Position numbers and translations under genes: made by a program. This document shows, one piece after another, positions 1-64,000 of a stretch of DNA of 64,000 nucleotides. Below the pieces are notes generated by a model. It had not been told where the DNA came from. It searched no databases and saw only the letters and a program-made list of their open reading frames with translations. This DNA is from a virus. Location of the stretch: positions 64,001-128,000 of the IMG/VR virus record IMGVR_UViG_3300028840_006907. One strand, written 5' to 3'. Numbering within the stretch: the first letter of the stretch is position 1; the number at the start of each line of letters is the position of its first letter.

Positions 1-441
1 AAGAAATTTCTCCGGCAAACAGATCTACTCGAAACGGAAGTTCTTGCCCAAGACGGGGATGGCTTTAAAAAGGCCATACTTCGTAAGAGTGCCCGTCAAG
101 TTGATTCAAAGATATCTTGGGTAGTCTTTAAACGGGATGGCTATATGTGCCGTTACTGTGGCCGTGATGACGTACCACTTACTGTTGACCATTTGGTGCT
201 CTGGGAAGATGGTGGTCCAACCATTGAAGAGAATTTGCTTTCAAGTTGTAAAAATTGCAATAAGAAGCGTGGAAGTATGCAGTATGCTGATTGGTTGAAA
301 TCACAGCGATACAGAAATGTATCGGAAAATCTGTCTGAGGAAATAAAGAGAGCAAATGAAGCTCTTATCTCAACATTAGATGCTATTCCTCGAAAGTTAC
401 ATATTCCATCACGTGGAGGGAAGAAAAAGAAAAAAAGATAA
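1..441 (+). CDS. HNH endonuclease, 5'-partial (open from window edge)
   Basis: Frame 1 is open from base 1. CRYCG...DHLVLWEDGG...NLLSSCKNCNKKRG matches the Cys/His-Asn-His HNH core. Confidence 0.8.
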   Translation, partial: KKFLRQTDLLETEVLAQDGDGFKKAILRKSARQVDSKISWVVFKRDGYMCRYCGRDDVPLTVDHLVLWEDGGPTIEENLLSSCKNCNKKRGSMQYADWLKSQRYRNVSENLSEEIKRANEALISTLDAIPRKLHIPSRGGKKKKKR

Positions 442-469
442 TATATAACAAATAAAGAAGGAGCTTTAT

Positions 470-751
470 ATGAATTATGGTAATTCTGCTAGAAAAGCAT
501 TATTTGGTAAAATTTATGGATCTCCTGGTGCAGATTGGGGTAAAGTACATGCTATATTAAAAAACAAAGAAGCATCAGAACGAAGATCGTCGTCATCTAG
601 TAGTGGGGGTTGTACAGGAGGATATACCCCAACATTTACTCCTCGTGGACCTCGTACAGAGTTCGAAGAAGGGTTTAAAGGTAAATGCAAACATTGTAAT
701 TATACAATTAATTTTCATACCCCTAAAAAGAAATGGTGCCCTCTATATTAA
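470..751 (+). CDS. hypothetical protein (Ser-run, C-terminal CxxC)
   Basis: ORF with AGGAG upstream; no recognisable family. Confidence 0.5.
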   Translation: MNYGNSARKALFGKIYGSPGADWGKVHAILKNKEASERRSSSSSSGGCTGGYTPTFTPRGPRTEFEEGFKGKCKHCNYTINFHTPKKKWCPLY

Positions 752-759
752 AATAAGGA

Positions 760-1410
760 ATGTTAAAAATGTTATTAGAAACTGAATATTTATCATGTAT
801 TTCTGAAATAAATCCTAATTTCGAAAAGATAATAGCTTTCCATAATTTAAAGGAATTAATAAATTTATATTCTGAGAGTTTCCGCATTTATCATAATTTG
901 GATCACATCGAACATGGTTATACATTACTTGAAGAAGTAAAAAATTTGTGTGATGATTATTTTCTGGTTTTATATGCTTGGTTTTACCATGATTGTATAT
1001 ATGTGCCCAATGCTAAAAATATTAATGAAATAATCAGTGCTGATAGAGCTGTATTTGATGGATCTCGGTTAGGTTTTGGTATTGATGCAGTGAGGAAAAT
1101 TCGGAATTTAGTTATGGCAACGGAACATGTTAAACCCATGGTTAATACTAATGATGAGAAAATTATACATGATGTTGATCTAGCAATACTTGGAGCAAAT
1201 CCAGATGATTATGATAGTTATTCAAGTGATATTAGAAAAGAATACTGCATCTTTCCGTGGAATCAATATCGAGATGGGCGACTTTTTGCAATGAATACTT
1301 TTTTGAAATTAGATCAGATTTATTTTACTGATTATTTTAAAGACCTTTTTGAGAAGAGAGCCCGAGCGAACATAAAACGTGAGATGAAAGCAATAAGGGA
1401 AATAGGGTAA
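760..1410 (+). CDS. HD-domain metal-dependent phosphohydrolase
   Basis: YHNLDHIEH ... WFYHDCIY ... HDVDLAILG gives an H..HD..D signature. Confidence 0.65.
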   Translation: MLKMLLETEYLSCISEINPNFEKIIAFHNLKELINLYSESFRIYHNLDHIEHGYTLLEEVKNLCDDYFLVLYAWFYHDCIYVPNAKNINEIISADRAVFDGSRLGFGIDAVRKIRNLVMATEHVKPMVNTNDEKIIHDVDLAILGANPDDYDSYSSDIRKEYCIFPWNQYRDGRLFAMNTFLKLDQIYFTDYFKDLFEKRARANIKREMKAIREIG

Positions 1411-1427
1411 ATTTTTATATAAAGTTT

Positions 1428-1495
1428 GGGGACTGCAGGTGCGTGGGATATATGTCTGCGAAACTTTATCTTACCTTGGTGAGCCTTGCAGTCCC
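1428..1495 (+). other. long GC-rich hairpin after the HD gene (terminator or structured RNA)
   Basis: gggactgcagg (1428-1438) pairs with ccttgcagtccc (1484-1495) with one bulge. A T-rich tract follows. Confidence 0.4.
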
Positions 1496-1509
1496 TCTTT
1501 CTATTTAAT

Positions 1510-1656
1510 ATGTCAATTTTAATACTTGTAATTTTTACTCTTTGTGCATTTATAGTGTGGTGGTTTATTACCCATACCATTTATTCAGCTAAGTGGTATC
1601 TTTTAAGTTTAATAGGTAAACTCAGAAAAAAATTTAAGAAATGGAACCGGTTTTAA
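1510..1656 (+). CDS. small membrane protein (48 aa)
   Basis: MSILILVIFTLCAFIVWWFITH... is hydrophobic. Its stop abuts the ATG at 1657. Below the ORF-track size cutoff. Confidence 0.45.
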   Translation: MSILILVIFTLCAFIVWWFITHTIYSAKWYLLSLIGKLRKKFKKWNRF

Positions 1657-2097
1657 ATGGGATCATTATTAACATTAATTATAAGTGGTAAAGTTAAAGA
1701 AAGAATTAAAGAGATTGTAAAATATGCTGAAGCGCATCGGGTAGATTTTGAAACTCTGATGAGTATGAAAGATTATGGTAATCCAGGTTACACCGGTCCC
1801 ATTCCTGCCGGACTGAATCAAAACAATACGATGAAGATCTATGATATTAAGGGTTACCATTATTATAAAATTGCTTATACTATTGAGCAGATGGAACAAC
1901 TTTGGGTTAGACATTTCTCTGCTTCAGTAAGTACGAATGAAATGCCTAATTTGAAAATGCTTATGATGTGTCTTCCTGATTTCGGTTTTAAAGAATGTAA
2001 TATAAACAAACTTTATGTTGAGCCTCTTCCACCTGCATTACATATATTAGAGCCACTTGATATGACCTGGGAAGAGTTCACAAAGAAATATAAATGA
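1657..2097 (+). CDS. hypothetical protein
   Basis: ORF track; tightly packed with its neighbours. Confidence 0.6.
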   Translation: MGSLLTLIISGKVKERIKEIVKYAEAHRVDFETLMSMKDYGNPGYTGPIPAGLNQNNTMKIYDIKGYHYYKIAYTIEQMEQLWVRHFSASVSTNEMPNLKMLMMCLPDFGFKECNINKLYVEPLPPALHILEPLDMTWEEFTKKYK

Positions 2098-2267
2098 AAA
2101 AGAAGTACCAATTGATAGTGGCCCAATCAGTGGATCGTGAAAATGATATTCATACCTTATTTATGTACTATGTAAGCTGGTGGAGAGCCAAATTAAACCA
2201 GTTTACCCATTATATCTTCAATAAGAAGTGCTCCTCAACAACATTAAGAAGAATACCTTTCGTTTAA
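2094..2267 (+). CDS. small hypothetical protein (57 aa)
   Basis: ATGA start/stop overlap with the upstream ORF. Translated by hand as MKKKYQLIVAQSVDREND... Confidence 0.4.
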   Translation: MKKKYQLIVAQSVDRENDIHTLFMYYVSWWRAKLNQFTHYIFNKKCSSTTLRRIPFV

Positions 2268-2340
2268 TTTACCTTAATTTCCGAGTAATTTTCTATTAAT
2301 ATTTGTTGCAATATCTAAACCAATTTGGAAGGATATTGCA

Positions 2341-5300
2341 ATGTACTCTATTGATGATTTTATTCAAACTGTTTTTTCATATACTCTTCAGAAACAGAAA
2401 TTCTTCGCAGCAGCAGAACGTGCTTTAAAGAAAAATCTCCAATCCTATATACGCCCCGACTTTTTCGGAACTAGTTCGGGAGATGTCCGACTAGATAATT
2501 TACTTGTATCTCTCGCCAATAGATTGGGTGAAGCTGATGTTGAAGATAAAAGAATTTTTCTTGAAGATGCAGTAAGTGATTTTGTCTCAGAAGAGAAGGC
2601 TGACGAGTTAAGAGCAATCCTTGAAACCAAATTGGAAAGAAAACATAAAATCCCTGAAGAACTAGCTGATAAATTTATCAGTAAATCAGGTTTACTTGTT
2701 GATGAAGAGAAAAAAGAATTTGATCGTGTGAAGAAAGATATGGTCAAATTGATCTCAGGTTTTATTTACGGTTTCTTCGAAAATAAATTTAAAGAATTTG
2801 TACGAGCAAAAAAGAAAAAAGAAGATATCGGTAGAGAAGTAGCCCCGGATCTAGAAGTCCTGCCTGATAGTGAATTAATTGATCAAGCTGAAAAAGAACA
2901 AGAATGGCAAGAAGGTTTAACTAAAGATCTGTTTGGATATATCAATAAAAATGTTCCGGAAAAAAGGCGCTATGCTTATAAAATGATCTTGTTAAAAAGA
3001 TTTATGGTAGCACCAGCTAGTAGGATGGGTTTTGTTGAAATGGCAGAAAAGACAGGAATACCCAAATCATCTCTGGAAGAATGGGAAAAAGATTTGGGCC
3101 GTAGACTTGCTGAATATCTCTCTGCAGGTGGCCTTGGCCCTAAATTCGTTAGTGAGGGTGGCCTTTATAAAAAAGATGTTAAAGTTCCCGATTATAAAGA
3201 TGTTTTTAAAAACAAAGAGAATTCGAATGATTTCAAAGATTTCATGGAAGGCAAACAACCAAAAACCGGTAAACCCATGAGTGAGAAGGTAAAAAAAATA
3301 TTAGAGTTGTTTGCTGAAGGTAAAGATACCAAGGAAATCGAATCACAGACTGATGCGAGTATTGGTCAGATAAAAAAATTAAAAAGTACTCATTTCTCTC
3401 CCTGGTATAAAGAGTGGTATGCTGAAATGCTTAAGGATGTCAGAGAAGCTACAGAACGTATAAAGAAAGCTCTTATGATAATTAATGGTGAGACACCTCC
3501 TCCAGCTTCTCATGAGAAATATGTGAATATGGCAATAGCTAAAAAATACCCTCTTGAACTTACTGTAACTTTTAGTGCCAATTATGATAACCAGGATTTA
3601 ATAAAGGAAAGTGATCGAGTTGATCCGGAAAAAGACCCGGTTGATTTTAAATACAAACATTACCAGGTAAAATTAGAAAGGACCAGTAGACCCCGAATTG
3701 AATATACTTTTGATCAAAAATTAACCGATAAAGGTGATTTTGAAGGTAGCCCTCGATCATCATTGGTCATTGAAGGAAATCCTGGTCATGAAGGTTTGAG
3801 AAGAAGGCTCGATGAATATGTCGAGCAAGAAATGAAACCAGAGGGTATCCTTCCTTACGGTCCTTCGGTAAAGGGTAGAAAACCTGTCCAGATCCCTGTT
3901 GAATATGTAAATGAATCTCTTGATAGTACTAAGACCTATGATGGGTCTAAAAAAAGAAGATATCGTGGATTTATTGATTTCGCTGACAAGTACAAAGGTT
4001 TCATGGTAAAAGACCAACCTCATTTAACCCGGGTTCAGGAAGAAAGTAAAAGGGAAGAGAAGAAATTGTTACCTAAGGGTGGAAAAAATGAAATTCGAAA
4101 ATTGATCCAGCATTTAAAAGAAAATATTGGTGATGAAATGGAAGAGACTACACCCGATAAGAAAAAAGTTGAGGTGTGGAAAAAACAGATTAAAGAATTA
4201 CAGGATCATTTGAAGAAAGATTCTGAAAAAGAAATAGTGGATTTTGTCTCAAAACATAAAGAGAGGTTTAAATTCGCTGTCTCTGAAGAGCGCATGAAAA
4301 ATGTTCGTGAATTGATGAAACTCAGAGAACTAGTAGAAAACCAAGAACAACGATTGTTACAAAGAAAAATGAAAGGTGATCCTAAAGATAAGGATACAGT
4401 TAAACTTAAAGAAGATATAGCAACAAATAAAGATAAAATCACTAAGCTCGAAAAAATCCTTGAAGAAACAAAAGAGCCATTTCCTCCACCAGAATCGGCT
4501 AAAGTTCAAAAGTTATTAAAGGAACTTTCTGATCTCGGTATTAAAGACAGAAAATTAGAAGAATTCCTGACTTCAACTGATCTCCAATTTTTTGTTAACC
4601 AGGTACAAGGTGCTCTGGCCAAGGAAGCACAAGATAATATCGCAGGTGTTAAGAAAAACAAAAATATGAGTGATGAGGAAAAGAAACAGGAATATGAAGC
4701 TATTGAGAGAAAACGTGGTGTAAAGCTGAATAAATTTATCGAGTTGTTTGAAGCTGTACCTGAAGACATGAAAAAACGTCTGGAGAAATATAAAAAGGCT
4801 GATCCCAGTGGGTATAAAAAATTAGAAAAGAAGCATGGGGCTCTTTTAAACTGGGTAAATAATCCTGAAAAAGCCCTCTCTAAAGTAAAACAGAATCTTT
4901 CTACACCGAAAACTCTTGAGGCTCCAAAAGGTAAACAGGAATCAGTGGTACCTATGGAGGAAGAGGATGCTAAATACATGCTCAATTGGCTTGAGGCCCA
5001 GTTACAGGGTTTCGATGTTATAGGAGAAAGATTTGGTCAGGCAGCTTTAAAAGCAGAAGGTTTAAGTCCACAAGAGAGAGTTAAGGTAGAAAAACAATTA
5101 AAAGATACAGAAAAAGAGTTTCAGGATTTACGAAATAGAATAGGTGAAATGGAAGGTAAAGGGAAGGCTACCACTAGTGAAATCAAAGATCTGAAAAAAG
5201 ACATACCGACTTATATGAGAACAATAGAAGGTTTAAAAAGTTCTCTTTCTGATTCAAAAGAATCTCCTGCTATGATTATGGCACAAGTTTTAACTGATCG

Positions 5301-6885
5301 ACTTTCTGATTTCACTAAAATGTACAATCCGTTATCAAAGACTTTATGGTTTAGCCCAAAAACCTATGAGAAGAGAGCAGAAATTGTTACCAGTGAAGAT
5401 GATCCAGCTTTAGCTTCATTGCAAAAGAACATTGCTAAGGATACAGTTTCATTTTCAAAACTCAGCATCTTCGATAAAGAATCCATTAGATCTCTGGCAA
5501 GTACCATCCGGTCAGGTTTATCAAAATTCAAAAAGGAGTTACCAAGAATGGCCTCTTTTAATCCAATCTATTTAACAGTAGAAGAAAAAGCCCTTATGGA
5601 TAAACAAGCTAAGGAAGAAGATCACTTTGAAAAACGTGTTAAATTTGTTTTTCCTGAAGGTGAATTGAATGATGCCAAAAATATGGTAACTCAGCTCAAA
5701 GAGAAGAAATTAGATGATGCATCGAAAAAAGCTCAGAAAGAATTATCAGAATTAATTAAAAATGTCACAAGTGCCTATGATGATTTCGATATAGGTAAAA
5801 TTAAAGCATTGGCAGAAAAAGAGGAGATTTCTGAATCAAAAGCTGCTGTTCGTTTAAAAAGAATAAAAGACTCATTGGCTAAATATGCTCTAAGTCAATT
5901 CATTCTTAAGTGGCAAGATGTCATAGACATGGGATTTAAAGATACTCCAAGAAAGAAAGGACCTTTGGGAGGACCGGAATCCCAAAAATATGATAAAATT
6001 TTGGAAATAATTGAAGAGGATGTACCTGAGTTATTTAAAGAGGCTCCTCCTGAGAAAGAAATAAAAGAAGCTCCTAAAGGCTTACCTACTCCTAAGGAAA
6101 TCAGAGAACGTATCGAAATGGAATTTGAAGAAGGATTTCCAGCACAAAAAGAAAGAGAATACAGAACTCTGAAGGACAAAGGTCATAAATTATTCAAAGA
6201 TCCTTCTGGGGCTGGTGGTGGCGGTGGCGGAAAAGGTAAAAGTCGCCCAAAACCTATAAAGAAACATCCTCCTGCCCATACATATGAAACACTTAAGAGT
6301 AATTTCAAAGAAGCTCTGAAAACAAAATCAGTTCATGACATAGTACTTAGTGAAATAGGCAGGTATTTACATAATGTGAGAAATTATGTGAAAGGTGGCT
6401 CTTATTTCGATGTGGATGATGTTGTTGCTGGAGTTGTCGATGTATTGAAAAATTTTAAAAAAGTCATCAAATCATTAAGAGTAACCATGGATCCAGGAGC
6501 TACTGCAGATATAAAACTGAAAGATGAAAAAGAGGCAAAACAACTTTTTAATAAATTATCAGATATTTACAAATTAATAGATATGATTGCTGCTGATGAA
6601 AGTGGGAAACCTGTTATAAAAATAGGTCCTATACCAGGTGATCTGAGTAAGATAAAAACTCAACGTGGTGAACCCGATACCTGGTTCCCGAAAGGTCTTA
6701 TGGAAGCTGTTCAAGTAAAAAAACGAGAAGAGATTGAAGAAGGAGCAAAAGAGAAAGCTCCTGAAAAGTCAGTTTCAGCAAAAAAAGTATCAGCACAATT
6801 TTTGGCTTTTAAATTAGCACATAAGTTTTCCTTTTCAGATTTACAAAAGATTGAAGGTCTGAAAGAAGATATAGATAAAAAATAA
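2341..6885 (+). CDS. giant Lys/Glu-rich coiled-coil protein (1514 aa), function unknown
   Basis: Uninterrupted 4.5-kb ORF with a Gly run GAGGGGGGKGK. The N-terminal part has two HTH-like stretches (MGFVEMAEKTGIPKSSLEEWEK; TKEIESQTDASIGQIKKLK). Confidence 0.7.
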   Translation: MYSIDDFIQTVFSYTLQKQKFFAAAERALKKNLQSYIRPDFFGTSSGDVRLDNLLVSLANRLGEADVEDKRIFLEDAVSDFVSEEKADELRAILETKLERKHKIPEELADKFISKSGLLVDEEKKEFDRVKKDMVKLISGFIYGFFENKFKEFVRAKKKKEDIGREVAPDLEVLPDSELIDQAEKEQEWQEGLTKDLFGYINKNVPEKRRYAYKMILLKRFMVAPASRMGFVEMAEKTGIPKSSLEEWEKDLGRRLAEYLSAGGLGPKFVSEGGLYKKDVKVPDYKDVFKNKENSNDFKDFMEGKQPKTGKPMSEKVKKILELFAEGKDTKEIESQTDASIGQIKKLKSTHFSPWYKEWYAEMLKDVREATERIKKALMIINGETPPPASHEKYVNMAIAKKYPLELTVTFSANYDNQDLIKESDRVDPEKDPVDFKYKHYQVKLERTSRPRIEYTFDQKLTDKGDFEGSPRSSLVIEGNPGHEGLRRRLDEYVEQEMKPEGILPYGPSVKGRKPVQIPVEYVNESLDSTKTYDGSKKRRYRGFIDFADKYKGFMVKDQPHLTRVQEESKREEKKLLPKGGKNEIRKLIQHLKENIGDEMEETTPDKKKVEVWKKQIKELQDHLKKDSEKEIVDFVSKHKERFKFAVSEERMKNVRELMKLRELVENQEQRLLQRKMKGDPKDKDTVKLKEDIATNKDKITKLEKILEETKEPFPPPESAKVQKLLKELSDLGIKDRKLEEFLTSTDLQFFVNQVQGALAKEAQDNIAGVKKNKNMSDEEKKQEYEAIERKRGVKLNKFIELFEAVPEDMKKRLEKYKKADPSGYKKLEKKHGALLNWVNNPEKALSKVKQNLSTPKTLEAPKGKQESVVPMEEEDAKYMLNWLEAQLQGFDVIGERFGQAALKAEGLSPQERVKVEKQLKDTEKEFQDLRNRIGEMEGKGKATTSEIKDLKKDIPTYMRTIEGLKSSLSDSKESPAMIMAQVLTDRLSDFTKMYNPLSKTLWFSPKTYEKRAEIVTSEDDPALASLQKNIAKDTVSFSKLSIFDKESIRSLASTIRSGLSKFKKELPRMASFNPIYLTVEEKALMDKQAKEEDHFEKRVKFVFPEGELNDAKNMVTQLKEKKLDDASKKAQKELSELIKNVTSAYDDFDIGKIKALAEKEEISESKAAVRLKRIKDSLAKYALSQFILKWQDVIDMGFKDTPRKKGPLGGPESQKYDKILEIIEEDVPELFKEAPPEKEIKEAPKGLPTPKEIRERIEMEFEEGFPAQKEREYRTLKDKGHKLFKDPSGAGGGGGGKGKSRPKPIKKHPPAHTYETLKSNFKEALKTKSVHDIVLSEIGRYLHNVRNYVKGGSYFDVDDVVAGVVDVLKNFKKVIKSLRVTMDPGATADIKLKDEKEAKQLFNKLSDIYKLIDMIAADESGKPVIKIGPIPGDLSKIKTQRGEPDTWFPKGLMEAVQVKKREEIEEGAKEKAPEKSVSAKKVSAQFLAFKLAHKFSFSDLQKIEGLKEDIDKK

Positions 6886-6923
6886 AAATAAAATAAGAGC
6901 CCTCTTAGAAGGCTTGTAAAGGC

Positions 6924-7682
6924 TTGGAGACATCTGTGAAGTATAGCGTACTTGTACCCTACTATAAACGCCTAGGGCACCTACATAATACCTTTATTTC
7001 CTTTCTACACCATTATTCAGATAGAAATGATTATGAGGTTGTCATAGCAGAAGATTATAAAAATGTCCAGAATAAAAAAGACCATGACGGTCTATCAGAA
7101 ACCATTGAGAAATTCCGTGAAAAAATACCGATAATTCATTTAACTCTTTCTATGGAAACCTGGAATCCAGCTCATGGTTTTAATGAAGCTGCAAAGTGGG
7201 CTTCTGGTGAATATTTCGTTGTAACCAATCCAGAATGTTTCCATCAAGTGAACATACTGGCTGGACTCGATAAAGAATTTGAAGAAGACCCCAATGTCTA
7301 TGTTGTATGTGGTTGTATGAATTATGTCCGTTGTAATTTTTTTATTAAAAACTTTAATGATCTAAATGGAAAATTTCAGAGATGGTACCAACACTCAATA
7401 CATAGAGCAGCCCACTATCATTTCTGTTCAGCTATTTCAAAACAGAATTGGGTAAAAATAGGAGGATTCGATGAAGACTTTGCTATGGGTATAGCCTATG
7501 ATGATGTCGATTTTAAATTAAGCATTCAAAAAGCCAAGATACCCTTTCATATCCGGGATGACCTTCTTACTATACATATTGACCATGGTTCCTTCCCATC
7601 TCCTCCAAATGCTCAGAAATTAGTTAATCGAAATAGAATCACCTATCAAAGAAAATGGGAAGGAAGTAATGAATCTTACTAG
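6924..7682 (+). CDS. family-2 glycosyltransferase
   Basis: YSVLVPYYKR N-terminus, EDY and DDVDF acidic motifs. The start may be GTG at 6936, 5 nt after GGAGA. Confidence 0.7.
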   Translation: METSVKYSVLVPYYKRLGHLHNTFISFLHHYSDRNDYEVVIAEDYKNVQNKKDHDGLSETIEKFREKIPIIHLTLSMETWNPAHGFNEAAKWASGEYFVVTNPECFHQVNILAGLDKEFEEDPNVYVVCGCMNYVRCNFFIKNFNDLNGKFQRWYQHSIHRAAHYHFCSAISKQNWVKIGGFDEDFAMGIAYDDVDFKLSIQKAKIPFHIRDDLLTIHIDHGSFPSPPNAQKLVNRNRITYQRKWEGSNESY

Positions 7683-9762
7683 TTATACCGCAGCCGACAG
7701 TATCCCGATAAAATTGATTAAGAACTTTAAATTGTTAAAGTCCATGACAACAAAAGGAGTCATCTTACCAATCCATGTCCAGTTCATACCCACAAATAGA
7801 TGTAACATGAAATGTGGATTTTGTAGCTGTGCTGAAGATGACAGAAAAACAGAAATGTCCCTTAAAAATGCTAAGAAGATCATCAGAAAATTAAAAAAAC
7901 TCGGTACTCAATCCGTAACCATCACCGGAGGAGGAGAACCACTCCTTTATCCTCATCTCCAAGAATTGTTTTCTCTGTTTAAAGATGCCGGGATAAAAAT
8001 CGGTTTTGTTACCAATGGCCTCTTATTAGGTAAATGTACCTATGAAGATGTAACCTGGTGTCGGATTTCTAATTCTGATGAAAGAAAAATGGACATGGAC
8101 TATTATCACACAATAGCTTATGCTGTTGAAGATAACCCAAACGTGGACTGGGCCTTTAGTCATGTCGTTTCTCCAAAACCAAATATCTCCGAAATAAAAC
8201 GGATCATAGAATTTGCCAATCTCCATGATTTTACCCATGTCCGATTAGTAGCTGATCTATTGAATTATAAAGAAGTAGATTTAATGCAGTTAAAAATCAC
8301 TCTTCGAGATGAAAATGTCGATGATGATAAAGTCATCTATCAAAGTAGAAATACCCCGCTCAGAGGCGGAGACTGTTATATATGCTATCTTAAACCCATG
8401 ATAGGGGCTGACTGTAATGTGTACGCTTGTTGTTTAGAGGCTAATGAACCTGTATTAATCCAGAGAAATAACGAAAGGATGTATTTATCTATAAAGGATG
8501 TTGTTCCAGGGGATTATGCTTGTGAATATGGAAAGATTTTAAATGTGTTTCATAAAGAGGGTGAAGAAGGCTTGGAAATAGTTTTGCAAAATAATAGGAC
8601 TATTTATGTTTCGAAAGATCATCTTATGCTTAAATTGACAAACCCTGAAATTAGACATAAGAGAAAGAAGTTATTATCTGACTATGAATTAGATACAATA
8701 GAATCTTCTGAATTAAGAATTGGAGATTTACTTCCGGTCAAATATAAATATGATATTAGTGAAATAAAAGAAGATACTATATCTGAAGAAGAAGCAGAAT
8801 TAATAGGATATTATGTAGCTGAAGGTTGGTCCAATGAACGAACTTGTATAGTTGATAAAAAATATCCTACTAGAACTACCACTATAGGATTTATGCTAGG
8901 GAAAGAGTCAAGAGAATATATAAGAAGATTTGAAGAAATTTGTGATATTTTGAATCTAAATTTTTCTATGACTGAACGTAGAACTGGTATGCAGTATCAG
9001 ATAGGTGCACATAAACCCTACGATGACTTAATTGTACACTGTGGTAATAAAGCAGAATTAAAAAAGATCCCTCCTTTTATTTTAAACGGCTCTGATAAAA
9101 TAAAGTGGAAATTTATTCAAGGCTATTTTGGAGGTGACGGGAATTTTCAAACTCCTTCTAAAAGCTATGATGGTTTTAAAATGAGAATGAGTACTGTCAG
9201 TAGACAACTAGCTAATGATATAATTTATCTCTTTTGTACTTTAAATATTCATGCTTCTATGAGAGTTGAGAGACGTGAAGGAAAAATGATAATAGAAGGA
9301 AGAGAGGTAAATGCTAAAGATCGGTATCATATAAATATAGGGGGAGCCTATAATTTAGAAAAAGCCCCATTCCTAAATGTAATTCAAACAAAAGAAAGAA
9401 GTCCTAAAAGAGCCCTCGGTTTTTTGAAAGATGAGGATAAGGGCATTATGTTTGTACCAGTTAAAGAGATCAGAGAGAAAAAGTTAGGAAAATTAGTAGA
9501 CATTCAAGTGGAAGGTTCAAATAAATTTATATCTTCATTTGGTATAATAGTTCATAATTGTGGCGTCCAGTATGCTCTTAAAAAGCCTTCAAAGAATCTT
9601 CCTAAGAAACTGAGCCTAGGAAGTGCTTTTGATCTTGAGAAGATAATTGAGAACAGTAATAAGCCCCTGGACGGGAGCATGTGTTATCGATGCTATTATA
9701 GTAATTATAACAAGATACTAGGATCCATCCTGGATGATACCGATCATATGGAGTTTGTATGA
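7669..9762 (+). CDS. radical SAM enzyme interrupted by an intein
   Basis: CNMKCGFC (CxxxCxxC) and a GGGEPLL SAM motif. The extein is 321 aa after removing residues encoded by 8431-9558. Confidence 0.85.
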   Translation: MNLTSYTAADSIPIKLIKNFKLLKSMTTKGVILPIHVQFIPTNRCNMKCGFCSCAEDDRKTEMSLKNAKKIIRKLKKLGTQSVTITGGGEPLLYPHLQELFSLFKDAGIKIGFVTNGLLLGKCTYEDVTWCRISNSDERKMDMDYYHTIAYAVEDNPNVDWAFSHVVSPKPNISEIKRIIEFANLHDFTHVRLVADLLNYKEVDLMQLKITLRDENVDDDKVIYQSRNTPLRGGDCYICYLKPMIGADCNVYACCLEANEPVLIQRNNERMYLSIKDVVPGDYACEYGKILNVFHKEGEEGLEIVLQNNRTIYVSKDHLMLKLTNPEIRHKRKKLLSDYELDTIESSELRIGDLLPVKYKYDISEIKEDTISEEEAELIGYYVAEGWSNERTCIVDKKYPTRTTTIGFMLGKESREYIRRFEEICDILNLNFSMTERRTGMQYQIGAHKPYDDLIVHCGNKAELKKIPPFILNGSDKIKWKFIQGYFGGDGNFQTPSKSYDGFKMRMSTVSRQLANDIIYLFCTLNIHASMRVERREGKMIIEGREVNAKDRYHINIGGAYNLEKAPFLNVIQTKERSPKRALGFLKDEDKGIMFVPVKEIREKKLGKLVDIQVEGSNKFISSFGIIVHNCGVQYALKKPSKNLPKKLSLGSAFDLEKIIENSNKPLDGSMCYRCYYSNYNKILGSILDDTDHMEFV
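8431..9558 (+). mobile_element. LAGLIDADG-type intein (376 aa) inside the radical SAM gene
   Basis: N-terminal junction YAC|CLEANEPVL; block B SKDH. Two LAGLIDADG motifs (LIGYYVAEGW, FIQGYFGGDGN). C-terminal junction GIIVHN|C. Confidence 0.85.
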
Positions 9763-10310
9763 TCCGTTATAAAGAGATCTATGAACGAGTATTTGACATA
9801 CCTCATTATTCCAGAAACCAAGACCGAAAGATTACCTGTTCCCAAGTACATAACTATTTAATAGGAACTGAAAAATCTATCATTGATATAGGATCGGGGC
9901 GTGGGCCTGTTCTTATAGAACTGCTGAATCATTTTCAGAGATCTCAGATATTGTCTTGTGATTTAAAAAAGTTCCATGATATTGAAGTCCCGTTCCTGAA
10001 ACTGGATTTAACTGAGTTCAAGGATCGGGAAGCAATATTGAGGGTCTTTCCACAGTTTGATTTCTTAACCTGTTTTGATGTCCTGGAACATATCGAGCGA
10101 CAGGAATTGCACGCTATTCTCAGATTCTTTAAAGAGCTATCTAAAAAACATCTAATTATTGTAGCAAATCACTCTGATAACTGGGGCCAGGAATTACATT
10201 TAATACAGGAGCCCATGGACTGGTGGGAGGAAAGTTTTGGTGAATATTTTAAGATATTGGATAAAAAGAGTATTCATAATGATAGAGCGTATGTATTCCA
10301 TTTAGAATGA
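9759..10310 (+). CDS. class I SAM-dependent methyltransferase
   Basis: IIDIGSGRGPV motif I; FDFLTCFDVLEHI motif. Confidence 0.7.
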   Translation: MIRYKEIYERVFDIPHYSRNQDRKITCSQVHNYLIGTEKSIIDIGSGRGPVLIELLNHFQRSQILSCDLKKFHDIEVPFLKLDLTEFKDREAILRVFPQFDFLTCFDVLEHIERQELHAILRFFKELSKKHLIIVANHSDNWGQELHLIQEPMDWWEESFGEYFKILDKKSIHNDRAYVFHLE

Positions 10311-10320
10311 GAGGTATAGG

Positions 10321-10572
10321 ATGTTTAAAGGACTGATCAATTCGATTAAGGAAGATAACGGTAATGCTTCTTCTACCAGATTTATTATGTATGGTACTGG
10401 AGCTGTTGTCTTAGGGACATATCTTTTTCATAACATACTTTCTGCAGTAAGAGGAGGAGAATTTATTGATTTCCCAGTAAACAGTGTCGTTGTTCTTGGT
10501 ATCGTTCTGACGGGTAAAGTTACACAGAAATTCGCTGAGTTTAAAGGTAGCAATGGGAAGACAGATGCTTAA
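10321..10572 (+). CDS. small membrane protein
   Basis: Two hydrophobic segments; ORF track. Confidence 0.5.
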   Translation: MFKGLINSIKEDNGNASSTRFIMYGTGAVVLGTYLFHNILSAVRGGEFIDFPVNSVVVLGIVLTGKVTQKFAEFKGSNGKTDA

Positions 10573-10726
10573 GTTTCTTCGTGCTTTAAAGGAAAAAATA
10601 AAACCAGCAAATCCTACTCGTAGAAGTACTGTGATTAAATATTTAATGAGTCACCCTTTTGATAAACACACAAAATTAATCCCATTTGATAAATATTTAA
10701 AAAATATCCGGAAAAAGCATTCATGA
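10565..10726 (+). CDS. small basic hypothetical protein (53 aa)
   Basis: ATG overlaps the upstream stop; hand-translated. Confidence 0.3.
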   Translation: MLKFLRALKEKIKPANPTRRSTVIKYLMSHPFDKHTKLIPFDKYLKNIRKKHS

Positions 10727-10976
10727 AATGTCCCTTTATATAGAAGGAGATTGTCATGAATGTAATAAAACTAGAAGACTGCAGGAAATATTTCAAAGAT
10801 GAAGGAAATTTTAGGAAATTTGTGGAAACTTTTGGAAATTTTTTTAAAAAAGTTTCTCTTATCTTATCCTTGGTGATGATATTATAGGCACAACTTTAAC
10901 TCCTGAGTCCACCAAGGAATATATTATCGAAAGAATTTTAAAGAGGGAAGATATCCTGATAAAGGTTATAGAGGAG

Positions 10977-11540
10977 TTATAGGGATTTATTTGCGTGTGG
11001 AAAAGGTTTAACCACAATTTCTCGATCCAGGAACTTGCACAATGTTGCATATTTATTTTTATCTTCAATATCTATGAGTAGGAATCGGGGTTTGTCTTTG
11101 AAGAACTCTATGATTTCTTCATTCCTCTTATGGTATCGATCTATTATTTCAGCTTTGTTCTCTGGAATAAATTCAATCTTCCATATCCAGTTATACATGA
11201 CTTGTGCATTTTTTAATTGAATCCAATTTAAAACTGAGTTAAACCATTTCTCGGGATCCCGGGTCAAATGAATGAAGTAGGCATCGGGGAACATATCATA
11301 GAGCATTTCATGACTCCCTTCTAAATTGAAAGGGATATCACAAAATAAATTGGCTGTATATTTTCTTAATCGAAAAGCTTTAAAAAGTTGAATCATATTT
11401 TCTTTGGAATGTTTAAGTCCACCTCCAAGATAGAGTCCATATGCTTTAGTAGAGGGAATAGGGTTGAAACCAAGCTTTTTTATGGCTTGTTCCATAGAGG
11501 TTGTACCGGTTTTATTTGAGCCTATACAAAAGACTTTCAT
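10977..11540 (-). CDS. sulfotransferase-family protein
   Basis: N-terminal MKVFCIGSNKTGTTS, a PAPS-binding P-loop-like motif typical of sulfotransferases. Confidence 0.55.
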   Translation of the reverse strand: MKVFCIGSNKTGTTSMEQAIKKLGFNPIPSTKAYGLYLGGGLKHSKENMIQLFKAFRLRKYTANLFCDIPFNLEGSHEMLYDMFPDAYFIHLTRDPEKWFNSVLNWIQLKNAQVMYNWIWKIEFIPENKAEIIDRYHKRNEEIIEFFKDKPRFLLIDIEDKNKYATLCKFLDREIVVKPFPHANKSL

Positions 11541-11705
11541 TTATGTATGATCTTTTTCCCATCTTGCTCTGAACGATTCACTTTCTTCTTCTATCCATTT
11601 ATGGATTGTGTCATCATTCACGTGGTTACCGGCTTCTCTTTCTTTTTTAAGGTGCTTCTCAATTTCCTTGATCTGGTCTTGCATAAATTCTTTTTGTCGT
11701 CCCAT
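11541..11705 (-). CDS. small charged protein (54 aa), or -1-frame C-terminus of the upstream Cys-rich ORF
   Basis: MGRQKEFMQDQIKEIEKHLKKE... Its stop abuts the sulfotransferase ATG. GGGAGG lies 9 nt upstream of its ATG. It overlaps the 3' end of the 11618..11983 ORF. Confidence 0.45.
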   Translation of the reverse strand: MGRQKEFMQDQIKEIEKHLKKEREAGNHVNDDTIHKWIEEESESFRARWEKDHT

Positions 11706-11983
11706 TCTTCCAGACCTCCCTTATTGAGAGTATCATTTTTAAGCGTTAAGTTCAAGTCTCTTAATGACATACATGGAACATCCCGTACTCGTTTGGAGTT
11801 CCATATAGGGCATACAGTATGATTACACCTATTAGGACCTAACCTACACTCGACATTAAAATGTCCAGGTTCTCCGGCATAGAGGAAATTTCGTTCTATG
11901 CAGTGCGCCTGGAATACCTGAAAAGGCATTATCTTTTCGACACTTACCCCGTTTTTATGTGATTTATTATTCATATTTTTCAT
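11618..11983 (-). CDS. Cys/His-rich hypothetical protein
   Basis: The track ORF extends to 12127, but that part overlaps CRISPR repeats. The likely start is MKNMNNK at 11983. Contains HC...ECRLGPNRCNHTVCP. Confidence 0.45.
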   Translation of the reverse strand: MKNMNNKSHKNGVSVEKIMPFQVFQAHCIERNFLYAGEPGHFNVECRLGPNRCNHTVCPIWNSKRVRDVPCMSLRDLNLTLKNDTLNKGGLEEWDDKKNLCKTRSRKLRSTLKKKEKPVTT

Positions 11984-12025
11984 TCTAGGAATGTAAAGTA
12001 TTAGAGGATTATTAAGGGGAGGGAA

Positions 12026-15018
12026 ACCCCGCTCAGATGCAGGGAAGAAGATTTCATTAAGAAGTTTTAGGAAGAGCCCCGCAGAGGAGGAACCTCGCAA
12101 GATGCGGGGAAAAGGAACTTCAGGCAATTGGCTGGGATTAGCCCCGCGAAGGTGCGGGGAAAACAGTTTCCATGAACTATATTAGGGAGAGCCCCGTTGA
12201 CACGGGGAAAAACCCGTCTTTACTTAGTGAGATCGAGGAAGGAACAGCCCCGTTGATACGGGGATAAAATAATATGACTTTTACGAATCCTCTAGGGACA
12301 GCCCTGCAGAGTGCAGGGAAAAGTAACGTCTGGGAATTGTTTAGGATTAGCCCCGCGAAGGTGCGGGGAAAGCCATAGATTTTATATTGACACAGGAAAA
12401 ACCCCGGTATAGTCCGGGGAAAAGTACGTAATCAAGATGTAAGAGGATTAGACCCGGCGAGTCCGGGAAAAGATTGGCCCAATCACTATTAAGTAGGGTG
12501 GGATAGCCCCGCAGAATGCAGGGAATAGATGCCTCACTTCATACCACTGCGTCAACCCCAGTAGAGTCCGGGGAACATGAGTGTAAATCTCTGTCGTAGG
12601 TTCAACCCCGGAGAGATCCAGGGGAAATGGGTACAACTTTGTGTACAAGGGGTAGCCCCGGAGAAATCCGAGGAAAATGAGTGTAAATCTGTGTTGAGGG
12701 TCCAGCCCCGCTCAGTGCAGGGAATATTAAGGGTCAAAACCGGTTGCCCCTGCGTCAACCCCGGTGAAGTCCGGGGAACATGAGTGTAAATCTCTGTGGT
12801 AGGATCAACCCCGCAGAGTGCAGGGAAAAATTGAACTTTTTAATCAACCCTGTAACAGCCCCGGAGTCAGTTTTGACAAGTCCGGGGGAATATCACTTCG
12901 TAAAGGAGTGGCTGTCAAGGGGGCAACCCCACAGAGATGTGGGGGAAAGTAAGCCAACGTTCCGGCATAGGCATAGCCCCTGAATTTACAGAGGGCAATT
13001 TTTCCAGTGTCCAGAAGAAGATGCAGGGAGAACCCCGGAAAGTCCAGGGGAAAATGTGTCACAGAACAACTCTTTGTGATCTCCAGGGTGAACCTCGCAG
13101 AGGTGCGGGGGAAAAGTGTCAATGAATACCAGTATGAGTCAGCCCCGGTATAGCCCGGGAATAATTACTTCTAGTCTGATAGAAGGTGCAACCCCGGGAA
13201 GTCCGGGGAAATCGGTCATAGCCATCTGGACCAGGAAGAACCCCGGTGAGATCCGGGGAAAAGGACGTTTAAATCCTGACATAGTAGCTAACTGAGGCGT
13301 AGCTCCGGTCGGGTCAGCCCTGCAGAGAGCAGGGAACAAACATAGGTAATAAATCGGCACGTGACAGCCCCGCAGAGAGGCGGGGATATATAGCGTGAGT
13401 TGCAGGGTAAGGTTCAACCCTTGTTTACCAAGGGAAAAATACCGGCAGATAAGAATTTAGGATGACCCCCGGTGAAAGTCCGGGGAAAATAATTAATACG
13501 CAAAACAGCAGGGCCAGTCCCGCGAGATGCAGGGAATGTTCAGCCAGTTTGTGTAATATTTCAGGAGACGGTGGTGCAACCCTGTCAAGGACAGGGATAT
13601 GCAACATCTGTGGCTCTACGAGGATCAGCCCCGGCAAGTCCGGGGAATTATCTTTTTATAAATGCCAAAAATAACAGTTGGGAGGGGCCAATTCCGCTGA
13701 TGCAGAAAGACATTTCATAATTAATATATTTATGGAAGAGCCCCGGTGAAATCCGGGGAAGTCAAGTAATTACAGCTCGCTGACCACTGGGGGTAGCCCC
13801 GGTAAGATCCGGGGAAAAGTTTGTTTTGAAACAAACGCTAGGAACAGCCCCGCTCAGGTGCGGGAGAATCACTGCATATTTGGTTAATGGCCCCCCTGAG
13901 TCAATCCCGCTCAGGTGCGGGGAAAATAAAGAGATAGACTAATTCAATATGCAGGAAGAACCCCGCTATATGCAGGAAAATTTAAAAAGTATGGATATCT
14001 CCTTGAGTCAACCCCGGAGATCCAGGGAAATGTAGGCACTCGTTGTCCTTTGTCGAAGTGTGAAGGGCAAACCTCGTTGATACGAGGAACAAATTTAGTT
14101 TTACTTTTGAATAAAAGTGGTCAAGCCCCGCTCAGGTGCAGGGAATAGATAAGTATACCGACGATAGCCAGGACAGCACCTGTGGTTTAGCCCTGCATGT
14201 GCAGGGAATAGTTGAGTTGAAGATTGAAGAAAAAGATAAAGTAGGGTCAGCTCTGCATGTGCAGAGAATAGCCTTTCTTCAAGCGTTGACTTGGGAGTAG
14301 GTGGGGATCAGCCCTGCACATGCAGGGAATAGAATGGTGAATCAAATTCCATTTTGTCAAAGAACGGCGACAGCCCTGCCAGTGCAGGGAATATGATTTT
14401 AACGATGGTAAAATTGGGAAGGGGTCAGCCCTGCACATGCAGGGAATAGTCGCTAGTTCAAATCCAATCGCCCCGACAGGATCAGCCCTGCATACGCAGG
14501 GAATAGAAAATACTGACGATAAACTAGCGATATGGGATCAGCCCTGCATACGCAGGGATATAGCTTGACGAATGGCCGTTTTAATGCCAGGAGTAACCCC
14601 GCTGCGAGGAATAGTCATTTCAAATATATAGGTAAAGCCCCGCGAAAGAGCGGGGGTATAATATGGCGGATTTTGTTCTATTGGTGGAATCCGGGCCATC
14701 CCCGTAGATTGACACGGGGAGATCTTTTAGAAATCTACCAAGGTGCCTTTCCGGAGTCATCCCCGTATATACGGGGGAGATTTCAATTCAGGGAATTTCG
14801 GTACAAAATTGGTCGGTTTATCCCCGTATACACGGGGAATATTGTTTCAATAGGGCATAGCAGATCTAGGATCGGGGAATCCCCGCAGGGGCGGGGAACA
14901 TCTCGGATTTATTAATCAAATTCAAACGTTTTTCGGGGAATCCCCGCAGGGGCGGGGAACATTGTTTTAAGAGGTGGTAGTTACCTCGTAGGGGAATCCC
15001 CGCAGGGGCGGGGAACAT
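12026..15018 (-). CRISPR. CRISPR array 1 with highly heterogeneous I-E-like repeats (~55 units)
   Basis: Three identical leader-proximal repeats, GGGGAATCCCCGCAGGGGCGGGGAACAT, start at 14874, 14935 and 14991. Read on the minus strand they are ATGTTCCCCGCCCCTGCGGGGATTCCCC, close to the type I-E consensus GTGTTCCCCGCGCCAGCGGGGATAAACCG. Hairpin units then continue every 49-62 bp down to ~12026. Confidence 0.9.
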
Positions 15019-15057
15019 ACTAAGTCATAATGCCATTCAAATCAAAGGTTTATAGGA

Positions 15058-15112
15058 ACCCTAATTTTCTACCAAAGAAAAATGTACTTGTCATGTATAA
15101 ATGTCAAAGAGC
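15058..15112 (-). promoter_or_regulatory. CRISPR leader, array 1
   Basis: accctaattttctaccaaa..gtacttg.c.t.tataaatgtcaaagagc is nearly identical to 22626-22677. The minus-strand reading contains TTGACA (15102-15107). Confidence 0.7.
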
Positions 15113-15127
15113 GTCAGAGAGAAATCC

Positions 15128-17359
15128 CTAGTGGATATACCGAATCCATTCATATCGAATTTTCATCGTTTTATAAGGAGCTTTTTTTCTCCCTGGAAAT
15201 ATGTTTCCTTCAAAAAGGAAAAATTTTTGAACAATTTTAAATTCAGCGTTTGATGGTGTCAAGCTCTGTGGTGCATAATCCGAACGCCAGTAATTATTAC
15301 AATATATAAATTTTTCTTCTCTGTCTTTTTGTATAAGGCCCGGAAACACCACTAAAACTATCTTTTCGTTTTCAATAACAATATCCCCTTGATAAATAGC
15401 TATTTCTAAATCCAGACCATCCTGCTCTATCACACGAGCATATTTCGAGAGTTTCCCATCAATCTTTACTTTAGCTTTAGGGGGAATATCAAAAGTTATC
15501 CATTCACCTTTTATGTCCTTAATGCTTTGAATAGGTTTTTTAACTGGAATTTCTTGAAAGACATGATCTTGGTATTCTGCTTTTTTAAGGATTTCTCCAT
15601 CTTTTTCCATATTAAGCAATAAAGCCTTTTCCATGATGTCTTTAAGTTCATAGAGATCTTTTTCAGTTAAGGGCTCTTTTGTTCCGAATACGATGGAACC
15701 TACATTCTCTAATCGAGCGATTTTATCAAAACCCTGTTTCCGGACAAAGTCTATGGTAATATGTTCTATTTTTCTATTTCTTGAAAGTCTTATGATTCTT
15801 ACAAATTCAGTTTTAATTGTGTCTTTGAAATTATCAAAACTTAAATGATCTTCTACGTAGGGATGATACAAATCCGCTATAAGACTTAATAAAATTTCTA
15901 TGTCTTCAGGTTTATCCTGTTTACGGTTGTAATCATAAGCTTTAATAATTTCTTGTCTCATTTCCATTAATATATCAGGAGCCATTATTTCACTTAAACT
16001 GGTAGATCCTTTTTTGTCCCGATAAAAGGGAGCTGTTGGAAGTAAGGGAATCCTGATAGCAGCACAAAGTTCTGACATTACAATTGAGGTTAAGAACAAA
16101 TTCAATCTGTCTGAATATAATGCCCTGATATTATTACGTTCTTCTTTTTTAATAGGTGGAACATAAATGTATAACCATATTTTATCTTTTTTAGGGTAAC
16201 ATCTGAAAATACGAAACATTATTTGAGAGAAGGTCACCTGACTCTTTCCATAACTTGTATTATGTAAAACAGCAGCAGGAGGCCAATCATACCCTTCATA
16301 GAATATTCTGCAAGATACGGCGACCCAGTATTTTTTATGATTACGTCTCAATAACTCTCTATTTTTTTTCTGAGTTTCCGGTGTGACTAAATCCAGTACT
16401 TTGGACGCAGGATATATTTCGTGAATAGCTTTTAAATATTTTTTAAGGGTTCCTTCCTCTCTGAACCGGTTCCCCATGTCAGGTAATATGACAATGTGTC
16501 TTTGATCTTTGTGCTCTTTCATATATCTAATGATCTGAGTAAGGGGATCTTTCCTATAGTGAGTGAAACGGAAATTGAATTCTTTGATTTTTATGATTGA
16601 GAGATAGTCATTTAATGGGATAACCCATTTTTCAAAATGATGTTTATAAGCATTGGGGACTATTTCTCCTCTGTCTGTGCGGTGGTAAGTAGCTGTATAA
16701 AAATTTACGTTACAAGTAGGTTCATGGATGGTACATACATCTCTGACAAAATCACCCAAATGAGTGGAATCTAGTGGGGTTGATTTTGAATGATGGCATT
16801 CATCTACATGTACAGTTAAATTTCTAAGGGCTTTCTTTTTTTCATAGTTGGTTAATTTTTCCCAGGTCATGACAAACCCTCTATGGGTAGCTGTAGCAAT
16901 AGGGCCTGTTATATGTTTTTCATTGTACGGGTATTTTCGAGGATCTGCTAAAAGGAATTCTTTAAGTCCTTTAATGGATTGAGGGTTTTCACTATTGAAT
17001 TTATGTTCTTTTGGTACTTCCCACAATCTTACCATACCTTTATATTTGATTTTTATTTGTCTATTTTGGGATCTGCAGAAATTTTCACCTATTTCTATTG
17101 TTGGTGCGATAAAGATATGTTTTCGAGTATTTTTAGATATTATGATTTCATCCAGGGATATGCATACTGCTAAAAAAGTTTTGCCGACTCCCCCTGGTGC
17201 ATCAAAGATCATGTATCTGAATTTTTTCCCATATTCTTTTGCATTGCATTGCCAGCCAGAGGGTATCATGATCCCTGATTCAAGTTTTTTATTATAGGTA
17301 CCAAGGTCAACCGGTTCTATTTTAATAGATTGCTGGAAAAGCGGTAATAGCTTTTTCAT
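15128..17359 (-). CDS. SF2 DExH helicase, Cas3'-like position, no HD nuclease domain
   Basis: Motif I APGGVGKT, motif II DECHH, motif III TAT, motif VI-like QIMFRIFR. Only ~55 aa precede the Walker A, so there is no room for an HD domain. Last gene of the cas operon. Confidence 0.75.
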   Translation of the reverse strand: MKKLLPLFQQSIKIEPVDLGTYNKKLESGIMIPSGWQCNAKEYGKKFRYMIFDAPGGVGKTFLAVCISLDEIIISKNTRKHIFIAPTIEIGENFCRSQNRQIKIKYKGMVRLWEVPKEHKFNSENPQSIKGLKEFLLADPRKYPYNEKHITGPIATATHRGFVMTWEKLTNYEKKKALRNLTVHVDECHHSKSTPLDSTHLGDFVRDVCTIHEPTCNVNFYTATYHRTDRGEIVPNAYKHHFEKWVIPLNDYLSIIKIKEFNFRFTHYRKDPLTQIIRYMKEHKDQRHIVILPDMGNRFREEGTLKKYLKAIHEIYPASKVLDLVTPETQKKNRELLRRNHKKYWVAVSCRIFYEGYDWPPAAVLHNTSYGKSQVTFSQIMFRIFRCYPKKDKIWLYIYVPPIKKEERNNIRALYSDRLNLFLTSIVMSELCAAIRIPLLPTAPFYRDKKGSTSLSEIMAPDILMEMRQEIIKAYDYNRKQDKPEDIEILLSLIADLYHPYVEDHLSFDNFKDTIKTEFVRIIRLSRNRKIEHITIDFVRKQGFDKIARLENVGSIVFGTKEPLTEKDLYELKDIMEKALLLNMEKDGEILKKAEYQDHVFQEIPVKKPIQSIKDIKGEWITFDIPPKAKVKIDGKLSKYARVIEQDGLDLEIAIYQGDIVIENEKIVLVVFPGLIQKDREEKFIYCNNYWRSDYAPQSLTPSNAEFKIVQKFFLFEGNIFPGRKKAPYKTMKIRYEWIRYIH

Positions 17360-17444
17360 TGTCTTTTTCCTCTCAAATAAGTCCTGGAAAGCCTTTTCAG
17401 GGGCTTTCCAGGATTAATGTACTGTGTATTCTATATCAACACTT

Positions 17445-17600
17445 TCAATCGTTTTTATCAATCTCCGTGGCTAATACCGACATAAATGACATTCCGGTTC
17501 CTCCTGGTAATTCAATAATAGAAGGTCTTTTGATGTTCTCTTCTAAATTCCTAGAAGCGAGTTGCCAAGAATAGGCTTTTATAGTTTTTGTATTATTCAT
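17445..17600 (-). CDS. 51-aa ORF resembling the helicase N-terminus (degenerate Walker A)
   Basis: YSWQLA...IIELPGGTGMSFMSVLATEI aligns with SGWQCNA...MIFDAPGGVGKTFLAVCISLDEI of the helicase. GGAG lies upstream. Confidence 0.4.
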   Translation of the reverse strand: MNNTKTIKAYSWQLASRNLEENIKRPSIIELPGGTGMSFMSVLATEIDKND

Positions 17601-17628
17601 TTTAAAATCTCCATATAAAAGGTTTATT

Positions 17629-18273
17629 TTAATAAGATTTATACGGTGCAATAAGCATCATACCACATCCGAAACCTTTACTCTTACCAATTCCATTATA
17701 AATAGTATTCACAAAAAGATTTTTATTGACTACCTGAAGGACTCCTCGTAAATCAATACTGAAAAAAGATACAACTTTACCATCTTTTTTTTTGAATTTA
17801 CAGAATTGAAAAGATTGAACGGAATGCTTTTGAATCATATTTTTAAAACCGTAACTTTGGCCACGTTTCTGAAGCCAATTCTTTGAGGATTCGTGAGCAA
17901 TGAAATTCCAATTATAGGGTTCATCAAGAACTTTCATTTCATTTGCCAGATCCGTCATGATTGAAACCTTTTTCCTGGTTTTCAATTTACAAACTTCGGC
18001 ATTGAGTCTGAGATCGTATTGAAGAAATATTCCAGATTTTAAATTATTTAAATCGAATACTTTTGTTTGTGTAGTGTATTCGTCCTCTGGAGGATTTGGT
18101 TTCTTTTTTGATATGATATAAAGTTCACCATTATAGAGATAATAAAGGAAATCTCTTACCCTGTTAGATCTTTGATCACCAAAAAATTCCCAGACTTTTT
18201 GATGAAGCTCATATATACCTTCGGTGGGAGAATATCTTCTCAAGCTGTCACTGTAAATTTTACTCAGAAACAT
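17629..18273 (-). CDS. cas6e: Cas6e (CasE) crRNA endoribonuclease
   Basis: MFLSKIY...YELHQKVWEFF...RDFLY and C-terminal GIGKSKGFGCGMMLIAP parallel E. coli CasE (MYLSKV...LHQGLW...GIGPAKSMGCGLLSLAP). AGGAGG lies 6 nt upstream of the ATG at 18273. Confidence 0.85.
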   Translation of the reverse strand: MFLSKIYSDSLRRYSPTEGIYELHQKVWEFFGDQRSNRVRDFLYYLYNGELYIISKKKPNPPEDEYTTQTKVFDLNNLKSGIFLQYDLRLNAEVCKLKTRKKVSIMTDLANEMKVLDEPYNWNFIAHESSKNWLQKRGQSYGFKNMIQKHSVQSFQFCKFKKKDGKVVSFFSIDLRGVLQVVNKNLFVNTIYNGIGKSKGFGCGMMLIAPYKSY

Positions 18274-18910
18274 TCGATACCTCCTTCCATCCCATATACT
18301 CAATTCGGGATCGGTATTGTTTGGGACCGGTTACCTGATCAAAACGTTGATTGCTTTTTACTATTTTGATACTGGTATCGGTACCTTCCCAAAATATTCG
18401 GTTCTTTTCACGCCCTTTAAGACTACCATTAAGAAATTCAGGAAGAGAGTACTGTTCAAACGCCTCTGAGAGGCTCTCAGCCTTAACGATCTTAGGATCG
18501 GGTGGTATGTCATAGGAACAGCATTTCCTTCCAAGAAAGGGGGTATAGATGGGCCTATTAAGGGCTTCCATTATTTTCTTCAAAGTATAGGGACAGTTTT
18601 CATTCTCCCATATACATACGGTAAAGATGGCATTGACTAGGTAAAATCTATTCGAGACAATTCCTGGTCCGACTCTGACAATATGGAAATCTTTTAGAAT
18701 AGTACCAGGATTATCTTCCCTACAGGCAAATCCTAGTTGGGCAATCTGAGTTAATTCTTTCACCATTTCTCTTGAGACTCCAAGAGAAGCAGCGATTAAC
18801 CCGCTTACGCCAGATTTGGTAGGGTGATCATCTGTCTTTCGGGTATTACCCTGAAGGGGGAGACCCCAGGCGGATAGAGTACCCGAAAGAAGGAATAATA
18901 AATAATTCAT
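18260..18910 (-). CDS. cas5e: Cas5e (CasD)
   Basis: MNYLLFLLSGTLSAWGLP...TRKT..HPTKSGVSGLIAASLGVSRE parallels the Cas5e N-terminus (LRLAGPMQAWG...PTRSGLLGLLGACLGI). Confidence 0.85.
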   Translation of the reverse strand: MNYLLFLLSGTLSAWGLPLQGNTRKTDDHPTKSGVSGLIAASLGVSREMVKELTQIAQLGFACREDNPGTILKDFHIVRVGPGIVSNRFYLVNAIFTVCIWENENCPYTLKKIMEALNRPIYTPFLGRKCCSYDIPPDPKIVKAESLSEAFEQYSLPEFLNGSLKGREKNRIFWEGTDTSIKIVKSNQRFDQVTGPKQYRSRIEYMGWKEVSNVSE

Positions 18911-18933
18911 AATATTATAACTCCTGGTAACAA

Positions 18934-20019
18934 TTAGAAATCGATGAATTTAATAAGTTCGTTAAGTGATCCTTCTTTTGTGAGTACATTCAAGATCCTA
19001 TAATCCATTTCATGGTAACATGAATCAAAACTACTTTTCATGTCAAGAAGGGCTTTGACAGCATTTTCCATAACCGCAGGACCTTTAATAGGAGTATGGA
19101 AGGCTTGACAGAGACTTCGTGGGGCAGTTGGAGCTTTTTCGATCATAACGAATGCTGGCCATGTTTGACTATCAGCACATCTGTTTTTATTAGCTGAGGG
19201 GGATGAAGTGGTTAATACTTCGACTATCTGTCGGATGGTTTTGATAGCTAGTTCTTTATTACCTTGAAGATTTTTCGTTAAGAGCTTGGAATTGATTACA
19301 AAGAAACTATAATAGACACCCTGGGTAAAATAGAAATTATCTAGGTGACCTGAACCTTTGGTTCCTTCTAATCCAAGGTTATCGGTAGCTGTAAAATAGT
19401 CGGTTTGGACAGATCCTATATCATTGACAGTAAAAGCGAAATTTGAGGACAGTGAAGCTTCAACATCATATTGGGGCAGTTTTGCAATCATGCGACCGGT
19501 AAGGGCTGTTCTGATTCCTGTATTTTCTTTTAAAAAGAAGAATTCTTGATCAGTGGGTTTATGCCCCTCAATAATTTTGTCAATCAGTTCTTCAATATGT
19601 TGTCTTTCGCTCGGTTGAATTTTAATGGTTTCGGTTTTAAGAAGATCAACCTTTTTTTTCTTTTTCTTTGTATTTTTATCATCTTCTTTTTCAGTGTGCT
19701 TTTTGATATCAACAAAAGTACCAATAAATTTAAATGCGTATTCTTCAGCTTTTTTAGGTGATATTCCACCATCAATTAATCTTTTCTCGACATATTTTCC
19801 AATAAGAGGAGTCTGAAGACCTATATCGATTTCGCACCTTTCAAATAGAGCCTTGTTTAAATCATATTTTCGATTTTGTGAAGACGAATAACCTCGGTTG
19901 GTATCATTAAGTTTCATTGTTTTAGGACGTCCGTCCTGGCCTCGGTTTATGCTAGATACAGCTACACCAGTGAGAAGGTGAATTAACCAGTAGGGGTCTT
20001 TAATAATAGTTTTAGACAT
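18934..20019 (-). CDS. cas7e: Cas7e (CasC/Cse4) backbone subunit
   Basis: LIHLLTGVAVSSINRGQDGRPKT...RGYSSSQNRKYDLNKAL parallels CasC (HVLISHSPSCLNRDD...RISSQSLKRAMR). 361 aa, like CasC. Confidence 0.85.
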   Translation of the reverse strand: MSKTIIKDPYWLIHLLTGVAVSSINRGQDGRPKTMKLNDTNRGYSSSQNRKYDLNKALFERCEIDIGLQTPLIGKYVEKRLIDGGISPKKAEEYAFKFIGTFVDIKKHTEKEDDKNTKKKKKKVDLLKTETIKIQPSERQHIEELIDKIIEGHKPTDQEFFFLKENTGIRTALTGRMIAKLPQYDVEASLSSNFAFTVNDIGSVQTDYFTATDNLGLEGTKGSGHLDNFYFTQGVYYSFFVINSKLLTKNLQGNKELAIKTIRQIVEVLTTSSPSANKNRCADSQTWPAFVMIEKAPTAPRSLCQAFHTPIKGPAVMENAVKALLDMKSSFDSCYHEMDYRILNVLTKEGSLNELIKFIDF

Positions 20020-20045
20020 AAATACTCCTTGATATTTATTATTTA

Positions 20046-21989
20046 TTATATGTTATTTGAATATTCTCTTTCCCAGTAGAACTTGACATCTTTGCTCCAG
20101 TGGGCATACCCTTCCATGAAACTGATGATGTTAAATCCTTCCATTCGAGAAACAACATCAGCAAATACTTTCCAGTTTTTTTGTATATCCGTTTTATTGA
20201 AACTCATCATTTCGTCAACATGTCGGCGGTTAATTTTTTGAGAACCCATTTGGGCACCGAAAGATTGAGAAAAATCCAGATCCTTAGCTTTAAAAACAAT
20301 TAGTAGAAGAGGTACGAAAAGAGTCTTCATATCTTCTGATCTTAAAGCAGGGAAATGCATAGACATTTCTAAAATAAAATTCAAATAAAGGTCTTCATGT
20401 TTTAAGATATCGATGTCAAAACATCGGGTAAATACCCTATGTTTTTCTGTATTTCTAATAGTCCCGTACCAGGACAGGAATGGTTTGGTAAAGACCTGGT
20501 TAAAATGAGGTAGGTTTAATTTCCTGTATTCGATATGGGCGAAATTCTCATATTCTAATGGTTGTAGTTTAAGAGGTTTAACAACTTTTTTATTTAAGGT
20601 TTCGATAAATTGTTCCTTAAAATATTTCTGTAAACCTCTCTTTTCAGTACCTACATTTTTTTCAAATGTATCGAAAGCTTTAACTACCATCTTTTCCAAC
20701 CATTTTTCGATATTATGATTCTTGAGAACTTCATAGAAGTATTCTTCAGTTTCTGTCAGAAATTCGTGAAATATTAAAGGTTCGGTTTTATCAGTTCCCC
20801 AGAACTTTCTTATATAATTACAGGTATACCATCCTATAAGATATGAGTGTTCTCTGATATTTAAAGTAAACGCACTATCTTTATAGAGTTCTTCTGGGAT
20901 ATCGAATTTATTTTCCTCCCATCCAAAGAGTTTGGCTTTAGCCATATTATAACCGAAAGTCCATAATCCGAAATCAGTTATTCCAAGATATTCTCGGTTC
21001 TCCATGAAATGACTCACCACTAAAGCTGGAGTTAATTTTTTAGCTGGTAGTAGATAGGTCACAAGATCGAGATGGCTGGTAAAGTCCAGGGGTTTCCGGA
21101 AACCTGTTTCTTTGCCTTTTATAATGGGTGAAAGGATATGACGTGGTTTGACATAACAGTTACCATAATTCCTCGTTTTTATCTTTCTAACCATTAATTT
21201 GGAATGATTGCCACAGATAGTACATGATTCATCAAATTTATCAAAGATAAGATGAATACGTAGAGGCATTTCCCAGAGCGGGTAATAAGGATTCATCTCA
21301 TCCAGGGAAACAGTAGCTTTGTTTTTACTATCAACGGTATCACTAAGCCATGGGAGTGTTACACCTTTTGGATTTCCTCCGAATTCAAACATGGTCTTTT
21401 TAATAATAACATTAGACCATATTGTTTCCCATAACGTGGAACCGGTAATAATAGTGGTAAGAGAACCATTGGCACCGGCTGTTATCGAAGTACGGTATCC
21501 TTGGCCTCCCATAATGGCACTGAGTTGATTAAGATAAAGGGCAATTGTAGCACAGGATTGGCAAAAAGTATGTATCTTTGCTTTTTGGAAGAAATCTTTA
21601 CCAGCTTTAATTGTCGCTGTCCCTGGAGTATCAAAGAGGAGATTACCAACATTTACGATTCTTTCAAGGTCCTGTGGCCGTTTATCCTGTAAAAAACGAG
21701 GACCTTTGCCATCTAGTTCAAAGAGTTTTGGTTTAAGTTTTTCTAGGATGGCTTTTTGGTTTGGTGCTTTTTTGAATAGTTTTTTCCATTCTTTCTTACT
21801 TGTAGGAGCAAGATAAGTGTTGAAAAAACCTATGAGAAGCCGTACACCTACAGCATTGAAATCGGGTCTACCGAAATCGAGAGCTATTATAGGGTTATTA
21901 GGTTTTGAAGTTATTTTGTAGGGTGGAATGTTTTCCCTGGTACCGTCTTTTCGGATGACGGGGATCCAAGGGTCCTTAATTACATTCAT
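20046..21989 (-). CDS. cas8e: Cas8e (Cse1) large subunit with fused Cas11/Cse2-like C-terminal domain
   Basis: N-terminus MNVIKDPWIPV and CQSCATIALYLNQ...GGQGYR parallel Cse1 (NWIPV; CGGCTAIALFNQ...GGGFK). The C-terminal ~170 aa (SFGAQMGSQKINRRHVDEMM...HWSKDVKFYWEREY) parallels Cse2 (SLGRALANSGRINERRIFQLI...WWGKRERQQLLEDF). There is no separate cas11 gene. Confidence 0.8.
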   Translation of the reverse strand: MNVIKDPWIPVIRKDGTRENIPPYKITSKPNNPIIALDFGRPDFNAVGVRLLIGFFNTYLAPTSKKEWKKLFKKAPNQKAILEKLKPKLFELDGKGPRFLQDKRPQDLERIVNVGNLLFDTPGTATIKAGKDFFQKAKIHTFCQSCATIALYLNQLSAIMGGQGYRTSITAGANGSLTTIITGSTLWETIWSNVIIKKTMFEFGGNPKGVTLPWLSDTVDSKNKATVSLDEMNPYYPLWEMPLRIHLIFDKFDESCTICGNHSKLMVRKIKTRNYGNCYVKPRHILSPIIKGKETGFRKPLDFTSHLDLVTYLLPAKKLTPALVVSHFMENREYLGITDFGLWTFGYNMAKAKLFGWEENKFDIPEELYKDSAFTLNIREHSYLIGWYTCNYIRKFWGTDKTEPLIFHEFLTETEEYFYEVLKNHNIEKWLEKMVVKAFDTFEKNVGTEKRGLQKYFKEQFIETLNKKVVKPLKLQPLEYENFAHIEYRKLNLPHFNQVFTKPFLSWYGTIRNTEKHRVFTRCFDIDILKHEDLYLNFILEMSMHFPALRSEDMKTLFVPLLLIVFKAKDLDFSQSFGAQMGSQKINRRHVDEMMSFNKTDIQKNWKVFADVVSRMEGFNIISFMEGYAHWSKDVKFYWEREYSNNI

Positions 21990-22120
21990 ATGATACCTCC
22001 GCGATTTATGAATGGTTGCGGAAATTTAATTATTTATGTTTTTACTCAACTTATTTATGTTTTTTTGCTTAGCTGAGACTTTGATTTAATTTTTTAATTA
22101 ACCCATTAGTTATAAAGTTA

Positions 22121-22149
22121 ATTATAATCTAAAATAAATATAAATGCAA
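22121..22149 (-). promoter_or_regulatory. sigma70-like promoter upstream of cas8e
   Basis: Minus strand reads TTGCAT, 17 nt, TATAAT, about 130 nt upstream of the cas8e ATG. Confidence 0.55.
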
Positions 22150-22210
22150 CATTTTTTCAAGTACTTTATATATAACTATAATATTTCGAATTGTTTATAG
22201 CATGAGAAAT

Positions 22211-22236
22211 ATTTCCTCCGTTTACACGGAGGAAAT
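22211..22236. promoter_or_regulatory. perfect 10-bp inverted repeat between array 2 and the cas promoter
   Basis: atttcctccg tttaca cggaggaaat. Could terminate the array-2 transcript or act as an operator. Confidence 0.45.
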
Positions 22237-22266
22237 TTAGGATTATATCAGAGATGGGCTCTGAGA

Positions 22267-22586
22267 CAGCCCCGGTAAAGTCCAGGGAAATAAAAATTAG
22301 TGATAATTCGGGAATCAGCAGGAGGAGAGCATCAGCCCTGCGTATGCGGGGAATAGTGTTATCGTCTTACAGGATGTAAAGCAGAGACAGCCCCGCGTAT
22401 GCGGGGAATAGAAATTAATACATCTCATAAAATCTAGCATCAGCCCCGCGTATGCGGGGAATAGTTATTTATCTATACTTCCTACAACTCCCATAACGCA
22501 TCAGCCCCGCGTATGCGGGGAATAGCTCGTTGGTTTTCCCATTCCACAAAAGTTCAACGCATCAGCCCCGCGTATGCGGGGAATAG
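22267..22586 (-). CRISPR. CRISPR array 2 (6 repeats)
   Basis: GCATCAGCCCCGCGTATGCGGGGAATAG occurs at 22437, 22498 and 22559, with variants at 22329 and 22384 and a divergent unit at 22267. The two leader-proximal spacers are 33 nt. Minus-strand reading is CTATTCCCCGCATACGCGGGGCTGATGC. Confidence 0.9.
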
Positions 22587-22625
22587 ACTATAATATAATT
22601 AGTTGAAAATCAGAGAGTTACAAAG

Positions 22626-22677
22626 ACCCTAATTTTCTACCAAAAAAAGTACTTGCCGTTTATAAATGTCAAAGAGC
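22626..22677 (-). promoter_or_regulatory. CRISPR leader, array 2
   Basis: Near-identical copy of 15058-15112, including TTGACA on the minus strand (22667-22672). Confidence 0.7.
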
Positions 22678-22683
22678 TTATCT

Positions 22684-22857
22684 TTAAAGGTATAAATCCT
22701 CTTCATCCTCAGGAGCCAGATCTATATCTGAAAGAGTTCTGCTCCCACCGAAATCTAATTCTAATACTTCATCTTCTCCACCTGTATTAAAAAAATCATC
22801 TTCTTCACTTGGCTCTTTAAGAATCTCATCAGCATCGTATTCTTCGATTGGTAACAT
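22684..22857 (-). CDS. highly acidic 57-aa protein
   Basis: MLPIEEYDADEILKEPSEEDDFFNTGGEDEVLELDF...EDEEDLYL, hand-translated. Ends 7 nt before the array-2 leader. Confidence 0.45.
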   Translation of the reverse strand: MLPIEEYDADEILKEPSEEDDFFNTGGEDEVLELDFGGSRTLSDIDLAPEDEEDLYL

Positions 22858-22872
22858 AACATTTCCCCTCTT

Positions 22873-23316
22873 TTAATTGTTTCCTTCATTGATATAAAGA
22901 AATCCAGTTCTTTCCAATGTTAAATCTAAATCATTCTCTTTAAGTTTAAAGTTTTTTATTGTGTCTTGCACATCTTTTTTTCCATTCATACATACCCATA
23001 ATGCGTGTTGAAAGAATTCATCATTATCAGGTAACTTTGAGATGTACTTATGTGTAGGTGGAGGACAGTTTTCAGGTTTAATATCCTTTTTTAAAGCCAG
23101 TGCGGTTTTACCGCTATTAAATACATGTAATGGTAATCCTAAGAGATATACCCGACTTTTCATCTCTCTCAATGTCTGTTCTGCCTGGGATAATGTCATT
23201 TCATTGTTTTTCATTAATTCCATGATAGTTTGAGCCACAACCATTGCATTGTTATATTGTGGTTGATCTATAATTTTATTCATCTTTTTTAATACTTCTT
23301 TTATTATATCTGGCAT
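22873..23316 (-). CDS. hypothetical protein
   Basis: ORF track; co-directional block. Confidence 0.6.
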   Translation of the reverse strand: MPDIIKEVLKKMNKIIDQPQYNNAMVVAQTIMELMKNNEMTLSQAEQTLREMKSRVYLLGLPLHVFNSGKTALALKKDIKPENCPPPTHKYISKLPDNDEFFQHALWVCMNGKKDVQDTIKNFKLKENDLDLTLERTGFLYINEGNN

Positions 23317-23317
23317 G

Positions 23318-23812
23318 TTAAATATTCTCTCCTTGTCCGGCTACAGTAATGCCTATTACTTCTTCTGGTTTTATGGTGAATTTAGTAAGGCTTTTAACAA
23401 CACCACTTGCTTTTGGATAATCTTTTAAGAAGATAAAGTTTATACATGTTTTAAGGGCTGTATAATTAATGGACTTTTCATTTAATAGAAGGACATATTT
23501 TAATCGGGGGTAATATTGACTGATTGTTTTTGTCCTTTCCTCAAAAGAAATAATATGAGAGATGGGAAATTGGTATCTTATCATTTTTATAATTAAGTTA
23601 TTACGTAGGTTAGATCCTGTAAGTAAAAATTCATTTCCTTCTAGAATAGGACGAAATTCATTATAATTATAATCAAGTCTTCCGAATACAGATAAGGTGC
23701 GATTAACTTGTTCATCATCTATGATATGGGTAAAAGAAAATTTTAAATACTTGAATAGTATTTTCTGCTTTTCTTCAAAAGACCCATGAGCCCATTTCCA
23801 GTTCTCAGTCAT
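23318..23812 (-). CDS. hypothetical protein
   Basis: ORF track; 1-nt spacing to its neighbour. Confidence 0.6.
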   Translation of the reverse strand: MTENWKWAHGSFEEKQKILFKYLKFSFTHIIDDEQVNRTLSVFGRLDYNYNEFRPILEGNEFLLTGSNLRNNLIIKMIRYQFPISHIISFEERTKTISQYYPRLKYVLLLNEKSINYTALKTCINFIFLKDYPKASGVVKSLTKFTIKPEEVIGITVAGQGENI

Positions 23813-23815
23813 TTT

Positions 23816-24100
23816 TCACTCTTCCTCTTCTTCCGTAGCTTCTTCATACAAATTTATCATCCCGTCAACTTGGGTCTTGTGAGATCTTAATCTTTCCAAT
23901 AGGATTCTTTGGAGATCCTTTTTACTATTTATTTCTTCTTCATCATTGGTCCAGTACAGGCTATCACTGAAAAATATATAGATATCATTTCCATTGGTTT
24001 GTAGAGAAATAGTTTCGATAGTACTTAAATTATCAATACCGGTTTCAATCTCTTTATTTAGCTCTTTTATTATTTTCAGTAGTTCGGGAATATCCAACAT
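23816..24100 (-). CDS. hypothetical acidic protein
   Basis: ORF track. Confidence 0.55.
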   Translation of the reverse strand: MLDIPELLKIIKELNKEIETGIDNLSTIETISLQTNGNDIYIFFSDSLYWTNDEEEINSKKDLQRILLERLRSHKTQVDGMINLYEEATEEEEE

Positions 24101-24111
24101 TTATAATGCTC

Positions 24112-24444
24112 CTATAATTCAGTTACTTTAATTCCAAGATGTTTATAAAACCATTCTGCGACGATATGTCTATGGCAGAATTTTGTTTTATTTTCCCAGC
24201 ACAGGAGAATGGCATTCTCACCAAGTCGTTCATAAATTCTTTTAGGATCTAATTTATCCAGTACGTTTTCATAATAAAGTTTAATGTATTCTTTGGTATT
24301 GAGATCTTTTTTAAATTTATTTATGAGCCATCTTGGTGGAGCTAAAAGAGTAAAGTGTCTTCCTTTGAAACTGGGAGGATTTTTATATGCTATCGATACT
24401 GCATTTGGATTTTTACCTGATTTAGAGAAGTAGGATGTATTCAT
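24112..24444 (-). CDS. DUF488-like protein
   Basis: ILLCWENKTKFCHRHIVAEWF resembles the DUF488 LLCxE....CHR motif. Confidence 0.45.
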   Translation of the reverse strand: MNTSYFSKSGKNPNAVSIAYKNPPSFKGRHFTLLAPPRWLINKFKKDLNTKEYIKLYYENVLDKLDPKRIYERLGENAILLCWENKTKFCHRHIVAEWFYKHLGIKVTEL

Positions 24445-24896
24445 TATGTGTCACCGTCCATGGGTTTTGCTACTTGTACAAATATTTCATTTTCATATTT
24501 TATCCAATCCCATTTATCTTTAATCCATCTTCCTCTCATACTACAGGTATATTCGTTATTGTAATAGCAATTAAAAATAAGGTACAGCTCTTGTGTTTCG
24601 GTCCATCTCTTAAAGAATTCATCTATTCGAACACTGTTATTTAAATCTTTTGCATCAACTATTGAATCTACCTCAGTTCCAATAAGAATGGTCCTTTTTT
24701 CAGGATCAATGTGTACATCTTTGTTCAATCCATCTAAAGCTATTTCTAATTGTTGTGCTGTGTAGAGTCTGGGTAAGCCATCCGCTGTAACACAAAGTAC
24801 AGGGATTTCATCTTCAACAAATTCTCGTTCTGTTTTTTCGTCCATAGTAGAGGTGATCGTGTGTTTACTTGTAGTTGGTGAAACTATAATATTCAA
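24444..24896 (-). CDS. hypothetical protein
   Basis: ORF track. Confidence 0.6.
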   Translation of the reverse strand: MNIIVSPTTSKHTITSTMDEKTEREFVEDEIPVLCVTADGLPRLYTAQQLEIALDGLNKDVHIDPEKRTILIGTEVDSIVDAKDLNNSVRIDEFFKRWTETQELYLIFNCYYNNEYTCSMRGRWIKDKWDWIKYENEIFVQVAKPMDGDT

Positions 24897-24952
24897 AATT
24901 TATTATCCTTTCTTTATGGTAAAGTATATAAATATATCATTTCATAATATTA

Positions 24953-25150
24953 CTATTTTCTTTTATCGGGAAGATACCAGGAGGTCATAATAGCATACAT
25001 TCCCCCGATGATTAGAAGTACTTCTTTTATACCTATTTGTTCACCGTTAAGGAAAATTGATACTCCGTAACAAAAGAGTAAAAAAAGACCAATGATTAGA
25101 TAAGTTAATCGATTTATTTTAAGCATTTTTTCTGTCTCGCAATTTGACAT
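24953..25150 (-). CDS. small membrane protein
   Basis: Two hydrophobic helices. Confidence 0.45.
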   Translation of the reverse strand: MSNCETEKMLKINRLTYLIIGLFLLFCYGVSIFLNGEQIGIKEVLLIIGGMYAIMTSWYLPDKRK

Positions 25151-25203
25151 AACAAAGTGAAAAGAACAGTTGAAACAATCTTTTTAATACTTTCAATCAT
25201 AAT

Positions 25204-25404
25204 TTACCAATCTTCAGAATCGGTTAAATTAATTTCCTCTCCACATAAACATTCGACATGAATCAAAGGACCCATGCCGGTAGGGGTAAATACGAATGAA
25301 AGTCTACCTCCAATGGCTCCAGCATCACTGTCGCATTTTTCACGATGTTTTTTATCCCACTCTTTGAATTTCCTGACTTGTTCTTCATCTAATTCAAATT
25401 TCAT
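25204..25404 (-). CDS. hypothetical protein
   Basis: ORF track. Confidence 0.5.
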   Translation of the reverse strand: MKFELDEEQVRKFKEWDKKHREKCDSDAGAIGGRLSFVFTPTGMGPLIHVECLCGEEINLTDSEDW

Positions 25405-25467
25405 AATTTACCCTTTTAATTATGTCCATGGATCAGGGAGATGTTCCCTGATCCATAATTAACATAA

Positions 25468-26352
25468 TTATTTTTTGAGTCCTTTTGCTAATTTTAAATC
25501 TTCAAGCCCAAAAACCCAAGTGGCCTGTTGTCCTGATTCAGAAATTTTATTAACCATCTCTTGTGTCTTGTTTATTTGATAATATGTTGCAAATGGGATG
25601 CCATTTCTTTTACAAGCTTTACCCATTGAATCAATTTTAGCTACTTCAAGTTTCACACTAACCAATTGAGCAGTTTCTTGGACTATTTTTTTATCTTGTT
25701 GAATATTTGATGCAGTTACATTTGTTAAAGTTAATGGCACTGAATTTCGTTGAAATATGGTATCTGCCATTGCATATAATTGGTTATTCAATACTTCTTT
25801 ATTCTTTTTAGTATTAAGTGTTTCAAAATTTTTAAATCCGGCAAAAACTATTCTGGCACTGGGTCTGCAATCCATTCCGGCATAAGTATCATAAACTGAC
25901 ATTAAGCTTATAATCTCTGTATTAGGGGTAGTACCTGGTTTAGATTTCATTTCACCTAATATTTTTGTGAGGTACTCAGTATTATTTCGAGAGAGGTTTA
26001 CTTTGTACCTGACATCTACAGTTAAGGGCGCTTGGTCTCCAAGAGTTATTCGATGGTCTTTGTCAGGGCTCTCTTTTACAAAGGGCTCTTTCTTGGTATA
26101 TACTCCAATTTCTACGAGAATTAGCTTGTTATGAAATTTAGTCTTTCTGTCTACTTTCCCTAGATTAACTAATTGTCCGGAGGTGTAAATTTTTAATTTG
26201 CCTCCACCGTCCATTTCAAATCCAGTGCTTATTTGTTTTACCCCAATATATTTTCGCGGTACTTCGACATATGTATCTCTAGCACAGCCTATCATCATGA
26301 GTAGGAATGAGGTAATTATTATGGTCGATAGAAGTTTTATGTACAGTTTCAT
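25468..26352 (-). CDS. lipoprotein, possibly SPFH/band-7-like
   Basis: Signal peptide with lipobox LLMMIGC. The body loosely resembles the SPFH fold pattern. Confidence 0.5.
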   Translation of the reverse strand: MKLYIKLLSTIIITSFLLMMIGCARDTYVEVPRKYIGVKQISTGFEMDGGGKLKIYTSGQLVNLGKVDRKTKFHNKLILVEIGVYTKKEPFVKESPDKDHRITLGDQAPLTVDVRYKVNLSRNNTEYLTKILGEMKSKPGTTPNTEIISLMSVYDTYAGMDCRPSARIVFAGFKNFETLNTKKNKEVLNNQLYAMADTIFQRNSVPLTLTNVTASNIQQDKKIVQETAQLVSVKLEVAKIDSMGKACKRNGIPFATYYQINKTQEMVNKISESGQQATWVFGLEDLKLAKGLKK

Positions 26353-26384
26353 TTAAAGTGGTCTCCTTTTTTATAGTTAAATGG

Positions 26385-26693
26385 TTATTTGGTTGTATCT
26401 TGATAAACGGCTTCCCGTTTTTTCCCAACATCAGTTTCAAAAGTACTCTCTGGCATTTCCTGTGGTGGTATTAATCTTTCCTGATATCTTTTAGCGGTTG
26501 TAAATATCTGTAAAGCGATAATAACGATATTTAAAAGAATCCAAGTTTTTCCAAAATGCTTTTGAATTCCTTTGGGTAAAGATTTCTTTTTGAAACTGAT
26601 TATAGCTATCACAACATTTAAAATCAATAGAGTGGTTATTAAACCAGTCCACATTCTAAGATCTGATCTAAAAAGTTGTTCTATGAGATCCAT
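26385..26693 (-). CDS. membrane protein
   Basis: Two TM segments. Confidence 0.5.
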   Translation of the reverse strand: MDLIEQLFRSDLRMWTGLITTLLILNVVIAIISFKKKSLPKGIQKHFGKTWILLNIVIIALQIFTTAKRYQERLIPPQEMPESTFETDVGKKREAVYQDTTK

Positions 26694-26714
26694 TATTTTT
26701 CATCACCTCCTTTT

Positions 26715-27032
26715 TTATTTCAGTGTTATAAACTTCCCATTAGGATTTGGCTTTTTTTCACATTTAGGACAGTACGGCATTTGTTCTTGTTTGACTTGTC
26801 CTGAACCTGACAAAGCAAAAAGTCCGTCATGAACAGGATGGGCTATTAAACCTACCAATATTTCATTACCACATTCAGTACAAATGAAATCATTATTTGT
26901 GCATTTGTAGGCATGTTTTTGGGAGAGCTTCTTATGGTAGACAGTATTGCATATAACGCATTTAGCTATATGTATCTCTTCTTCGATACCCCCTCCACGT
27001 GTAAATTTAAGTTCAACATCGCAACATTTCAT
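26715..27032 (-). CDS. zinc-ribbon protein
   Basis: Several CxxC pairs (CVIC, CTEC, CPKC). Confidence 0.55.
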   Translation of the reverse strand: MKCCDVELKFTRGGGIEEEIHIAKCVICNTVYHKKLSQKHAYKCTNNDFICTECGNEILVGLIAHPVHDGLFALSGSGQVKQEQMPYCPKCEKKPNPNGKFITLK

Positions 27033-27322
27033 AATGCCTTCTTTCTTCTTTTTCGTCTATGTTCTAAAAGTATTTTTCCCATTTCATAATTTGTGATTTC
27101 TTTGGCACCCATTTCAATAGCTCTTTTTCTTCGGCTTTCTACCAAATCGAAATGAATAAAACCGGTTCTACTTTTTTGTATCCAGTTTTTTTTCATTCCA
27201 ATCTTTTCTGCAAATTCGAGTAATTCTTTAATACTAATATCAGAAAACATGTGACAGTTTTTCACATATCTTCCACGAAGTTTCCAAAGGTTATCTTTTA
27301 ATTCATCTACATATATTGTCAT
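27029..27322 (-). CDS. DUF4031-family protein
   Basis: IYVDEL...CHMFSD..EELLEFAEKIGMKKNWIQ...HFDL...RKRAIEMGA follows the DUF4031 pattern. Confidence 0.6.
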   Translation of the reverse strand: MTIYVDELKDNLWKLRGRYVKNCHMFSDISIKELLEFAEKIGMKKNWIQKSRTGFIHFDLVESRRKRAIEMGAKEITNYEMGKILLEHRRKRRKKAL

Positions 27323-27849
27323 GGTAATGTTAATCCGAATTTGTCAAAAATTCCTATGATTGCTTCAGCATTACCCATAGCATCATCTAGTGGATTATGG
27401 GTATGTTTTGTTTTTCGAAACTTCTTTTTCCAGTTCCTTTGAGCGTTGAATTTTTTTACAAGCCCACTATATAGATCCCCGATTCTCCTGGCACTATGTC
27501 CAAAAGGATTGTTATTACAAAAATGCCATAGATAATAATTTATGAATTGCCAGTCGAAAACGGGGTTATCCGAAATGAATACAATTCCTTGTTCTTTTTC
27601 ATTTATATTTTTTAACCATTGGTGAAATTTTTCTATTACTTTTTTGGGTGGAGGGAATTTTTTAACTTCTTTATATGAGAATCCTGAGACAACTAGAGCT
27701 GATTCGATAAATTTATTTGTTATAGGGCGTAATTGACTATAAAAAGTCCTGTTTAATTCTGGCTCTACAACTACCGCTCCGAAACAGACCATGGAATAAT
27801 CGCCGGGGCATGGACCGTCAGCTTCAATATCTACTGAGATAAGTTTCAT
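27319..27849 (-). CDS. DEDD-type 3'-5' exonuclease
   Basis: SVDIEADG (Exo I), FISDNPVFDWQF (Exo II), HNPLDDAMGNA (Exo III). Confidence 0.65.
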   Translation of the reverse strand: MKLISVDIEADGPCPGDYSMVCFGAVVVEPELNRTFYSQLRPITNKFIESALVVSGFSYKEVKKFPPPKKVIEKFHQWLKNINEKEQGIVFISDNPVFDWQFINYYLWHFCNNNPFGHSARRIGDLYSGLVKKFNAQRNWKKKFRKTKHTHNPLDDAMGNAEAIIGIFDKFGLTLP

Positions 27850-27853
27850 TGGT

Positions 27854-28030
27854 TTAACCTTTCATGTATTGTCTATTTATGTGTTTTTCATTTAGACCTA
27901 ATTTTTCAAGTGCTGAGGTAACCATATAATCCACTATTGTGATGTCAATTTCTTCTTCAAGATTTTCTTTAACAAGATTACCCGTTCTAATAATTTCTTG
28001 CACCATGTTTTCTTTTATAGTTTTTTTCAT
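27854..28030 (-). CDS. small hypothetical protein (58 aa)
   Basis: Hand-translated MKKTIKENMVQEIIRTG...; fills the gap between neighbouring genes. Confidence 0.35.
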   Translation of the reverse strand: MKKTIKENMVQEIIRTGNLVKENLEEEIDITIVDYMVTSALEKLGLNEKHINRQYMKG

Positions 28031-28031
28031 T

Positions 28032-28346
28032 TTAATTGGGATTTATAAATTTAAAAATTTCTTTTATAGCATCATCACAAGTATTATTTTTTGGAGAAGA
28101 TTTTAATATAGAATCAATTGCTGTAGCATAAAGCGCTCTGAGTTCAAATATAAATCGAATCTTTTCTTCTTTTGAAAGAGCTATATACATATCTCCTACA
28201 TTCTTGTCATGATTCATTATTTTTTCTTGGCAACTCGGACAAACAACTTGATTTAAAGGGCATCCTTTTTTACTATTACATGCTAAACATTTGGTTGGCA
28301 ATTTATCCTCTGTAATAAAACTGTGGCACAATTTACATCTATCCAT
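28032..28346 (-). CDS. Cys-rich zinc-binding protein (paralog of 28363..28863)
   Basis: CKLCHS..KCLACNSKKGCP..VCPSCQEK. Confidence 0.55.
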   Translation of the reverse strand: MDRCKLCHSFITEDKLPTKCLACNSKKGCPLNQVVCPSCQEKIMNHDKNVGDMYIALSKEEKIRFIFELRALYATAIDSILKSSPKNNTCDDAIKEIFKFINPN

Positions 28347-28362
28347 TTATTATCCTTAATTT

Positions 28363-28863
28363 TTAAAATTTCATAAAAGGTGGTAAATCTTCATCTGAAC
28401 CTCTTCTGAAAAAATCAGATAACATTTCAGATAACATATCAAGTATTCTTTCTACTCTTTTATTAGTAAATAGTTCCATAAATTTTTCTGAAAATTCCCT
28501 TCTCTGAATTGGATTAAGATCTATTAAAAGGTCTTTAATACTTTCTTTATTGGTATGTACTTTGTTAATACAGTCACTACAGAATATTTCCAGTAACATA
28601 CAGCTTTTTTGGCCATAGCAATCATGGCATCTCTCAATTTTGTTTTCTCCTTTTTTATATGTCTTTTTGCATAAGAGACATGATTCCTTTTTTTCTTTTT
28701 TATTGAAGTCAGTTTTGCAGGAATCTACTTTTTCTAGGCATGCTGTACATAAAGTATTCGGTCCAATACAATCTTTTTTATATTCGCATATTTCACATTT
28801 ACCACATTTTCTTATATCTTCTATAAGAGGTTTTTCACACTTTTTACATAATACTATTTTCAT
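28363..28863 (-). CDS. Cys-rich zinc-binding protein
   Basis: Two copies of the CKKCEK..KCGKCEIC..KKDC..LCTACLEK-type module. Confidence 0.55.
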   Translation of the reverse strand: MKIVLCKKCEKPLIEDIRKCGKCEICEYKKDCIGPNTLCTACLEKVDSCKTDFNKKEKKESCLLCKKTYKKGENKIERCHDCYGQKSCMLLEIFCSDCINKVHTNKESIKDLLIDLNPIQRREFSEKFMELFTNKRVERILDMLSEMLSDFFRRGSDEDLPPFMKF

Positions 28864-28895
28864 TATTTTCTACTCTTTTTTATATATAATTTTAA

Positions 28896-29093
28896 TTAAA
28901 GGGTTTCGAATTTTTCTTTTTCATCGTATTCATGTATAATTTTTCGCATTTGTTCAATCCGTTTTTTGAAATCGGGCATAGTTCTAATTATTTCAGAAAG
29001 AGGCATCCCCATTTTAATGACATATGTTGCTGTAGCATATCCTAATTGAAAAGCTTCAAATGCAAGATCTACCCGTGATTTATAATGATCCAT
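28896..29093 (-). CDS. hypothetical protein
   Basis: ORF track. Confidence 0.45.
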   Translation of the reverse strand: MDHYKSRVDLAFEAFQLGYATATYVIKMGMPLSEIIRTMPDFKKRIEQMRKIIHEYDEKEKFETL

Positions 29094-29102
29094 ATACCTC
29101 CC

Positions 29103-29312
29103 CTATTTCAACATTTTAAAATGCTTAAAGGTATCCCAAAAGAAATTTATTGTACATATGATAAAATAGCCAGGTATCAATTTTAATAAGAGTTCTTTTT
29201 TTGTTTTATATTCTCCTAACCATAAATGCCCAAGAACAACAGTCCATTGCATTAATAAAAAATTCGCTATTACAAATAATACCCATACTAATCCTATAGA
29301 CATACTTACCAC
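29103..29312 (-). CDS. small membrane protein
   Basis: Hydrophobic. Confidence 0.45.
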   Translation of the reverse strand: MVSMSIGLVWVLFVIANFLLMQWTVVLGHLWLGEYKTKKELLLKLIPGYFIICTINFFWDTFKHFKMLK

Positions 29313-30025
29313 ATTTCCCCAATGGCCTTTTTCTGTTTATTGGTTAATTTATAAACCAGCTTGCAATTAATACATTTCATTCTAGTTATATTCCCAAATA
29401 TATCATAAAGATCATCAGTTACCTTTCCAATCTTGTGACAAGAGTTTTGCTCACCTGCAGAAATGGTCCCATCGATATTAACTGATGGAGTGCACATTTT
29501 ACCCATCATTGCAAGACCCATCATAACTTGTGAAAGAGAGTTCGCCCCTGAATTTCGGCATAAGGATCTAAGGTTAAAACAATTAGGTGCTTTAGAGGTT
29601 ATTGGAAGTTCATTTTTAATGGCTCTTCCAAAGGGTGTTATCACTCTAAGCTGATGCTCATATGTAATATTAGGATGTTGTATAATAGGTACTTCTTTTG
29701 GATAGTACCGAGGATCATTGGTAATTTGAATATTTATTCCAATTTGAATGATTTCTTTTTTTAATGTTTCATCTTCAAGAAAAGTACCATTCGATAAAAG
29801 TGCTGGCATCAAACCTATATTTTTGGCTCTATTAATCATTTCAATAATGTCTGGATGTGAAGTTGGCTCTCCGCCTGTAAGCATTATTATAGGCATTTCA
29901 AGATTTTTTAAATATCGCAATGTCTGGTCATATGTTTTAAGATCCATATGTTCACCTTCCGGACATGCATTCACTGAACAATGAATGCAATTCATATGGC
30001 ATTTTTCAGTGACTCTTACGAGCAT
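29306..30025 (-). CDS. radical SAM enzyme
   Basis: CHMNCIHC (CxxxCxxC) and LTGGEPTSHP. Confidence 0.75.
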   Translation of the reverse strand: MLVRVTEKCHMNCIHCSVNACPEGEHMDLKTYDQTLRYLKNLEMPIIMLTGGEPTSHPDIIEMINRAKNIGLMPALLSNGTFLEDETLKKEIIQIGINIQITNDPRYYPKEVPIIQHPNITYEHQLRVITPFGRAIKNELPITSKAPNCFNLRSLCRNSGANSLSQVMMGLAMMGKMCTPSVNIDGTISAGEQNSCHKIGKVTDDLYDIFGNITRMKCINCKLVYKLTNKQKKAIGEMW

Positions 30026-30183
30026 TTCACTTATCCTTTCAAATATAATACTTACTTCTCCTCTATACTATATATACCAGATTTAAAGGCCAATTATCCC
30101 AAAATAATTTTAAATAATTTTGGGTATACTATATAACTCTATATTTATGAATGTATTATATAAGAAAAAAGTTGAGGGGAGAT

Positions 30184-30873
30184 TTAGTGTTTTCTATGTT
30201 TTCCAGTATTTAGAGATTTCTCATAATTCTTAGTGAGATGGTCATACATCTTTAAAAACCAACGATGCCATCGAGGTTTTTCTAACCAGCAGTCTTTTCC
30301 TACATGCCGAAATCCCATTTTAGAAGGAGGAGCACCTGTTACAAGATCATAGCCATTTTCTACGCGAGTTGTATCTATTGGAAGTTTATTATATTCATCT
30401 CTAAATGTCTTGTTTCCAATACGAGGACAACCATATACTATACAGGATAGGCCATTGATTCCTCTATTTTTGGCAAGGTGGCGTGCACATAAAACAGCCA
30501 GGGCTGCTCCACGAGAATGGCCTGTGGTATATATAGGCTTTTCATCATATGATTTTATGTATTTATCGATCATTTCTTTAAAGACAATCCAGCCATCATA
30601 GAAACCCTGGTGTATGGTCTTCGCCTCTTGGAGGGGGTAGATTTCAAAATCTGAGAGCCATCCTTTAATATTATCGGTACCACGAAAGGTCATGATAATA
30701 CGATTGGGATATTCAGCTATGAAAGCATAGTCAGTATTGTCTATTTTATGTATGAACTTGTCAGGTTCTTGGATATTATATCTATTTTTAGAAAGAGAGA
30801 CTAATTGTCCAGCATTGGTTGGTTCTTGGTATGCAATATTAGCAAAACCCCAGATATCTCTAAGTATCTTCAT
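30184..30873 (-). CDS. class-3 lipase / alpha-beta hydrolase
   Basis: FRGTDNIKGWLSDF and the nucleophile elbow GHSRGAA. Confidence 0.7.
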   Translation of the reverse strand: MKILRDIWGFANIAYQEPTNAGQLVSLSKNRYNIQEPDKFIHKIDNTDYAFIAEYPNRIIMTFRGTDNIKGWLSDFEIYPLQEAKTIHQGFYDGWIVFKEMIDKYIKSYDEKPIYTTGHSRGAALAVLCARHLAKNRGINGLSCIVYGCPRIGNKTFRDEYNKLPIDTTRVENGYDLVTGAPPSKMGFRHVGKDCWLEKPRWHRWFLKMYDHLTKNYEKSLNTGKHRKH

Positions 30874-30906
30874 ATCAAAGCCTTATAACTATATTTTTGA
30901 TTATTT

Positions 30907-31197
30907 CTATTTAAGAGTGGATTGATACCCCGATACCTTAACATACTTTTTTGTGAGCGCTTTTCTCAATGATTTTATTTTTGGGATAATCTTTCTAAAT
31001 ATTAAAATTGCTTTCTCTGCATGAATACTAAAATCGGTTATAGCCTTATCCAGCCGAATCTTATTTAATTGGTATTCATCAAGTTTCACATGTTTGAAAC
31101 AATTGGCTATTGATTGGTTAATTTGGTGTAATCTTTTAAGTTCCTTTTCATTAATTTTAAGTATCATTTTTGGAATCGGTTTCATCTTCTTCCTCAC
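30907..31197 (-). CDS. hypothetical protein
   Basis: ORF track. Confidence 0.5.
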   Translation of the reverse strand: MRKKMKPIPKMILKINEKELKRLHQINQSIANCFKHVKLDEYQLNKIRLDKAITDFSIHAEKAILIFRKIIPKIKSLRKALTKKYVKVSGYQSTLK

Positions 31198-31316
31198 GAG
31201 GTTTTCTATTTAAATTACACCTTTCTGAATCTCGCTCTACGTTACATCCTTCAGGAGACATGTACCAAGCGCAATCAGAACAATTACCATAACCTAATTT
31301 TTTATCTGACATAATT

Positions 31317-32270
31317 TTATTCCTTAAAATAAAATTTAGATTTTAAATTATCGTAAGCACTCCAATTACCTTCAATAATACGATTAGTATATATAGTACT
31401 TAGATTGTATTCAGAGTCGATTATATCAGCTTTAGATAAAAGTATAGCTTCAGGAGTCATCGGGACTACTGCAGCCCCTAAATCCAGAGAACCGTGATGA
31501 CTTAATATTAAATGACCTAATATTTTTTTCATTCGGTTTCTTTCTTCCGGAGGAGCTTCTAATGCGTTTATGATTGGTATAATATTAGTATAACTTAAAT
31601 TGAGATGACTATGCAATCGTCCTATATCAGTCATTTCAATAGTCAAGTCATATGTATAGGAAAACATTTTTCCGTGATCATGAAGAAAAGCTCCCATGCA
31701 AATGATAGAAGGATCTATTGGATAAATATAACAGAAAGAGGAACAGATCTTCGTTACACATAAAGTATGCTCTAATAGACCGTGTAGATAAGCGTGATGG
31801 ACGTTACCCTTTCCTCCAGGGCACATTTTAAATTTATGCACAAATGTTTCATTATTTTTAAATTTATCCCAGAGATCTCTCATATATTTATTTTTAACTT
31901 TATCATCCATTATTTGAACTAGTTCAACCCACATTTCATCGGGATCATGTGGTGAAGTAGGAAGGAAATCTACAGGATTATAAGGATTTGTTTCTTCAAT
32001 TGAAGATACAATGATTTGATTCTGACCTTGATATACATTAACTTTCCCTTGAATACGACAAACTTTAGCATTTTTAACTATTTCGTAATAAGTATCTGCA
32101 TGATTGAAAGCGGTTGCTGCTATCTGTCCTTTTTTATCTCTCAACTCAAAAGTTAGAAAATTACCTTTTGAAGCGTTTTTGAATGGTCTTAGTGAAGCGT
32201 CTGCTATAACGAAGATTCCATCTATATCTGTTCCACTACTCAATGTTAATATATCTGCTGTGTTTACCAT
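31317..32270 (-). CDS. YhaM-like OB-fold plus HD-domain 3'-5' exoribonuclease
   Basis: N-terminal OB-fold-like region, then HHAYLHGLLEHT and FLHDHGK HD motifs. 317 aa. Confidence 0.6.
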   Translation of the reverse strand: MVNTADILTLSSGTDIDGIFVIADASLRPFKNASKGNFLTFELRDKKGQIAATAFNHADTYYEIVKNAKVCRIQGKVNVYQGQNQIIVSSIEETNPYNPVDFLPTSPHDPDEMWVELVQIMDDKVKNKYMRDLWDKFKNNETFVHKFKMCPGGKGNVHHAYLHGLLEHTLCVTKICSSFCYIYPIDPSIICMGAFLHDHGKMFSYTYDLTIEMTDIGRLHSHLNLSYTNIIPIINALEAPPEERNRMKKILGHLILSHHGSLDLGAAVVPMTPEAILLSKADIIDSEYNLSTIYTNRIIEGNWSAYDNLKSKFYFKE

Positions 32271-32474
32271 TATTCTCCTCCTATATCTATGTCTATTTCA
32301 CCAATACCATCACCGACTTCTTCAATACCATCACAAATGATATCACAAAATGGTATATGCTTTCGGAAGATATAGCAGAAAATTATAATGAGAATTATTA
32401 TTGCAACAACAATTAAAACCCAACCCCACCAAGGCATAGGTCACTCCTTTATTATGTGTTATCTATTATTTTAT

Positions 32475-32885
32475 TTATACAAATTCAGTCATTGCTGTTA
32501 TATCAAATTTTAACTGAATCGGTATTGGTGCACCAAAATCCCATATAGAGAATTCTTTACAGTCAGTGCATCTATAAATTACTTCATTATCAGATTCTGT
32601 TATGAAACTTCCAGAAGTAATCAGCTCATTTCCGCAATTACATTTTAAAAAAGTGCATGGTTCATATGTAAATCTAACATCATACCAATCCAAACATTTC
32701 TGTGAAACTGAATTGAATGTTTCCATTCCTATTTGATTTTTTAAGCATCTTTGTAGGATATAAGCAGTTGAAAGGATTTTTAATTTTCCTTCAAGCTTTT
32801 TCCACCAAATGAATCTTCTCACAATTCTGGTTTTATTATAGACTTTCTTATGTATGCCTGGGTATGGATGAATATTGATCGCCAT
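32475..32885 (-). CDS. hypothetical Cys-containing protein
   Basis: ORF track. Confidence 0.55.
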   Translation of the reverse strand: MAINIHPYPGIHKKVYNKTRIVRRFIWWKKLEGKLKILSTAYILQRCLKNQIGMETFNSVSQKCLDWYDVRFTYEPCTFLKCNCGNELITSGSFITESDNEVIYRCTDCKEFSIWDFGAPIPIQLKFDITAMTEFV

Positions 32886-32912
32886 CTTGAATTACTCCAT
32901 AATATAAAAAGA

Positions 32913-33232
32913 ACCTCATACTCTCAGTGCCTTTCAAGTCAAATTCCATTGCCAAATCCATGCATTAATCTGATATAGAATATATTTGTACTTGAGGTGA
33001 CATAATCGCCTGTCCCGCCTAGGCCAATCGTCTCTCGTTGGGCAAAGGATCGAACATATTAGTTGTCCCTATACCCTTGTGAGCCCGATTTTCAAGAGCA
33101 GAAATCTTTCTGGTATCGTCAAGAAAGATCCGCGACTGCACTTCGATAACATTTCTTTATCTTTTATTTTCGAGATACCACCGGAAATATCTTCATCAAT
33201 ACTTTGTAACCTCCTTTTGAGAGGGTATGAGG
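32913..33232 (-). ncRNA. candidate structured RNA (unclassified)
   Basis: ~320 nt with no credible ORF, visibly GC-richer than its flanks. Termini pair: acctcatactctc with gagagggtatgagg. On the minus strand the closing stem is followed by a T-run. Confidence 0.3.
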
Positions 33233-33242
33233 CCCTATTAAT

Positions 33243-33881
33243 TTAAAAAATACTTTTATATAATGTATTGTCACTATTTCCAATTTTATATGAAACTAGC
33301 GCTCCGAATTCTACAAATCGTTGCATTAATAAATATGCTTTGGCTCCAAATTTTTTAGAATAATCTTCAATCAATTCTGCCAGCTCTTCACGAGAAAATA
33401 AATGCGTGGTTATATCTTCACTTGCTTCGCTTAGATCTGAACTTATTTCTCCTTTAACAGAGCATAAAATCATAAATACCGATTCGTTCGTTAATCCTGT
33501 TGAACTATATATCGGAGGAGATACATGAAATATTTGATCGATATCTAATCCAGTTTCCTCCTTCATTTCTCTACGAGCCGCGATTTCGGGTGTCTCTCCT
33601 TTATCTATGAGCCCAGCAGGAAGGCCCCACTCGTAGTCTTCCAATGGTACTCTGTACTCTTTTGTTATCACCATTTTTCCATTATATAAAGCAGCGATAA
33701 CTACAGCTTTTTGATTATTAATTCTACGTACCCAATCCCATTTTTTATGTTCACCTCTTGTATCAATATATGGTGATGTAACCATTTGGATAAAAGGTGT
33801 TTTAAAATTAATTTCGATTAGATCCTTTAATATCCTCATTTTTCCATTAATCCTTAGAAATAAATGTTTCTGGTAACTCAT
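33243..33881 (-). CDS. NUDIX hydrolase (ADP-ribose pyrophosphatase-like)
   Basis: Nudix box GLPAGLIDKGETPEIAARREMKEETGL. Confidence 0.8.
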   Translation of the reverse strand: MSYQKHLFLRINGKMRILKDLIEINFKTPFIQMVTSPYIDTRGEHKKWDWVRRINNQKAVVIAALYNGKMVITKEYRVPLEDYEWGLPAGLIDKGETPEIAARREMKEETGLDIDQIFHVSPPIYSSTGLTNESVFMILCSVKGEISSDLSEASEDITTHLFSREELAELIEDYSKKFGAKAYLLMQRFVEFGALVSYKIGNSDNTLYKSIF

Positions 33882-34335
33882 GTTCTGATATTATCATGGT
33901 TCTTGTATTTGTTACTCGTAATGTATGCCATTTATATTCAAGATCATCCCAGAGTCCCTTAAATGTAAAAAGGTATTTTTCTTTTTTATCATACACATTG
34001 TATTCAAGACCGAGCATTCTAGTTTCTACCCACCGTTCAAGAAAAGAATCTCCGTAAGTGTTGCTGTCTTTAATATCATATTCTATAAGAGCTGTGTTAG
34101 GATCATTGAATCTTCCACTTATAACCAATCTTCTTTTTTCTATATCAACACATACATATTTAGATAAATCACGGCAGACACTTTTCAGTTTATTTTTATC
34201 AATCTTTTTTGAAGATTGATCTAAAACAGCTATACAAGAACATACAGGGACATCGGTTTTTTTCATTGTCTCAGCACCTGGAGACACTAAATGTCTTGTG
34301 GAGCTTAAATAAACAGTGAATTGTTTTAAACCCAT
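33847..34335 (-). CDS. hypothetical protein
   Basis: ORF track. Confidence 0.55.
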   Translation of the reverse strand: MGLKQFTVYLSSTRHLVSPGAETMKKTDVPVCSCIAVLDQSSKKIDKNKLKSVCRDLSKYVCVDIEKRRLVISGRFNDPNTALIEYDIKDSNTYGDSFLERWVETRMLGLEYNVYDKKEKYLFTFKGLWDDLEYKWHTLRVTNTRTMIISEHELPETFISKD

Positions 34336-34425
34336 AATAACCTCGAATCGTTGAAGTTAAATGCTCCTATATATTATACAAGATTGGGATAAGTAATATT
34401 CACTTTTTTTAAAAAAAATTTAGGA

Positions 34426-34502
34426 TGGTACCCCAATCAGGACTCTAACCTGAAATCTTTGGCTCCGGAAACCAACGCTTTATACAATTAAGCTATTGGG
34501 GC
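34426..34502 (-). tRNA. tRNA-Arg(CCG)
   Basis: Hand-folded cloverleaf: acceptor GCCCCAA/TTGGGGT, anticodon loop TTCCGGA, T-loop TTAGAGT, CCA encoded. Confidence 0.85.
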
Positions 34503-34511
34503 ATTATAAGA

Positions 34512-34586
34512 TGGCGGTGCGTAAGGGAATCGAACCCTTGCCAGGAGATCGACAGTCTCCGGTCCTAACCACTGAACGAACGCACC
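34512..34586 (-). tRNA. tRNA-Asp(GTC)
   Basis: Acceptor GGTGCGT/ACGCACC, anticodon loop CTGTCGA, T-loop TTCGATT, CCA encoded. Confidence 0.9.
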
Positions 34587-34782
34587 GTATTTTTATTAAT
34601 CAATTTTTTTATTTCCGATAAAAAGACCGCAGTCGCATTGCCGAGCCATTTTCGTTTTATTCTTTATTACAATGCCTATTGCTTTAATAGGCTTTTTACA
34701 AGTGTTGCAAATATTTTGCTGTGTCTTTTTGTCATGCTGTTTCACTGCTGTTTTAGCCATTACTTGTACTCCTTAAATGTTA

Positions 34783-34856
34783 TGGCAGGGACGGTCAGAT
34801 TCGAACTGACATCGCCGGTTTTGGAGACCGGGTGCTTGACCGTTAGCGACGCCCCT
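34783..34856 (-). tRNA. tRNA-Trp(CCA)
   Basis: Acceptor AGGGGCG/CGTCCCT, anticodon loop CTCCAAA, T-loop TTCGAAT, CCA encoded. Confidence 0.85.
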
Positions 34857-35062
34857 GTATTGACAAATTTTTCATGATTTGAACCATTCACTACAACCTT
34901 CGGCTAGTTCTAATAAATGAACACAAGGTTTTGTTTCTTTTGCCAGAACACAGCCACACACTGTACAAATTACCACAGCAGGTTTCAAATCATGTTTCTC
35001 AATTTCAGCGAATGCTTTCACTATATCATTCACTATATCATTCATTTTTTCTCCGAATTATC

Positions 35063-35135
35063 TGGGCGCAGACGGACTTGAACCGCCCACGAATGGCTTA
35101 TGAGACCACTACTCTACCGACTGAGTTATACGCCC
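35063..35135 (-). tRNA. tRNA-Met/Ile2(CAT)
   Basis: Acceptor GGGCGTA/TGCGCCC, anticodon loop CTCATAA, T-loop TTCAAGT. Confidence 0.85.
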
Positions 35136-35143
35136 TTGACTTA

Positions 35144-35221
35144 TGGCACACCCGGCACGATTTGAACGTGCGACTTCTTCGTTCGTGGCGAAGATCTCTA
35201 TCCGGACTGAGTTACGGGTGC
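35144..35221 (-). tRNA. tRNA-Arg(ACG)
   Basis: Acceptor GCACCCG/CGGGTGT, anticodon loop CCACGAA (note C rather than U at position 33), CCA encoded. Confidence 0.75.
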
Positions 35222-35227
35222 GTATTT

Positions 35228-35728
35228 TTATAAAAAAGTTTTATACGTTTTTTTATTAATGATATATGATAATGTTGATTTTGCTGATTTATATTCCTTT
35301 GCTAATTTATTTAAACTTTCTCCATTTTTATTTCTGTTAATTATAGATTCTATCTCTTTTTTTGTGAATTTTCTTAATTTATACGCAGCTTTAACTGCTT
35401 GCTCTTTTCTTTCTTTTTCAGGTATATCAAATGAATTCTCTGATCTTGTACCAATTGATATATTAGAATCATTGAAATTTAATCTATTTCTATCTAAGTG
35501 TCTAGTCTCAATCCCTTCTTCAAAAACTTTATCCCCAAATAAAAAGTATGCTTTTAATTTATGTACTTTTAAATTTTTAATCTTTTTGTTTACATAGATA
35601 TTTATGGTAGGGTAACCTTTTGAATAATGGAATCTTAAAGGTTTTCCCATTGGCCCAATAACTTCATTTTTATCATTAAAATGATATCCTTTTTTTACAG
35701 CTATTTTTAAGACATCATTATTTTTCAT
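35228..35728 (-). CDS. HNH (HNH_3/NUMOD-type) homing endonuclease
   Basis: VHKLKAYFLFGD...ETRHLDRNRLNFNDSNISIGTRSEN plus a C-terminal HTH-like tail. Sits inside the tRNA cluster. Confidence 0.7.
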   Translation of the reverse strand: MKNNDVLKIAVKKGYHFNDKNEVIGPMGKPLRFHYSKGYPTINIYVNKKIKNLKVHKLKAYFLFGDKVFEEGIETRHLDRNRLNFNDSNISIGTRSENSFDIPEKERKEQAVKAAYKLRKFTKKEIESIINRNKNGESLNKLAKEYKSAKSTLSYIINKKTYKTFL

Positions 35729-35748
35729 ATATTAATTTTTCTTTCTAA

Positions 35749-35821
35749 TAGGGGTACGGGGAGTCGAACCCCGGTCGTGGGAGAGAAAATCCCATATCCT
35801 AAGCCATTAGAAGATACCCCC
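35749..35821 (-). tRNA. tRNA-Glu(TTC)
   Basis: Acceptor GGGGGTA/TACCCCT, anticodon loop TTTTCTC, T-loop TTCGACT. Confidence 0.85.
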
Positions 35822-35866
35822 ATAAAATAAAAAAGCTCCTGTCTGGTTCTCACCCGACAGGAGCTT
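35822..35866 (-). terminator. rho-independent terminator
   Basis: 11-bp stem aagctcctgtc/gacaggagctt, followed on the minus strand by TTTTATTTT. Confidence 0.7.
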
Positions 35867-36023
35867 GTATTTGCTTTATTGTTAGACAATATTATACCCT
35901 ATCAGGTGATATGTACCTCCCGATCTCGTTCGCGCCATTCTATAGCGATTGATATAATATTGTTTGTTGTTTTCATAATAATTTAAATATACCCCAAAAG
36001 GAAAGATATGTCAACTTTAAATT

Positions 36024-36653
36024 TTATTTTTTCTTGAGTCGCTTATGAAAAGTATAAGCTTGAGCTGTTTGAAGTAAAAGAGTTAACCAGTTTTCTTCAA
36101 ATTCTGTTATTAGATAAGGGAATTTTTTGACATCTTTATCTAATTTTGCCCACTTCCAATTAATTGGATCATCGTTACTACTAACCCATATATCTCCATT
36201 GTGCTGATTAATATAAGCTACCCAAAGTTCATTTCTTTCATTAGTATAAGAGTGAAAACAGAATCCTGTTATAAACGGCCCATCGGGAAGTTTGAATGGA
36301 TCTTGGTATTCTTCGAAAAATTGTTTTGATGTTTTTAATCCTGTTTTAATACATCCTGGAATAATTATTTTTTCTATGACATTTTTTTCTGACATTTCTT
36401 CGTTCAATTTTAAAGTAAATTTTGTACTACCTGAGTGCCTTTTCTTCATTTCTTCTTCTGATAATTGTTTAACAATACCGTAATCTTTAAAAGAGGATAG
36501 GTTGAAGGAAGCCCCAATATTCTTTTTACTTTTATTATTAAAAGTAGCTTTTTTTGTCAATCCAGTAATATCTGATATTACATACCCTATGTAAGTTAAA
36601 TTTTCTTTACGCCTAATTTCTAAACCATTTTCTAATAGCTGTGTGTCTTTCAA
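36024..36653 (-). CDS. hypothetical protein
   Basis: ORF track. Confidence 0.6.
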   Translation of the reverse strand: MKDTQLLENGLEIRRKENLTYIGYVISDITGLTKKATFNNKSKKNIGASFNLSSFKDYGIVKQLSEEEMKKRHSGSTKFTLKLNEEMSEKNVIEKIIIPGCIKTGLKTSKQFFEEYQDPFKLPDGPFITGFCFHSYTNERNELWVAYINQHNGDIWVSSNDDPINWKWAKLDKDVKKFPYLITEFEENWLTLLLQTAQAYTFHKRLKKK

Positions 36654-36908
36654 AACATCTCCTTTGATTTATTATATGGATTTAAGATTTCTATATAATT
36701 AGAAATATATGAAAAATATAAGGAAAAATCAAGAAAAATTTAAGATATCGTGAAAAAGTCGTGAGAACTATTTAAGTATAAAAATCGGAAGTACATAGAT
36801 AGGGATGAATTATATTATTAATCGACACTTTTTTAAAATGATGAAGCCCTTTTGAGGGTAGTCGCACGGGATATCTGTGATTATGAAAATTATCATAGGT
36901 ATCCCATT

Positions 36909-37106
36909 TTATTGTATTATATGTAGCTGATTATCTATTTCCCAATTATCCTCATCTTTAATAATATCTTCTGGCCATCTGGCTGCAGGAGAAAATTCAT
37001 TATTTTGCCAAATTATAAATTTTTTCATAGCTTCTGATTTGTCTTTTGCTAATACAAGATATTGGTGGCATCCACATCCTTCAGCAAGGAATGTATAATA
37101 GTTCAC
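36909..37106 (-). CDS. hypothetical protein
   Basis: ORF track. Confidence 0.45.
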   Translation of the reverse strand: MNYYTFLAEGCGCHQYLVLAKDKSEAMKKFIIWQNNEFSPAARWPEDIIKDEDNWEIDNQLHIIQ

Positions 37107-37140
37107 TTAAAAGAGCCTTTTTAATATGTAGGAATTTAAA

Positions 37141-37174
37141 TTGGAGGATCCGCATTATGACGCAGATCCTCCAA
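37141..37174 (-). terminator. hairpin terminator after the coiled-coil gene
   Basis: 13-bp stem ttggaggatccgc/gcagatcctccaa. The single non-Watson-Crick position is a G-U pair on the minus strand. Confidence 0.5.
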
Positions 37175-37193
37175 CAATGAAAGGAACTTAATA

Positions 37194-38192
37194 TTATTTA
37201 GATTTATTACTACCGGCGGCAATTTTCGAAACTTCTGAAATAGTCGCAGCGTCACCTTGTGCTTTCAGAGCTGCCTGTGCCATTGTAGCAACTTTTTCGT
37301 TGGCACTTAATACAGCTTCATTTGCTCTATTAATTTGTTTTTCCAGATCCACCACTTTAGCTTCAAGATTGGCAATAGTAGATTGAGCAATTTTAGCCTC
37401 AGCATCGGTATGGGATTTAACCATATTAGCCTGGAATTGCGCCGATTTCTTAGCTTTTTCCTCACCATTAGTAAAAGCTTCATCAATTTTATCTTGAATA
37501 CTCTTTTCAAGATTTTCAATCTTTCTAGAAAGTTCATCAATTTTACTATCTTTTTCATTGGCTATTTTTTCACGTTCACCGACTTCTTTTTCACGTTGAT
37601 CAAGGGATTTTGATTTCAACTCTAATTCATCAGCGACCTTATCAGCATCTTTACGACGGTTGCGTGTAGTATCATAGTTATATTGTTCTTCTTCACGAGC
37701 ACGTTCAATATCTTGTTTTTCTGTAATTTTTTCTGCTTCCTCATTGGTTTTCTTAATGGTGTCACGATAATATTCATCGGCTTCTTTCTTTTTCTCTTCA
37801 GCGTCAGCAATAATTTTCTTGGCCTCTTCATCTTTGTCAGCAATTAATTTTTCTTTAACCGCAGCCAGAGCAGCCAGGTCATTAGCACTAACTTCAATAC
37901 CATGAACTTCTTTTAATTCTGCTTTTTTAGCACCAATTGCAGTAACAAGATCATCGTATTCTTTTTTTAAGCCAACAACACCTTCGACAAGTTTTGTAAG
38001 AACAGTTTCAATAGTACTCGTGTCAATTCCAGAAGCATTTTTAACCGCACTTGATACAGCATCTTTGTTTGCTCTTTCAGTAGTACTGACAGGTTCATTT
38101 GCTTTTAATTTAGTTAATTCAGCTTTAGTTTCTTTATATGCATCCCATATTTCTTTTTTTGTGGAACCCATATATTTAATCTCTTCTGCCAT
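37194..38192 (-). CDS. Ala/Lys/Glu-rich coiled-coil protein
   Basis: Heptad-like composition throughout. Own terminator and a long upstream AT-rich region suggest high expression. Confidence 0.6.
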   Translation of the reverse strand: MAEEIKYMGSTKKEIWDAYKETKAELTKLKANEPVSTTERANKDAVSSAVKNASGIDTSTIETVLTKLVEGVVGLKKEYDDLVTAIGAKKAELKEVHGIEVSANDLAALAAVKEKLIADKDEEAKKIIADAEEKKKEADEYYRDTIKKTNEEAEKITEKQDIERAREEEQYNYDTTRNRRKDADKVADELELKSKSLDQREKEVGEREKIANEKDSKIDELSRKIENLEKSIQDKIDEAFTNGEEKAKKSAQFQANMVKSHTDAEAKIAQSTIANLEAKVVDLEKQINRANEAVLSANEKVATMAQAALKAQGDAATISEVSKIAAGSNKSK

Positions 38193-38334
38193 TTGAAATT
38201 CCTTTCTTTCAAAAGATTATTAATAAAAAGTTTGTACTACCCAACTATTTTTTGGTTGAGTAGTCCGTTAAATAATATTTAATTGTGAATATTTTTACTA
38301 GAGGAATTGGATGCTCCTTTACGGAGCACCTTTA

Positions 38335-39456
38335 TTATTTCATTCCGTGTTCCCAGTCCTCGACCTCATAAAGAAATTTTGTACCAGCAAGCAACTTCCG
38401 GTTATAGGAAGTACTCTGGATAAATATATTGTATTTGCCAAGATCTGCTTCTTTAGGAGCAAAAGAGACTCTTCCTTCTGGAATGCCTACGATCTCTCTT
38501 GCTTCACTACCACTGAAAAAATCTCCGGTGATTTTATCCTGGAGAATGACTTCTTTATATTCCTGAATCAGAACACGTTTAATAAATTCGTAGAATCCTC
38601 GGCCCTTCTTAAATGTCATCCCATTGTCTAGGACAAATTGTTTAATTGGACAATCTTCCTCAACATCCATAACCTGAAACCGTCCTGGTGGTACTGCAGA
38701 TAGCTTTGTGGTAGCATAACGCTCTTTATATTCTTTCGGAAGTGTAATTTCAGCTCCAGTAAGGGCTGTAAGGTTTTTGACCATGGAACGAGAGAAGTGA
38801 CGCTTCTTGAATCTCTTATTTACAAATTCAACAACTTTCTCTTTCCCGGCCTGGGAATAACATATAGCTTTAATCAGATCTGGAACATCTGAAAACTGAT
38901 TTAGTTCAAGATGAAGTCCTTCAGTTTTTCTGGCTACTTCTTTATAAAAACTGGTAGCATGACGACGGCCTAGTGCCTGAACTGCATATACGTGAACGCC
39001 CATTTCCAGGAGACAGTCTAGTTCGTTTCTCCAATCAAGATGTTTGTAATTTTGAGCCTCATTCTGTTTATGGGGAACATCATCACCGATAAGAACTAAA
39101 ACTTTGTTTTTGCCTGCTGTCCAGTTAAAGGCTCTGGCAGAATGAAGAACTAATTCATAACATTCCGGTGCATCACCACCGTAAGTATTACCACAATGAC
39201 GAATAAATTTTATTAATGAACTTTGATCGGTTGAGAGTTCATGTGTTTTAATAACATAAGTATTTCCATCATCACAATAATCCCCATGTGCAATTAACCC
39301 CATGCGAAAATTTGGTATGTCTTTAAAGAGATTTTTTGTAAACTTTTCGACCTCTTTTCGAACCTGGGTCAGGCATGGGTACATCGAGCCAGTAGTGTCA
39401 AAAGACACTAACACTTCGACGATTCCTTCTTTTTCATCCATAATTTTTTCCTCCAA
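38335..39456 (-). CDS. von Willebrand factor A (vWA) domain protein
   Basis: MIDAS-like VSFDTTGSM near the N-terminus; vWA-like beta-alpha pattern. Confidence 0.6.
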   Translation of the reverse strand: MEEKIMDEKEGIVEVLVSFDTTGSMYPCLTQVRKEVEKFTKNLFKDIPNFRMGLIAHGDYCDDGNTYVIKTHELSTDQSSLIKFIRHCGNTYGGDAPECYELVLHSARAFNWTAGKNKVLVLIGDDVPHKQNEAQNYKHLDWRNELDCLLEMGVHVYAVQALGRRHATSFYKEVARKTEGLHLELNQFSDVPDLIKAICYSQAGKEKVVEFVNKRFKKRHFSRSMVKNLTALTGAEITLPKEYKERYATTKLSAVPPGRFQVMDVEEDCPIKQFVLDNGMTFKKGRGFYEFIKRVLIQEYKEVILQDKITGDFFSGSEAREIVGIPEGRVSFAPKEADLGKYNIFIQSTSYNRKLLAGTKFLYEVEDWEHGMK

Positions 39457-39495
39457 TTTATGATTTTGGATTTTTGAATTTGTTTATTTATGTAT

Positions 39496-39852
39496 TTATG
39501 TTTTTTTGGCTGGAAAACCTAAATATGTAAGTTTCCAATCTAATTTTTGAGTCCATCCTTTTTCGATGGCTATATTTCTTGCTTCTTTTCTTGTCCTTGC
39601 TTGAATAACTTTAAAAAAATCTTTACGTGCAGGTACAGTAAAAAGAAAGAGAGGGGGATTTCCGTTAGGCATCTCCACTTTTGGAAGATGTTGATCTTTA
39701 GAGAAAATCCTCTCTATAGTTGTTACCCGATACCCACACTTTGGATTGGTACATAATCTCCTTCGCCTAGTGACATAAGGAGTTTTACAACGTGAATCTA
39801 TTACTTGAGTAGCACTCTCACATTGAGGGCATTTAAATTTTGTATGTGTCAT
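39496..39852 (-). CDS. NrdR-like zinc-ribbon protein lacking an ATP-cone
   Basis: [15 protein letters not shown]...[20 protein letters not shown] parallels the NrdR N-terminus (CPFC...VIDSR...RRRRxC..C..RFTTFE). Only 118 aa. Confidence 0.55.
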
Positions 39853-40726
39853 CTATACTTTGTTCCGCTATATTTAACAAATATTTTCCGTAATTATTCT
39901 TTTCCATTGGTAGAGCTAGGTTCATTAATTGCCCCTCATTTATATAACCATTTCGGTATGCTATCTCTTCAGGAGAAGAAATGATCAGTCCTTGTCTGGT
40001 TTGTATAGCTTCTACAAACTGGGAAGCTTGCATCATGGATTCATGTGTACCCGTATCAAGCCATGCTACTCCTCGGCCAAGAAGTTCTACTTTCAATAAT
40101 TCTTTTTCAAGATAAATCTGGTTAAGGCTAGTTATTTCAAGTTCTCCTCTGGGGGAGGGTTTTACCTGATGAGCGTATTCCACAACATTTTCATCATAGC
40201 AATATAAACCGGTAACAGCATAGTTTGATTTTGGATATTTGGGTTTCTCTTCAATACTAATGGCTCTTCCGTGTCCATTAAATTCTACAACTCCATATCT
40301 TTGGGGATCTGTGACTTGGTAACCGAAAACAGTAGCACCATGATTAAGTGTTACTGATTTTCGGAGTTTATCAATGAATTTATGACCCCAGAATATATTG
40401 TCTCCTAAAATGAGTGTCGTAGGTGAATCCATGGCAAAATCAGCCCCGACAAGAAAGGCTTGAGCCAGCCCTTCAGGTTTAGGTTGTATTACATAAGAGA
40501 AGGACAGCCCCAATTTATGGCCATCTCCGAGTAATCGTTTATACGACTCTATATCCTGGGGTGTTGATATTATGAGAATTTCTCTAATTCCTGCAAGCAT
40601 TAGTATTGATAGAGGATAATATATCATCGGCTTATCGTATATAGGAATTAACTGTTTGCTTATTCCTATAGTAGCTGGATAGAGCCTAGTCCCTGATCCT
40701 CCGGCAAGGATAATACCTTTTACCAT
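39833..40726 (-). CDS. rmlA: glucose-1-phosphate thymidylyltransferase
   Basis: [40 protein letters not shown] is a canonical RmlA N-terminus. Confidence 0.9.
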
Positions 40727-40944
40727 TATTTTGTCTCTCCTTCAAAAGCTGCTTCTTTTTCATCACCTTTATTTTTATTAGCCATTTCGATGTATCTTTG
40801 TTCAATAAGATATGCTATCTCACCAGGTTCTAAATTTAATACAGCAAACCATCCTGGCATATCATTACGCATTAATCTTATTTGTACAACAGTAGGAGAG
40901 TGTTTTACATCACAGATGCTTATAACAGGCTTTTGTTTTGACAT
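40726..40944 (-). CDS. small protein, tandem paralog A
   Basis: Shares NMPGWFA.L.L...EI..L.E.(R/K)Y with 40953..41177. Confidence 0.5.
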
Positions 40945-40952
40945 AATTCCCC

Positions 40953-41177
40953 CTATTTTGATTTTAATTTTCTTGGTAATTTAGAAAACCCGCTACGGTC
41001 TTCAATTCCATTTTGAATTAAATTTTCATCAATTTTATATTTCTCTTCAAGTAATTGAGTAATTTCTTCTGCATCTAAATCCAATTCTGCAAACCATCCT
41101 GGCATATTTTTTTCTTTTAGTGTGATTCTGATAGCCCCCTCAACAGGTATCACATCTAATATGCTAAATGATCCCAT
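40953..41177 (-). CDS. small protein, tandem paralog B
   Basis: See the paralog at 40726..40944. Confidence 0.5.
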   Translation of the reverse strand: MGSFSILDVIPVEGAIRITLKEKNMPGWFAELDLDAEEITQLLEEKYKIDENLIQNGIEDRSGFSKLPRKLKSK

Positions 41178-41189
41178 CCTTTCTCCTTA

Positions 41190-41441
41190 TTAACATTTGG
41201 GTGGTTGGTTATAACTGGACACATTTGCAAGAGAACCAAATGCACTTTTAACTCCTTTAAAAGTTGATGTGATTATATTGTCTATTGTTGAAATAGTAAC
41301 TTTACATATAGTTACTATCCCTGTAACAATCACCCACAATGAAAATCCTGCCGTAACTAGAGTGAAACAACAAACAATTGTTTCTTGCACGTTGAGCCCA
41401 TCATTAATTAATTCCACTATTGCTTGCATTAATTCATTCAT
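41190..41441 (-). CDS. small membrane protein
   Basis: Hydrophobic core. Confidence 0.45.
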   Translation of the reverse strand: MNELMQAIVELINDGLNVQETIVCCFTLVTAGFSLWVIVTGIVTICKVTISTIDNIITSTFKGVKSAFGSLANVSSYNQPPKC

Positions 41442-41466
41442 ATCTGATTCCTATTTTATTTATTAT

Positions 41467-41931
41467 TTAATCTTCCCAAACAGTGTATTTATTAACACCT
41501 TGCCAATTAGTCTTATCATAAATGATCACAGGTCTTAAGAGATCCGGATCCAGAGCCATGGGAATCAACCATCTTAAATTTGGAATGATATTATTTGGCA
41601 AGTTGTTAATATCTGCTATAATTACTTTCTCATCTGTGGGATTATGTTCGGGTAAAATCAGTGCTGCTTTATTCAAAGCATAGAAAAAATAAACTCTCCA
41701 TCCTGAACCATTTATGATAGCAAAGTTTTTAAAATCCGCGATAGTATAAGAAGTTTCTTCTTTAAATTCCCTGATCATTGCCTGTTCAGGAGACTCCATT
41801 GGTTCAATATGACCTCCTATTCCGTTTACTTTATTTATCTGCCATTCTGGTCGATTTTTTTCTATCAGCATTACTTTATTAGTATGCCCTAAACAATCAT
41901 TAAAAAGAAATCCGACTACCATTTCAGTCAT
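41467..41931 (-). CDS. NUDIX hydrolase
   Basis: Nudix box GIGGHIEPMESPEQAMIREFKEETS. Confidence 0.75.
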   Translation of the reverse strand: MTEMVVGFLFNDCLGHTNKVMLIEKNRPEWQINKVNGIGGHIEPMESPEQAMIREFKEETSYTIADFKNFAIINGSGWRVYFFYALNKAALILPEHNPTDEKVIIADINNLPNNIIPNLRWLIPMALDPDLLRPVIIYDKTNWQGVNKYTVWED

Positions 41932-42317
41932 TCTTTTACTACCTCGATTGCGGGTTCACCTGGTTTATATGAATTACAAAGAGAATCGATAAATTCTTCT
42001 ATTGTACCGTACCTTTCTCGGGCACCTAATCCTTTATATTTTTCATTGTTCCAAAATTGGTCTGCCCGTTTCTCCATATACTCTCGATGTTTCTCAGGAG
42101 TAAGATCTGTAAAGATCCTGGAACCAACGGGAGGATCGTAATTAGGAAGACAACAATCTCCTTCCCAGTTTATATGAAGCATGTCTTTACCACATTTTAT
42201 ACATGTGATACCAAACGGGGTAACACCATCACGGCTGTTCCATATTGTTTCGGAATATCCACAATCCTTACACTGATATTTCATTAAACAGAAAGCTTCT
42301 TTGTGTAGATATGCCAT
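41928..42317 (-). CDS. zinc-ribbon protein
   Basis: CKDCGY...CIKCGK. Confidence 0.55.
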   Translation of the reverse strand: MAYLHKEAFCLMKYQCKDCGYSETIWNSRDGVTPFGITCIKCGKDMLHINWEGDCCLPNYDPPVGSRIFTDLTPEKHREYMEKRADQFWNNEKYKGLGARERYGTIEEFIDSLCNSYKPGEPAIEVVKE

Positions 42318-42329
42318 AGATCCTCCTTG

Positions 42330-42542
42330 TTAATGTCCAAATACTTCATCTGTATCATCTTCAACAAATGCTATAGGATCAGCTACTCCGAATTCTCCCA
42401 TATCTTTTACGCACTCATGGTAAACACAAGTGGGAGTTAACGGCTTGTTTGCTTTAACATTTTCTTTGAATTCAATCTCATTTATACCAATTTCAAAAGT
42501 GCGCTTACAATTTCTGCATAAAAGTTTAATATAATATTTCAT
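42330..42542 (-). CDS. hypothetical small protein
   Basis: ORF track. Confidence 0.45.
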   Translation of the reverse strand: MKYYIKLLCRNCKRTFEIGINEIEFKENVKANKPLTPTCVYHECVKDMGEFGVADPIAFVEDDTDEVFGH

Positions 42543-42790
42543 TTGGTTTTGTCCTTTTTAAGTCTGTTTTTAACCCGGTCCTTTTCTTGAAAATGCAAAT
42601 CTGCTGTTGACATGTGTGGGCATCCATCATATGGATCAGTGCAGAATTTAATTTCATGCCGAAAACCAATATGTGATTTTATTAATATTATTTTTTTGCA
42701 CCATATGTTTTTGTCTTCATCAGTTATAAGACAACAGACTGGTAGGGTTTCAATACCTTTATTAGAATTTTCTTCGTAATTTACCATCAA
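42539..42790 (-). CDS. hypothetical small protein
   Basis: ORF track; 4-nt overlaps with neighbours. Confidence 0.45.
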   Translation of the reverse strand: MMVNYEENSNKGIETLPVCCLITDEDKNIWCKKIILIKSHIGFRHEIKFCTDPYDGCPHMSTADLHFQEKDRVKNRLKKDKTK

Positions 42791-42996
42791 TTTAAACCTA
42801 TATGATCAAATCGTTTCAAGGCACATTCTACACATTCATCATCACTTTTTATTTCTATTTTCGGATTTACATCACATCCGCAGTCTATGCATTTCTTTGG
42901 TTTAATTAATCTCGCTTTAATATTTAATTTTGTAAATAGTTGTATAAATTTTCCTATAAACTTTTCTTGTGTTTCTATTATAAAATAGTGGCTCAT
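42787..42996 (-). CDS. hypothetical small zinc-ribbon protein
   Basis: CIDCGC...CVEC. Confidence 0.45.
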   Translation of the reverse strand: MSHYFIIETQEKFIGKFIQLFTKLNIKARLIKPKKCIDCGCDVNPKIEIKSDDECVECALKRFDHIGLN

Positions 42997-43047
42997 TTAT
43001 TGTTCTTGCCCTTTTGCAAGGTTCCTTTCTTTTTAGGTTTAAATACA

Positions 43048-44658
43048 TTAGTACAGAGGCTTTCCTGGTGCTGATCTCATACTCATAGGTCTTGGTATTT
43101 CTTCTTTCGCTGTTTCATCTTCTATAATAGCTATCTCTTCATTGAATTTATATGCTTTTAAATTCTTTTTAGACTGTTCGAAAAAGGTGATAGCTTTATC
43201 GATTTCATCTATAAGTGTTGATGTTTCCGGATTATCCATATTAATAAAGACCTTTTCAATAATACCGCATGTTAATTCTGCTTGTGTAAAATTATTGTTT
43301 AAGCATCGTGTTAGTATTTTTTCCAGATCTTTTTGTAGAGGAAATTCAATATCTTCGAATTTGGTATAGAAGCGTTTTAGTTTATTGAATTTGGACAGCA
43401 TCACGACATATGCCTCATCCCCGGTTCTGGGAGGTTTTATTTCAACTATTTCATCGAATCTCCCTGGTCGGTCAATGATAGTTTTATGGACTAATTCTGT
43501 GTCGTTAATGGTTATTAAAAGAACTATGTTAAGGTTATTATTTGTATCATCTATTTCATTTATAAAAGCTCCAACACGTTCGTTTTTTTCCTTAAATCCA
43601 AGAGCATCGAGATCTTCAATAATAACAAGAGCTGGTTGAATCATCCGAACAAATTGAAAGCACTTTTTTATTCGGTAAACTGTGCTGAATTCTTCAGGAC
43701 CTAGTTTGATAATAGTTATATCCGTAAGGATCTCTTCGAGTTTTTTTATGATAATAGATTTACCGGTACCCTGAAGCCCTATGAATCCGAAACCCCTTTT
43801 ACGATTATACTTTAAAATTTTCCTTATTACTTGTGCAAAAGCAGGAACATCATATTGGTTGATATTCTCTTCAACCTTCTGACGTGGTTTTGTTATAAGG
43901 CCATTTCTGAATTCCAATATATTGTCATGGGTATTAAAGGTGACAATGAAATCTTTTATTATGAGTTCTTCTAGATCGCGGATAATTTCTTCTGCTGAGT
44001 AAGATGAATTTAACGCATATTGTAAATCAAAGTAATATGAGGAAGATATCAACTTTGTGATCTTTAAATCGAACAATATTTTCTCATCATTAAATTCAAC
44101 CAGAATAAGGATCTCATTAAATTCGTGATCGAGTGAAACCTTTTCTAATGGTTTAAAAGAATGATCATAGTAACCTATTATTTTATATCCATTTGTTTTC
44201 GGGCTTTTAAATAGCCAGAATATGATGTCTTCATTTAAATATTTAGTCTCGTAATAACTGACATTATGGATATCCTCTATCTCTAAAAATTCTTTTAATT
44301 TCTTCTGCCTCTTATCATATTCAGAAAGTTCTTTTTGGTTTATTTTATCTATATATTTCTTGATTTTAATACCCATCTCCAGGCCATAGAGTGAAGCCGG
44401 TAAGGTATAGCGAAATAAGTTGAAGGTGTTTTTAAAAGTGAGTTTTCGATTACCATTGGTTAAGAATTTAAATCCTTTATCTAAATCTAAGATAACAGAT
44501 AAAGCTTTTGTGATATCTGCTGGACTTCCGTAATTTTCACCAATAAAATTGAATAAATGATATAGTTTGTGGTTTCTGGGAACCAGATTCATCAGTGATA
44601 TATCTGTTTTGGGATTTTCATCTCCTGCTGTCGTTACTGGCATATTTACTCGTGGCAT
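43048..44658 (-). CDS. AAA+ ATPase
   Basis: Walker A GLQGTGKS, Walker B LVIIEDLD, followed by an arginine-finger-like DRPGRFD. Confidence 0.75.
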   Translation of the reverse strand: MPRVNMPVTTAGDENPKTDISLMNLVPRNHKLYHLFNFIGENYGSPADITKALSVILDLDKGFKFLTNGNRKLTFKNTFNLFRYTLPASLYGLEMGIKIKKYIDKINQKELSEYDKRQKKLKEFLEIEDIHNVSYYETKYLNEDIIFWLFKSPKTNGYKIIGYYDHSFKPLEKVSLDHEFNEILILVEFNDEKILFDLKITKLISSSYYFDLQYALNSSYSAEEIIRDLEELIIKDFIVTFNTHDNILEFRNGLITKPRQKVEENINQYDVPAFAQVIRKILKYNRKRGFGFIGLQGTGKSIIIKKLEEILTDITIIKLGPEEFSTVYRIKKCFQFVRMIQPALVIIEDLDALGFKEKNERVGAFINEIDDTNNNLNIVLLITINDTELVHKTIIDRPGRFDEIVEIKPPRTGDEAYVVMLSKFNKLKRFYTKFEDIEFPLQKDLEKILTRCLNNNFTQAELTCGIIEKVFINMDNPETSTLIDEIDKAITFFEQSKKNLKAYKFNEEIAIIEDETAKEEIPRPMSMRSAPGKPLY

Positions 44659-44927
44659 TATTCTTTATCTTCTTCCTCTATTAATTTGTAACCCATACTA
44701 TGAGGCTCTTGTGGTTTAAAATATTTGTCATAAGTATCTGTGTCATCAATGTGAGCTATAATATAATCCCCTTTTATTTCTTTTACTTTCCCTATTATTT
44801 TATCTCCAAATTTAATTGGAGACCCTATAGGAGGTGCCCCTAAATTTGGGTTAATAGGAAATTTTATAAATTCCCCTTTTTCTTTTCGTTTTAAGAATTT
44901 TAAGAATATTTTTGGAAGAGCCATCAT
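44658..44927 (-). CDS. hypothetical protein
   Basis: ORF track. Confidence 0.5.
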   Translation of the reverse strand: MMALPKIFLKFLKRKEKGEFIKFPINPNLGAPPIGSPIKFGDKIIGKVKEIKGDYIIAHIDDTDTYDKYFKPQEPHSMGYKLIEEEDKE

Positions 44928-45202
44928 AATCCTAGTGCTTCTTTTTCTTTTTTGGTTAATTTTTTTAAAGCTCTTTTTCTGTAAATAACTTTGGGATCTG
45001 TTTTATCCAAATTATAGACTTTTCCTTCAACAATGACACGACCGCCACTGATCTCTTCTCCACTGGCTTTTAAAGGTCTGTAATCAACCCATTCTTCTTT
45101 CAAATCCCCACATTTTAATTCACAAGTTTCTTTATGGATAAATGCCTCTTTCATAAGATTCGACCCACCCATTGTACTTCTTTTCATTAAATAGACTTCC
45201 AT
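44924..45202 (-). CDS. hypothetical protein
   Basis: ORF track. Confidence 0.5.
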   Translation of the reverse strand: MEVYLMKRSTMGGSNLMKEAFIHKETCELKCGDLKEEWVDYRPLKASGEEISGGRVIVEGKVYNLDKTDPKVIYRKRALKKLTKKEKEALGL

Positions 45203-45214
45203 TATTTATTCCTT

Positions 45215-45601
45215 TTAATCAATGTCAAAAGAGTCAGCACTTCCACATTTGGGACACCTAGCTTTTCCATGGTTGTGGTCTCTTTTCCAATTCTCATAAA
45301 ACCACCATTTTTGAATCCAAAACTTTCGAAAGATCCTTTTAAATTGCTGTAACGCTAACCACCAGGAGTGCGGGTCAGATCTTTTCCAACCATTTTCTTC
45401 AGCATAATAGTCATCAAACCTAATTCGTGTTGGATACCAGTAACCTTTTTTAGTGAATACATATGAAAGGAAACAGGATATTGGATTATACCCCCATTTT
45501 ATTTTTATGATTGGGAAAGTATAATAACCATATTTTCCAAATTTAAAGTCCCAGAAATCATCCTGACTCCAATCACAGTTATGACAGTGTAAATAAGCGA
45601 T
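45215..45601 (-). CDS. Trp-rich zinc-ribbon protein with no canonical start codon
   Basis: 144-codon open frame (45215-45658) with no in-frame ATG, GTG or TTG. HCHNC...CPKC and 12 Trp. AAGGAG lies 6 nt before an ATC at 45601. Confidence 0.5.
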   Translation of the reverse strand: MAYLHCHNCDWSQDDFWDFKFGKYGYYTFPIIKIKWGYNPISCFLSYVFTKKGYWYPTRIRFDDYYAEENGWKRSDPHSWWLALQQFKRIFRKFWIQKWWFYENWKRDHNHGKARCPKCGSADSFDID

Positions 45602-45612
45602 ATTTAACTCCT

Positions 45613-46407
45613 TTATATATAGGTAGTGATTGTCTTTTCTACTGCCATAGGCAAAGTCTCAAAATTGGCATCTAATCTAATACAGGGAATTATACTAACA
45701 ATTTCTTCCATATTAAAATGCGATACTTCAAGTTCTCGTTTATAACCATCACTGTAATGATCGTAACATTTTTTATATTTATTAACAAAGTCTTGCCTGA
45801 CAACGAGATTTCTGTTTTCTTCTACAATAAGCCTCCCTTTGGTACCCTTGGTTCTCTGTACTACATTGTAGTATCTTTTCGCATATTTCGGAATTTTAAA
45901 ACGCCATAGATCATCAGGAGAAGCCCCACTGAATTTTACTGCTAATTTTCTTTTTTTCGATGGAGGTAAAAAACCGTCAATTAAAATCAATGCCTGTATG
46001 TTAGGTTTTTTATGATATGGTTTGAAAAAAGACAAGGCGGTAAGGGTATCCCCAACTCCGAAGCTCTTGGCAACAATGATATGATTAACATTATTTCCAT
46101 AATATTGCATAGTTTGTTGTAAAGCCTCAAAGAGACATTCTTCTGAGTCAGATCCAATAGTACCTCGACCAAAGATGAATACATAATTATCTTTGGTCTC
46201 AGGGGCCTTATTGCTCGTCCTGGCTTGTTCAACCCCGGTTAAGACTTCATAAAACAGGGAAGAATTGGTTTTCTCTATTTCTTGAACGTGAGGTAGCCAG
46301 ATAGTATTATAACCATCTAGTGCGTTCATATCAAAAGGATGTTCAGTGTCCTTTTGATGGAACCGGTTCATCCCAAGCATTACTGTTATAATAGTATATG
46401 AATCCAT
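45613..46407 (-). CDS. hypothetical protein
   Basis: ORF track. Confidence 0.6.
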   Translation of the reverse strand: MDSYTIITVMLGMNRFHQKDTEHPFDMNALDGYNTIWLPHVQEIEKTNSSLFYEVLTGVEQARTSNKAPETKDNYVFIFGRGTIGSDSEECLFEALQQTMQYYGNNVNHIIVAKSFGVGDTLTALSFFKPYHKKPNIQALILIDGFLPPSKKRKLAVKFSGASPDDLWRFKIPKYAKRYYNVVQRTKGTKGRLIVEENRNLVVRQDFVNKYKKCYDHYSDGYKRELEVSHFNMEEIVSIIPCIRLDANFETLPMAVEKTITTYI

Positions 46408-46654
46408 CCATTCTCCTAATTGTTGAAAAAGCTACATATATTTTACGACATAAGGAGACGCTTTCATTAAGTAGTTTTTTTGAAAATCTAAAATAGTTTT
46501 ATTCGGGAAAAATTTCTGTGGTTAAATATTTGATATTAAAGTATGATTTTAAAGGAATTATCTAAGTTAAATCATTTTTTCAACTCAACAACGTAATATT
46601 AATATACCTTCATAAATATAGAACACTCTTTATCACATTTTTTTAGGATGGATT

Positions 46655-47758
46655 ATGAAATTGTTTGTTACCGGTGGAGCAGGATTTATAGGAGCTAATT
46701 TCGTAAATTATTGGATTCAGAAACACCCCAATGACTATGTTACTGTTTTTGATAAATTAACGTATGCAGGGAATCTTAGTAGTTTATCAAAAGTAATGAA
46801 ACATCCTCATTTTAAATTCATTCGTGGGGATATTTTAGATTATAATTTATTATGCAAATCATTGAAAGAAGTAAGTACAGTTGTTCATTTCGCTGCGGAA
46901 TCCCATGTGGATCGGTCTCTTTCGGGATATGAAGCAGAGATGTTGTTTAATCGAACTAATTTGGATGGTACTATCACGCTTCTTCATGCTTGTTCTTTAA
47001 TGGATGTTGAGAGATTTCATCATGTCTCTACAGATGAGGTATATGGTGATTTAGGATATGATGATAAGCCATTTAATGAGAAATCACCCTATAATCCCCA
47101 TAACCCTTATGCTATAAGTAAAGCTGCGGCTGATTTTGCGGTTAGAGGATTTTCCCGTAGTCATGGGTTGGTATATACTATAAGTAATTGTACCAATAAT
47201 TATGGTAAATACCAAACCCCAGAAAAAATTATCCCTCGATCTATATGTCTTTTATTGCAGGATAAAAAGATTGAACTCTATACCGATGAACTAGGAAATC
47301 CAGGGACGAATATTCGAGATTGGATTTTTGTAGAAGATCATTGTAGGGCAATTGAGAAGATCCTTTTATATGGGAAAAATGGAGAAACTTATTGTATTGG
47401 TGGTAATTGTGAGCTAAAAAATATCGAATTGGTTAAAAAGATTTTAGCAATTATGTCAAAATTATTGGGTAAAACCTTTTTTGTTGAAAATAATGTCAAA
47501 CTAGTTAAAGACAGACCCGGGCATGATTTAAGATATGCTATGGATATTGAGAAGATTTCTTCTGAGTTGGACTGGATCCCTAAGCATTCATTTAATGAGG
47601 CATTTGAGTTAACCGTAAAGTGGTATTTATCAGAAGAAGGACAACAGTGGTTAAAATCAGTTGAAAAAACTTCTGGGGAAGTGAGAAAAGATCAGAGTAA
47701 AAAACATAAGAAGAGTTTTGATCTAAAGAATAAATTCAGCCATATTTTCAAACAGTAG
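46655..47758 (+). CDS. rmlB: dTDP-glucose 4,6-dehydratase
   Basis: MKLFVTGGAGFIGANFV Rossmann motif, catalytic YAISKAAAD, and typical RmlB length and pattern. Confidence 0.9.
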   Translation: MKLFVTGGAGFIGANFVNYWIQKHPNDYVTVFDKLTYAGNLSSLSKVMKHPHFKFIRGDILDYNLLCKSLKEVSTVVHFAAESHVDRSLSGYEAEMLFNRTNLDGTITLLHACSLMDVERFHHVSTDEVYGDLGYDDKPFNEKSPYNPHNPYAISKAAADFAVRGFSRSHGLVYTISNCTNNYGKYQTPEKIIPRSICLLLQDKKIELYTDELGNPGTNIRDWIFVEDHCRAIEKILLYGKNGETYCIGGNCELKNIELVKKILAIMSKLLGKTFFVENNVKLVKDRPGHDLRYAMDIEKISSELDWIPKHSFNEAFELTVKWYLSEEGQQWLKSVEKTSGEVRKDQSKKHKKSFDLKNKFSHIFKQ

Positions 47759-47760
47759 AA

Positions 47761-47789
47761 GTTGGCCTCTCCTATAAGAAGAGGCCAAC
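47761..47789 (+). terminator. hairpin terminator after rmlB
   Basis: 10-bp stem gttggcctct/agaggccaac. The T-tract is weak. Confidence 0.5.
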
Positions 47790-47872
47790 CATTCTTTAAG
47801 TGGTATACACAACTTAAAGAGCGGTCCTTCATGTTAACGTAGGTAATTTTCTCTGTAAGTTGTTGATTTATA

Positions 47873-48282
47873 TGGAGGTGAGGAGAGTTGAACTCCTGTC
47901 CGCGAAGGTATCTTGAGTAAACCTCTACATGTTTAGTCTATGGTTTAAATCTTATTCATAATCACGTTCACAGACAAACTTAATTAAGAACCAGTCTCTA
48001 GTCTCATTCATTGGTCAAGACTCCTCAATGAACCAGAACCCGTTTGGCTATCCGGAATTAACAGGGTTCAGTTAAAACCGGATTTGTCGTTTTTTGTTTA
48101 AACGACGGCTTCTTCTGCTTGATGAATAGCAGCAAGGTTAAGTGCTGAAAACATCGCACAGAAGTTAACTGTATTAGTTTTTTCAGTTATTATTGAAATC
48201 GGCTTTTTTACGAGGCCAACCGATTAACCTCGACATGCAGTTTACATTTCAACTCATCACGTCGAAAACCAAGTACACCCCC
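47873..48282 (-). ncRNA. ssrA: tmRNA
   Basis: 5' end GGGGGTGTACTTGGTTTTCGACG. 3' end AGGAGTTCAACTCTCCTCACCTCCA (T-arm plus acceptor). Acceptor GGGGGTG/CACCTCC has a G3-U70 pair (Ala identity). CCA is not encoded. Confidence 0.85.
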
Positions 48283-48305
48283 AGAATTATCAAAGAACTA
48301 TTAAT

Positions 48306-48334
48306 AGTATAAACTATTTCAATGAAAATATCAA
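48306..48334 (-). promoter_or_regulatory. sigma70-like promoter of the tmRNA
   Basis: Minus strand reads TTGATA, 17 nt, TATACT. It ends 23 nt upstream of the tmRNA 5' end. Confidence 0.6.
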
Positions 48335-48382
48335 ATGTTTTTATCTTTATAAGGCTGTTTTTTAATTAGACTAAATACTAAT

Positions 48383-49201
48383 TTAACTTGATAAAGTTAA
48401 GCTTGGCACTTTTTTAATAGTAGTCTCAGTTTTACTCTCTTCAAAACTGACACCAACAGTAGTCTCATAAAAATCATATAATTTCTCTAATTGTTCTTCC
48501 AATCTTTGATTTGATTCAATAGCTATTTCTCTCGCTTGTTTAAACATGTTATAAGCCATTTTTAAATAATCTTCTTTGTTTTCATCGTAAGCTTCACGAA
48601 TTTCTTCCCTTGATACTTCCATTTTATCACTACAATAAAAATTATCAAAAAACTGGCTAGTTAATTCATATAGTATGATAGCTTTTTTCTCAGCATATTC
48701 TTTAAATTCATTATCAGTCATTTTATCAATATGATTTTGTTTAAATGCTGTAATCATGAGTTCTTTGACATCTCTACACATAATTAAATCTACAAGAGTG
48801 GCAAATGCTTTGTAATCTTCATGAGATGTGACATTTTTACTATCTTTAATATGTGGCATAAGAAGTTTACCATAAGTATTAAGCATGGCTGAACGGGAGA
48901 TAATTAATTGTTCTTCAACAGCAGACATTTGAGCTTTAAGAGTTTCCTGATATTTGATATTGCTATATACAGACATCACTTCAATTGTTTTTACCACGGT
49001 TTTTTTGAAATCAATGTTATGAGGGCATTTTTCATGAGGGGATGTTTTTCCTCCTTTTTGTGTCCCCAGTGCGAATACGAAAGATTTACCTATTTTTATA
49101 TATGGTTTTCCAAGAAAAATGATGATTAGTAATGTGATTAGGATAATGAGCAACACAGTCATAAGTTGCCAAAACTCAAATTTACTTAGAAATTCGACCA
49201 T
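48383..49201 (-). CDS. membrane-anchored hypothetical protein
   Basis: N-terminal TM helix. Confidence 0.6.
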   Translation of the reverse strand: MVEFLSKFEFWQLMTVLLIILITLLIIIFLGKPYIKIGKSFVFALGTQKGGKTSPHEKCPHNIDFKKTVVKTIEVMSVYSNIKYQETLKAQMSAVEEQLIISRSAMLNTYGKLLMPHIKDSKNVTSHEDYKAFATLVDLIMCRDVKELMITAFKQNHIDKMTDNEFKEYAEKKAIILYELTSQFFDNFYCSDKMEVSREEIREAYDENKEDYLKMAYNMFKQAREIAIESNQRLEEQLEKLYDFYETTVGVSFEESKTETTIKKVPSLTLSS

Positions 49202-49300
49202 AAGATAAACTCCTCCGAAATATTTAAACGATTAAAATGCTGTTATCTTGTTGCAATTTCTGTTTAATAAATTTTCGGTATTAATACATTATTGGAGTTT

Positions 49301-49651
49301 TTAGCTCTTTTTGATGAATTTTTTAGTGAGTGCTGTAAAACGATTGTGTCTAATCTCTTCTTTTTTTGGCTCCATTCTAAGGATCTTATTACTCCATAAA
49401 AATTCGCCTTTTTTTAGTATAAACCATATATCTTCTTCTACTAAATAACCCAATTCAAGATGGTCATGTTTCTTAAATAGTCTCCCTAAAACATTTATAA
49501 TGTCATCTGGAATGATAAAGGTTATGACAGAATTTCTAAGATTTGCTACGAATTGCTTTATTTCGGTTTTTTTTATTGGGTCAATAATTTTTTCTATTAA
49601 AACAGTGACTGTATTTTTTCTTAGAATTTTGTTAGTATAAAAATTGTGCAT
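49301..49651 (-). CDS. hypothetical protein (paralog of 50631..50987)
   Basis: AAGGAG precedes the internal ATG (MHNFYTNK). The longer track ORF overlaps the amidase 3' end. Shared C-terminal pattern WF(I/V)L..GE(F/I)LWSN...RF(T/N)..TAL. Confidence 0.55.
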   Translation of the reverse strand: MHNFYTNKILRKNTVTVLIEKIIDPIKKTEIKQFVANLRNSVITFIIPDDIINVLGRLFKKHDHLELGYLVEEDIWFILKKGEFLWSNKILRMEPKKEEIRHNRFTALTKKFIKKS

Positions 49652-49706
49652 TATTGTTCTCCTTAACAATAATACACAATTTAGGTAAGAAAGATTTAGA
49701 AAAAAA

Positions 49707-50627
49707 TTAAATAATTTTATCCCAGTCGAATCCTGGGCCAATATCAAGTTTTCCATAGCCTCGATAGTTTACATGTGAACAAATTCCCTGGAAAGTCTGA
49801 GCTTCCTCTTTAGAAGGGAATAATCTGTAACGTTTATTCTCTGGAAGTAGTTCATGAGGAATATTGAATCTACTACATAGATAGGCTAATAAGTTACGAA
49901 GAGAGTCATATTGCTCTTCTGTGAAAGTAGCAAAATACGTATATTTGCGAAATGGCGTATCCAATTTAACATAAAATTCATCTTCATTAATGCCACAATA
50001 TTTCGTTCCGTAAACGGTATGTAAGTCTCCATTCTCTCTTACCAATGGGCCTATATTGGATAATTCAATAGCGATACTTCGTTTCGAATTTATACCATTT
50101 CCACCGACAGATCCTCGGCCCAGATGGTATGACCAATATCTTGGATCAAAAAGCTCGTATACAACACCATTTCGGCCTATCACATAAGCCGTAGACATAT
50201 GGACATCCTGCTCAGTCAGAGAGGCTAAATCACTCCGTAAAAACCCAACTGTAAAATGCAAGACTACCATATCTTTATCATATTCTGTCTCATAATAATA
50301 GCCAGTCACACCCTTTGGAGTTAAAATCGATAAAGGGAAAGTGAATGACCCATCTTCTTTCACATCATAAGAGACTCCGTCAGTATCTTTTTTTGTCCTT
50401 TCAAATTTTTCCTCGTGATTAGTAATACCTTCAGGGTACATCATTACCTCCTTTGTCTGATTGGTATTATCCTTTTCTGGTTCTTCTTTAATAGGCTCCG
50501 GCATTAAAGAAGTAGATGCAATAACTGATTCTTTTATTTTTGGTTGATCAGTTATTTTTTTGTTTGACTCGGTATTTGCAAACATTTGGCTTAAAAACCT
50601 GAAAAATGATTCTAATAAATTTTTCAT
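49707..50627 (-). CDS. N-acetylmuramoyl-L-alanine amidase-like lysin candidate
   Basis: The C-terminal ~190 aa (VLHFTVG...STAYVIGRNGVVYELFDPRYWSYHLG...SIAIELSNIG) resembles the Amidase_2/PGRP core. Confidence 0.5.
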   Translation of the reverse strand: MKNLLESFFRFLSQMFANTESNKKITDQPKIKESVIASTSLMPEPIKEEPEKDNTNQTKEVMMYPEGITNHEEKFERTKKDTDGVSYDVKEDGSFTFPLSILTPKGVTGYYYETEYDKDMVVLHFTVGFLRSDLASLTEQDVHMSTAYVIGRNGVVYELFDPRYWSYHLGRGSVGGNGINSKRSIAIELSNIGPLVRENGDLHTVYGTKYCGINEDEFYVKLDTPFRKYTYFATFTEEQYDSLRNLLAYLCSRFNIPHELLPENKRYRLFPSKEEAQTFQGICSHVNYRGYGKLDIGPGFDWDKII

Positions 50628-50630
50628 AGT

Positions 50631-50987
50631 TTAACCTCCTTCCTTTATAAGTGCAGTATACCGATTGAACCTTTTCTTTGGTTCTGATTTTACTTCTTTA
50701 GGTTTTTCTGTAGTGATTTTAAAGTTACTCCATAGAATTTCCTCACCTAGAATCACAAACCATAATCTGTGTTTTCGGATATAACCTACATCACATATAT
50801 TATTTTTAAGAAGTACTTGATTAATTTTATAAAGAGTACCATTTGGTATCTTTAAACTAATCGTCCTATCTACATTGCGTGCATAAGTATCACCACCCTC
50901 CGTAAAAAGTAATACTTTGTTATAAGTGTCTTGTAATTCATCTATGGGAACATAAATAGGAAATTTTTTACTCATAATTCTACCCAA
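50631..50987 (-). CDS. hypothetical protein (paralog of 49301..49651)
   Basis: See the paralog at 49301..49651. Confidence 0.55.
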   Translation of the reverse strand: MGRIMSKKFPIYVPIDELQDTYNKVLLFTEGGDTYARNVDRTISLKIPNGTLYKINQVLLKNNICDVGYIRKHRLWFVILGEEILWSNFKITTEKPKEVKSEPKKRFNRYTALIKEGG

Positions 50988-51305
50988 TTCATTATATATT
51001 TAAAATTCACCCTCAATACATTATACAAGATGTATAAGAGAGAAATTTGGTACTATTTTACTTTTTGAATATATTTAAGAGTACATCTTCAACTTTTTGC
51101 TTTGTAAGTTTTGTCTTTTTAGTGGCATATAGATATTGAATATCCAATAAATATTTCTTGGCTTCATTCATCTCATTTGAGGTATCTGTCTTTGATGTTT
51201 TTAAGTCCATAAGGTTAAAAAATAAAATTAAAGGATTATTACAGAAATTAATTATATTAAAAACAGATTTATAAAGAAAAAAACCATATTTACAAGAGAA
51301 CTACC

Positions 51306-51479
51306 ATGCCGAAATGTAGCGTATGTGGCCAGGATAAAGGAACTGTTGATAGAAATATGTTTGATGGTATGTGTGCTGAATGTACGGATAAAGCTTTATA
51401 TGACCCTTCAGTTAGTAAAAAGGCTGAAGAGAATAATAAATTACTTAAACAATTAAATGAATTGAACATTTTTTAGGAT
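51306..51479 (+). CDS. small zinc-ribbon protein (57 aa)
   Basis: MPKCSVCGQ...GMCAECTDK, hand-translated. Confidence 0.4.
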
Positions 51480-51484
51480 TAATT

Positions 51485-51946
51485 ATGCTAGATAAAGTAC
51501 CTACATTATATGTATTAATCGGTATCCCGGGTTCAGGGAAGAGCCGTTGGGCCATAAAGAATTCTCAGTATTACCGAATATGTCCTGATGATATGATGAA
51601 TCAGAAGAATAATATCAATGCTCATTTAATTGTAAGAGGAATGTTGATCACAGCTTTAAAATTTGGTATAGACACCGTTTTAGACGGGACTAATCTTAAT
51701 ACACGTTTTCGTAGAGAGATGTTTGCTAAACTCCCATTTCATAAAAGATGTGCAAAAATGTTTGAGATAGATCCTGAAATAGCTTTTGACCGCATGAGCA
51801 AAGATATAAAAGACGGTATTTATAGAGCCGATGTACCTAAATCCACATTTTATCGATATTATGGAGATTTTTTATATTGTAAAGAGGCTGTGAAAGAAGA
51901 AGAAGAATTCGATTCGATAGATTATGTTGATCAGGATTCATTTTAA
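51485..51946 (+). CDS. P-loop kinase (AAA_33 / polynucleotide-kinase-like)
   Basis: LIGIPGSGKS Walker A; ~150 aa. Confidence 0.55.
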   Translation: MLDKVPTLYVLIGIPGSGKSRWAIKNSQYYRICPDDMMNQKNNINAHLIVRGMLITALKFGIDTVLDGTNLNTRFRREMFAKLPFHKRCAKMFEIDPEIAFDRMSKDIKDGIYRADVPKSTFYRYYGDFLYCKEAVKEEEEFDSIDYVDQDSF

Positions 51947-52063
51947 GTCATCTACTTCAAAGACCCACAGAAAAACCATATATAGTAAGAAAAAATCTGT
52001 TTTCTCTGAAAAATGTATTATTTTAATATCTATATATAATATAGAGCATAGGAGGAAACTGAT

Positions 52064-52522
52064 ATGAATATAAGAGATAGAGTGTTAGATCTTTTAGAGA
52101 AAAGTTCGAAACCCTTATCTTCAGAAGAAATTGCAAAGCAATTGAAGCTAACTAATCGGCAGGTTCAAGAAGCAAACACAAAACTTAAAAGACAAAAGCG
52201 TATTAAATCACATGGTATTCGTCCATGTAAGTTTTCGTTTCTCACAAGAGAACTAGGGACAAAACTATCAACCAAAAAAGTCGAAAAGAAAAAAACTGAA
52301 AAGAAGAAAACGACTGTTAAAAATAGTTCTTCTTTTAAATTTAATGGCTACATATTGATGTTTTTAACGGAGGATTCTCCTGACCCTAAGATGCTCCATG
52401 ATTTTGATAATGCTAAAGAATTAACTGATAAATTCGAAGAACTTCAAGATATGGATGGATTGATTGATATAGCGGCTTATTCAAAAATTGGGATGGTTCG
52501 AAAACTACAATTAGAAATTTAA
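52064..52522 (+). CDS. winged-helix DNA-binding protein
   Basis: N-terminal RVLDLLEKSSKPLSSEEIAKQLKLTNRQV, wHTH-like. Confidence 0.45.
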   Translation: MNIRDRVLDLLEKSSKPLSSEEIAKQLKLTNRQVQEANTKLKRQKRIKSHGIRPCKFSFLTRELGTKLSTKKVEKKKTEKKKTTVKNSSSFKFNGYILMFLTEDSPDPKMLHDFDNAKELTDKFEELQDMDGLIDIAAYSKIGMVRKLQLEI

Positions 52523-52523
52523 T

Positions 52524-53405
52524 TTATTTGTCTATATAGTGATAGCCCATTTTCTCCCACTGCTCTCTGAATTGAATAGCTTCATATTCTATCCCTAATA
52601 AATTTATTAGTATCTTTTCACTCTTTTTTGTTTTTTGTTGAATAGCTTGTTTAGTGATTTTATAAGAGTTAGCTAATTCTTCAAAAGTCCATTTACCTTT
52701 ATTATCCAAATTATACCGATGGATAATAATATTTTGTTGTTGTTCATTTAAATAGTTTTTTATGACTCTTCGAATGATAACATCTATTTCCGAATTCTCA
52801 TATTCTTTTCCGGTTAAGTAATGTTCATCAAGATCAGGTATATTATTTATTAGAAGGATGTCTTCAATTTCATTTCCATTACCTATGGGTTCATAGAGAG
52901 ATTCAACTTTTAATAATTTAAATCTCAATTTTTCCTTTTCTGTATATCTAATGTGAGGCATGTATTTTGTAATTATATTCTTTCTCGCTATTGGTGGTAT
53001 CATACTCATTATAAAAGTGGTCTCTTTATAAGCTGGGTTATAGCATTTACTTGAATGGGTGAGAATAGTAAGATTGATTTCATTTATAATATCCTGATAT
53101 TCTACTCCACCTTGTAAAGAGGTATATATCTTCTTTGCTATATTCACGACTATTCCTTCGTGTTTGGCTGGATCTATACGGTATATCTGTCGTATTAAAA
53201 TTTCTTTTCCTTTTATGGATGGTGAAGGTCTTTCTTTAAAGAGGCGGTATTCAGCTATTTTATTTTTTATTTGTTTAATTCCCGCTTTTTTGGCTGTCTT
53301 TTCATCGGTACAATTTGTTACTACTGCTGTGAATACTCTTTTGGAACCACTGAGATTTAATTTATCAGCTTTACCTTGTAATTTTACCTTAACTTCAAAT
53401 AGCAT
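52524..53405 (-). CDS. sigma-factor-like protein
   Basis: C-terminal LNEQQQNIIIHRYNLDNKGKWTFEELANSYKITKQAIQQKTKKSEKIL resembles sigma70 region 4. Confidence 0.55.
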   Translation of the reverse strand: MLFEVKVKLQGKADKLNLSGSKRVFTAVVTNCTDEKTAKKAGIKQIKNKIAEYRLFKERPSPSIKGKEILIRQIYRIDPAKHEGIVVNIAKKIYTSLQGGVEYQDIINEINLTILTHSSKCYNPAYKETTFIMSMIPPIARKNIITKYMPHIRYTEKEKLRFKLLKVESLYEPIGNGNEIEDILLINNIPDLDEHYLTGKEYENSEIDVIIRRVIKNYLNEQQQNIIIHRYNLDNKGKWTFEELANSYKITKQAIQQKTKKSEKILINLLGIEYEAIQFREQWEKMGYHYIDK

Positions 53406-53564
53406 TATAACTCTCTTATTTTTTATATGAATATTTTCCAGGAATCACCCTAGCATGATCTGTGATATTTTGTTGTGGAATTTATTTAAATTACAGTTTA
53501 TGGGATTCTAATTATGACATGAATATTTAAAGAATATTACGATTTAATTTATTTGAAGAAGTTG

Positions 53565-53593
53565 TTGACTTTTTATTCGAAATTGAGTATACT
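53565..53593 (+). promoter_or_regulatory. sigma70-like promoter
   Basis: TTGACT, 17 nt, TATACT. Confidence 0.6.
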
Positions 53594-53632
53594 ATACAAA
53601 TAGCAAATGAAATTTAAATTAAAGAAGGAAAA

Positions 53633-53722
53633 ATGACTTCAATAAATCTAAGCGCAATTATAAAAACAGCGGGAGCCACCGGGACAACAGTCGTAGTGGG
53701 TACGGCAGGAGTATTGCCTTAG
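53633..53722 (+). CDS. 29-aa Gly/Thr/Ala/Val-rich peptide
   Basis: MTSINLSAIIKTAGATGTTVVVGTAGVLP. AAGGAA RBS. Lies between the promoter and the terminator. Confidence 0.3.
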   Translation: MTSINLSAIIKTAGATGTTVVVGTAGVLP

Positions 53723-53756
53723 AGGAAGTCTATATTATATATAAAGTCAAAGAAAA

Positions 53757-53792
53757 AGGACTTCCTCGATAAAAAGAGGGAGTCCTTTTTTT
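53757..53792 (+). terminator. rho-independent terminator
   Basis: Stem aggacttcctc/gagggagtcct (1 mismatch) followed by T7. Confidence 0.65.
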
Positions 53793-53794
53793 AT

Positions 53795-53868
53795 GCCGGA
53801 ATAGCTCAGTTGGCCAGAGCGGTTGATTTGTAATCAATTCGTCGGGGGTTCGAATCCCTCTTTCGGCT
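53795..53868 (+). tRNA. tRNA-Thr(TGT)
   Basis: Acceptor GCCGGAA/TTTCGGC, anticodon loop TTTGTAA, T-loop TTCGAAT. Confidence 0.85.
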
Positions 53869-53934
53869 TGTAAATTTATTTGGAAAGGAGATGACATGAT
53901 GGCGAAAGTGTGATACTTAAACAAAGGAGCCGTT

Positions 53935-54234
53935 ATGTCTCATCCGAAAAACAAAAGAGAACGTTTTCTTATTGGGAAACGTAAAGGGGAAAAACGTTCT
54001 TATTTGTATTGGAGTGGTTATTCCAATTGGTTTGACCTTCCAGATTATTTCTATAAGAAAAGCCCTCGTAATAAGGGTGTTGAGTATGAGGAGAAAAAGA
54101 GATTACTCGAAAAGAGTAAAGCAATAAGAAGGGATACAACAAAGTTATGCTCTTGTCCTCAGTGTGGAAATCCGCGCAGACATTTTAAAGAGCGTACTTT
54201 ACAAGAAAAAAGATATTTTACTGCGGGGGGCTAG
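53935..54234 (+). CDS. basic hypothetical protein with CxxC
   Basis: ORF track. Its 3' end overlaps the next tRNA by ~13 nt. Confidence 0.5.
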   Translation: MSHPKNKRERFLIGKRKGEKRSYLYWSGYSNWFDLPDYFYKKSPRNKGVEYEEKKRLLEKSKAIRRDTTKLCSCPQCGNPRRHFKERTLQEKRYFTAGG

Positions 54235-54294
54235 GCCTGGTGGTCTGGCAGGTCTCATAAGCCTGCAACTCAAGTTCAATTCTTGGCCCCGCAA
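54222..54294 (+). tRNA. tRNA(CAT), Met or Ile2
   Basis: Acceptor TGCGGGG/CCCCGCA (U1-A72), anticodon loop CTCATAA, T-loop TTCAATT. The D/anticodon junction is tight. Confidence 0.65.
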
Positions 54295-54314
54295 ATGCAT
54301 ATAAAGGGGAAATA

Positions 54315-54683
54315 ATGGGAATGGATATACATGAGTGTTTTGAATATAAATTAAAATCATTTAATGAAATGGTTGCAAAGATCAATGAGAAACCGAAAGA
54401 AGATGAAGAGATCGATCTTGATAAACCTTATATCAGTCAATGGGATCATTTTGAGAGCTTCTTGAGGGAATTAATCTCTGATGATCACAGTCGGTTTAAA
54501 AGTGCTATTTTATGGCTTTTCTTTGCTGATGAAGAATTAGAGTTGCATGAAAAGATGAAAAACTTGTTTAACATATTAACAGATTTTGACGATAAACAAT
54601 TGATCTCTATGGTTTATGATTCGGGTTGTGATCGAGTGAAAGTTGATTTTGATAAATCGGAAAGTATAATTCATATGGAATAA
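54315..54683 (+). CDS. hypothetical acidic protein
   Basis: ORF track. Confidence 0.55.
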   Translation: MGMDIHECFEYKLKSFNEMVAKINEKPKEDEEIDLDKPYISQWDHFESFLRELISDDHSRFKSAILWLFFADEELELHEKMKNLFNILTDFDDKQLISMVYDSGCDRVKVDFDKSESIIHME

Positions 54684-54689
54684 AAATGG

Positions 54690-54765
54690 GGGCCGGAATG
54701 TTCCAAGGGGGCGAGAATGCCTTGCAAGCAATCTGCGGTGAGTTCGATTCTCACTCGGTCCACCA
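54690..54765 (+). tRNA. tRNA-Ala(TGC) with poorly paired D-arm
   Basis: Exactly 76 nt. G3-U70 present. Anticodon loop CTTGCAA, T-arm GTGAG-TTCGATT-CTCAC, CCA encoded. The D-stem (tgtt/gcga) has only 2 of 4 pairs. Confidence 0.6.
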
Positions 54766-54780
54766 TAAGTAAAATAACAA

Positions 54781-54908
54781 AATCTTTCAAAAGGAAGTAG
54801 GCTTAAGAGTAGCCACTTTAATGAGTGATGAAAGGCGATGTGCACACGAATTTCGTGGAGTAGTTATCCGAATAGTCTTTGGTGTAACAACACACCTTTT
54901 GAAAGATT
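54781..54908 (+). ncRNA. structured inter-tRNA element (unclassified)
   Basis: Perfect 14-bp closing stem aatctttcaaaagg/ccttttgaaagatt encloses ~100 nt with internal hairpins (cacgaatttcgtg; ggtgt..acacc). Confidence 0.35.
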
Positions 54909-54919
54909 ATTAATATAAT

Positions 54920-54994
54920 GCGAGTGTAGTTCAATGGCAGAACCCCACCCTTCCAAGGTGGTTGTTGTGAGTTCAAATCTCATCACTCGCTCCA
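54920..54994 (+). tRNA. tRNA-Gly(TCC)
   Basis: Acceptor GCGAGTG/CACTCGC, anticodon loop CTTCCAA, CCA encoded. Confidence 0.9.
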
Positions 54995-55001
54995 AATTTA
55001 T

Positions 55002-55076
55002 GCGGTAGTAGCTCAATGGTGGAGTTCCTCTTTGCCAAGGAGGAGGTTATCGGTTCAAGCCCGATCTACCGCTCCA
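55002..55076 (+). tRNA. tRNA-Gly(GCC)
   Basis: Acceptor GCGGTAG/CTACCGC, anticodon loop TTGCCAA, CCA encoded. Confidence 0.9.
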
Positions 55077-55166
55077 GGTCAAAGGCTCTGGCAGGTTGCC
55101 TTAAATAAAATGGGGTGTGGGTACCTAGGCACTTCTCACATCTCTGCCTGACCTGATTAAATTTAC

Positions 55167-55245
55167 GGGCGCGTAGCCTAGCTGGTTAGGGCACCTGTTT
55201 TACACGCAGGAGATTTCGTAGGTTCAAGTCCTACCGCGCCTACCA
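55167..55245 (+). tRNA. tRNA-Val(TAC)
   Basis: Acceptor GGGCGCG/CGCGCCT, anticodon loop TTTACAC, T-loop TTCAAGT, CCA encoded. Confidence 0.85.
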
Positions 55246-55253
55246 TAAATCAA

Positions 55254-55328
55254 GCCGGAGTAGCTCAGAGGCAGAGCAACGCTCTCGTAAAGCGTAGGTC
55301 AAGGGTTCAAGTCCCTTTTCCGGCTCCA
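55254..55328 (+). tRNA. tRNA-Thr(CGT)
   Basis: Acceptor GCCGGAG/TTCCGGC, anticodon loop CTCGTAA, CCA encoded. Confidence 0.9.
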
Positions 55329-55424
55329 TTATGAAAGAAGAAATAATATGCCAAAAGCAGAAAGGGCAGATGCCCATTAACTATCTCTGGAAAAACAATT
55401 GATGGAAATTTCGTTGTTAAGGGT

Positions 55425-55655
55425 GTGTTTCCATTATTCTCTTCATTAACAGGCTTACCTCTTGAAGATATCCTAGAAGTTTTAAAACAGAATAATATGA
55501 TTGTGGATTGGCTGGATTTTTATGACCAGGCAATGGAAGAGAATTGGAAACCGAAACGGACTTTATTGAAAATTCGTGATTCGGTCGGAGAGGTATATGG
55601 ATCTAAGGTAGGAGAAGAGATCATGAAAAAATTTAAAATTTTTCGGGATATTTGA
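55425..55655 (+). CDS. hypothetical protein
   Basis: ORF track. Confidence 0.5.
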   Translation: MFPLFSSLTGLPLEDILEVLKQNNMIVDWLDFYDQAMEENWKPKRTLLKIRDSVGEVYGSKVGEEIMKKFKIFRDI

Positions 55656-55705
55656 TATTCTAGTCTCGTATAATATTTATAGGGATATTTAAATATAAAT
55701 AATAA

Positions 55706-56290
55706 ATGGAGGGAAATATGGTAAATAAAGATCCAGAAGATGTGGCTTTATTCGACATGGATGGCACTCTCTGTGACTACGAGAAAGGACTTATAAAGAG
55801 CTTGGAACAACTCAGGTCACCAATGGAGCCTCCTGTAACGAAACCACCTTCAAAAAGTTCCCCGAACTATTTAAGGGTACGTGCGGATCTGGTACGTACG
55901 AATGAAGATTGGTATGTTAACCTTGATCGATTTGAACTTGGTTTTGATATCTGGAATATTGCTGAAGAACTCGATTATACCAGAATGATTTTAACCCAAG
56001 GCCCGAAACGAAATCCATTCGCATGGTCTGGGAAAAAGATGTGGATCGATAAGCATCTGGGGACGGATGTTGGCATCACCATCACGCGAGATAAAGGGTT
56101 AGTGTATGGACGTGTTCTTGTAGATGACTACCCAGGATATATCAATCGTTGGTTGGAATGGCGTAGGAACGGGTTGGTAGTAATGCCAGCTAGTAGAATT
56201 AATGGTGATTTCAAGCATCCTCAGGTTATCCGATATGACGGGAGTAATTTAAATGAAGTCAGAGAAAGAATGATTGCAGTGAAGAGGTAA
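55706..56290 (+). CDS. HAD-family 5'(3')-deoxyribonucleotidase-like
   Basis: ALFDMDGTLCDY (DxDxT) and VLVDDYP. Confidence 0.6.
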   Translation: MEGNMVNKDPEDVALFDMDGTLCDYEKGLIKSLEQLRSPMEPPVTKPPSKSSPNYLRVRADLVRTNEDWYVNLDRFELGFDIWNIAEELDYTRMILTQGPKRNPFAWSGKKMWIDKHLGTDVGITITRDKGLVYGRVLVDDYPGYINRWLEWRRNGLVVMPASRINGDFKHPQVIRYDGSNLNEVRERMIAVKR

Positions 56291-56291
56291 T

Positions 56292-56693
56292 ATGAGAATG
56301 GTTTATTGTTTTCAAGATTTTGGGTCACACGGATTAATATATCCTCTTGAAGGTGATAATACTCCTAATATGGTTTTTTATATTGAGGAAAATGAAAACG
56401 GTATTTTAGATAATGCATATTTAATGAATACTATTTTTTGTAAAACAAAAGAGATATTCAATACAATTCTTAATAGAATTAAGAATGATCTATTTGAAGT
56501 GAAATATAAAGATTATTCGATTATGTTTAAAGCAATGAAATCGGATAAATCTTATGTGGGTAAATTAAAAAAGCCTTCGAATTCTCTATGGACATTAACA
56601 GAAATTGAAAAAAAAGATACAATCACTCAAATAGATTTATTTATAAAATGTGGCATTGTTCTAATAGGTTATTCTGAGGGAAAAGTAAAATGA
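56292..56693 (+). CDS. hypothetical protein
   Basis: ORF track. Confidence 0.55.
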   Translation: MRMVYCFQDFGSHGLIYPLEGDNTPNMVFYIEENENGILDNAYLMNTIFCKTKEIFNTILNRIKNDLFEVKYKDYSIMFKAMKSDKSYVGKLKKPSNSLWTLTEIEKKDTITQIDLFIKCGIVLIGYSEGKVK

Positions 56694-56902
56694 ATAATTT
56701 AAATAATTCCGAAGATTTAATTCAAAATTTATCTAATAGATCGCTTTTTTTATTAGATCAAGTCTCTGTTTTGAAAAACGATGAAGATTTTCTACTTTTA
56801 TGTTTACATATTGATTCATTGAAATCTTTCGAAAAAAAGATATTTATTAAATTACTTGAGAAAGAAAATATGGATTTTTATGAAAGATTTAAAAATTTAT
56901 GA
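56690..56902 (+). CDS. hypothetical protein
   Basis: ORF track; 4-nt overlaps. Confidence 0.5.
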   Translation: MNNLNNSEDLIQNLSNRSLFLLDQVSVLKNDEDFLLLCLHIDSLKSFEKKIFIKLLEKENMDFYERFKNL

Positions 56903-57333
56903 AATGTCCTGTTTGTAGTACTAAAATAAAAACAATGCCGAATGACGAAGATACGGTTTATTGCCCTAATTGCCATTCAGAGATTCCTCAAAGATTTGCT
57001 GAGAATTTTGAATTATATAAAGAAATGGGAAAAAGGATCAATCCATTCAATGAAATTGAAATCGCTCCTCAGGTCTTAGCGGATCAGTATGAAGATATTG
57101 CAAATCATTTTATACCACAAATCATTGGAGTAAAAGGATTCCTGATAACTGATGAATCGAGTTTGCTTGATTTTAATTTCGAAATTGTAGATGGGAAAAT
57201 AAAAAGAGAGACCAAAAAGACACTGAAGAAAATAAAAAAAATTTATGATGTAGATGTATCTGATATCAAAGATTTGAATTTAATGAAAATCTTTGAACGG
57301 TTAAGGATATTATCACCTGTATTTAATCAGTAA
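56899..57333 (+). CDS. zinc-ribbon protein
   Basis: CPVC...CPNC at the N-terminus. Confidence 0.55.
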   Translation: MKCPVCSTKIKTMPNDEDTVYCPNCHSEIPQRFAENFELYKEMGKRINPFNEIEIAPQVLADQYEDIANHFIPQIIGVKGFLITDESSLLDFNFEIVDGKIKRETKKTLKKIKKIYDVDVSDIKDLNLMKIFERLRILSPVFNQ

Positions 57334-57475
57334 AGTGAGGTATTATGCTTTATTTAATTATTAACTCAATAATGATTCTTATAGCTATAGGGGTTTTAGT
57401 AATGTTCTATAGATTCAGTGAACAAGATATTGGCATGGAGTATGCCAGGGACGGATTACCATATAAGGGGAAAAT

Positions 57476-58360
57476 GTGGATTTAATAATTGAAACAGATA
57501 TAGGTCATGATCCTGATGATTTCTTTGCACTCTGTTATTTCTTTTCTGTAGGAGTAAATGTACGGGCTATTTTAATCTCACCAGGAGATGAATCACAAGT
57601 TGCTATTGTTCGTTTTCTCCTCTCTGAACTGGGTAGAGAGGATGTAGTTGTAGGTGTCCCGGAACTGGGCAGAAGAAAGGAATATTTAACAAGTATTCAT
57701 AAATATTTTATTATAAGATATAATTATCCACGTTTTTCAGATGATTGTTGTGTTGGTGAAGAAATTCTTCATACTGTTTTTGATATATACCCTCAGAGTG
57801 AATTGTTTATTTGTGGTGCAATAAGAAATATTGGTAATTATCTTATCAGAAATGAAAATATAAAAATACCGAAAGCAGTCATGCAAGGTGGGTTTATAGG
57901 ATACGATACTCATGGTATTGATGTACCTAAATTAGATAAGTTCATTGGTAAAGAGAGTGTACCAACTTTTAATCTCAATGGATATGTCAGAGGTTCTCAG
58001 GCTTTTTTAAATCATTATAATATTGGGGAAAGATGGTTTGTTTCTAAAAATGTGTGTCACACAGCTATCTATGATTCAAAGATCCATGAAAAAGTTACGG
58101 CTATTCCGGCCAAGAACAGAGCAATGGAATTATTCCAGGAAGGAATGACAGAGTATTTAAGGAAACATCCTAAAGGTAAGAAATTCCATGATCCAACGGC
58201 AGCGGTATGCCATCTTCATCCTGAAATCGGGACTTGGGTAAAAGCCCGGTTATATCGATATCAAGGGGGATGGGGTTCTCGTATAGACGGTAATGGTGAT
58301 AATATTATAGTTGATATTGATCATAAAAAATTATGGGATTACATTGCAAAAGGAAAATAA
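57476..58360 (+). CDS. nucleoside hydrolase-like protein
   Basis: N-terminal IIETDIGHDPDDFFAL resembles the IU-nucleoside hydrolase DxDxxxDD motif. GTG start. Confidence 0.5.
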   Translation: MDLIIETDIGHDPDDFFALCYFFSVGVNVRAILISPGDESQVAIVRFLLSELGREDVVVGVPELGRRKEYLTSIHKYFIIRYNYPRFSDDCCVGEEILHTVFDIYPQSELFICGAIRNIGNYLIRNENIKIPKAVMQGGFIGYDTHGIDVPKLDKFIGKESVPTFNLNGYVRGSQAFLNHYNIGERWFVSKNVCHTAIYDSKIHEKVTAIPAKNRAMELFQEGMTEYLRKHPKGKKFHDPTAAVCHLHPEIGTWVKARLYRYQGGWGSRIDGNGDNIIVDIDHKKLWDYIAKGK

Positions 58361-58369
58361 TAGTTTGAT

Positions 58370-58645
58370 ATGTTACAGATTGCTTTTGATGTAGATGGTT
58401 GTTTAATTCAACAAATTGGGGTAAAAGAAGATACTCCCCGATATGATGTTATTGCTCTTTATCGTTTATTTGAAAAATTTGAAAATGATCTGTACATTTG
58501 GTCCGGCGGTGGTATAGATTATGCTACTAGATGGAGAGATAAATTAGGTTTAACAGGTGAGGTCGTTCAAAAAGGCTCTTTTAAACCTGATATTGCTGTT
58601 GATGACGAAGAAGTTGATCTTGGTATAGTAAATTTAAGGGTTTGA
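58370..58645 (+). CDS. small HAD-like protein
   Basis: IAFDVDGCL ... VDDEE. Confidence 0.45.
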   Translation: MLQIAFDVDGCLIQQIGVKEDTPRYDVIALYRLFEKFENDLYIWSGGGIDYATRWRDKLGLTGEVVQKGSFKPDIAVDDEEVDLGIVNLRV

Positions 58646-58646
58646 T

Positions 58647-58829
58647 ATGAATGCAAATAATGAAGAAAATCTGGATCAGGAAGATACTGGTTTTATATTA
58701 TGGTGTTTAGGATTTGTCCTTGGTGTATCAGAAGGTTTAGATGATAAACATAAAAAATTTATAAAAGATAATCATGATAGGGTTGCTTTAAAAATAGGCC
58801 GAATACATGAGAGGCAACAGGTAAATTAA
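58647..58829 (+). CDS. hypothetical protein
   Basis: ORF track. Confidence 0.45.
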   Translation: MNANNEENLDQEDTGFILWCLGFVLGVSEGLDDKHKKFIKDNHDRVALKIGRIHERQQVN

Positions 58830-58993
58830 TGGGACTTATAGGAAAACCTAATAAAGAATATAAAATCCGATTAAAATATTGGACCAAAGGCATGGAAATA
58901 CAATGCCCTAGTTGTAAAACAATGGTTAAAGAACCCTATAAATGTCCTAAATGTTTTTCTATTCTTAAACCATATGTTAAGGGGAAAAGATGA
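58829..58993 (+). CDS. small zinc-ribbon protein (54 aa)
   Basis: CPSC...CPKC, hand-translated; overlaps neighbours by 1-4 nt. Confidence 0.4.
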   Translation: MGLIGKPNKEYKIRLKYWTKGMEIQCPSCKTMVKEPYKCPKCFSILKPYVKGKR

Positions 58994-59796
58994 TAAAGTT
59001 AATTTATGCTACTGACCTTCATGGGGATCCTCGTAAGTATCGAGCTGTTCTGGAATTCGCTCTGAAACATGATATAAAGTTAATTCATCTCGGTGCTGAT
59101 ATATTACCGAAAGGTACCAATCTGTTAAAGATACAGAAAAGGTTCGTTAAGAATTACTTAAAAGATTTTCATACTGAGTGCGACTCTTATGGTATCAAAA
59201 TTTTAAGTTTCTTTGGCAATGACGATATCTATACTCGTAAGAAGTATTTTCGGGAATATGGTGAATTGCTCGATGAGAATCCATGTACAATAGAAGGCTA
59301 TGAATTTAAAGCTTACCCCTATGTCTTGGATTATCCCTTTGGTATAAAATCCGCTTGTAAACTGGATTATCCTGGGTGGAAATGTCCCGATCTTTATTTA
59401 ACCAATCCATGTGAGTTTAATGAAAAAGGTTATTATCTCATTGAAGATATAAATGATTACTTTCTGCAGAAGGGTACTGTGGAAGATGATCTTAAAGAGA
59501 TCCATGCCGATGATAAAACTATCATGGCGATGCATATGCCTCCGCAGGGACTCGGTATGGATGTCTGTTACGGGAACAGGCGTGTAGGTTCCAAGTCAGT
59601 CCTGGACTGGATCTATCGGGAACAACCCTTGTTATTTCTGTCAGGTCATATTCATGAAAGTCCTGAGATAACGGGTATTTGGAAGACTATGGTAGGTGAC
59701 ACAGTGGTTATTCAGCCCGGACAAAAAACCGATAAAACCACAATGGTTTATATCGAAATAGATGGTAATAAAGTTGATGCTCAATTAATAGGATAA
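58990..59796 (+). CDS. calcineurin-like metallophosphoesterase
   Basis: YATDLHGD, LGADIL, FGNDD, GHIHES motifs. Confidence 0.65.
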   Translation: MIKLIYATDLHGDPRKYRAVLEFALKHDIKLIHLGADILPKGTNLLKIQKRFVKNYLKDFHTECDSYGIKILSFFGNDDIYTRKKYFREYGELLDENPCTIEGYEFKAYPYVLDYPFGIKSACKLDYPGWKCPDLYLTNPCEFNEKGYYLIEDINDYFLQKGTVEDDLKEIHADDKTIMAMHMPPQGLGMDVCYGNRRVGSKSVLDWIYREQPLLFLSGHIHESPEITGIWKTMVGDTVVIQPGQKTDKTTMVYIEIDGNKVDAQLIG

Positions 59797-59799
59797 ATT

Positions 59800-60072
59800 A
59801 TGTTTGAAAATTTACAGATAATAGTTTCTTCGGAAGAAGAGAAACAGGAATTATTAAGAGGGTGTAAGCATATTCATGATTTTACTGTGTTGTCTCAGGA
59901 TGATAAAAGCATCACAGCTCACGATGAATTTGGTGAAACTAGACCTCTTGAAAAAGATGTTGTTGGGGTATGTTTGAATTTCGATGAGTACCCTTTTGTT
60001 AATTTCCTAGCCGGACTATACGACTGTGATGATAAATCGATTCAAGAAGATATTATTAAAGTAAAACCCTAA
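59800..60072 (+). CDS. hypothetical protein
   Basis: ORF track. Confidence 0.5.
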   Translation: MFENLQIIVSSEEEKQELLRGCKHIHDFTVLSQDDKSITAHDEFGETRPLEKDVVGVCLNFDEYPFVNFLAGLYDCDDKSIQEDIIKVKP

Positions 60073-60170
60073 TTGCTCATACTAAATTATGATGTGATTA
60101 TAAAGTGAAAATATAAAAAGAAACAGTCTAATACCTGAAGAATACAGAAAAAATAAAAATAAAAAACTGG

Positions 60171-60199
60171 TTGACACGGTTATGTTTTTTTAGTATTAT
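60171..60199 (+). promoter_or_regulatory. sigma70-like promoter
   Basis: TTGACA, 17 nt, TATTAT. Confidence 0.6.
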
Positions 60200-60241
60200 T
60201 AAGGGTAGTTATTGAAGATTAAATTTTTAAAAAGTAGGAAA

Positions 60242-60376
60242 ATGATGAATTTATTTAAGGCCCAGAACACAGTCAAAAGCATAAGACTACTATCAAGTAG
60301 TTTTAAATGCTCATTGTGTTTATCCCATATGCTCTATTCAATTAGAGGAAAACAGGTATGGGTGGGGTCTATGTGA
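60242..60376 (+). CDS. 44-aa ORF between promoter and terminator
   Basis: MMNLFKAQNTVKSIRLL...; may instead be a small RNA. Confidence 0.25.
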   Translation: MMNLFKAQNTVKSIRLLSSSFKCSLCLSHMLYSIRGKQVWVGSM

Positions 60377-60407
60377 ATGTGATTTAATACATAATACGGA
60401 TAAAAAA

Positions 60408-60442
60408 AGCCCCCGCCCGATAAAAAGGACGGGGGCTTTTTT
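60408..60442 (+). terminator. rho-independent terminator
   Basis: GC-rich stem agcccccgccc/ggacgggggct followed by T6. Confidence 0.75.
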
Positions 60443-60462
60443 CGTTTATAGGGTTAAAAGTA

Positions 60463-60711
60463 ATGAAAACAGTAAAAGACAGAGCATATTCATTTAATCA
60501 TACGAAAGATCGGCTTCTTGAAAGATGCCAGGTATCTTTATCGTTCGATGAATACAATGAGCTTTGTCAGAGATATATTGATAATAAAGTAACAATTGAT
60601 AATGTGGAAGGAGAGCAGATAGTATTCCTGACTGGATTTAAAGGAAACATGATTAAGTTTGTCTGGTCAAATAAACGTAAGTTGATTACAACTGCTCTTA
60701 AAACAATTTAA
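60463..60711 (+). CDS. hypothetical protein
   Basis: ORF track. Confidence 0.55.
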   Translation: MKTVKDRAYSFNHTKDRLLERCQVSLSFDEYNELCQRYIDNKVTIDNVEGEQIVFLTGFKGNMIKFVWSNKRKLITTALKTI

Positions 60712-60767
60712 CAAAGGAGACAGCCATTATGGTTGATGACTTTAGTGACTTTAGAAGTTTTAATTAT

Positions 60768-60843
60768 GGCTGTCTGACCGATGTGGTAAAGGTGCTGGAC
60801 TGAAAATCCAGAAATTCCGGTTCAATTCCGGAGGCAGCCACCA
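60768..60843 (+). tRNA. tRNA-Phe(GAA)
   Basis: Acceptor GGCTGTC/GGCAGCC, anticodon loop CTGAAAA, T-loop TTCAATT, CCA encoded. Confidence 0.85.
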
Positions 60844-60870
60844 TTAGTAAATTAGTGTTTTTTAATAAAA

Positions 60871-60946
60871 GGGCGTATCGGCAAGCGGTTAAGCCACTAC
60901 TCTGATAAGGTAGCATGCGAAAGTTCAAATCTTTCTACGCCCACCA
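60871..60946 (+). tRNA. tRNA-Ile(GAT)
   Basis: Acceptor GGGCGTA/TACGCCC, anticodon loop CTGATAA, CCA encoded. Confidence 0.9.
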
Positions 60947-60965
60947 TAAATCTTAGGAGGACAAG

Positions 60966-61732
60966 GTGTTCTGGGTTTTACAAAACAATCTTTTTAATGA
61001 AGTAGGGTTTCAGTCTTTGGTAGGAACTCTGGAAAGGATGAATATAAAACATATCATTGTGAAAGTGGTTCCTTTTGTAGGAGATATAATTCCTGACATA
61101 AACCCGAAGAACCCTGTCATAGCAGTGGGAGCCTATTCCATGTGGAAGGTTGCCAAAAGAAAAGATGGCACCCAGGTGTCTTTGTGAATGAGAATTTTAC
61201 GTATCCGAAATTGATAAAACATTATGGAGACAATCTCTTAAATAAAGAATGCAATATAACTACACTTGAGAATGTTCTCCCGAAATATAACGAATTTTTT
61301 ATAAAACCTTGTAAGGATAGTAAAGTTTTCTCAGGACAAAGGATGACCTGGGTAGAATTTAAAGAGTGGAGAGAAAGAATCTTAGAACTCGGATGGGAGG
61401 GTTCAGTAAAGGGAAGTACCTGTGTAGTACAGGCACCTGTAAAAGAAATCTACCGGGAGTACCGGTTCTTTATAGTGAATGGTAAAGTTGTCACAGGTTC
61501 GCAATACAGAGTAGGAATGCGGGTATTTTCAACGGAATGTCATGAAAAGGATGTAATTGAATATGCTCAACGAATGGTTGATCTCTGGAGTCCGGATGTA
61601 GGTTTTGTCATTGACATAGCACTAACTCCTGAAGGATTCAAAGTTATCGAGATAAACTGTTTAAATGCTTCAGGCTTTTATGCCTGTGATATGAGTAAAG
61701 TAGTTTTTGCATTGGAGAAAATTTATAATTAA
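60966..61732 (+). pseudogene. ATP-grasp-domain gene split by a -1 frame change (frameshifted gene or pseudogene)
   Basis: The ORFs 60966..61187 and 61142..61732 overlap in frames 0 and -1 around gccaaaagaaaagatgg. The downstream part has an ATP-grasp-like EYRFFIVNGKVV...VIDIA...VIEINCLNASGFY. Confidence 0.55.
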
Positions 61733-61733
61733 C

Positions 61734-61819
61734 GCAGACGTGCTGGAATGGTAGACAGGCTTGGCTAAGGACCAAGTGTTCGTATGGGCGTGAGAGTTCG
61801 AGTCTCTCCGTCTGCACCA
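61734..61819 (+). tRNA. tRNA-Leu(AAG), type II
   Basis: Acceptor GCAGACG/CGTCTGC, anticodon stem CTTGG/CCAAG, loop CTAAGGA, long variable arm, CCA encoded. Confidence 0.8.
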
Positions 61820-61833
61820 TATAGGAAGTAAAG

Positions 61834-61998
61834 ATGGGCGAATGTAATTGCTGTTATATGACAATGGGAGAACATGCTTTGACTTGCCCTGCGTATAAAA
61901 GGGATAAAAGTCAGCCCTGTGATTGTTGCTATATGACAACAGGAGAACATGCTCTTACTTGCCCACAGTATGAAATTGAAGATAATGAGGAGGATTAA
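61834..61998 (+). CDS. 54-aa protein with a tandem Cys motif
   Basis: C(N/D)CCYMT(M/T)GEHALTCP(A/Q)Y occurs twice. AGGAAG RBS. Confidence 0.45.
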   Translation: MGECNCCYMTMGEHALTCPAYKRDKSQPCDCCYMTTGEHALTCPQYEIEDNEED

Positions 61999-62077
61999 GA
62001 TGGGACTGAACTCATCGTTGTTTAAACGTAAGTGGTTTGTAGATTAAGACCTGAGCCTGAGTGCTACAGGTCTGTAC

Positions 62078-62150
62078 GGGCTTGTGGCCAAGTTGGTAAG
62101 GCTCTTGACTTTTAATCAAGAAATCGTCAGTTCGATCCTGACCAGGCCCA
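62078..62150 (+). tRNA. tRNA-Lys(TTT)
   Basis: Acceptor GGGCTTG/CAGGCCC, anticodon stem CTTGA/TCAAG, loop CTTTTAA. Confidence 0.85.
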
Positions 62151-62159
62151 TATGTAAAC

Positions 62160-62236
62160 GCTCCCGTAACTCAGTTGGTCAGAGTAGCTGATTCTTAATC
62201 AGCGAGTCGAGTGTTCAAATCACTCCGGGAGTACCA
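62160..62236 (+). tRNA. tRNA-Lys(CTT)
   Basis: Acceptor GCTCCCG/CGGGAGT, anticodon loop TTCTTAA, CCA encoded. Confidence 0.9.
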
Positions 62237-62255
62237 TAAGTAAAGTAAATAATTC

Positions 62256-62344
62256 GGAAGGGAGCCAGATATTGGTTAGCTGGGGCTGTCTGCTAAACAG
62301 TTGTTCTATAAGGACTTAGGGTTCAATTCCCTATCCTTCCGCCA
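62256..62344 (+). tRNA. tRNA-Ser(GCT), type II
   Basis: Acceptor GGAAGGG/TCCTTCC, anticodon loop CTGCTAA, long variable arm, CCA encoded. Confidence 0.85.
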
Positions 62345-62360
62345 TAAAAAGAAGATTAGC

Positions 62361-62603
62361 ATGAAAGATGAAGATGAACTTAAATGGTGTGATGACGATT
62401 GCAAAAATTGTGATGACGATTCAATAATTAAAGAAATACATGCTATTCGGAAGGAACATGCTAAAAGGTTTAATTATGATATAAAAGCTATGGGAGACGA
62501 TCACAAATTAAAACATCCAATCATTGTAGAGATGATGACTGCAAGTAGAAAAGGAGATCATGAAACTGTTAGAAAATTAAGACAAAAGTTGAATTCTATG
62601 TGA
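62361..62603 (+). CDS. hypothetical protein (80 aa)
   Basis: The track ORF starts inside tRNA-Ser. The likely start is MKDEDELKWCDDDC at 62361. Confidence 0.5.
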   Translation: MKDEDELKWCDDDCKNCDDDSIIKEIHAIRKEHAKRFNYDIKAMGDDHKLKHPIIVEMMTASRKGDHETVRKLRQKLNSM

Positions 62604-62767
62604 ATGAAAAGATTTTAAAAATGAATATGAAAAAGAAAGAACAGAAAAAGGCAATAAAATGGGGCAGAAGAAAGATATACATAGGAAGAAAAAGATTAAT
62701 GCCCGTAAACGAAAACCGTGTAATCGGGATTGCGAAAACTATAAAAAATTCAAGTGTTAATATATAG

Positions 62768-62845
62768 GGCCGAGTGGTGAAGTTGTTTTAACACGGTAGT
62801 CTGCAAAACTATTATGCGTCGGTTAGAATCCGACCTCGGCCTCCA
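62768..62845 (+). tRNA. tRNA-Cys(GCA)
   Basis: Acceptor GGCCGAG/CTCGGCC, anticodon loop CTGCAAA, T-loop TTAGAAT, CCA encoded. Confidence 0.85.
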
Positions 62846-62858
62846 GTTCTTTGAAATA

Positions 62859-63064
62859 AATAAGTATATCGAGTCCACGCGCAGATGTTAAGTCTGTGAG
62901 GAAGCTCAGGACATCACCGCTGACGGAAGGAGACGTAAGTCGTAGGTACTTCCTAGGATGCAACACAAACAGACCTATGCCGGTGAGCGGGGCTATGATG
63001 GTCGGGTTAGTGGCAAAGATAAATGTGGACATAAAACAGAATCCTGGCTACGGATATACTTATT
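62859..63064 (+). ncRNA. rnpB: minimal RNase P RNA-like gene
   Basis: GAGGAAGCTCAGGAC (62898-62912) parallels the bacterial CR-I GAGGAAAGUCCGGGC. ACAGAATCCTGGCTAC (63036-63051) parallels CR-V ACAGAACCCGGCUUA. The two strands form P4 (AGC-U-CAGGA with UCCUG-GCU) with a bulged U. P1 is 12 bp perfect (62859-62870 with 63053-63064). P2 pairs gtccac with gtggac. AGATAAATG parallels AGAUGAAUG. Confidence 0.7.
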
Positions 63065-63068
63065 ATAC

Positions 63069-63176
63069 GGAGAGGTAGGTTTAATTGGTAAAATCAGTGC
63101 TTTGCACAGCACCTAAGCTAGCAAGGTGCCATTCCAGGGATGGATTTCGGGGTTCAAGTCCCCGTCTCTCTGCCAA
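63069..63176 (+). tRNA. aberrant 108-nt tRNA-like gene (anticodon uncertain)
   Basis: Canonical acceptor GGAGAGG/TCTCTCT, D-arm, T-arm CGGGG-TTCAAGT-CCCCG and CCA. Between the D-arm and T-arm lie ~53 nt with competing hairpins. Confidence 0.5.
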
Positions 63177-63186
63177 TAAATTATAC

Positions 63187-63275
63187 GGAGGTAGACCGGC
63201 TGGACGAGGAGCCTGTCTTGAAAACAGGTAGGGCTGTAAAAGGTCTTCGGGGTTCAAGTCCTCGTGCCTCCGCCA
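63187..63275 (+). tRNA. tRNA-Ser(TGA), type II
   Basis: Acceptor GGAGGTA/TGCCTCC, anticodon loop CTTGAAA, long variable arm, CCA encoded. Confidence 0.85.
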
Positions 63276-63352
63276 TAAAAACAATAGTTATCAAAAGGTA
63301 ACTATAAGTTCTTTGACATTTCGGTTATTATGAAGTAAGCACATATTTATAT

Positions 63353-63431
63353 GGTGAGCGTAGCTTAACTTGGTTAGAGCACTGGATTGTGGTTCCAGGA
63401 GTTGGGGATTCGAGTTCCCTCGCTCACCCCA
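63353..63431 (+). tRNA. tRNA-His(GTG) with encoded G-1
   Basis: G-1 plus acceptor GTGAGCG/CGCTCAC, discriminator C, anticodon loop TTGTGGT, CCA encoded. Confidence 0.9.
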
Positions 63432-63459
63432 TAAATTTTCATTTTATATAGAATGAAAC

Positions 63460-63549
63460 GAGTAGGAGGTCAGATAGTGGTTGGCTGCACCGGACTGTAA
63501 ATCCGGATCTCGTAAAGGGACGCTGGGGGTTCGACGCCCTCCCTACTCA
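63460..63549 (+). tRNA. tRNA-Tyr(GTA), type II
   Basis: Acceptor GAGTAGG/CCTACTC, anticodon loop CTGTAAA, long variable arm. Confidence 0.85.
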
Positions 63550-63563
63550 TTTGTCAATTTTAT

Positions 63564-63649
63564 GGAGAGCAACCGAATGGTTAGGAGGCGGTTTCGAAAA
63601 CCGTTAAGGCTGAAAGGCTAACTAAGTTCGATTCTTAGGCTCTCCGCCA
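63564..63649 (+). tRNA. tRNA-Ser(CGA), type II
   Basis: Acceptor GGAGAGC/GCTCTCC, anticodon loop TTCGAAA, long variable arm, CCA encoded. Confidence 0.85.
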
Positions 63650-63985
63650 TTAACAAACAGATTTTAAAAAAGATGATGCTACTCTTTTAATTGCTTCTTT
63701 ATCGGCGTTTTCCATTTGATTAACAATTTTTTTGGCCCAGGTATATCCAGAATCACCTCCCCAAACAAGCCATGCTACATAACCTTTATCTTTCCATGGT
63801 TCATTTTTATATTCTGGGTTTATCTTTTTATTCTTTTGATGACGGTCGAAGAAAGCTTTCATTCTTTTGACTGTTTTGGGAGATAAAATATCTCTGTTTT
63901 TAAGATTAACAGCTCTTTGAACACCAGACCCAACACCTTCTGCTTTTGCCTGTTCAACTGTTAGTCCTCCTTTACCACCGGCCAT
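63650..63985 (-). CDS. hypothetical protein
   Basis: ORF track; Trp/Lys-rich. Confidence 0.55.
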   Translation of the reverse strand: MAGGKGGLTVEQAKAEGVGSGVQRAVNLKNRDILSPKTVKRMKAFFDRHQKNKKINPEYKNEPWKDKGYVAWLVWGGDSGYTWAKKIVNQMENADKEAIKRVASSFLKSVC

Positions 63986-64000
63986 TCTTCTATATCTTAA

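Follow-up and report, generated by a model that had tools for sequence, protein, structure and literature searches.

Fusion of Cas11 to Cas8e, a rare type I-E CRISPR variant

Textbooks present type I-E, the reference Cascade, with cse2 as a gene of its own and Cse2 as two free copies, and its canonical form in E. coli, T. fusca and S. thermophilus has the composition Cse1(1) Cse2(2) Cas7(6) Cas5(1) Cas6e(1). A type I-E operon on a 64-kb stretch of viral DNA, the whole of which is referred to here as the window, raises the question of where its small subunit is encoded. An earlier note, made from the letters alone, had proposed that Cas11 (Cse2) is fused to the C-terminus of Cas8e, a proposal that transitive homology and profile–profile comparison support. 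With its Cas8e–Cas11 fusion, this I-E complex is a rare variant, and the locus as a whole is probably best explained by a Cas8e with a tethered Cas11, present as a single copy per complex.

The fusion open reading frame (ORF) occupies positions 20046..21989 on the minus strand (stop codon included) in the ORF list and encodes 647 aa, the size previously given for cas8e. Its ATG is preceded by a GGAGG Shine-Dalgarno motif 6 nt 5' of it, and an identical 647-aa protein was found on six contigs, with samples held by JGI, Logan and ENA as their sources. Residues 1–380 were called as Cas8e by Pfam, NCBIfam and PADLOC alike: PF09481 matched residues 2–375 (E 4.6e-48; 164.9 bits against a cut-off of 24.7), TIGR02547 matched with E 1.6e-33 (116.4 bits against a cut-off of 70), and the PADLOC Cas8e model with E 3.9e-55. 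Among homologues, the Pfam Cse1 profile extends to position 420–430 of 450.

A full-length AlphaFold model of the fusion protein (pLDDT 92.8, pTM 0.80) and Foldseek comparison delimit the domains, all given on the minus strand. The Cse1 N-terminal globular domain spans residues 1–363 (20901..21989) and is followed in the model by an intact C-terminal four-helix bundle at residues 372–470 (20580..20876), with helices at 372–397, 404–413/415–424, 427–446 and 451–470; the helix at 404–424 forms a single arm, interrupted at residue 414. An inter-domain tether of 27 residues (471–497; 20499..20579) then leads to a helical domain of 150 residues (498–647; 20049..20498), assigned to Cas11e (Cse2). 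The segment originally singled out, 20049–20550, corresponds to residues 481–647 and takes in this entire domain plus the last 17 linker residues (481–497). When the full model was submitted to Foldseek, the best 19 PDB matches were all Cse1/CasA, with Cse2 chains next; E. coli Cse1 was matched with a target-normalised TM of 0.79 over 480–494 aligned residues, the bundle helices being covered. As modeled, the Cas8e part is complete, comprising the globular domain that reads the PAM and its own four-helix bundle, and Cas11 is therefore an addition rather than a misread Cse1 C-terminus.

The C-terminal ~150 residues almost certainly constitute a Cse2/Cas11e domain, making the protein a true Cas8e–Cas11 fusion. 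The evidence that supports this homology is transitive and comes from profile and predicted fold comparisons, not from direct searches. Neither the whole protein nor the isolated C-terminus matched PF09485 (Cse2/Cas11e), even at E values up to 10; PDB sequence searches by phmmer and hmmsearch, using the protein and family profiles, recovered no Cse2; and these direct searches returned chance matches alone, such as DUF6913 and GpsB. A profile built from six fused C-termini and searched against 1.84 billion (1.84e9) proteins gave 15 matches, three of which were free-standing proteins of 181–189 aa (library-wide E 3.9e-7, 2.6e-5 and 7e-4) that score 60–70 bits with PF09485. The fused homologue P0102 itself passes PF09485 (25.1 bits; cut-off 24.6). 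The profile–profile comparison that had been suggested earlier was performed with hhalign and aligned the fused family with a Cse2 set at 98.5% probability (E 2e-15) and with an independently gathered set at 97.1% (E 4.9e-11), the latter consisting of Cse2 genes neighbouring unfused relatives together with E. coli CasB and not being query-selected. In addition, the domain at 498–647 was found to have the all-alpha Cse2 fold, and it sits where cse2 belongs, between cse1 and cas7e, in frame with cse1.

Against the single E. coli Cse2 sequence, hhalign with the family profile gave a probability of 1.3% in a different register, and against the single Cse2 domain of P0082 the result was not significant; significant scores required real Cse2 alignments. 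The earlier by-eye alignment with E. coli Cse2 is not significant as a pairwise comparison, but its three segment pairs (FLSWYGTIRN/LYRAWQQLDN, SFGAQMGSQKINRRHVDEMM/SLGRALANSGRINERRIFQLI and HWSKDVKFYWEREY/WWGKRERQQLLEDF) match the register of the significant profile alignments. Of the motifs that are invariant in small Cse2 alignments, the fused proteins keep only part, several (E..R.F and LRR) not being conserved among them, so DNA contact by the domain is an assumption.

The same architecture is present in at least 12 metagenomic relatives (P0002-5, P0008, P0100-102, P0105, P0107, P0108 and P0111), whose Cas11 domains share 13–57% identity. The tether is maintained as well, with 40–44 residues separating an invariant N466 from an invariant W507 in six homologues of 27–57% identity, and its sequence is partly conserved (F-x-H-I/L-E-Y-x-K-x-x-L-P-H/Y-F, with K490 invariant). 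A cse2-less operon of the same kind was found in L003, L004, L009 and L010; on a further contig, L005, just the first 114 residues of the downstream gene are present, which shows no more than that an ORF directly adjoins the fusion gene. The unfused relatives closest to the family, P0016 and P0006, have cse1 and cse2 genes that either abut or share 4 nt. A minor alteration where the two meet could bring them into one frame, and the fusion probably originated from such a canonical cse1–cse2 gene pair. Sequence comparison indicates that the fusion is real and old, having been kept across a divergent family.

A second, bacterial fusion clade comprises P0082, P0112 and P0121 (670–674 aa, high G+C), three of the 120 closest clusters. 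Its members are likewise fusions, with both PF09481 and PF09485 recognized by Pfam in one protein and cas7e directly after, and one of their loci (L008) has no cas3, cas1 or cas2 within 9 kb. In contrast, their linker measures ~110 residues rather than 27, their context is chromosome-like with IS605/TnpB elements, and their placement within a group of ordinary Cse1 proteins of 495 aa, to which they are up to 81% identical, points to a separate origin. The I-E lineage has fused its large and small subunits at least twice independently.

Whether a free Cas11 could nevertheless be made was addressed at the gene and codon level. The gap between cas8e and cas7e is 26 nt and contains no ORF, and an hmmsearch scan of 574 stop-to-stop ORFs with two profiles found no second Cse2-like ORF in the 64-kb window, the fusion ORF being the sole match; this absence applies to the window, the source contig being 388–470 kb. 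The earlier statement that no small-subunit gene separates cas8e from cas7e agrees with both results. Its companion, that no in-frame Met occurs at the domain boundary, is likewise borne out, since codons 435–541 of the fusion ORF contain no ATG, GTG or TTG. The boundary has no proper Shine-Dalgarno sequence, its sole Shine-Dalgarno-like motif preceding ATC-462, and alignments of 13 family members revealed no conserved boundary Met. The lack of an internal start argues for one tethered Cas11 copy, and we lean towards the view that no free Cas11 is made and that the tethered copy alone is used. Less probable sources of a free copy would be initiation at non-canonical codons or a cas11 gene on the source contig beyond the 64 kb.

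Internal initiation within a nested gene, the arrangement of types I-B, I-C and I-D, would instead yield free Cas11, with the tethered copy nucleating a two-Cas11 filament. Such genes are documented in these types, and a fused copy has been proposed as the filament nucleus (10.1101/2020.04.18.045682; PMC11899642); moreover, 61-nt crRNA units, as found in the array upstream of cas8e and in that of relative L003, canonically need two Cse2 (PMC6859484). Potential starts are an in-frame ATG at codon 434 and boundary-near Met residues in P0005 (M473/M481), P0101 and P0105. However, M434 was rejected as an internal start, as it lies inside the third Cse1 bundle helix, has no Shine-Dalgarno sequence and is not conserved, and the AAGGA motif of the P0005 boundary ATGs is ill-spaced, 13–15 nt upstream. 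The real cas gene starts in the operon, five of five, pair a strong GGAGG-type Shine-Dalgarno sequence with ATG, and nothing comparable is found in the start-free codons after M434 or conserved at the boundary of the 13 members, which makes this explanation unlikely. The I-B, I-C and I-D systems differ in having a conserved internal ribosome-binding site and ATG, which yield several free Cas11 copies; a site of that kind is neither present nor conserved here.

A post-translational cut in the linker would free one Cas11 per Cas8e, leaving the ratio at 1:1 with the small subunit untethered. The linker is indeed the sole low-confidence segment of the model (pLDDT <50 at 486–490; mean 59 for block 481–490), and a C-terminal fragment of Cas8b was formerly ascribed to proteolysis (10.1101/2020.04.18.045682). 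That historical case proved to be internal translation, however, and neither a protease nor a cleavage motif was found here; the conserved length and partly conserved sequence of the linker are more in keeping with a tether of structural importance than with a spacer that could be discarded, and we consider cleavage improbable. Still further down the scale, at a probability close to nil, stands the reading of the ORF as an artefact or pseudogene, in which faulty sequencing or assembly, or else a frameshift of recent date, merged cse1 and cse2, or of its C-terminus as a mere helical extension of Cse1. The C-terminus does remain unlabelled when Pfam and PDB sequences are searched directly, and a single-base error could fuse cse1 and cse2 genes that overlap or abut as in the unfused relatives. 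This reading is effectively refuted by the recurrence of the identical protein on six contigs from independent samples, by retention of the fusion, with a conserved tether length, across 12 or more homologues, the most distant at 13–27% identity, and by the presence of a complete Cse1 four-helix bundle ahead of the extra domain.

The tethered Cas8e–Cas11 is encoded at the head of a minus-strand operon in the order cas8e, cas7e, cas5e, cas6e, followed by a gene for a 743-aa helicase. The cas7e gene (361 aa; 18934..20019, minus strand) starts with an AAGGAG Shine-Dalgarno sequence and ATG and is matched by PF09344 (E 1.1e-52) and PADLOC Cas7e (E 2.5e-53), and cas5e (216 aa; 18260..18910, minus strand) by TIGR01868 (E 1.7e-35) and PF09704 (E 1e-26). 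For cas6e (17629..18273, minus strand; TIGR01907 E 3.9e-34), the mechanical ORF list begins at a TTG at 18303; a GGAAGGAGG Shine-Dalgarno sequence precedes the ATG at 18273, from which the product is 214 aa, as in public annotations. In the position of cas3 lies the gene for the helicase, of superfamily 2 (SF2; 15128..17359, minus strand), with matches to PF04851 ResIII (E 8.9e-07), DEAD (E 1e-4) and the PHROG 16 DNA helicase family (E 3e-8). It is not recognized as Cas3, scoring 13.8 bits with the Cas3 core model against a cut-off of 102 and having no HD domain, and PDB sequence searches found no relative. A helicase after cas6e is kept in L003 and L004 and absent in L010. Among the other window ORFs of at least 280 aa no Cas3 was detected, nor was there a Cas1 match among window ORFs of that size, and cas1–cas2 are absent next to the operon in the window and in L001–L004, L009 and L010.

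The operon is probably carried by a giant phage. A megablast search against a phage collection gave no match, tblastn against the same collection returned ordinary Salmonella Cse1 only, and an IMG/VR scan with full-length alignment found no relative.

Two arrays flank the genes. Array 1, upstream of cas8e (22328..22586, minus strand), has a 29-nt repeat (CTATTCCCCGCATACGCGGGGCTGATGCG) that occurs five times, the intervening spacers measuring 32, 32, 24 and 26 nt, and two degenerate hairpin repeats lie beyond, down to ~22210. Array 2, a CRISPR-like array downstream of the helicase (12020..15019, minus strand), has at least 52 hairpin repeats whose stems are variable and compensating, and its leader is homologous to that of array 1. 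Units of 61 nt occur in array 1, in the leader-proximal part of array 2 and in the array of relative L003, which has twelve regular ones; over the 3 kb of array 2 most units measure 48–54 nt, giving spacers of ~20–22 nt, and degenerate parts of the relatives' arrays are alike. No spacer matched elsewhere in the window, and Rfam gave no match on the arrays.

Within the complex, the tethered Cas11 would occupy a belly position adjoining the Cas8e four-helix bundle, so that the minor filament would consist of this bundle and one Cas11, at a ratio fixed at 1:1 rather than 1:2. Binding of the non-target strand and stabilisation of the R-loop would remain tasks of the domain. With an SF2 helicase in place of cas3, cas1 and cas2, the complex would most likely act by stable binding, possibly recruiting the helicase, and a minor filament of reduced length should be enough for this. 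There are precedents for function with fewer Cas11 copies. In E. coli, Cas11 is dispensable in I-E silencing and plasmid interference (PMC12235044); the Csy complex of phage ICP1 is without any Cas11-like domain (PMC10161043); and the C-terminal bundle of I-F1 Cas8f functions without free Cas11 and without a conserved internal start (10.1101/2020.04.18.045682). On 61-nt units, to which Cascade of E. coli and S. thermophilus binds two Cse2 (PMC6859484), a single Cas11 would leave one belly position empty unless a second copy came from elsewhere.

The spacer lengths of array 2 suggest a more specific, and doubtful, version of the single-copy arrangement. Spacers of ~20–22 nt belong to the '-12 nt' class, on which Cascade of E. 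coli and S. thermophilus carries four Cas7 and exactly one Cse2. The 1:1 ratio might accordingly be matched to short guides in a miniaturised, Cas3-less and probably phage-borne I-E Cascade (Cas8e–Cas11 : 4 Cas7 : Cas5 : Cas6e), working with the SF2 helicase or by binding alone; the arrays feeding it would differ in every repeat, with the Cas6e hairpin kept by compensatory changes. As a general reason for a single Cas11, short spacers are weakened by the twelve 61-nt units of L003 and by the 32-nt spacers with which array 1 begins.

Compared with canonical type I-E systems, the locus retains the gene order, Cas8e, Cas7e, Cas5e and Cas6e proteins recognized by I-E models, a 29-nt repeat with a Cas6e-type hairpin, some 32-nt spacers and a Cas11 domain of Cse2 fold. 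It departs from them in that Cse2 is the C-terminal domain of Cas8e, presumably in one copy instead of two, and in that no cas3, cas1 or cas2 was found among window ORFs of at least 280 aa, an HD-less SF2 helicase following cas6e. Cas8f (Csy1) of type I-F1 offers a parallel, as its small-subunit function is covalent in the large subunit (10.1101/2020.04.18.045682; PMC10161043), with no cas11 gene, no conserved internal start and a short minor filament. Cas8f is unrelated to Cse1 in sequence (PMC3150331), whereas here a recognisable Cse2 homologue is tethered after Cse1's own four-helix bundle. By analogy, we infer that the fusion resembles the fused bundle of Cas8f rather than the internally translated Cas11 of I-B, I-C and I-D. 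Type IV-A is similar in context only, combining a Cas3-less Cascade-like complex and a helicase on a mobile element with no nuclease or adaptation module (PMC11519345; 10.1101/2023.06.23.546257); unlike in IV-A, which employs CasDinG, all subunits here are of type I-E, and the helicase is not DinG and has a weak ResIII/DEAD match.

No account of a naturally occurring Cse1–Cse2 fusion turned up in a literature search, which does not prove that none has been reported; the related fusions in the literature are Cas3–Cse1 in Streptomyces and the I-B, I-C, I-D and I-F cases. The locus indicates that the I-E lineage, too, took the route of joining large and small subunits, and did so without the internal start by which I-B, I-C and I-D restore their stoichiometry. 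It makes testable how many Cas11 copies the I-E backbone truly requires, whether a tethered Cas11 nucleates or replaces the minor filament, and how a Cas3-less, probably phage-encoded Cascade acts with a helicase alone. In practical terms, one gene less and a fixed subunit ratio would make I-E Cascade easier to express in heterologous hosts for tools of the CRISPRi type.

The cas8e–cas11 fusion ORF (20046–21989, minus strand; 647 aa), whose 3' end occupies 20049–20550, heads a type I-E operon that continues on the same strand with cas7e (18934–20019), cas5e (18260–18910), cas6e (17629–18273) and, in place of cas3, a 743-aa SF2 helicase (15128–17359). Cas8e (Cse1), Cas7e, Cas5e and Cas6e of type I-E were called by Pfam, NCBIfam and PADLOC with E-values from 1e-26 to 1e-55. 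Cse2 (Cas11) was absent from the calls of all three resources on the operon genes, and their Cse1 models span just residues 1 to ~380 of the 647-aa protein. For cas6e, the ATG at 18273, which is accompanied by a GGAAGGAGG Shine–Dalgarno sequence, yields 214 aa and overlaps the cas5e end by 14 nt, is probably the start rather than the mechanically listed TTG at 18303.

The helicase matches ResIII/DEAD weakly and also matches PHROG 16; against the Cas3 core model it scores 13.8 bits, with a cut-off of 102, and it has neither an HD domain nor a sequence relative in the PDB. Among the related loci, this helicase is conserved behind cas6e in L003 and L004 (745 aa) and is missing in L010. Searches of the window ORFs of at least 280 aa gave no cas3 or cas1, and the surroundings of the operon contain no cas1, cas2 or cas3. 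A 317-aa OB-fold and HD-domain protein (PF01336 and PF01966; 31317–32270, minus strand), encoded ~9 kb upstream of the cas genes, syntenic in L009 (870–1823) and also present at the edge of L001, is the sole HD protein near this Cas3-less system; it may be just a YhaM-like nuclease.

The C-terminal domain is not recognizable as Cse2 by direct comparison: Pfam applied to the isolated C-terminus at E-values up to 10, phmmer and hmmsearch against PDB sequences, and hhalign against E. coli Cse2 alone all failed to return a significant match to Cse2. Three deeper tests, namely transitive homology, profile–profile comparison and fold, agree in identifying it as Cas11. A whole-protein search yielded five full-length relatives of 27–57% identity, and a profile built from the six C-termini retrieved just 15 proteins out of 1.84 billion representatives, mostly further fused proteins of 600–660 aa. 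Three of the 15 are free-standing proteins of 181–189 aa (E-values 3.9e-7, 2.6e-5 and 7e-4), each a bona fide Cse2 by Pfam (PF09485, 60–70 bits), and one fused homologue, P0102, itself exceeds the PF09485 cut-off. Profile–profile comparison, the check proposed in the earlier note, aligned 13 fused C-termini with a Cse2 alignment over 136 columns at 98.5% probability (E 2e-15). Because that Cse2 set included proteins retrieved by the fused-family profile itself, a second set was assembled from E. coli CasB, the domain of the bacterial fusion P0082 that Pfam recognises, and the cse2 genes that adjoin cse1 in the closest unfused relatives; the match to this set was 97.1% (E 4.9e-11), and 93% with only the six closest sequences. 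The predicted structure of the domain (pLDDT 87.3) retrieved Cse2 chains as its first 22 Foldseek matches. The three segment pairs that had been aligned by eye with E. coli Cse2 share their register with the profile–profile alignments, although the pairwise hhalign comparison gave that alignment no significance.

A long Cse1 tail was considered as an alternative identity for the C-terminus and was rejected. The full-length model, predicted from a 70-sequence alignment (pLDDT 92.8, pTM 0.80), comprises a globular domain (1–363), a four-helix bundle (372–470) and a helical domain (498–647), with confidence falling under 50 at 486–490. Foldseek aligned 480–494 residues of E. coli Cse1 with this model (target-normalised TM 0.79) and listed Cse2 chains afterwards as separate matches. 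The Cse1 bundle is thus complete and the protein is Cse1 plus Cse2, its length being close to the sum of the E. coli proteins (502 + 160 residues), in keeping with the earlier remark that 647 aa approximates a typical Cse1 and Cse2 combined.

A separate source of Cas11 was sought both outside and inside the fusion gene. Only 26 nt separate the fusion ORF stop from cas7e, and when all 574 stop-to-stop ORFs of the window (at least 40 aa) were scanned, filters off, with one HMM of the fused domains and another of the Cse2 set, the fusion ORF was the sole match; the claim that no separate small-subunit gene lies between cas8e and cas7e holds, and none was found elsewhere in the window. The claimed lack of an in-frame Met at the domain boundary extends to alternative starts, as codons 435–541 contain no ATG, GTG or TTG, and M434 sits in the third helix of the Cse1 bundle. 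All five operon genes start with ATG 6–9 nt past GGAGG, AAGGAG, CAGGAG or GAGAGGAAA; the sole Shine–Dalgarno-like motif near the boundary stands before an ATC codon. Across 13 family members no boundary Met is conserved, and the gene of one of them, P0005, has two boundary ATGs with AAGGA at a poor spacing of 13–15 nt upstream. By the criterion that McBride et al. applied to I-F1 and I-G (10.1101/2020.04.18.045682), these features argue against a nested cas11. Non-canonical initiation or proteolysis may nevertheless release a free Cas11.

The fusion is conserved. JGI, Logan and ENA samples contain six contigs that encode the identical protein, two of them the longest at 388 and 470 kb, and the same operon without cse2 is kept in L003, L004, L009 and L010, which carry relatives of 36–57% identity. 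The contig of P0008 (L005, 27% identity) breaks off 114 residues into the next gene and shows only that this gene follows the fusion gene without a gap. In all six sequences, 40–44 residues separate an invariant Asn at the bundle end from an invariant Trp in the first Cas11 helix, a spacing that suggests a constrained tether length. The closest unfused relatives lie in canonical loci where cse1 and cse2 either abut or share a 4-nt overlap, so that a small junction change could join the two. Another Cse1–Cse2 fusion, independent of this one, is represented by P0082, P0112 and P0121 (670–674 aa, both domains recognised by Pfam), which fall within a group of 495-aa Cse1 proteins (up to 81% identity); of the 120 Cse1 clusters closest to P0082, only these three are fused. 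P0082 itself, a 674-aa high-G+C bacterial fusion with a linker of ~110 aa, is encoded in the locus L008 9001–13487, in which cas7e, cas5e and cas6e come next, then the gene of a 519-aa protein that has no Pfam match. IS605/TnpB genes and a resolvase flank this locus, and cas3, cas1 and cas2 are absent within 9 kb.

The window (35% G+C, dense with small ORFs of unknown function) belongs to a 388–470 kb contig from a JGI metagenome (Ga0180437_10000019). The large, low-GC element carrying the operon is probably a huge phage; no phage structural genes were identified in the window. Radical-SAM, sulfotransferase, nucleotide-sugar and amidase genes are also encoded, as is a 1514-aa ORF without a family match.

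Two arrays accompany the operon, both on the minus strand. Array 1 (22328–22586), upstream of cas8e, has a 29-nt I-E-type repeat; its five regular repeats are followed by two degenerate ones (22210–22330) whose changed stems still pair (CCCTGG...CCGGGG; CCTCCG...CGGAGG), and its last two spacers measure just 24 and 26 nt. Array 2, CRISPR-like and 3 kb long, lies downstream of the helicase (approximately 12020–15019) and contains at least 52 Cas6e-type hairpin repeats with nearly all stems different and pairing kept by compensatory changes (including CCCCGC/GCGGGG, CCCTGC/GCAGGG, CCCCGG/CCGGGG, CCCCGT/ACGGGG, CCTCG/CGAGG and CCCTT/AAGGG); some spacers are duplicated. Homologous leaders containing a TTGACA-like box (ctctttgacatttata...caagtac...ggtagaaaattaggg...) precede both arrays (15020–15128 and 22590–22690), which implies that the two arrays are transcribed separately, in the same direction as the cas genes. 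The arrays had no Rfam match, and no spacer target was found within the window. Mechanically called ORFs within array 2 (14532–14915, plus strand, and several in 12577–13674), including a 127-aa ORF also called a gene in a public Logan annotation (L002 7610–7993), run through the repeats and are almost certainly no genes.

In the proposed assembly, the Cas11 domain would fold back along the Cas7 backbone into the Cse2 position beside the Cse1 bundle, and the minor filament would consist of the bundle and one Cas11 in a fixed 1:1 ratio. Guide length poses the chief difficulty, since 61-nt units, present in array 1, leader-proximal array 2 and L003, canonically take two Cse2 (PMC6859484). Units of array 2 measure 56–62 nt near the leader and 48–54 nt distally, the latter range covering 25 of 51 unit lengths and corresponding to spacers of ~20–22 nt; in L003, L009 and L010, variable-hairpin units of ~50 nt likewise surround regular 61-nt cores or replace them. 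Engineered Cascades with guides of the −12-nt class lose two Cas7 and one Cse2 (PMC6859484), so array 2 guides of this class would need exactly one Cas11, which is suggestive for the single-Cas11 stoichiometry and is not its main explanation. Precedents indicate that fewer Cas11 copies can work: I-F1 Cas8f carries its own covalently attached Cas11-like bundle without free small subunits (10.1101/2020.04.18.045682; PMC10161043), the ICP1 phage Csy complex has no Cas11 copy at all (PMC10161043), and E. coli I-E needs Cas11 for neither silencing nor plasmid interference (PMC12235044). Stable binding, whether or not the helicase is recruited, is the probable mode of action of the system and one that would tolerate a short minor filament.

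Fused large and small subunits are already familiar from type I systems (PMC3150331, PMC5965380). In the I-E literature searched, cse2 is always separate and the sole natural fusion described is Cas3–Cse1. What is new is an I-E-derived Cascade with Cas11e as a tethered domain of Cas8e, in which the domain identity is the solid part and the consequence that the fusion would have for stoichiometry and function is the testable one.

Follow-up and report, generated by a model that had tools for sequence, protein, structure and literature searches.

An uncatalogued structured RNA with a palindromic arm beside the tRNA island of a huge phage

The question raised by this locus is what, if not a protein, is encoded between the minus-strand NUDIX and ORF136 genes of a huge phage, where a gap of 357 bases separates them (Table 1). 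The window, that is, the whole stretch of 64,000 nucleotides that was analysed, is part of a 388,651-bp metagenomic contig (JGI 3300017963 Ga0180437_10000019) whose hallmarks, 21 tRNAs, a tmRNA and a type I-E cas operon, are those of a phage. The original prediction held that the gap contains a structured RNA on the minus strand, of a class that could not be assigned. Covariation among relatives and the absence of an Rfam match support that view: the gap encodes a real, previously uncatalogued structured RNA.

The gap and its surroundings

As had been proposed, the gap is free of ORFs. The longest are 55 aa on the plus strand and 40 aa on the minus strand, and stops occur in all six frames. 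The G+C content is above that of the window (39.2% vs 34.8%), with a peak of 44% at 32950-33099; the rise is modest, though real. The ends of the element are complementary, ACCTCATACTCTC (32913-32925) finding its partner at 33221-33233. Chance would produce about two such pairs of 13-mers, with two or fewer mismatches, in a sequence like the window, so this inverted repeat alone proves nothing; it corresponds to a helix, P1, that covaries fully across the RNA family described below. The internal hairpin noticed earlier, atctttct...agaaagat, recurs as the distal part of helix P5, and the TTTTT said to follow the closing stem on the minus strand is present (Table 1). When fold energies are compared with those of shuffled sequences, the minus strand is better than its shuffles (z=-2.34) and the plus strand is not (z=-0.85).

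The neighbours of the RNA are NUDIX, ORF136 and, also downstream, the gene of an HD/OB protein, which from its domain pair we take to be akin to the YhaM 3'-5' exonuclease. A tRNA island (34426-35822) is found about 1.2 kb upstream of the RNA in the window, and tRNA islands occur at about the same distance upstream in two related loci, L002 and L009. ARAGORN detects 21 tRNAs and one tmRNA in the window, none of them at 32886-33242. None of the genes called up to about 3 kb to the left or right of the RNA has a reverse-transcriptase domain, and no nuclease or transposase gene adjoins it in the window.

Screens of a number of databases place the RNA outside the known classes. Rfam 15, tested with GOLLD, ROOL, OLE, raiA, HEARO, tmRNA, RNase P, 6S, Y RNA and riboswitches among its models, gave nothing for the window locus at gathering thresholds, and at E<=10 two chance-level eukaryotic/archaeal models were all that appeared. 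The arrays of relatives likewise lacked any match in Rfam. RNase P RNA was dropped as a candidate, its P4 motifs GGAAAGUCC and ACAGAA being absent; resemblances to T-box leaders, Y RNA, retron msr and CsrB-like sponges were considered and also dropped. Among GenBank phages there was no match to the gap or its flanks. Core-motif scans, two of IMG/VR and one of GTDB genomes, returned 45, 120 and 33 loci, none of which matched the family profile, and 80 IMG/VR loci with NUDIX relatives were without the RNA. Searches with the flanking proteins (NUDIX, ORF136 and their alignments) gave either no new RNA-bearing loci or distant NUDIX loci lacking the RNA. The RNA is also missing from the NAD-salvage clusters in which more distant NUDIX homologues occur, and the NUDIX gene is therefore a neighbour and not an evident partner. 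Searches of the literature did not turn up such an RNA. Within what could be searched, the family as recognised by its sequence profile is confined to five distinct contigs from one small huge-phage clade.

Relatives, tandem arrays and fold

ORF136 has 12 homologues, all metagenomic, at 50-67% identity. The gene order in common is tRNA island, 162-aa gene, NUDIX, gap, small genes, ORF136, HD/OB (YhaM-like), lipase and radical SAM. The ORF-free gap that follows NUDIX measures 357 nt in the window, 383 in L005, 669 in L002, 1454 in L007 and at least 1007 in L012. According to repeat analysis, the gaps of relatives hold diverged units arranged in tandem, each of about 230-400 nt and mostly close to 300 nt. 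L005 has a single unit, like the window; L002 has two, L012 three and L007 four. The family set consists of 11 units from five distinct contigs: that of the window and ten others in the same position (after NUDIX, near a tRNA island) on four contigs, the paralogues of an array not being independent of one another. In the window, L002, L005 and L007 the RNA or RNA array begins at the NUDIX stop codon or at most about 40 nt from it.

Units share a series of motifs: the TATAAATTAAAGG box, TGCAGTCGCAGAGA...TCTCTGTTCTTnAA, CCTAGGnnGACAGG...AAGTCnCATCAAG, GGCAyyy, and a closing stem followed by a T-run. The window copy has every one of these with the order unchanged. Pairwise BLAST interlinks the gaps of the relatives but does not reach the gap of the window; plain blastn and single-sequence nhmmer also failed to tie the window copy to the others, and a profile was needed. 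The nhmmer profile made from alignment A3, a MAFFT alignment of all 11 units, recovered every unit at E<=2.6e-16 and exactly one copy in the window. A profile of the other ten units, free of the window sequence, matched 33234-32904 (minus strand) end to end with E=9e-11, the next match in the 64-kb window having E=0.58. Membership is independent of hand curation because this window-free profile recovers the window copy, and the profile matches show that copy to be a member of a conserved RNA family.

Comparison of the units shows a fold made up of the closing stem P1, the hairpin P2 and a helix P4 around a multi-helix junction (P5, P6, P7 and P9), with two pseudoknots and conserved junction nucleotides (Table 1). 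In P1, 9 of 9 inner pairs are compensatory across the 11 units. P2 comes directly after it, with loops that are often GNRA: GAAA in four units, GUGA, AAAA in two units, and others. P4 is a long-range helix, RRRUGC/GCAYYY, that encloses P5, P6, P7/P8 and P9. Pseudoknot K, 6 bp between the P3-domain loop and the P5 loop, is 98.3% paired, with compensatory changes in 5 of 6 pairs; the P5 side is the distal loop segment GAUACC at 33112-33117. The K strands are GGUAUC/GAUACC in the window, GGCAUU/GGUGCC in L005, GAUAUC/GAUAUC in L002A, AAUAUC/GAUAUU in L002B and GAUAUU/AAUAUC in L007u2. The other pseudoknot, of H type, is P8, in which GGAC from the 3' part of the P7 loop pairs with a downstream GUCA (88.6% paired, with compensatory changes). 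This P7/P8 region is the G+C-rich stretch that had been quoted as an example in the original prediction. The search for covariation that had been suggested there found it to be strong in the relatives for seven helices and one loop-loop pseudoknot, and the whole is a large, multi-helix, pseudoknotted, covarying RNA of eight helices if both pseudoknots are included.

These helices were obtained in two ways. RNAalifold on the raw MAFFT alignment gave P1 (14 pairs), P5 (GCAGAGA/UCUCUGU) and the 4-bp P8, with many pairs compensatory, while P2, P4, P7 (CCU/AGG), P9 and K were identified by reading the units side by side. Helix alignment A6 was then hand-built from strands of equal length joined into pseudo-sequences, with three bulged bases dropped and N pads where an element was absent, so that MAFFT introduced no gaps. 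In A6, curated by eye so that its counts lean towards the proposed structure, 96.1% of the cells in the 46 pairs tested are standard pairs, as opposed to 39-53% when the 3' partner is slid by 1-3 columns. Compensatory double changes occur in 35 of the 46 pairs, with at least one such pair in every helix, and the observed values were reached by 0 of 500 shuffles. A chance origin is untenable in view of this effect size, the raw-alignment support for three helices and the match of the window-free profile. The 45 G-U cells in A6 also identify the strand: as A-C on the opposite strand they would lower the pairing to 87%, which places the RNA on the minus strand of the window, the same as the flanking genes. 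For the window copy, the fold constrained to the consensus has an energy of -87.5 kcal/mol vs -94.4 for the unconstrained minimum, pseudoknots being uncounted in both.

Table 1. Features of the RNA locus in the window, with the P9 apex palindromes of the related units
Feature	Position	Strand	Sequence and remarks
NUDIX hydrolase gene, upstream	33243-33881	minus	Pfam NUDIX, E=5e-17; syntenic anchor
A/T-rich box	33236-33245	minus	TAAATTAATA (TATAAATTAAAGG in relatives); directly 5' of P1, overlaps NUDIX stop codon
P1, 5' strand	33225-33235	minus	GGGCCUCAUAC; closing stem, pairs with 32911-32921
P2 hairpin	33210-33224	minus	CCUCU-CAAAA-GGAGG; 100% of cells paired, 4/5 pairs compensatory
P3 domain	33144-33209	minus	Variable; loop segment GGUAUC (33174-33179) joins pseudoknot K
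P4, 5' strand	33138-33143	minus	AAGUGC; pairs with 32925-32930, 5/6 pairs compensatory
Junction 3' of P4 5' strand	33134-33137	minus	AGUC; conserved
P5 hairpin	33098-33133	minus	GCGGAUC...UUUCUGC; RNAalifold on raw MAFFT alignments; holds atctttct/agaaagat
Single-stranded junction	33089-33097	minus	UCUUGAAAA, consensus UCYNNRAA; conserved columns in A3 and A7
P6 domain	33025-33088	minus	Variable; length and sequence vary among units; local hairpin in constrained fold
P7 hairpin	32998-33024	minus	GCCU/AGGC; 90.9% paired, compensatory changes
P9 arm	32935-32994	minus	Base CAAGU/ACUUG; base 100% paired, 4/5 pairs compensatory
P9 apex	32960-32965	minus	AUGCAU, within the 8-nt loop A-AUGCAU-G
P4, 3' strand	32925-32930	minus	GCACUG; helix-alignment counts
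P1, 3' strand	32911-32921	minus	GUAUGAGGUUC; covarying closing stem
U-tract directly after P1	32906-32910	minus	Read from sequence; possible transcript end
ORF136, zinc-ribbon protein, downstream gene	32475-32885	minus	No Pfam family
P9 apex palindrome, L005			AGUGCACU
P9 apex palindrome, L002A			GAACAUGUUC
P9 apex palindrome, L002B			CAGUGCACUG
P9 apex palindrome, L012u2			AGCAUGCU
P9 apex palindrome, L012u3			CCUAUGCAUAGG
P9 apex palindrome, L007u1			AACCGGUU
P9 apex palindrome, L007u2			GAUCGAUC
P9 apex palindrome, L007u3 and L007u4			ACCGGU

The boundaries of the units carry candidate transcription signals. In A3 the A/T-rich box precedes most of the 11 units and ends about 5-7 nt before the first base of P1, and a U-rich run is found 3' of P1 in most units. 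The box is possibly a -10-like promoter element or a processing site. It is not enriched as a motif across the window; the immediate 5' flanks of the tRNA genes of this phage are likewise A/T-rich. Consensus scans gave no clear sigma-70 promoter and no hairpin terminator. Taken together, box and U-rich run could mean that every RNA is transcribed on its own, or that a longer transcript is processed at these sites, and it is from them that the transcript ends of the RNA are inferred.

The palindromic apex of arm P9

The distal part of P9 is variable in length and sequence, and its apex is a perfect palindrome in 10 of the 11 units; L012u1 has no palindrome inside the P9 loop. The central tetranucleotide changes from unit to unit, with UGCA in four, CAUG in two, CCGG in three and UCGA in one. 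In an apex-centred alignment, for which the palindrome centres were chosen by the analyst, all 10 units have complementary bases at the two adjacent central positions (CG 4, GC 4, AU 2), and the two mirror pairs that come next are likewise kept in all 10. All four mirror pairs together reach 92.5%, vs 20-40% when slid. Palindromes of 6 nt are no rarity in loops that are A/T-rich and 20-50 nt long; shuffling gave per-unit P values from 0.01 to 0.65. The palindrome centre coincides with the predicted centre of the apical loop in about seven units, and six of the palindromes were placed in the same columns by MAFFT independently. The property is absent from the other apical loops: those of P2 are GAAA-like and that of P5 is engaged in K.

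Since adjacent bases cannot pair within one chain, complementarity at the apex points to pairing between molecules, and two copies of the RNA probably associate through the self-complementary apex of P9. RNAcofold favours a duplex for any hairpin and so provides no evidence of a dimer. It is also possible that the apex matters as a palindrome at the DNA level, for example as a protein-binding site.

Proposed role, alternatives and known counterparts

On balance, with a little more belief than doubt, the locus is interpreted as one member of an uncatalogued family of stable, structured non-coding RNAs of about 330 nt, encoded on the minus strand, acting in trans and self-associating via the P9 apex. 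Each unit would be a self-contained gene, with the -10-like box just 5' of P1 and the U-tract just 3' of it. Because box and U-tract immediately flank P1, the mature RNA would have flush paired ends. Paralogous units would be arranged in tandem, as sRNA or tRNA genes are, and because such units are tandem self-contained genes the product would be trans-acting and not a leader. In favour of trans action, box, P1 and U-rich run are repeated with every one of the 1-4 tandem units, and the genes downstream of the arrays differ between contigs. The P9 apices of two molecules would pair loop to loop, the RNA working as a symmetric homodimer or a larger assembly, much as OLE, ROOL and GOLLD do. Trans action and dimerisation are both inferred here from comparison of the units. 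The location at a tRNA island, together with the YhaM-like HD/OB gene, points loosely to a role related to RNA or translation during infection.

A bolder version is tentative and should be read as rather doubtful. In it, the tandem, ornate RNAs of about 300 nt, each closed by P1 and containing two pseudoknots and its own palindromic kissing loop, would be a self-assembling class. Paralogues such as those of L002 (GAACAUGUUC vs CAGUGCACUG) would assemble into orthogonal homodimers, or into larger particles made of RNA only, whose targets during infection would be host or phage RNA or the translation machinery. If this speculative version were true, the paralogues would make up a hitherto undescribed class of self-assembling RNA carried by huge phages.

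The main rival to the trans-acting reading is a cis-acting, riboswitch-like attenuator of ORF136, which is considered unlikely. A ligand or protein at the junction would stabilise P1, and P1 with the U-tract would terminate transcription before ORF136 and the genes that follow. Such a leader fits the window and L005, where ORF136 is directly preceded by a single unit whose P1 and U-run lie 20-30 nt before the ribosome-binding site; indeed, the last unit of each array stops 20-30 nt before the ribosome-binding site of the next gene, a spacing also compatible with a leader or with co-transcription. The highly conserved unpaired junction nucleotides would look like an aptamer core, and L009 has lost both the RNA array and an intact ORF136. 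A leader does not account well, however, for as many as four complete tandem units with their own boxes and U-runs, or for L002, L007 and L012, where the array is separated from ORF136 by other small genes and the gene immediately downstream varies. A terminator with a 'loop' of about 300 nt would be kinetically unusual, no conserved alternative antiterminator pairing was seen among the units, and the palindromic apex would be given no role. Less likely again is that the RNA is the subunit or ligand of a phage protein, most plausibly ORF136, in an RNP, an idea compatible with the trans-acting reading. Every contig long enough to include ORF136 has it downstream of the RNA, and the two adjoin or lie within about 0.5 kb in 5 of 5 contigs. 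L009, in which a PP2C phosphatase gene and a 91-aa ORF occupy the gap in place of RNA units, has an ORF136 homologue with no start and with in-frame stops (a pseudogene); this joint loss hints at a link between the RNA and ORF136, but it is known from that one case, and ORF136 homologues on short contigs are uncheckable for the RNA. The N-terminal half of the protein is basic and a C4 zinc ribbon is present, weak TFIIS-type zinc-ribbon matches occur in 8 of 12 ORF136 members, and one relative in a Bacillus phage is annotated as a nucleic-acid-binding protein. On the other hand, a known RNA-binding domain was not found in ORF136, and its AlphaFold model (pLDDT 44) is too poor for a fold search; no relative was found in the PDB.

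Very little probability is given to a miniature mobile element with terminal inverted repeats, or to an IS200/IS605-type remnant or the guide (omega) RNA of such an element. The two ends do form an inverted repeat, and a TnpB-like C-terminus is present at the equivalent locus of L010, but this TnpB resembles an independent insertion that truncated a neighbouring 97-aa gene. The window has one copy of the element, with no flanking direct repeat visible and no adjacent nuclease or transposase gene, and Rfam gave no match to HEARO or any other omega RNA. Both RNA ends are paired in P1, which leaves no free guide segment. Among units the terminal repeats are wholly different in sequence yet remain complementary, G-U pairs included. 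Because they diverge and stay complementary, selection appears to act on an RNA and not on a transposase site. A retron or DRT would be expected beside a reverse-transcriptase gene, and none is adjacent. Least probable of all is a decayed or recoded protein-coding gene. The same gap in L009 does carry protein genes, the PP2C phosphatase and the 91-aa ORF, but in the window all frames hold several stops of more than one kind, and reassignment of a single stop opens none of them. Proteins from the equivalent gaps of relatives, used as tblastn queries, match nothing in the window gap, and the conservation seen is that of base-pair covariation and is not codon-like.

Several large, ornate RNAs of bacteria and phages, namely OLE, ROOL and GOLLD, form RNA-only homo-oligomers (PMC12286853). 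ROOL and GOLLD are encoded by phages or prophages, often near tRNA islands, and their function is unknown (PMC12286853). Kretsch et al. 2025 interpreted a loop tetranucleotide that covaries among palindromes as a symmetric intermolecular kissing loop, in OLE L9.3 and GOLLD L21a, and these kissing loops were directly seen by cryo-EM (PMC12286853). By analogy, the RNA described here seems closest in kind to ROOL, GOLLD and OLE. A comparison with GOLLD, ROOL and HEARO had already been made in the original prediction, and the part of it that stands is the analogy of a phage RNA near a tRNA island; homology does not. Like OLE, ROOL and GOLLD, the RNA is non-coding with many covarying helices and pseudoknots, and like ROOL and GOLLD it is phage-encoded beside a tRNA island, an arrangement repeated in L002. 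The centre of the P9 loop switches among palindromes as in OLE L9.3 and GOLLD L21a, with the reservation that the palindrome centres compared were analyst-chosen. In contrast to OLE, ROOL and GOLLD, it has no sequence or structure homology to them (no Rfam match even at E<=10), is about 330 nt compared to about 580-800 nt or more, and occurs in tandem arrays of diverged paralogues, so far in one small huge-phage clade. For the RNA described here, multimerisation is a prediction from its sequence.

Few large structured RNAs without an assigned function have been described, and the recently found RNA-only assemblies of OLE, ROOL and GOLLD raise the value of new classes. With its length of about 330 nt, this one lends itself to routine transcription in vitro, chemical probing and cryo-EM, and covariation already defines its secondary and tertiary pairings well. 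Self-association is open to a direct test, in which a mutated palindromic apex is rescued by a complementary pair. The RNA biology of huge phages that carry tRNA islands, a tmRNA and a CRISPR-Cas system of their own is little understood, and tandem paralogue arrays restricted to such phages are a new addition to it.

Tandem genes for trans-acting sRNAs are known from bacteria. For example, Listeria LhrC1-5 and Pseudomonas PrrF1/2 are 50-150 nt with a single-stranded seed. The present units are likewise head-to-tail paralogous RNA genes on the same strand, each terminated by a U-run. Unlike LhrC1-5 and PrrF1/2, the RNA of this family is about 300 nt, closed by P1, and has its conserved unpaired bases in the junctions of a compact fold. 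Tandem riboswitch arrangements have also been mentioned in the literature (PMC9481103). The RNA shares with large riboswitch aptamers a multi-helix junction closed by P1, conserved junction nucleotides, pseudoknots and a position upstream of a gene. Unlike riboswitches, it matches no riboswitch model, has up to four complete units with variable downstream genes, and includes no separate expression platform. For the apex, the HIV-1 DIS hairpin offers a parallel, with a palindrome flanked by purines in a loop that drives loop-loop homodimerisation. The 8-nt P9 loop of the window copy similarly holds a 6-nt palindrome flanked by purines, although RNA and context are unrelated and other family members have shorter loops or longer palindromes.

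Variation in the RNA and its locus

A natural minimal variant of the structured RNA is found in L007, a huge-phage contig with tandem units of the RNA after the NUDIX gene. The fourth unit of this array (L007:3152-3385) has neither P2 nor the P3 domain. The P5 loop normally finds its pseudoknot partner in the P3 domain; here the loop sequence, AAUACC, is complementary to GGUAUU in the P6 loop instead. This unit may serve as a pointer to the dispensable parts of the fold.

Within 33163-33216 (minus strand), the window copy has a perfect Shine-Dalgarno sequence (AAGGAGGU) as the 3' strand of P2, and a micro-ORF of 10 codons (MKIFPVVSRK) begins 13 nt past this strand. The micro-ORF is not conserved among the relatives; their P2 is likewise of a pyrimidine-run/GGAG-like type.

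Other sequences have been detected at the position of the array in two contigs that carry the locus of ORF136, the zinc-ribbon protein gene downstream of the RNA. In L009 (2396-4231) a gene for a PP2C phosphatase and an ORF of 91 aa stand in place of the array, and the homologue of ORF136 there is a pseudogene that lacks a start and contains in-frame stops. In L010 the position holds a TnpB-like C-terminus (L010:3-449; visual inspection shows RuvC and zinc-finger motifs), immediately adjoining a 5'-truncated copy of a 97-aa gene that is also present in L012. The arrangement suggests an IS200/IS605-type insertion at a variable spot.

The NUDIX gene and its probable role in NAD metabolism

More distant homologues of the NUDIX gene upstream of the RNA (loci L258 and L259) occur within NAD-salvage clusters, together with genes for a nicotinamidase-like protein, NAD synthase, a nucleotidyltransferase and NAPRTase. 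It is thus likely that the NUDIX gene encodes an ADP-ribose pyrophosphatase belonging to the NAD metabolism of the phage. One of these homologues also adjoins a Thg1-like gene.

Other features of the window

Features of the window (positions in the window)
Feature	Position	Strand	Remarks
1514-aa ORF	2341-6885	plus	no match in Pfam search
Radical SAM protein gene	7669-9762	plus	split by intein
Two short repeat arrays	12551-12813, 22388-22525		G+C-rich palindromic repeats, e.g. CAGCCCCGCGTATGCGGGGAATAG
Type I-E-like cas operon	15128-21989	minus	
21 tRNA genes, three islands	34426-35822, 53795-55328, 60768-63431		
HNH/HTH homing-endonuclease-like ORF	35228-35728	minus	weak Pfam matches
tmRNA, phage-encoded	47870-48282	minus	Rfam, 159.9 bits
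Weak tRNA match, 104 nt	63069-63172		30.1 bits; not called by ARAGORN

The cas operon encodes Cse1/Cas8e, Cas7 (CT1975 family), Cas5, a Cas6e-like protein and a 743-aa ResIII/DEAD helicase. The two short arrays look like mini CRISPR arrays. The intein within the radical SAM protein carries a LAGLIDADG homing-endonuclease domain.

For the tmRNA, ARAGORN predicts a tag peptide of 28 residues, which is unusually long. The additional weak tRNA match may represent a tRNA that is degenerate or contains an intron. The HNH/HTH-like ORF sits among the tRNA genes of the island neighbouring the RNA.

Follow-up and report, generated by a model that had tools for sequence, protein, structure and literature searches.

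The window (the whole 64,000-nucleotide stretch of DNA that was analyzed) very probably holds a complete and functional phage-borne tmRNA gene which, judged from sequence comparisons, uses a tag frame of 28 codons. The gene lies on the minus strand of the window. Homologous tags of 24 to 30 codons were found on other large phage-like contigs, and at least two groups of large phages were observed to have long tags (24–30 and 32–35 codons) under purifying selection. Such selection on long tags implies that the peptide itself matters to the phage, beyond the release of ribosomes. The purpose of phage tmRNAs has been an open question since the first mycobacteriophage cases, and published work mostly lists ARAGORN tag calls with no analysis of them. 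Phage tmRNAs as such are already known; the long conserved hydrophobic tag and the leader described here appear to be undescribed, and conserved long tags, a conserved leader and introns in the relatives are not mentioned in the papers on phage tmRNAs that were searched.

Identification and structure of the tmRNA

ARAGORN called a one-piece tmRNA with the tag EKTNTVNFCAMFSALNLAAIHQAEEAVV, closed by a stop codon, at 47873-48282 on the minus strand. The Rfam model RF00023 matched 47870-48282 on the same strand with 159.9 bits (gathering score 47; E = 3.7e-63), and the alignment spanned model positions 1-374 of 374. These two independent programs agree with the proposal of the preliminary description that the DNA encodes a tmRNA, and all canonical parts of such an RNA could be drawn (Table 1). 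The score is comparably high to those of the relatives, which range from 115 to 168 bits.

The 5′ end GGGGGUG...GGUUUUCGACG, the tRNA-Ala-like acceptor with its G3-U70 pair and the T arm, all pointed out in that description, were read in the sequence. The acceptor stem is followed by a discriminator A, and the domain, which lacks an anticodon arm, has a T arm with its T loop. Among the relatives the acceptor stem covaries while the G3-U70 pair is kept (GGGAAUG/CAUUUCC, GGGCCUG/CAGGUCC, and others). The last 29 nt at the 3′ end recur unchanged in 33 GTDB genomes, mostly Clostridia MAGs, with a tmRNA called there in 31 of the 33, and in 7 IMG/VR contigs as well; this pattern is too widespread to diagnose a host. 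The gene does not encode CCA, UAU following directly after the discriminator. Addition of CCA would be needed anyway, since CCA is also absent from 4 of the window's 18 tRNA genes.

For pseudoknots 2 to 4, all or nearly all pairs can be drawn, and the model matches part of them; the MAFFT alignment of the relatives is unreliable there, with this region misaligned and the register of pseudoknot 1 shifted. Some pairs midway along helix 2, and some in helix 5 as the Rfam model itself places it, are marked by the model as non-canonical.

Table 1. Features of the tmRNA gene and its surroundings, in window coordinates
Feature	Position	Strand	Basis
Mature one-piece tmRNA, 410 nt up to discriminator A	47873..48282	-	ARAGORN and RF00023
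Acceptor stem, 5′ strand GGGGGUG; partner CACCUCC at 47874-47880	48276..48282	-	7/7 pairs including G3-U70
3′ tRNA-like domain: T arm AGGAG-UUCAACU-CUCCU, acceptor 3′ strand CACCUCC, discriminator A	47873..47897	-	Rfam and explicit pairing
Pseudoknot 1: CGAGG/CCUCG and AAUCGGUU/AGCCGAUU	48197..48232	-	Rfam alignment; 5/5 and 8/8 pairs
Tag frame: resume GAA 48184-48182, 28 sense codons (EKTNTVNFCAMFSALNLAAIHQAEEAVV), stop UAA 48100-48098	48098..48184	-	ARAGORN, Rfam, relatives
Helix 5: GUCGUUU, loop AAACAAA, AAACGAC	48086..48106	-	Explicit pairing; relatives
Pseudoknot 2: UCCGG/CCGGA, UUAAC/GUUAA, loop GAACCC with GGGUUC	48036..48082	-	All pairs form; Rfam model matches partly
Pseudoknot 3: UUCAUUG/CAAUGAA; loop AGUCU with either of two AGACU copies	47993..48032	-	Pairing and Rfam alignment
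Pseudoknot 4: UUCUUAAUUA/UGAUUAUGAA, 9/10 pairs; loop GUCUGU with AUAGAC	47936..47990	-	Pairing and Rfam alignment
Predicted 5′ leader, ~16 nt, motif TTCTTTGATAATT	48283..48299	-	Conserved in relatives
Sigma70-like promoter: -35 TTGATA 48334-48329, 17-nt spacer, -10 TATACT 48311-48306	48306..48334	-	10/12 match
Terminator-like 14-bp hairpin, 83 nt downstream of the tmRNA	47760..47790	-	Consensus scan only
Epimerase gene, convergent with the tmRNA	46655-47758	+	

The tag reading frame and its relatives

The tag frame had been left undecided in the preliminary description, which considered a frame ending in EEAVV to be unusually long and named a very short one, ADFNNN, as another candidate. The choice is settled for the long frame by the resume position in Rfam, the tags of the relatives, the bias among codon positions and helix 5. 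First, GAA occupies the consensus position of the resume codon in the Rfam alignment. It is reached from pseudoknot 1 through the spacer UUCAAUAAUAACU, and the context directly before it, AAUAACU, has U at -5 and A at -4, as in all the relatives; in E. coli tmRNA, A86 is the main determinant of the frame (PMC2481249). Second, pairwise differences among the homologous tags number 192, 179 and 352 at the three codon positions, an excess at the third, and their pN/pS values are 0.09–0.7. The frame is open in 12 of 12 relatives, and the other two frames are mostly interrupted by stops. Third, a length of 28 codons is normal within the clade to which this RNA belongs.

Fourth, the stop codon does lie in a hairpin, as had been noticed: its U closes the 7-bp helix 5 and its two A's open the loop, the 5′ strand of the helix being made of the last two codons and this U. 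A 7-bp hairpin is found at the same site in most of 14 relatives with compensatory changes, and is weaker in one of them (L121). In the present RNA, the change from Ala to Val was accompanied by such a compensatory change in the stem (GCU/AGC to GUU/AAC).

The relatives in IMG/VR were recovered by structural patterns; none was found there with the exact 5′ 23-mer, with a protein-based search using a 272-aa ORF upstream of the gene, or with a back-translated tag pattern. The phage relatives form an ANTV-type clade (L075, L076/L166, L093/L143, L103, L106/L193, L121 and L150) with more distant members (L078/L086/L167/L170, L133, L160 and L175). Homologous tags include GKSNVDFCLAFGALCYANARQDIAVI (L075), ANTVNFSVLFGALCYAQAHEVAVA (L106), ANTVDFSVLFGGMLYAQAREAQLVA (L103) and ANNYAVKFALAFANNVRLGVANSVVA (L076). 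In common with the clade, the RNA described here has the homologous hydrophobic tag with its core, GGUUUUCGAC in the tRNA-like domain, pseudoknot 1, the covarying stop hairpin, the TCTTTGAAA leader and phage proteins nearby. Compared to the clade, this copy is longer by two codons after the resume position (E-K-T in place of A), has a Glu resume codon and a terminal Val, and contains no group I intron, whereas several relatives have one.

Among the contigs that carry relatives are IMG/VR contigs with lengths of 149 and 424 kb. Proteins of the present phage recur near the tmRNAs of the relatives, including an amidase homologue directly upstream in L106 and L193. A T4-type RNA ligase is encoded in L078 and a CCA-adding enzyme in L106. 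The upstream 272-aa ORF gave no useful synteny, its sole homologue (77% identity, L002) having no adjoining tmRNA. Long tags and group I introns cause routine annotation to miss or truncate many phage tmRNAs; therefore, phage tmRNAs and their tags are probably under-counted.

Fate of the tagged proteins

The tags of the clade differ from those of bacteria in length and character. About 50 bacterial tags retrieved with the same search patterns have 8 to 16 residues, with one exception (L036) of at least 25 residues. The GRAVY values of the clade tags are 0.4–0.95, compared to about -0.1 to -0.5 for bacterial tags. The end ...EEAVV departs from the non-polar ...(L/V/F)AA that is typical of the family and does not define it. 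Only this RNA and L075 (AVI) have tags ending in Val or Ile; all other trusted tags end in Ala, as does every bacterial tag retrieved.

It is plausible, if short of probable, that the RNA is a working tmRNA whose tag is an ordinary degron, the length and the Val-Val end being products of neutral drift; host ClpXP, ClpAP and Lon would then destroy the tagged proteins, and the phage would gain rescue capacity only. Most clade members still have a canonical end (VA, AA or LVA), and the Ala-Val-Val terminus is itself non-polar, as in known degrons, and might still act as a ClpXP or ClpAP degron. E. coli tag variants with AAV or ASV at the end are still degraded, at a lower rate. Long tags also exist in bacteria, as in the 27-residue Mesoplasma tag and L036, and it is rescue, not degradation, that matters for the survival of E. 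coli (PMC8012679). However, drift leaves unexplained the purifying selection on a hydrophobic core (VxF-x-x-x-FG...AQA) across divergent phages. Nor does it fit readily with phage tags that are systematically long and hydrophobic, or with an Ala-to-Val change that was fixed along with its compensatory partner in the stem.

Because the clade tags are under purifying selection and the change from Ala to Val kept helix 5 paired, we think that the peptide itself may be selected as a signal, either for degradation or for sorting, that is adapted to an interaction other than the classical one of LAA with ClpX; this is the least certain step of the proposal. The phage itself would then probably decide the fate of unfinished proteins through the tag. 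The suggestion in the preliminary description that an atypical tag could redirect proteins away from host ClpXP is a reasonable hypothesis. The ssrA tags of Mycoplasma and Mesoplasma are Lon degrons, of which MfssrA has 27 residues (PMC10695633), and these long tags, retuned to a protease other than ClpXP, provide a precedent for redirection. They share no sequence similarity with the tag described here, and the present host is probably not a mollicute.

In its fullest form, the reading of the tag as a selected signal is tentative and rather doubtful. It holds that a clade of huge phages re-engineered trans-translation so that degradation by ClpXP is not the main purpose of the long conserved hydrophobic tag, which sends the products of stalled ribosomes to some other fate (another protease such as Lon or FtsH, the membrane, aggregation, or a reader encoded by the phage), that the loss of terminal Ala in this RNA and in L075 completes the escape from ClpX, and that the TCTTTGAAA leader is a phage-specific processing or control signal that times tmRNA production. 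A phage AAA+ ATPase was considered as a conserved neighbor and possible tag reader and was rejected, since only this phage and L078 have it close to the tmRNA, and L167 does not.

It is quite improbable that the gene is a decaying or non-tagging relic, for example, a tRNA-like decoy that titrates SmpB. A precedent for such a decoy exists in the molecule of mycobacteriophage DS6A, which consists of the tRNA-like domain only and was proposed to act on SmpB in this way (PMC4131195), and the lack of an encoded CCA, the unusual resume codon GAA, the Val-Val end and the non-canonical pairs flagged by Rfam could be taken as signs of decay. However, the full-length bit score is as high as those of the relatives, the frame is open and has signatures of selection, the hairpin at the stop codon was kept by a compensatory change, all four pseudoknots can form and the lack of CCA is shared with tRNA genes of the same window.

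Phage origin and genome context

The window lies within the 388,651-bp JGI contig Ga0180437_10000019, which is the same element as the 469,617-bp NCBI record JAEORW010000001.1. The element contains ORFans, 21 tRNA genes scattered in small clusters, HNH genes and an intein. The size of the contig (389–470 kb), its huge-phage gene content and the presence of the relatives on IMG/VR viral contigs uphold the view that the tmRNA is phage-encoded, and the case for a phage genome rather than a bacterial chromosome is strong but indirect. DNA searches found no nucleotide similarity to any deposited phage, and three proteins likewise gave nothing useful; only the amidase matched. Its best phage matches are uncultured phages of 635–735 kb and Tenacibaculum jumbo phages, which weakly suggests a Bacteroidota host.

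With 8 bacterial loci as positive controls, tblastn found smpB neither in the window nor in any phage tmRNA locus, and the ORFs scanned gave no Pfam SmpB match. Genes for SmpB and a CCA-adding enzyme may lie in other parts of the contig than the ~84 kb read. This stretch showed no capsid or terminase gene, and on that account the element could conceivably be a giant plasmid-like one instead of a phage; such elements carry similar translation genes (Al-Shayeb et al., PMC7162821).

It is very improbable that the window is bacterial or spans a prophage junction and that the RNA is the host's own ssrA. In its favor, integration often occurs at tmRNA genes, many Clostridia tmRNAs have the same 29-nt 3′ end and the NCBI copy lies within a GCA_ assembly. 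Against this, no smpB, ribosomal or other housekeeping gene was present among the ORFs scanned over ~84 kb, and the tRNA genes stand in small clusters amid ORFans and HNH genes. Bacterial loci found in the same searches often have smpB beside ssrA and have tags of 8 to 16 residues. The closest tmRNAs come from IMG/VR viral contigs and from contigs with proteins in common with this element, and the 5′ leader is phage-specific.

Promoter, leader and predicted maturation

The promoter that the preliminary description had assigned to the gene is present, with a -10 element that ends 23 nt before the mature 5′ G; taken alone, it is not significant. In this AT-rich DNA a 10/12 match is at chance level, 11 promoter-like sites being found in 2.5 kb compared to 11.1 ± 3.5 in shuffled sequences. 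Support for the promoter comes from the comparison with relatives. A sigma70-like promoter whose -10 element ends 14–30 nt upstream was found in 9 of 23 phage relatives (1.84 ± 1.17 in shuffles), a count reached in 0 of 500 shuffles; the other 14 have no good promoter.

Directly downstream of the promoter is the phage-specific conserved leader TCTTTGAAAWTT. The two long-tag families of phage tmRNAs both have the leader motif conserved upstream, and it is absent upstream of ~50 bacterial tmRNAs. It is not enriched elsewhere in the window, which argues against a general phage promoter. No consistent pairing was found between the conserved leader and the 3′ trailer. The terminator-like hairpin downstream is probably bidirectional, also serving the convergent epimerase gene.

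The following pathway is proposed. The gene would be transcribed from its own sigma70-like promoter into a precursor with the conserved leader of ~16 nt and a 3′ trailer, and RNase P, which we infer removes the leader, and 3′ exonucleases would trim the ends. A CCA-adding enzyme would supply CCA, since the gene does not encode it, and host AlaRS would charge the RNA with alanine. Because no SmpB is encoded in the window, the RNA would enter stalled ribosomes with host SmpB, and Ala-EKTNTVNFCAMFSALNLAAIHQAEEAVV would be appended to the unfinished protein. The likely benefit would be the recycling, during infection, of ribosomes stuck on broken messages.

Comparison with known tmRNAs

Compared to bacterial one-piece tmRNA (SsrA, RF00023, e.g., that of E. 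coli), the phage RNA has a similar size, the tRNA-like domain with G3-U70, pseudoknot 1 and three more predicted pseudoknots, UA at -5/-4, a resume codon that starts with G and a stop codon in helix 5. It differs in several features. First, it is phage-borne, with no smpB nearby, and is preceded by a conserved 5′ leader. Second, its CCA is not encoded. Third, its tag is a hydrophobic one of 28 codons that starts from a Glu resume codon and ends in Val-Val, not Ala-Ala.

Among phages, tmRNAs are known from the mycobacteriophages Bxz1, Cali, Catera and others and from Bacillus phage G (PMC4131195), and those of huge phages were listed by Al-Shayeb et al. in 2020 (PMC7162821). The present gene resembles them in its setting, a large phage genome with many tRNA and translation genes, and in its presumed role in ribosome rescue. 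Its tag has 28 residues, compared to 13 in that of phage G (AKLNITNNELQVA; PMC12484599).

Other readings of the tag region

The short ADFNNN frame (GCC GAU UUC AAU AAU AAC UGA), although open, starting with an Ala codon and lying 5′ of the long frame, is almost certainly not the tag, as its GCC belongs to the 3′ strand (positions 79-86) of the second stem in pseudoknot 1, off the consensus resume position and outside the U(-5)A(-4) context, and as 1- and 2-nt indels among the relatives mark the region as non-coding. Extension of the tag after loss of a stop codon, considered for an internal ALNLAA that is like a canonical tag end, was rejected, as the tags of the relatives are equally long and the conserved covarying helix 5 is the one given in Table 1. 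The start EKTNTVNF resembles the B. subtilis tag GKTNSFNQNVALAA; a Bacillus-type origin was not supported, since the true relatives start with ANTV... or AKNTV.... The 5′ domain of these relatives matches bacterial-looking tmRNAs tagged AEDYSYAMAA.

In the Rfam alignment, the consensus helix 5 loop UUAAU was placed on AUUCAUC, just past the internal ALNLAA.

Structure of the tmRNA gene

ARAGORN predicts a single tmRNA in the window, and Rfam RF00023 matches the same gene over the entire model at 159.9 bits, where the gathering threshold is 47 (E = 3.7e-63), in agreement with the tmRNA call of the preliminary description. Because the structural features of RF00023 are present or, for pseudoknots 2-4, can be drawn, the RNA belongs to this family. 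Read in its own orientation, it carries, as first described, the 5' end GGGGGUG...GGUUUUCGACG, the tRNA-Ala-like acceptor with its G3-U70 pair, and the T arm AGGAG-UUCAACU-CUCCU; a discriminator A follows the acceptor stem. CCA is not encoded, UAU coming next, and 4 of the 18 window tRNA genes checked likewise lack it. Positions -5 (U) and -4 (A) relative to the resume codon (the first tag codon) are the counterparts of E. coli U85 and A86; in E. coli the frame is chosen mainly through A86 (PMC2481249).

Features of the window and of the fetched loci (L numbers: phage-like relatives or bacterial comparison loci)
Feature	Position	Remarks
tmRNA gene	47873-48282 (-)	ARAGORN
RF00023 match	47870-48282 (-)	Rfam
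Acceptor stem		GGGGGUG/CACCUCC, 7/7 pairs
Helix 2 segments		8/8 and 5/5 pairs
Pseudoknot 1		CGAGG/CCUCG and AAUCGGUU/AGCCGAUU, explicit pairing
Single-stranded spacer		12 nt before resume codon, last bases AAUAACU
Resume codon GAA	48184-48182 (-)	first of 28 sense codons
Stop codon UAA	48100-48098	
Helix 5		GUCGUUU/AAACGAC, explicit pairing, stop codon at top
Pseudoknots 2, 3, 4		complete or near-complete pairing
T arm		pairs form
-35/-10 match	48334-48306 (-)	TTGATA-17-TATACT
Leader motif	48283-48299 (-)	TTCTTTGATAATT
RNA 3'-end genes	27319-27849 (-), 31317-32270 (-), 9759-10310 (+)	
AAA+ ATPase	43048-44658 (-)	536 aa, classical clade
Radical SAM protein	7669-9762 (+)	split by intein
tRNA-model match	63069-63172 (+)	104 nt, 30.1 bits
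Hairpin array	12000-15020	
Type I-E cas genes	15128-21989 (-)	casA (647 aa), casC, casD, casE; adjoin array
Tag, window		EKTNTVNFCAMFSALNLAAIHQAEEAVV
Tag, L075		GKSNVDFCLAFGALCYANARQDIAVI; 149-kb viral contig
Tag, L106/L193		ANTVNFSVLFGALCYAQA(H/R)EVAVA
Tag, L103		ANTVDFSVLFGGMLYAQAREAQLVA
Tag, L121		ANTVSFNVLFGGMLFSQAREAQLVA
Tag, L150		ANTVDFSVLFGGMLFAQAREAQLAA
Tag, L093		ANTTAFSVLFGGMLFAQAREAQLAA
Tag, L076		ANNYAVKFALAFANNVRLGVANSVVA; 424-kb viral contig
Tag, L078 group		AKNTVNPGVAFCMGFTAMCELATPVAIAA; more distant
Tag, L160		ANKTVNPGVAFALQFAAMCDMAMAPVAKAA; more distant
Tag, L133		AKNTGAVLGMKFALGFAAMCGMTSQVAAA; more distant
Group I introns (RF00028)	L150 6648-6893; L093 4176-4415; L078 4995-5218; L167 5648-5871; L057 3844-4078; L058 2569-2803	
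CCA-adding enzyme	L106 703-2301 (+)	tRNA nucleotidyltransferase
tmRNA in bacterial context	L036 1931-2373 (+)	443 nt
Second long-tag family	L038-L044, L048, L052, L056-L060, L064, L066, L068, L070	IMG/VR contigs, 16-211 kb
tmRNA-like sequences, 212 nt	L051 954-1165; L065 10993-11204; L072 5083-5294	

The tag reading frame

Two frames had been left undecided, a long one ending in EEAVV with its UAA at the top of a hairpin and a short one giving ADFNNN. The short candidate is rejected because its start falls inside pseudoknot 1, and the ARAGORN call and comparison with relatives confirm the long one. Four lines of comparative evidence indicate that the long frame is the real tag frame. First, among the eight closest sequences the pairwise differences at codon positions 1, 2 and 3 number 192, 179 and 352, and selection acts on the tag peptide, with pN/pS of 0.09-0.7. 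Second, the frame is open in 12 of 12 lineages, stops being usual in the other frames. Third, tag length varies by whole codons, while the spacer ahead of the resume codon carries 1- and 2-nt indels. Fourth, a 7-bp hairpin comprising the last two codons and the stop codon's first base is found in nearly every relative (weaker in L121), and its stem covaries (GUCGUUU/AAACGAC, GUCAUCU/AGAUGAC, GCUGCUU/AAGCAGC, GCGGCUU/AAGCCGC). The terminal Val of the window tag, in place of the usual Ala, reflects GCU to GUU, with a matching G to A on the opposite strand of helix 5.

Relatives and their tags

Relatives were found in IMG/VR and JGI metagenomes using structural patterns (pseudoknot 1 plus the unusual GGUUUUCGAY); IMG/VR patterns from the window tmRNA 5' end and the upstream ORF gave no matches. 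Their tags are clearly homologous to that of the window. Among trusted tags, terminal Ala is missing only in the window (Val) and L075 (Ile), and all the others, about 50 bacterial tags and the re-derived tags of phage relatives, end in Ala; one further non-Ala end, ...STWW in L041, is an ARAGORN call alone and lies outside the trusted set. The tags of the window's clade are hydrophobic (GRAVY 0.4-0.95, 12-residue windows up to 1.85), whereas bacterial tags have GRAVY of about -0.1 to -0.5. The 29-nt 3' end of the window tmRNA recurs without a mismatch in 33 GTDB genomes, most of them Clostridia MAGs, and ARAGORN places a tmRNA at the same spot in 31 of them; unlike the window tag, theirs have 8-16 residues in all but one and end in Ala in all.

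Long tags are known also in some low-GC bacteria. One case is L036, on a contig binned as Coriobacteriales, where the tmRNA adjoins rph and murI and has a 25-residue tag by ARAGORN; its frame may start earlier, at a GGC after UAAUU, to give about 38 residues.

A second phage family, of 435-462 nt, has the 5' domain and pseudoknot 1 in common with the window RNA. Its true tags are acidic and strongly conserved, with 32-35 residues of the type A(E)DNTDxILAEAEYIFNNADEFLxGxEEEYLLAA and differences per codon position of 58/55/202; ARAGORN misses the gene or reports the last nine residues alone (ADEEMLLAA). In both long-tag families, several phage tmRNA genes have their 3' tRNA-like domain split by a group I intron (79-107 bits), and because of this interruption ARAGORN leaves these genes uncalled. 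The window gene has no intron. Viral contigs also carry 212-nt tmRNA-like sequences adjoining tRNA-Gln and tRNA-Leu, which span the full RF00023 model with only 40.5 bits, under threshold, and may represent phage tmRNAs, minimal or degenerate, without most of the pseudoknots.

Promoter and leader

The preliminary description had proposed a sigma70-like promoter ending 23 nt short of the mature 5' G. Taken alone the match is at chance level, but such matches are enriched in relatives: 9 of 23 non-redundant phage upstream regions have one (at least 9/12 positions, -10 box ending 14-30 nt before the mature end), against 1.84 +/- 1.17 in shuffles, and 0 of 500 shuffles reach 9. Directly 3' of the -10 boxes lies a motif, (A/T)GNTCTTTGAAA(A)TT, common to nearly all the phage tmRNAs of both long-tag families and ending 2-5 nt before GGGG. 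Most simply, it represents a conserved leader, about 16 nt long, which would be transcribed and then removed by RNase P. About 25 related loci have the motif, as TCTTTGAAA(A)TT, at the corresponding position, with phage tmRNAs only; none of about 50 bacterial tmRNAs examined has it upstream, it is not enriched elsewhere in the window, and leader and 3' trailer show no consistent pairing.

Phage context

The window DNA lies within JGI metagenome contig Ga0180437_10000019 (388,651 bp) of sample 3300017963, which we take to be Salton Sea sediment, and also on NCBI JAEORW010000001.1 (469,617 bp) and Logan and ENA contigs. The sample is part of the D. Valentine project (PMC7449369). A search of 50,697 deposited phages gave nothing resembling the window. 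The window carries the gene complement of a huge phage, in keeping with the phage origin first proposed: 21 tRNA genes spread over small clusters, long series of small co-directional ORFs with no Pfam match (27 in the 10 kb to its left), the intein-bearing radical SAM protein, a lysis-type amidase, a sigma-factor-like protein, NUDIX proteins, nucleotide-sugar enzymes, type I-E Cascade genes and, in the adjoining flanks, HNH endonuclease genes (JGI gene calls). The best phage matches of the amidase are 635-735 kb uncultured phages (LR745206, LR756501-3) and Tenacibaculum jumbo phages. The assignment is strong but indirect, since no capsid or terminase gene was seen in roughly 84 kb read.

The relatives, judged by their genes, are phage-borne, several loci encoding homologues of window proteins. 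In L106 and L193 an amidase homologue (51-52% identity) is the immediate upstream neighbour of the tmRNA; L160 has homologues of the radical SAM, glycosyltransferase-like and epimerase proteins, L167 one of ORF 55706-56290 (62% identical), and L078 a T4-type RNA ligase. The CCA-adding enzyme of L106, about 3 kb upstream of a CCA-less tmRNA, has no homologue in the window. By tblastn with an E. coli SmpB query, smpB adjoins ssrA in eight bacterial loci, and the search detected it neither in the window nor at any phage locus.

Proposed mechanism and fate of tagged proteins

The tmRNA gene would be transcribed from its own promoter, the transcript processed by RNase P at its 5' end and trimmed at its 3' end, and CCA added. 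Host AlaRS would charge it via G3-U70, and host SmpB and EF-Tu would deliver it, so that a stalled protein would gain Ala plus 28 residues before release at UAA. The tmRNA trailer could also be processed by a phage set for RNA 3'-end maturation made up of three window proteins: an exonuclease like RNase T, a YhaM-like 3'-5' exoribonuclease with an OB fold and an HD domain, and a tRNA-methyltransferase-like protein.

Tagged proteins are usually degraded by ClpXP, ClpAP and Lon (PMC8012679), and that the window tag is likewise an ordinary degron is plausible, though less likely than not. On the suggestion that an atypical tag redirects proteins away from host ClpXP, a 27-residue Mesoplasma tag exemplifies retuning to Lon (PMC10695633); we consider a truly different fate for window-tagged proteins unlikely, more so than an ordinary degron.

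Phage tmRNAs are already known from mycobacteriophages and Bacillus phage G (PMC4131195), the tag of the latter being AKLNITNNELQVA (PMC12484599), and from huge phages (PMC7162821). In the searchable literature we found no description of a phage clade with long, conserved, hydrophobic tags, of a non-Ala tag terminus (two members), of a conserved phage tmRNA leader or of frequent group I introns in related phage tmRNAs.

Other features of the window

The AAA+ ATPase, 3.2 kb downstream of the tmRNA, has weak PAN/Cdc48-like matches and a 290-aa N-terminal region of no recognised type; a homologue (28% identical) lies about 4 kb from the L078 tmRNA, with none so placed in L167. The intein of the radical SAM protein has a LAGLIDADG homing endonuclease domain. 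The tRNA-model match, barely at threshold and without an ARAGORN call, may mark a tRNA gene that is interrupted or odd in some other way.

The ORF-poor array region has about 50% GC against a window average of 33% and contains over 50 CCCCG-N4-CGGGGAA-type hairpin repeats. Near-identical copies, three in all and about 60 nt apart, lie at 14872-15018, and their reverse complement resembles the type I-E repeat. The outer units, spaced about 50 nt apart, are degenerate but have covarying stems (CCCCGG/CCGGGG, CCCUGC/GCAGGG). No cas1 or cas2 was seen, and a 743-aa helicase beside the array matched no Cas3 model. Such an array is very unusual for a phage-borne Cascade.
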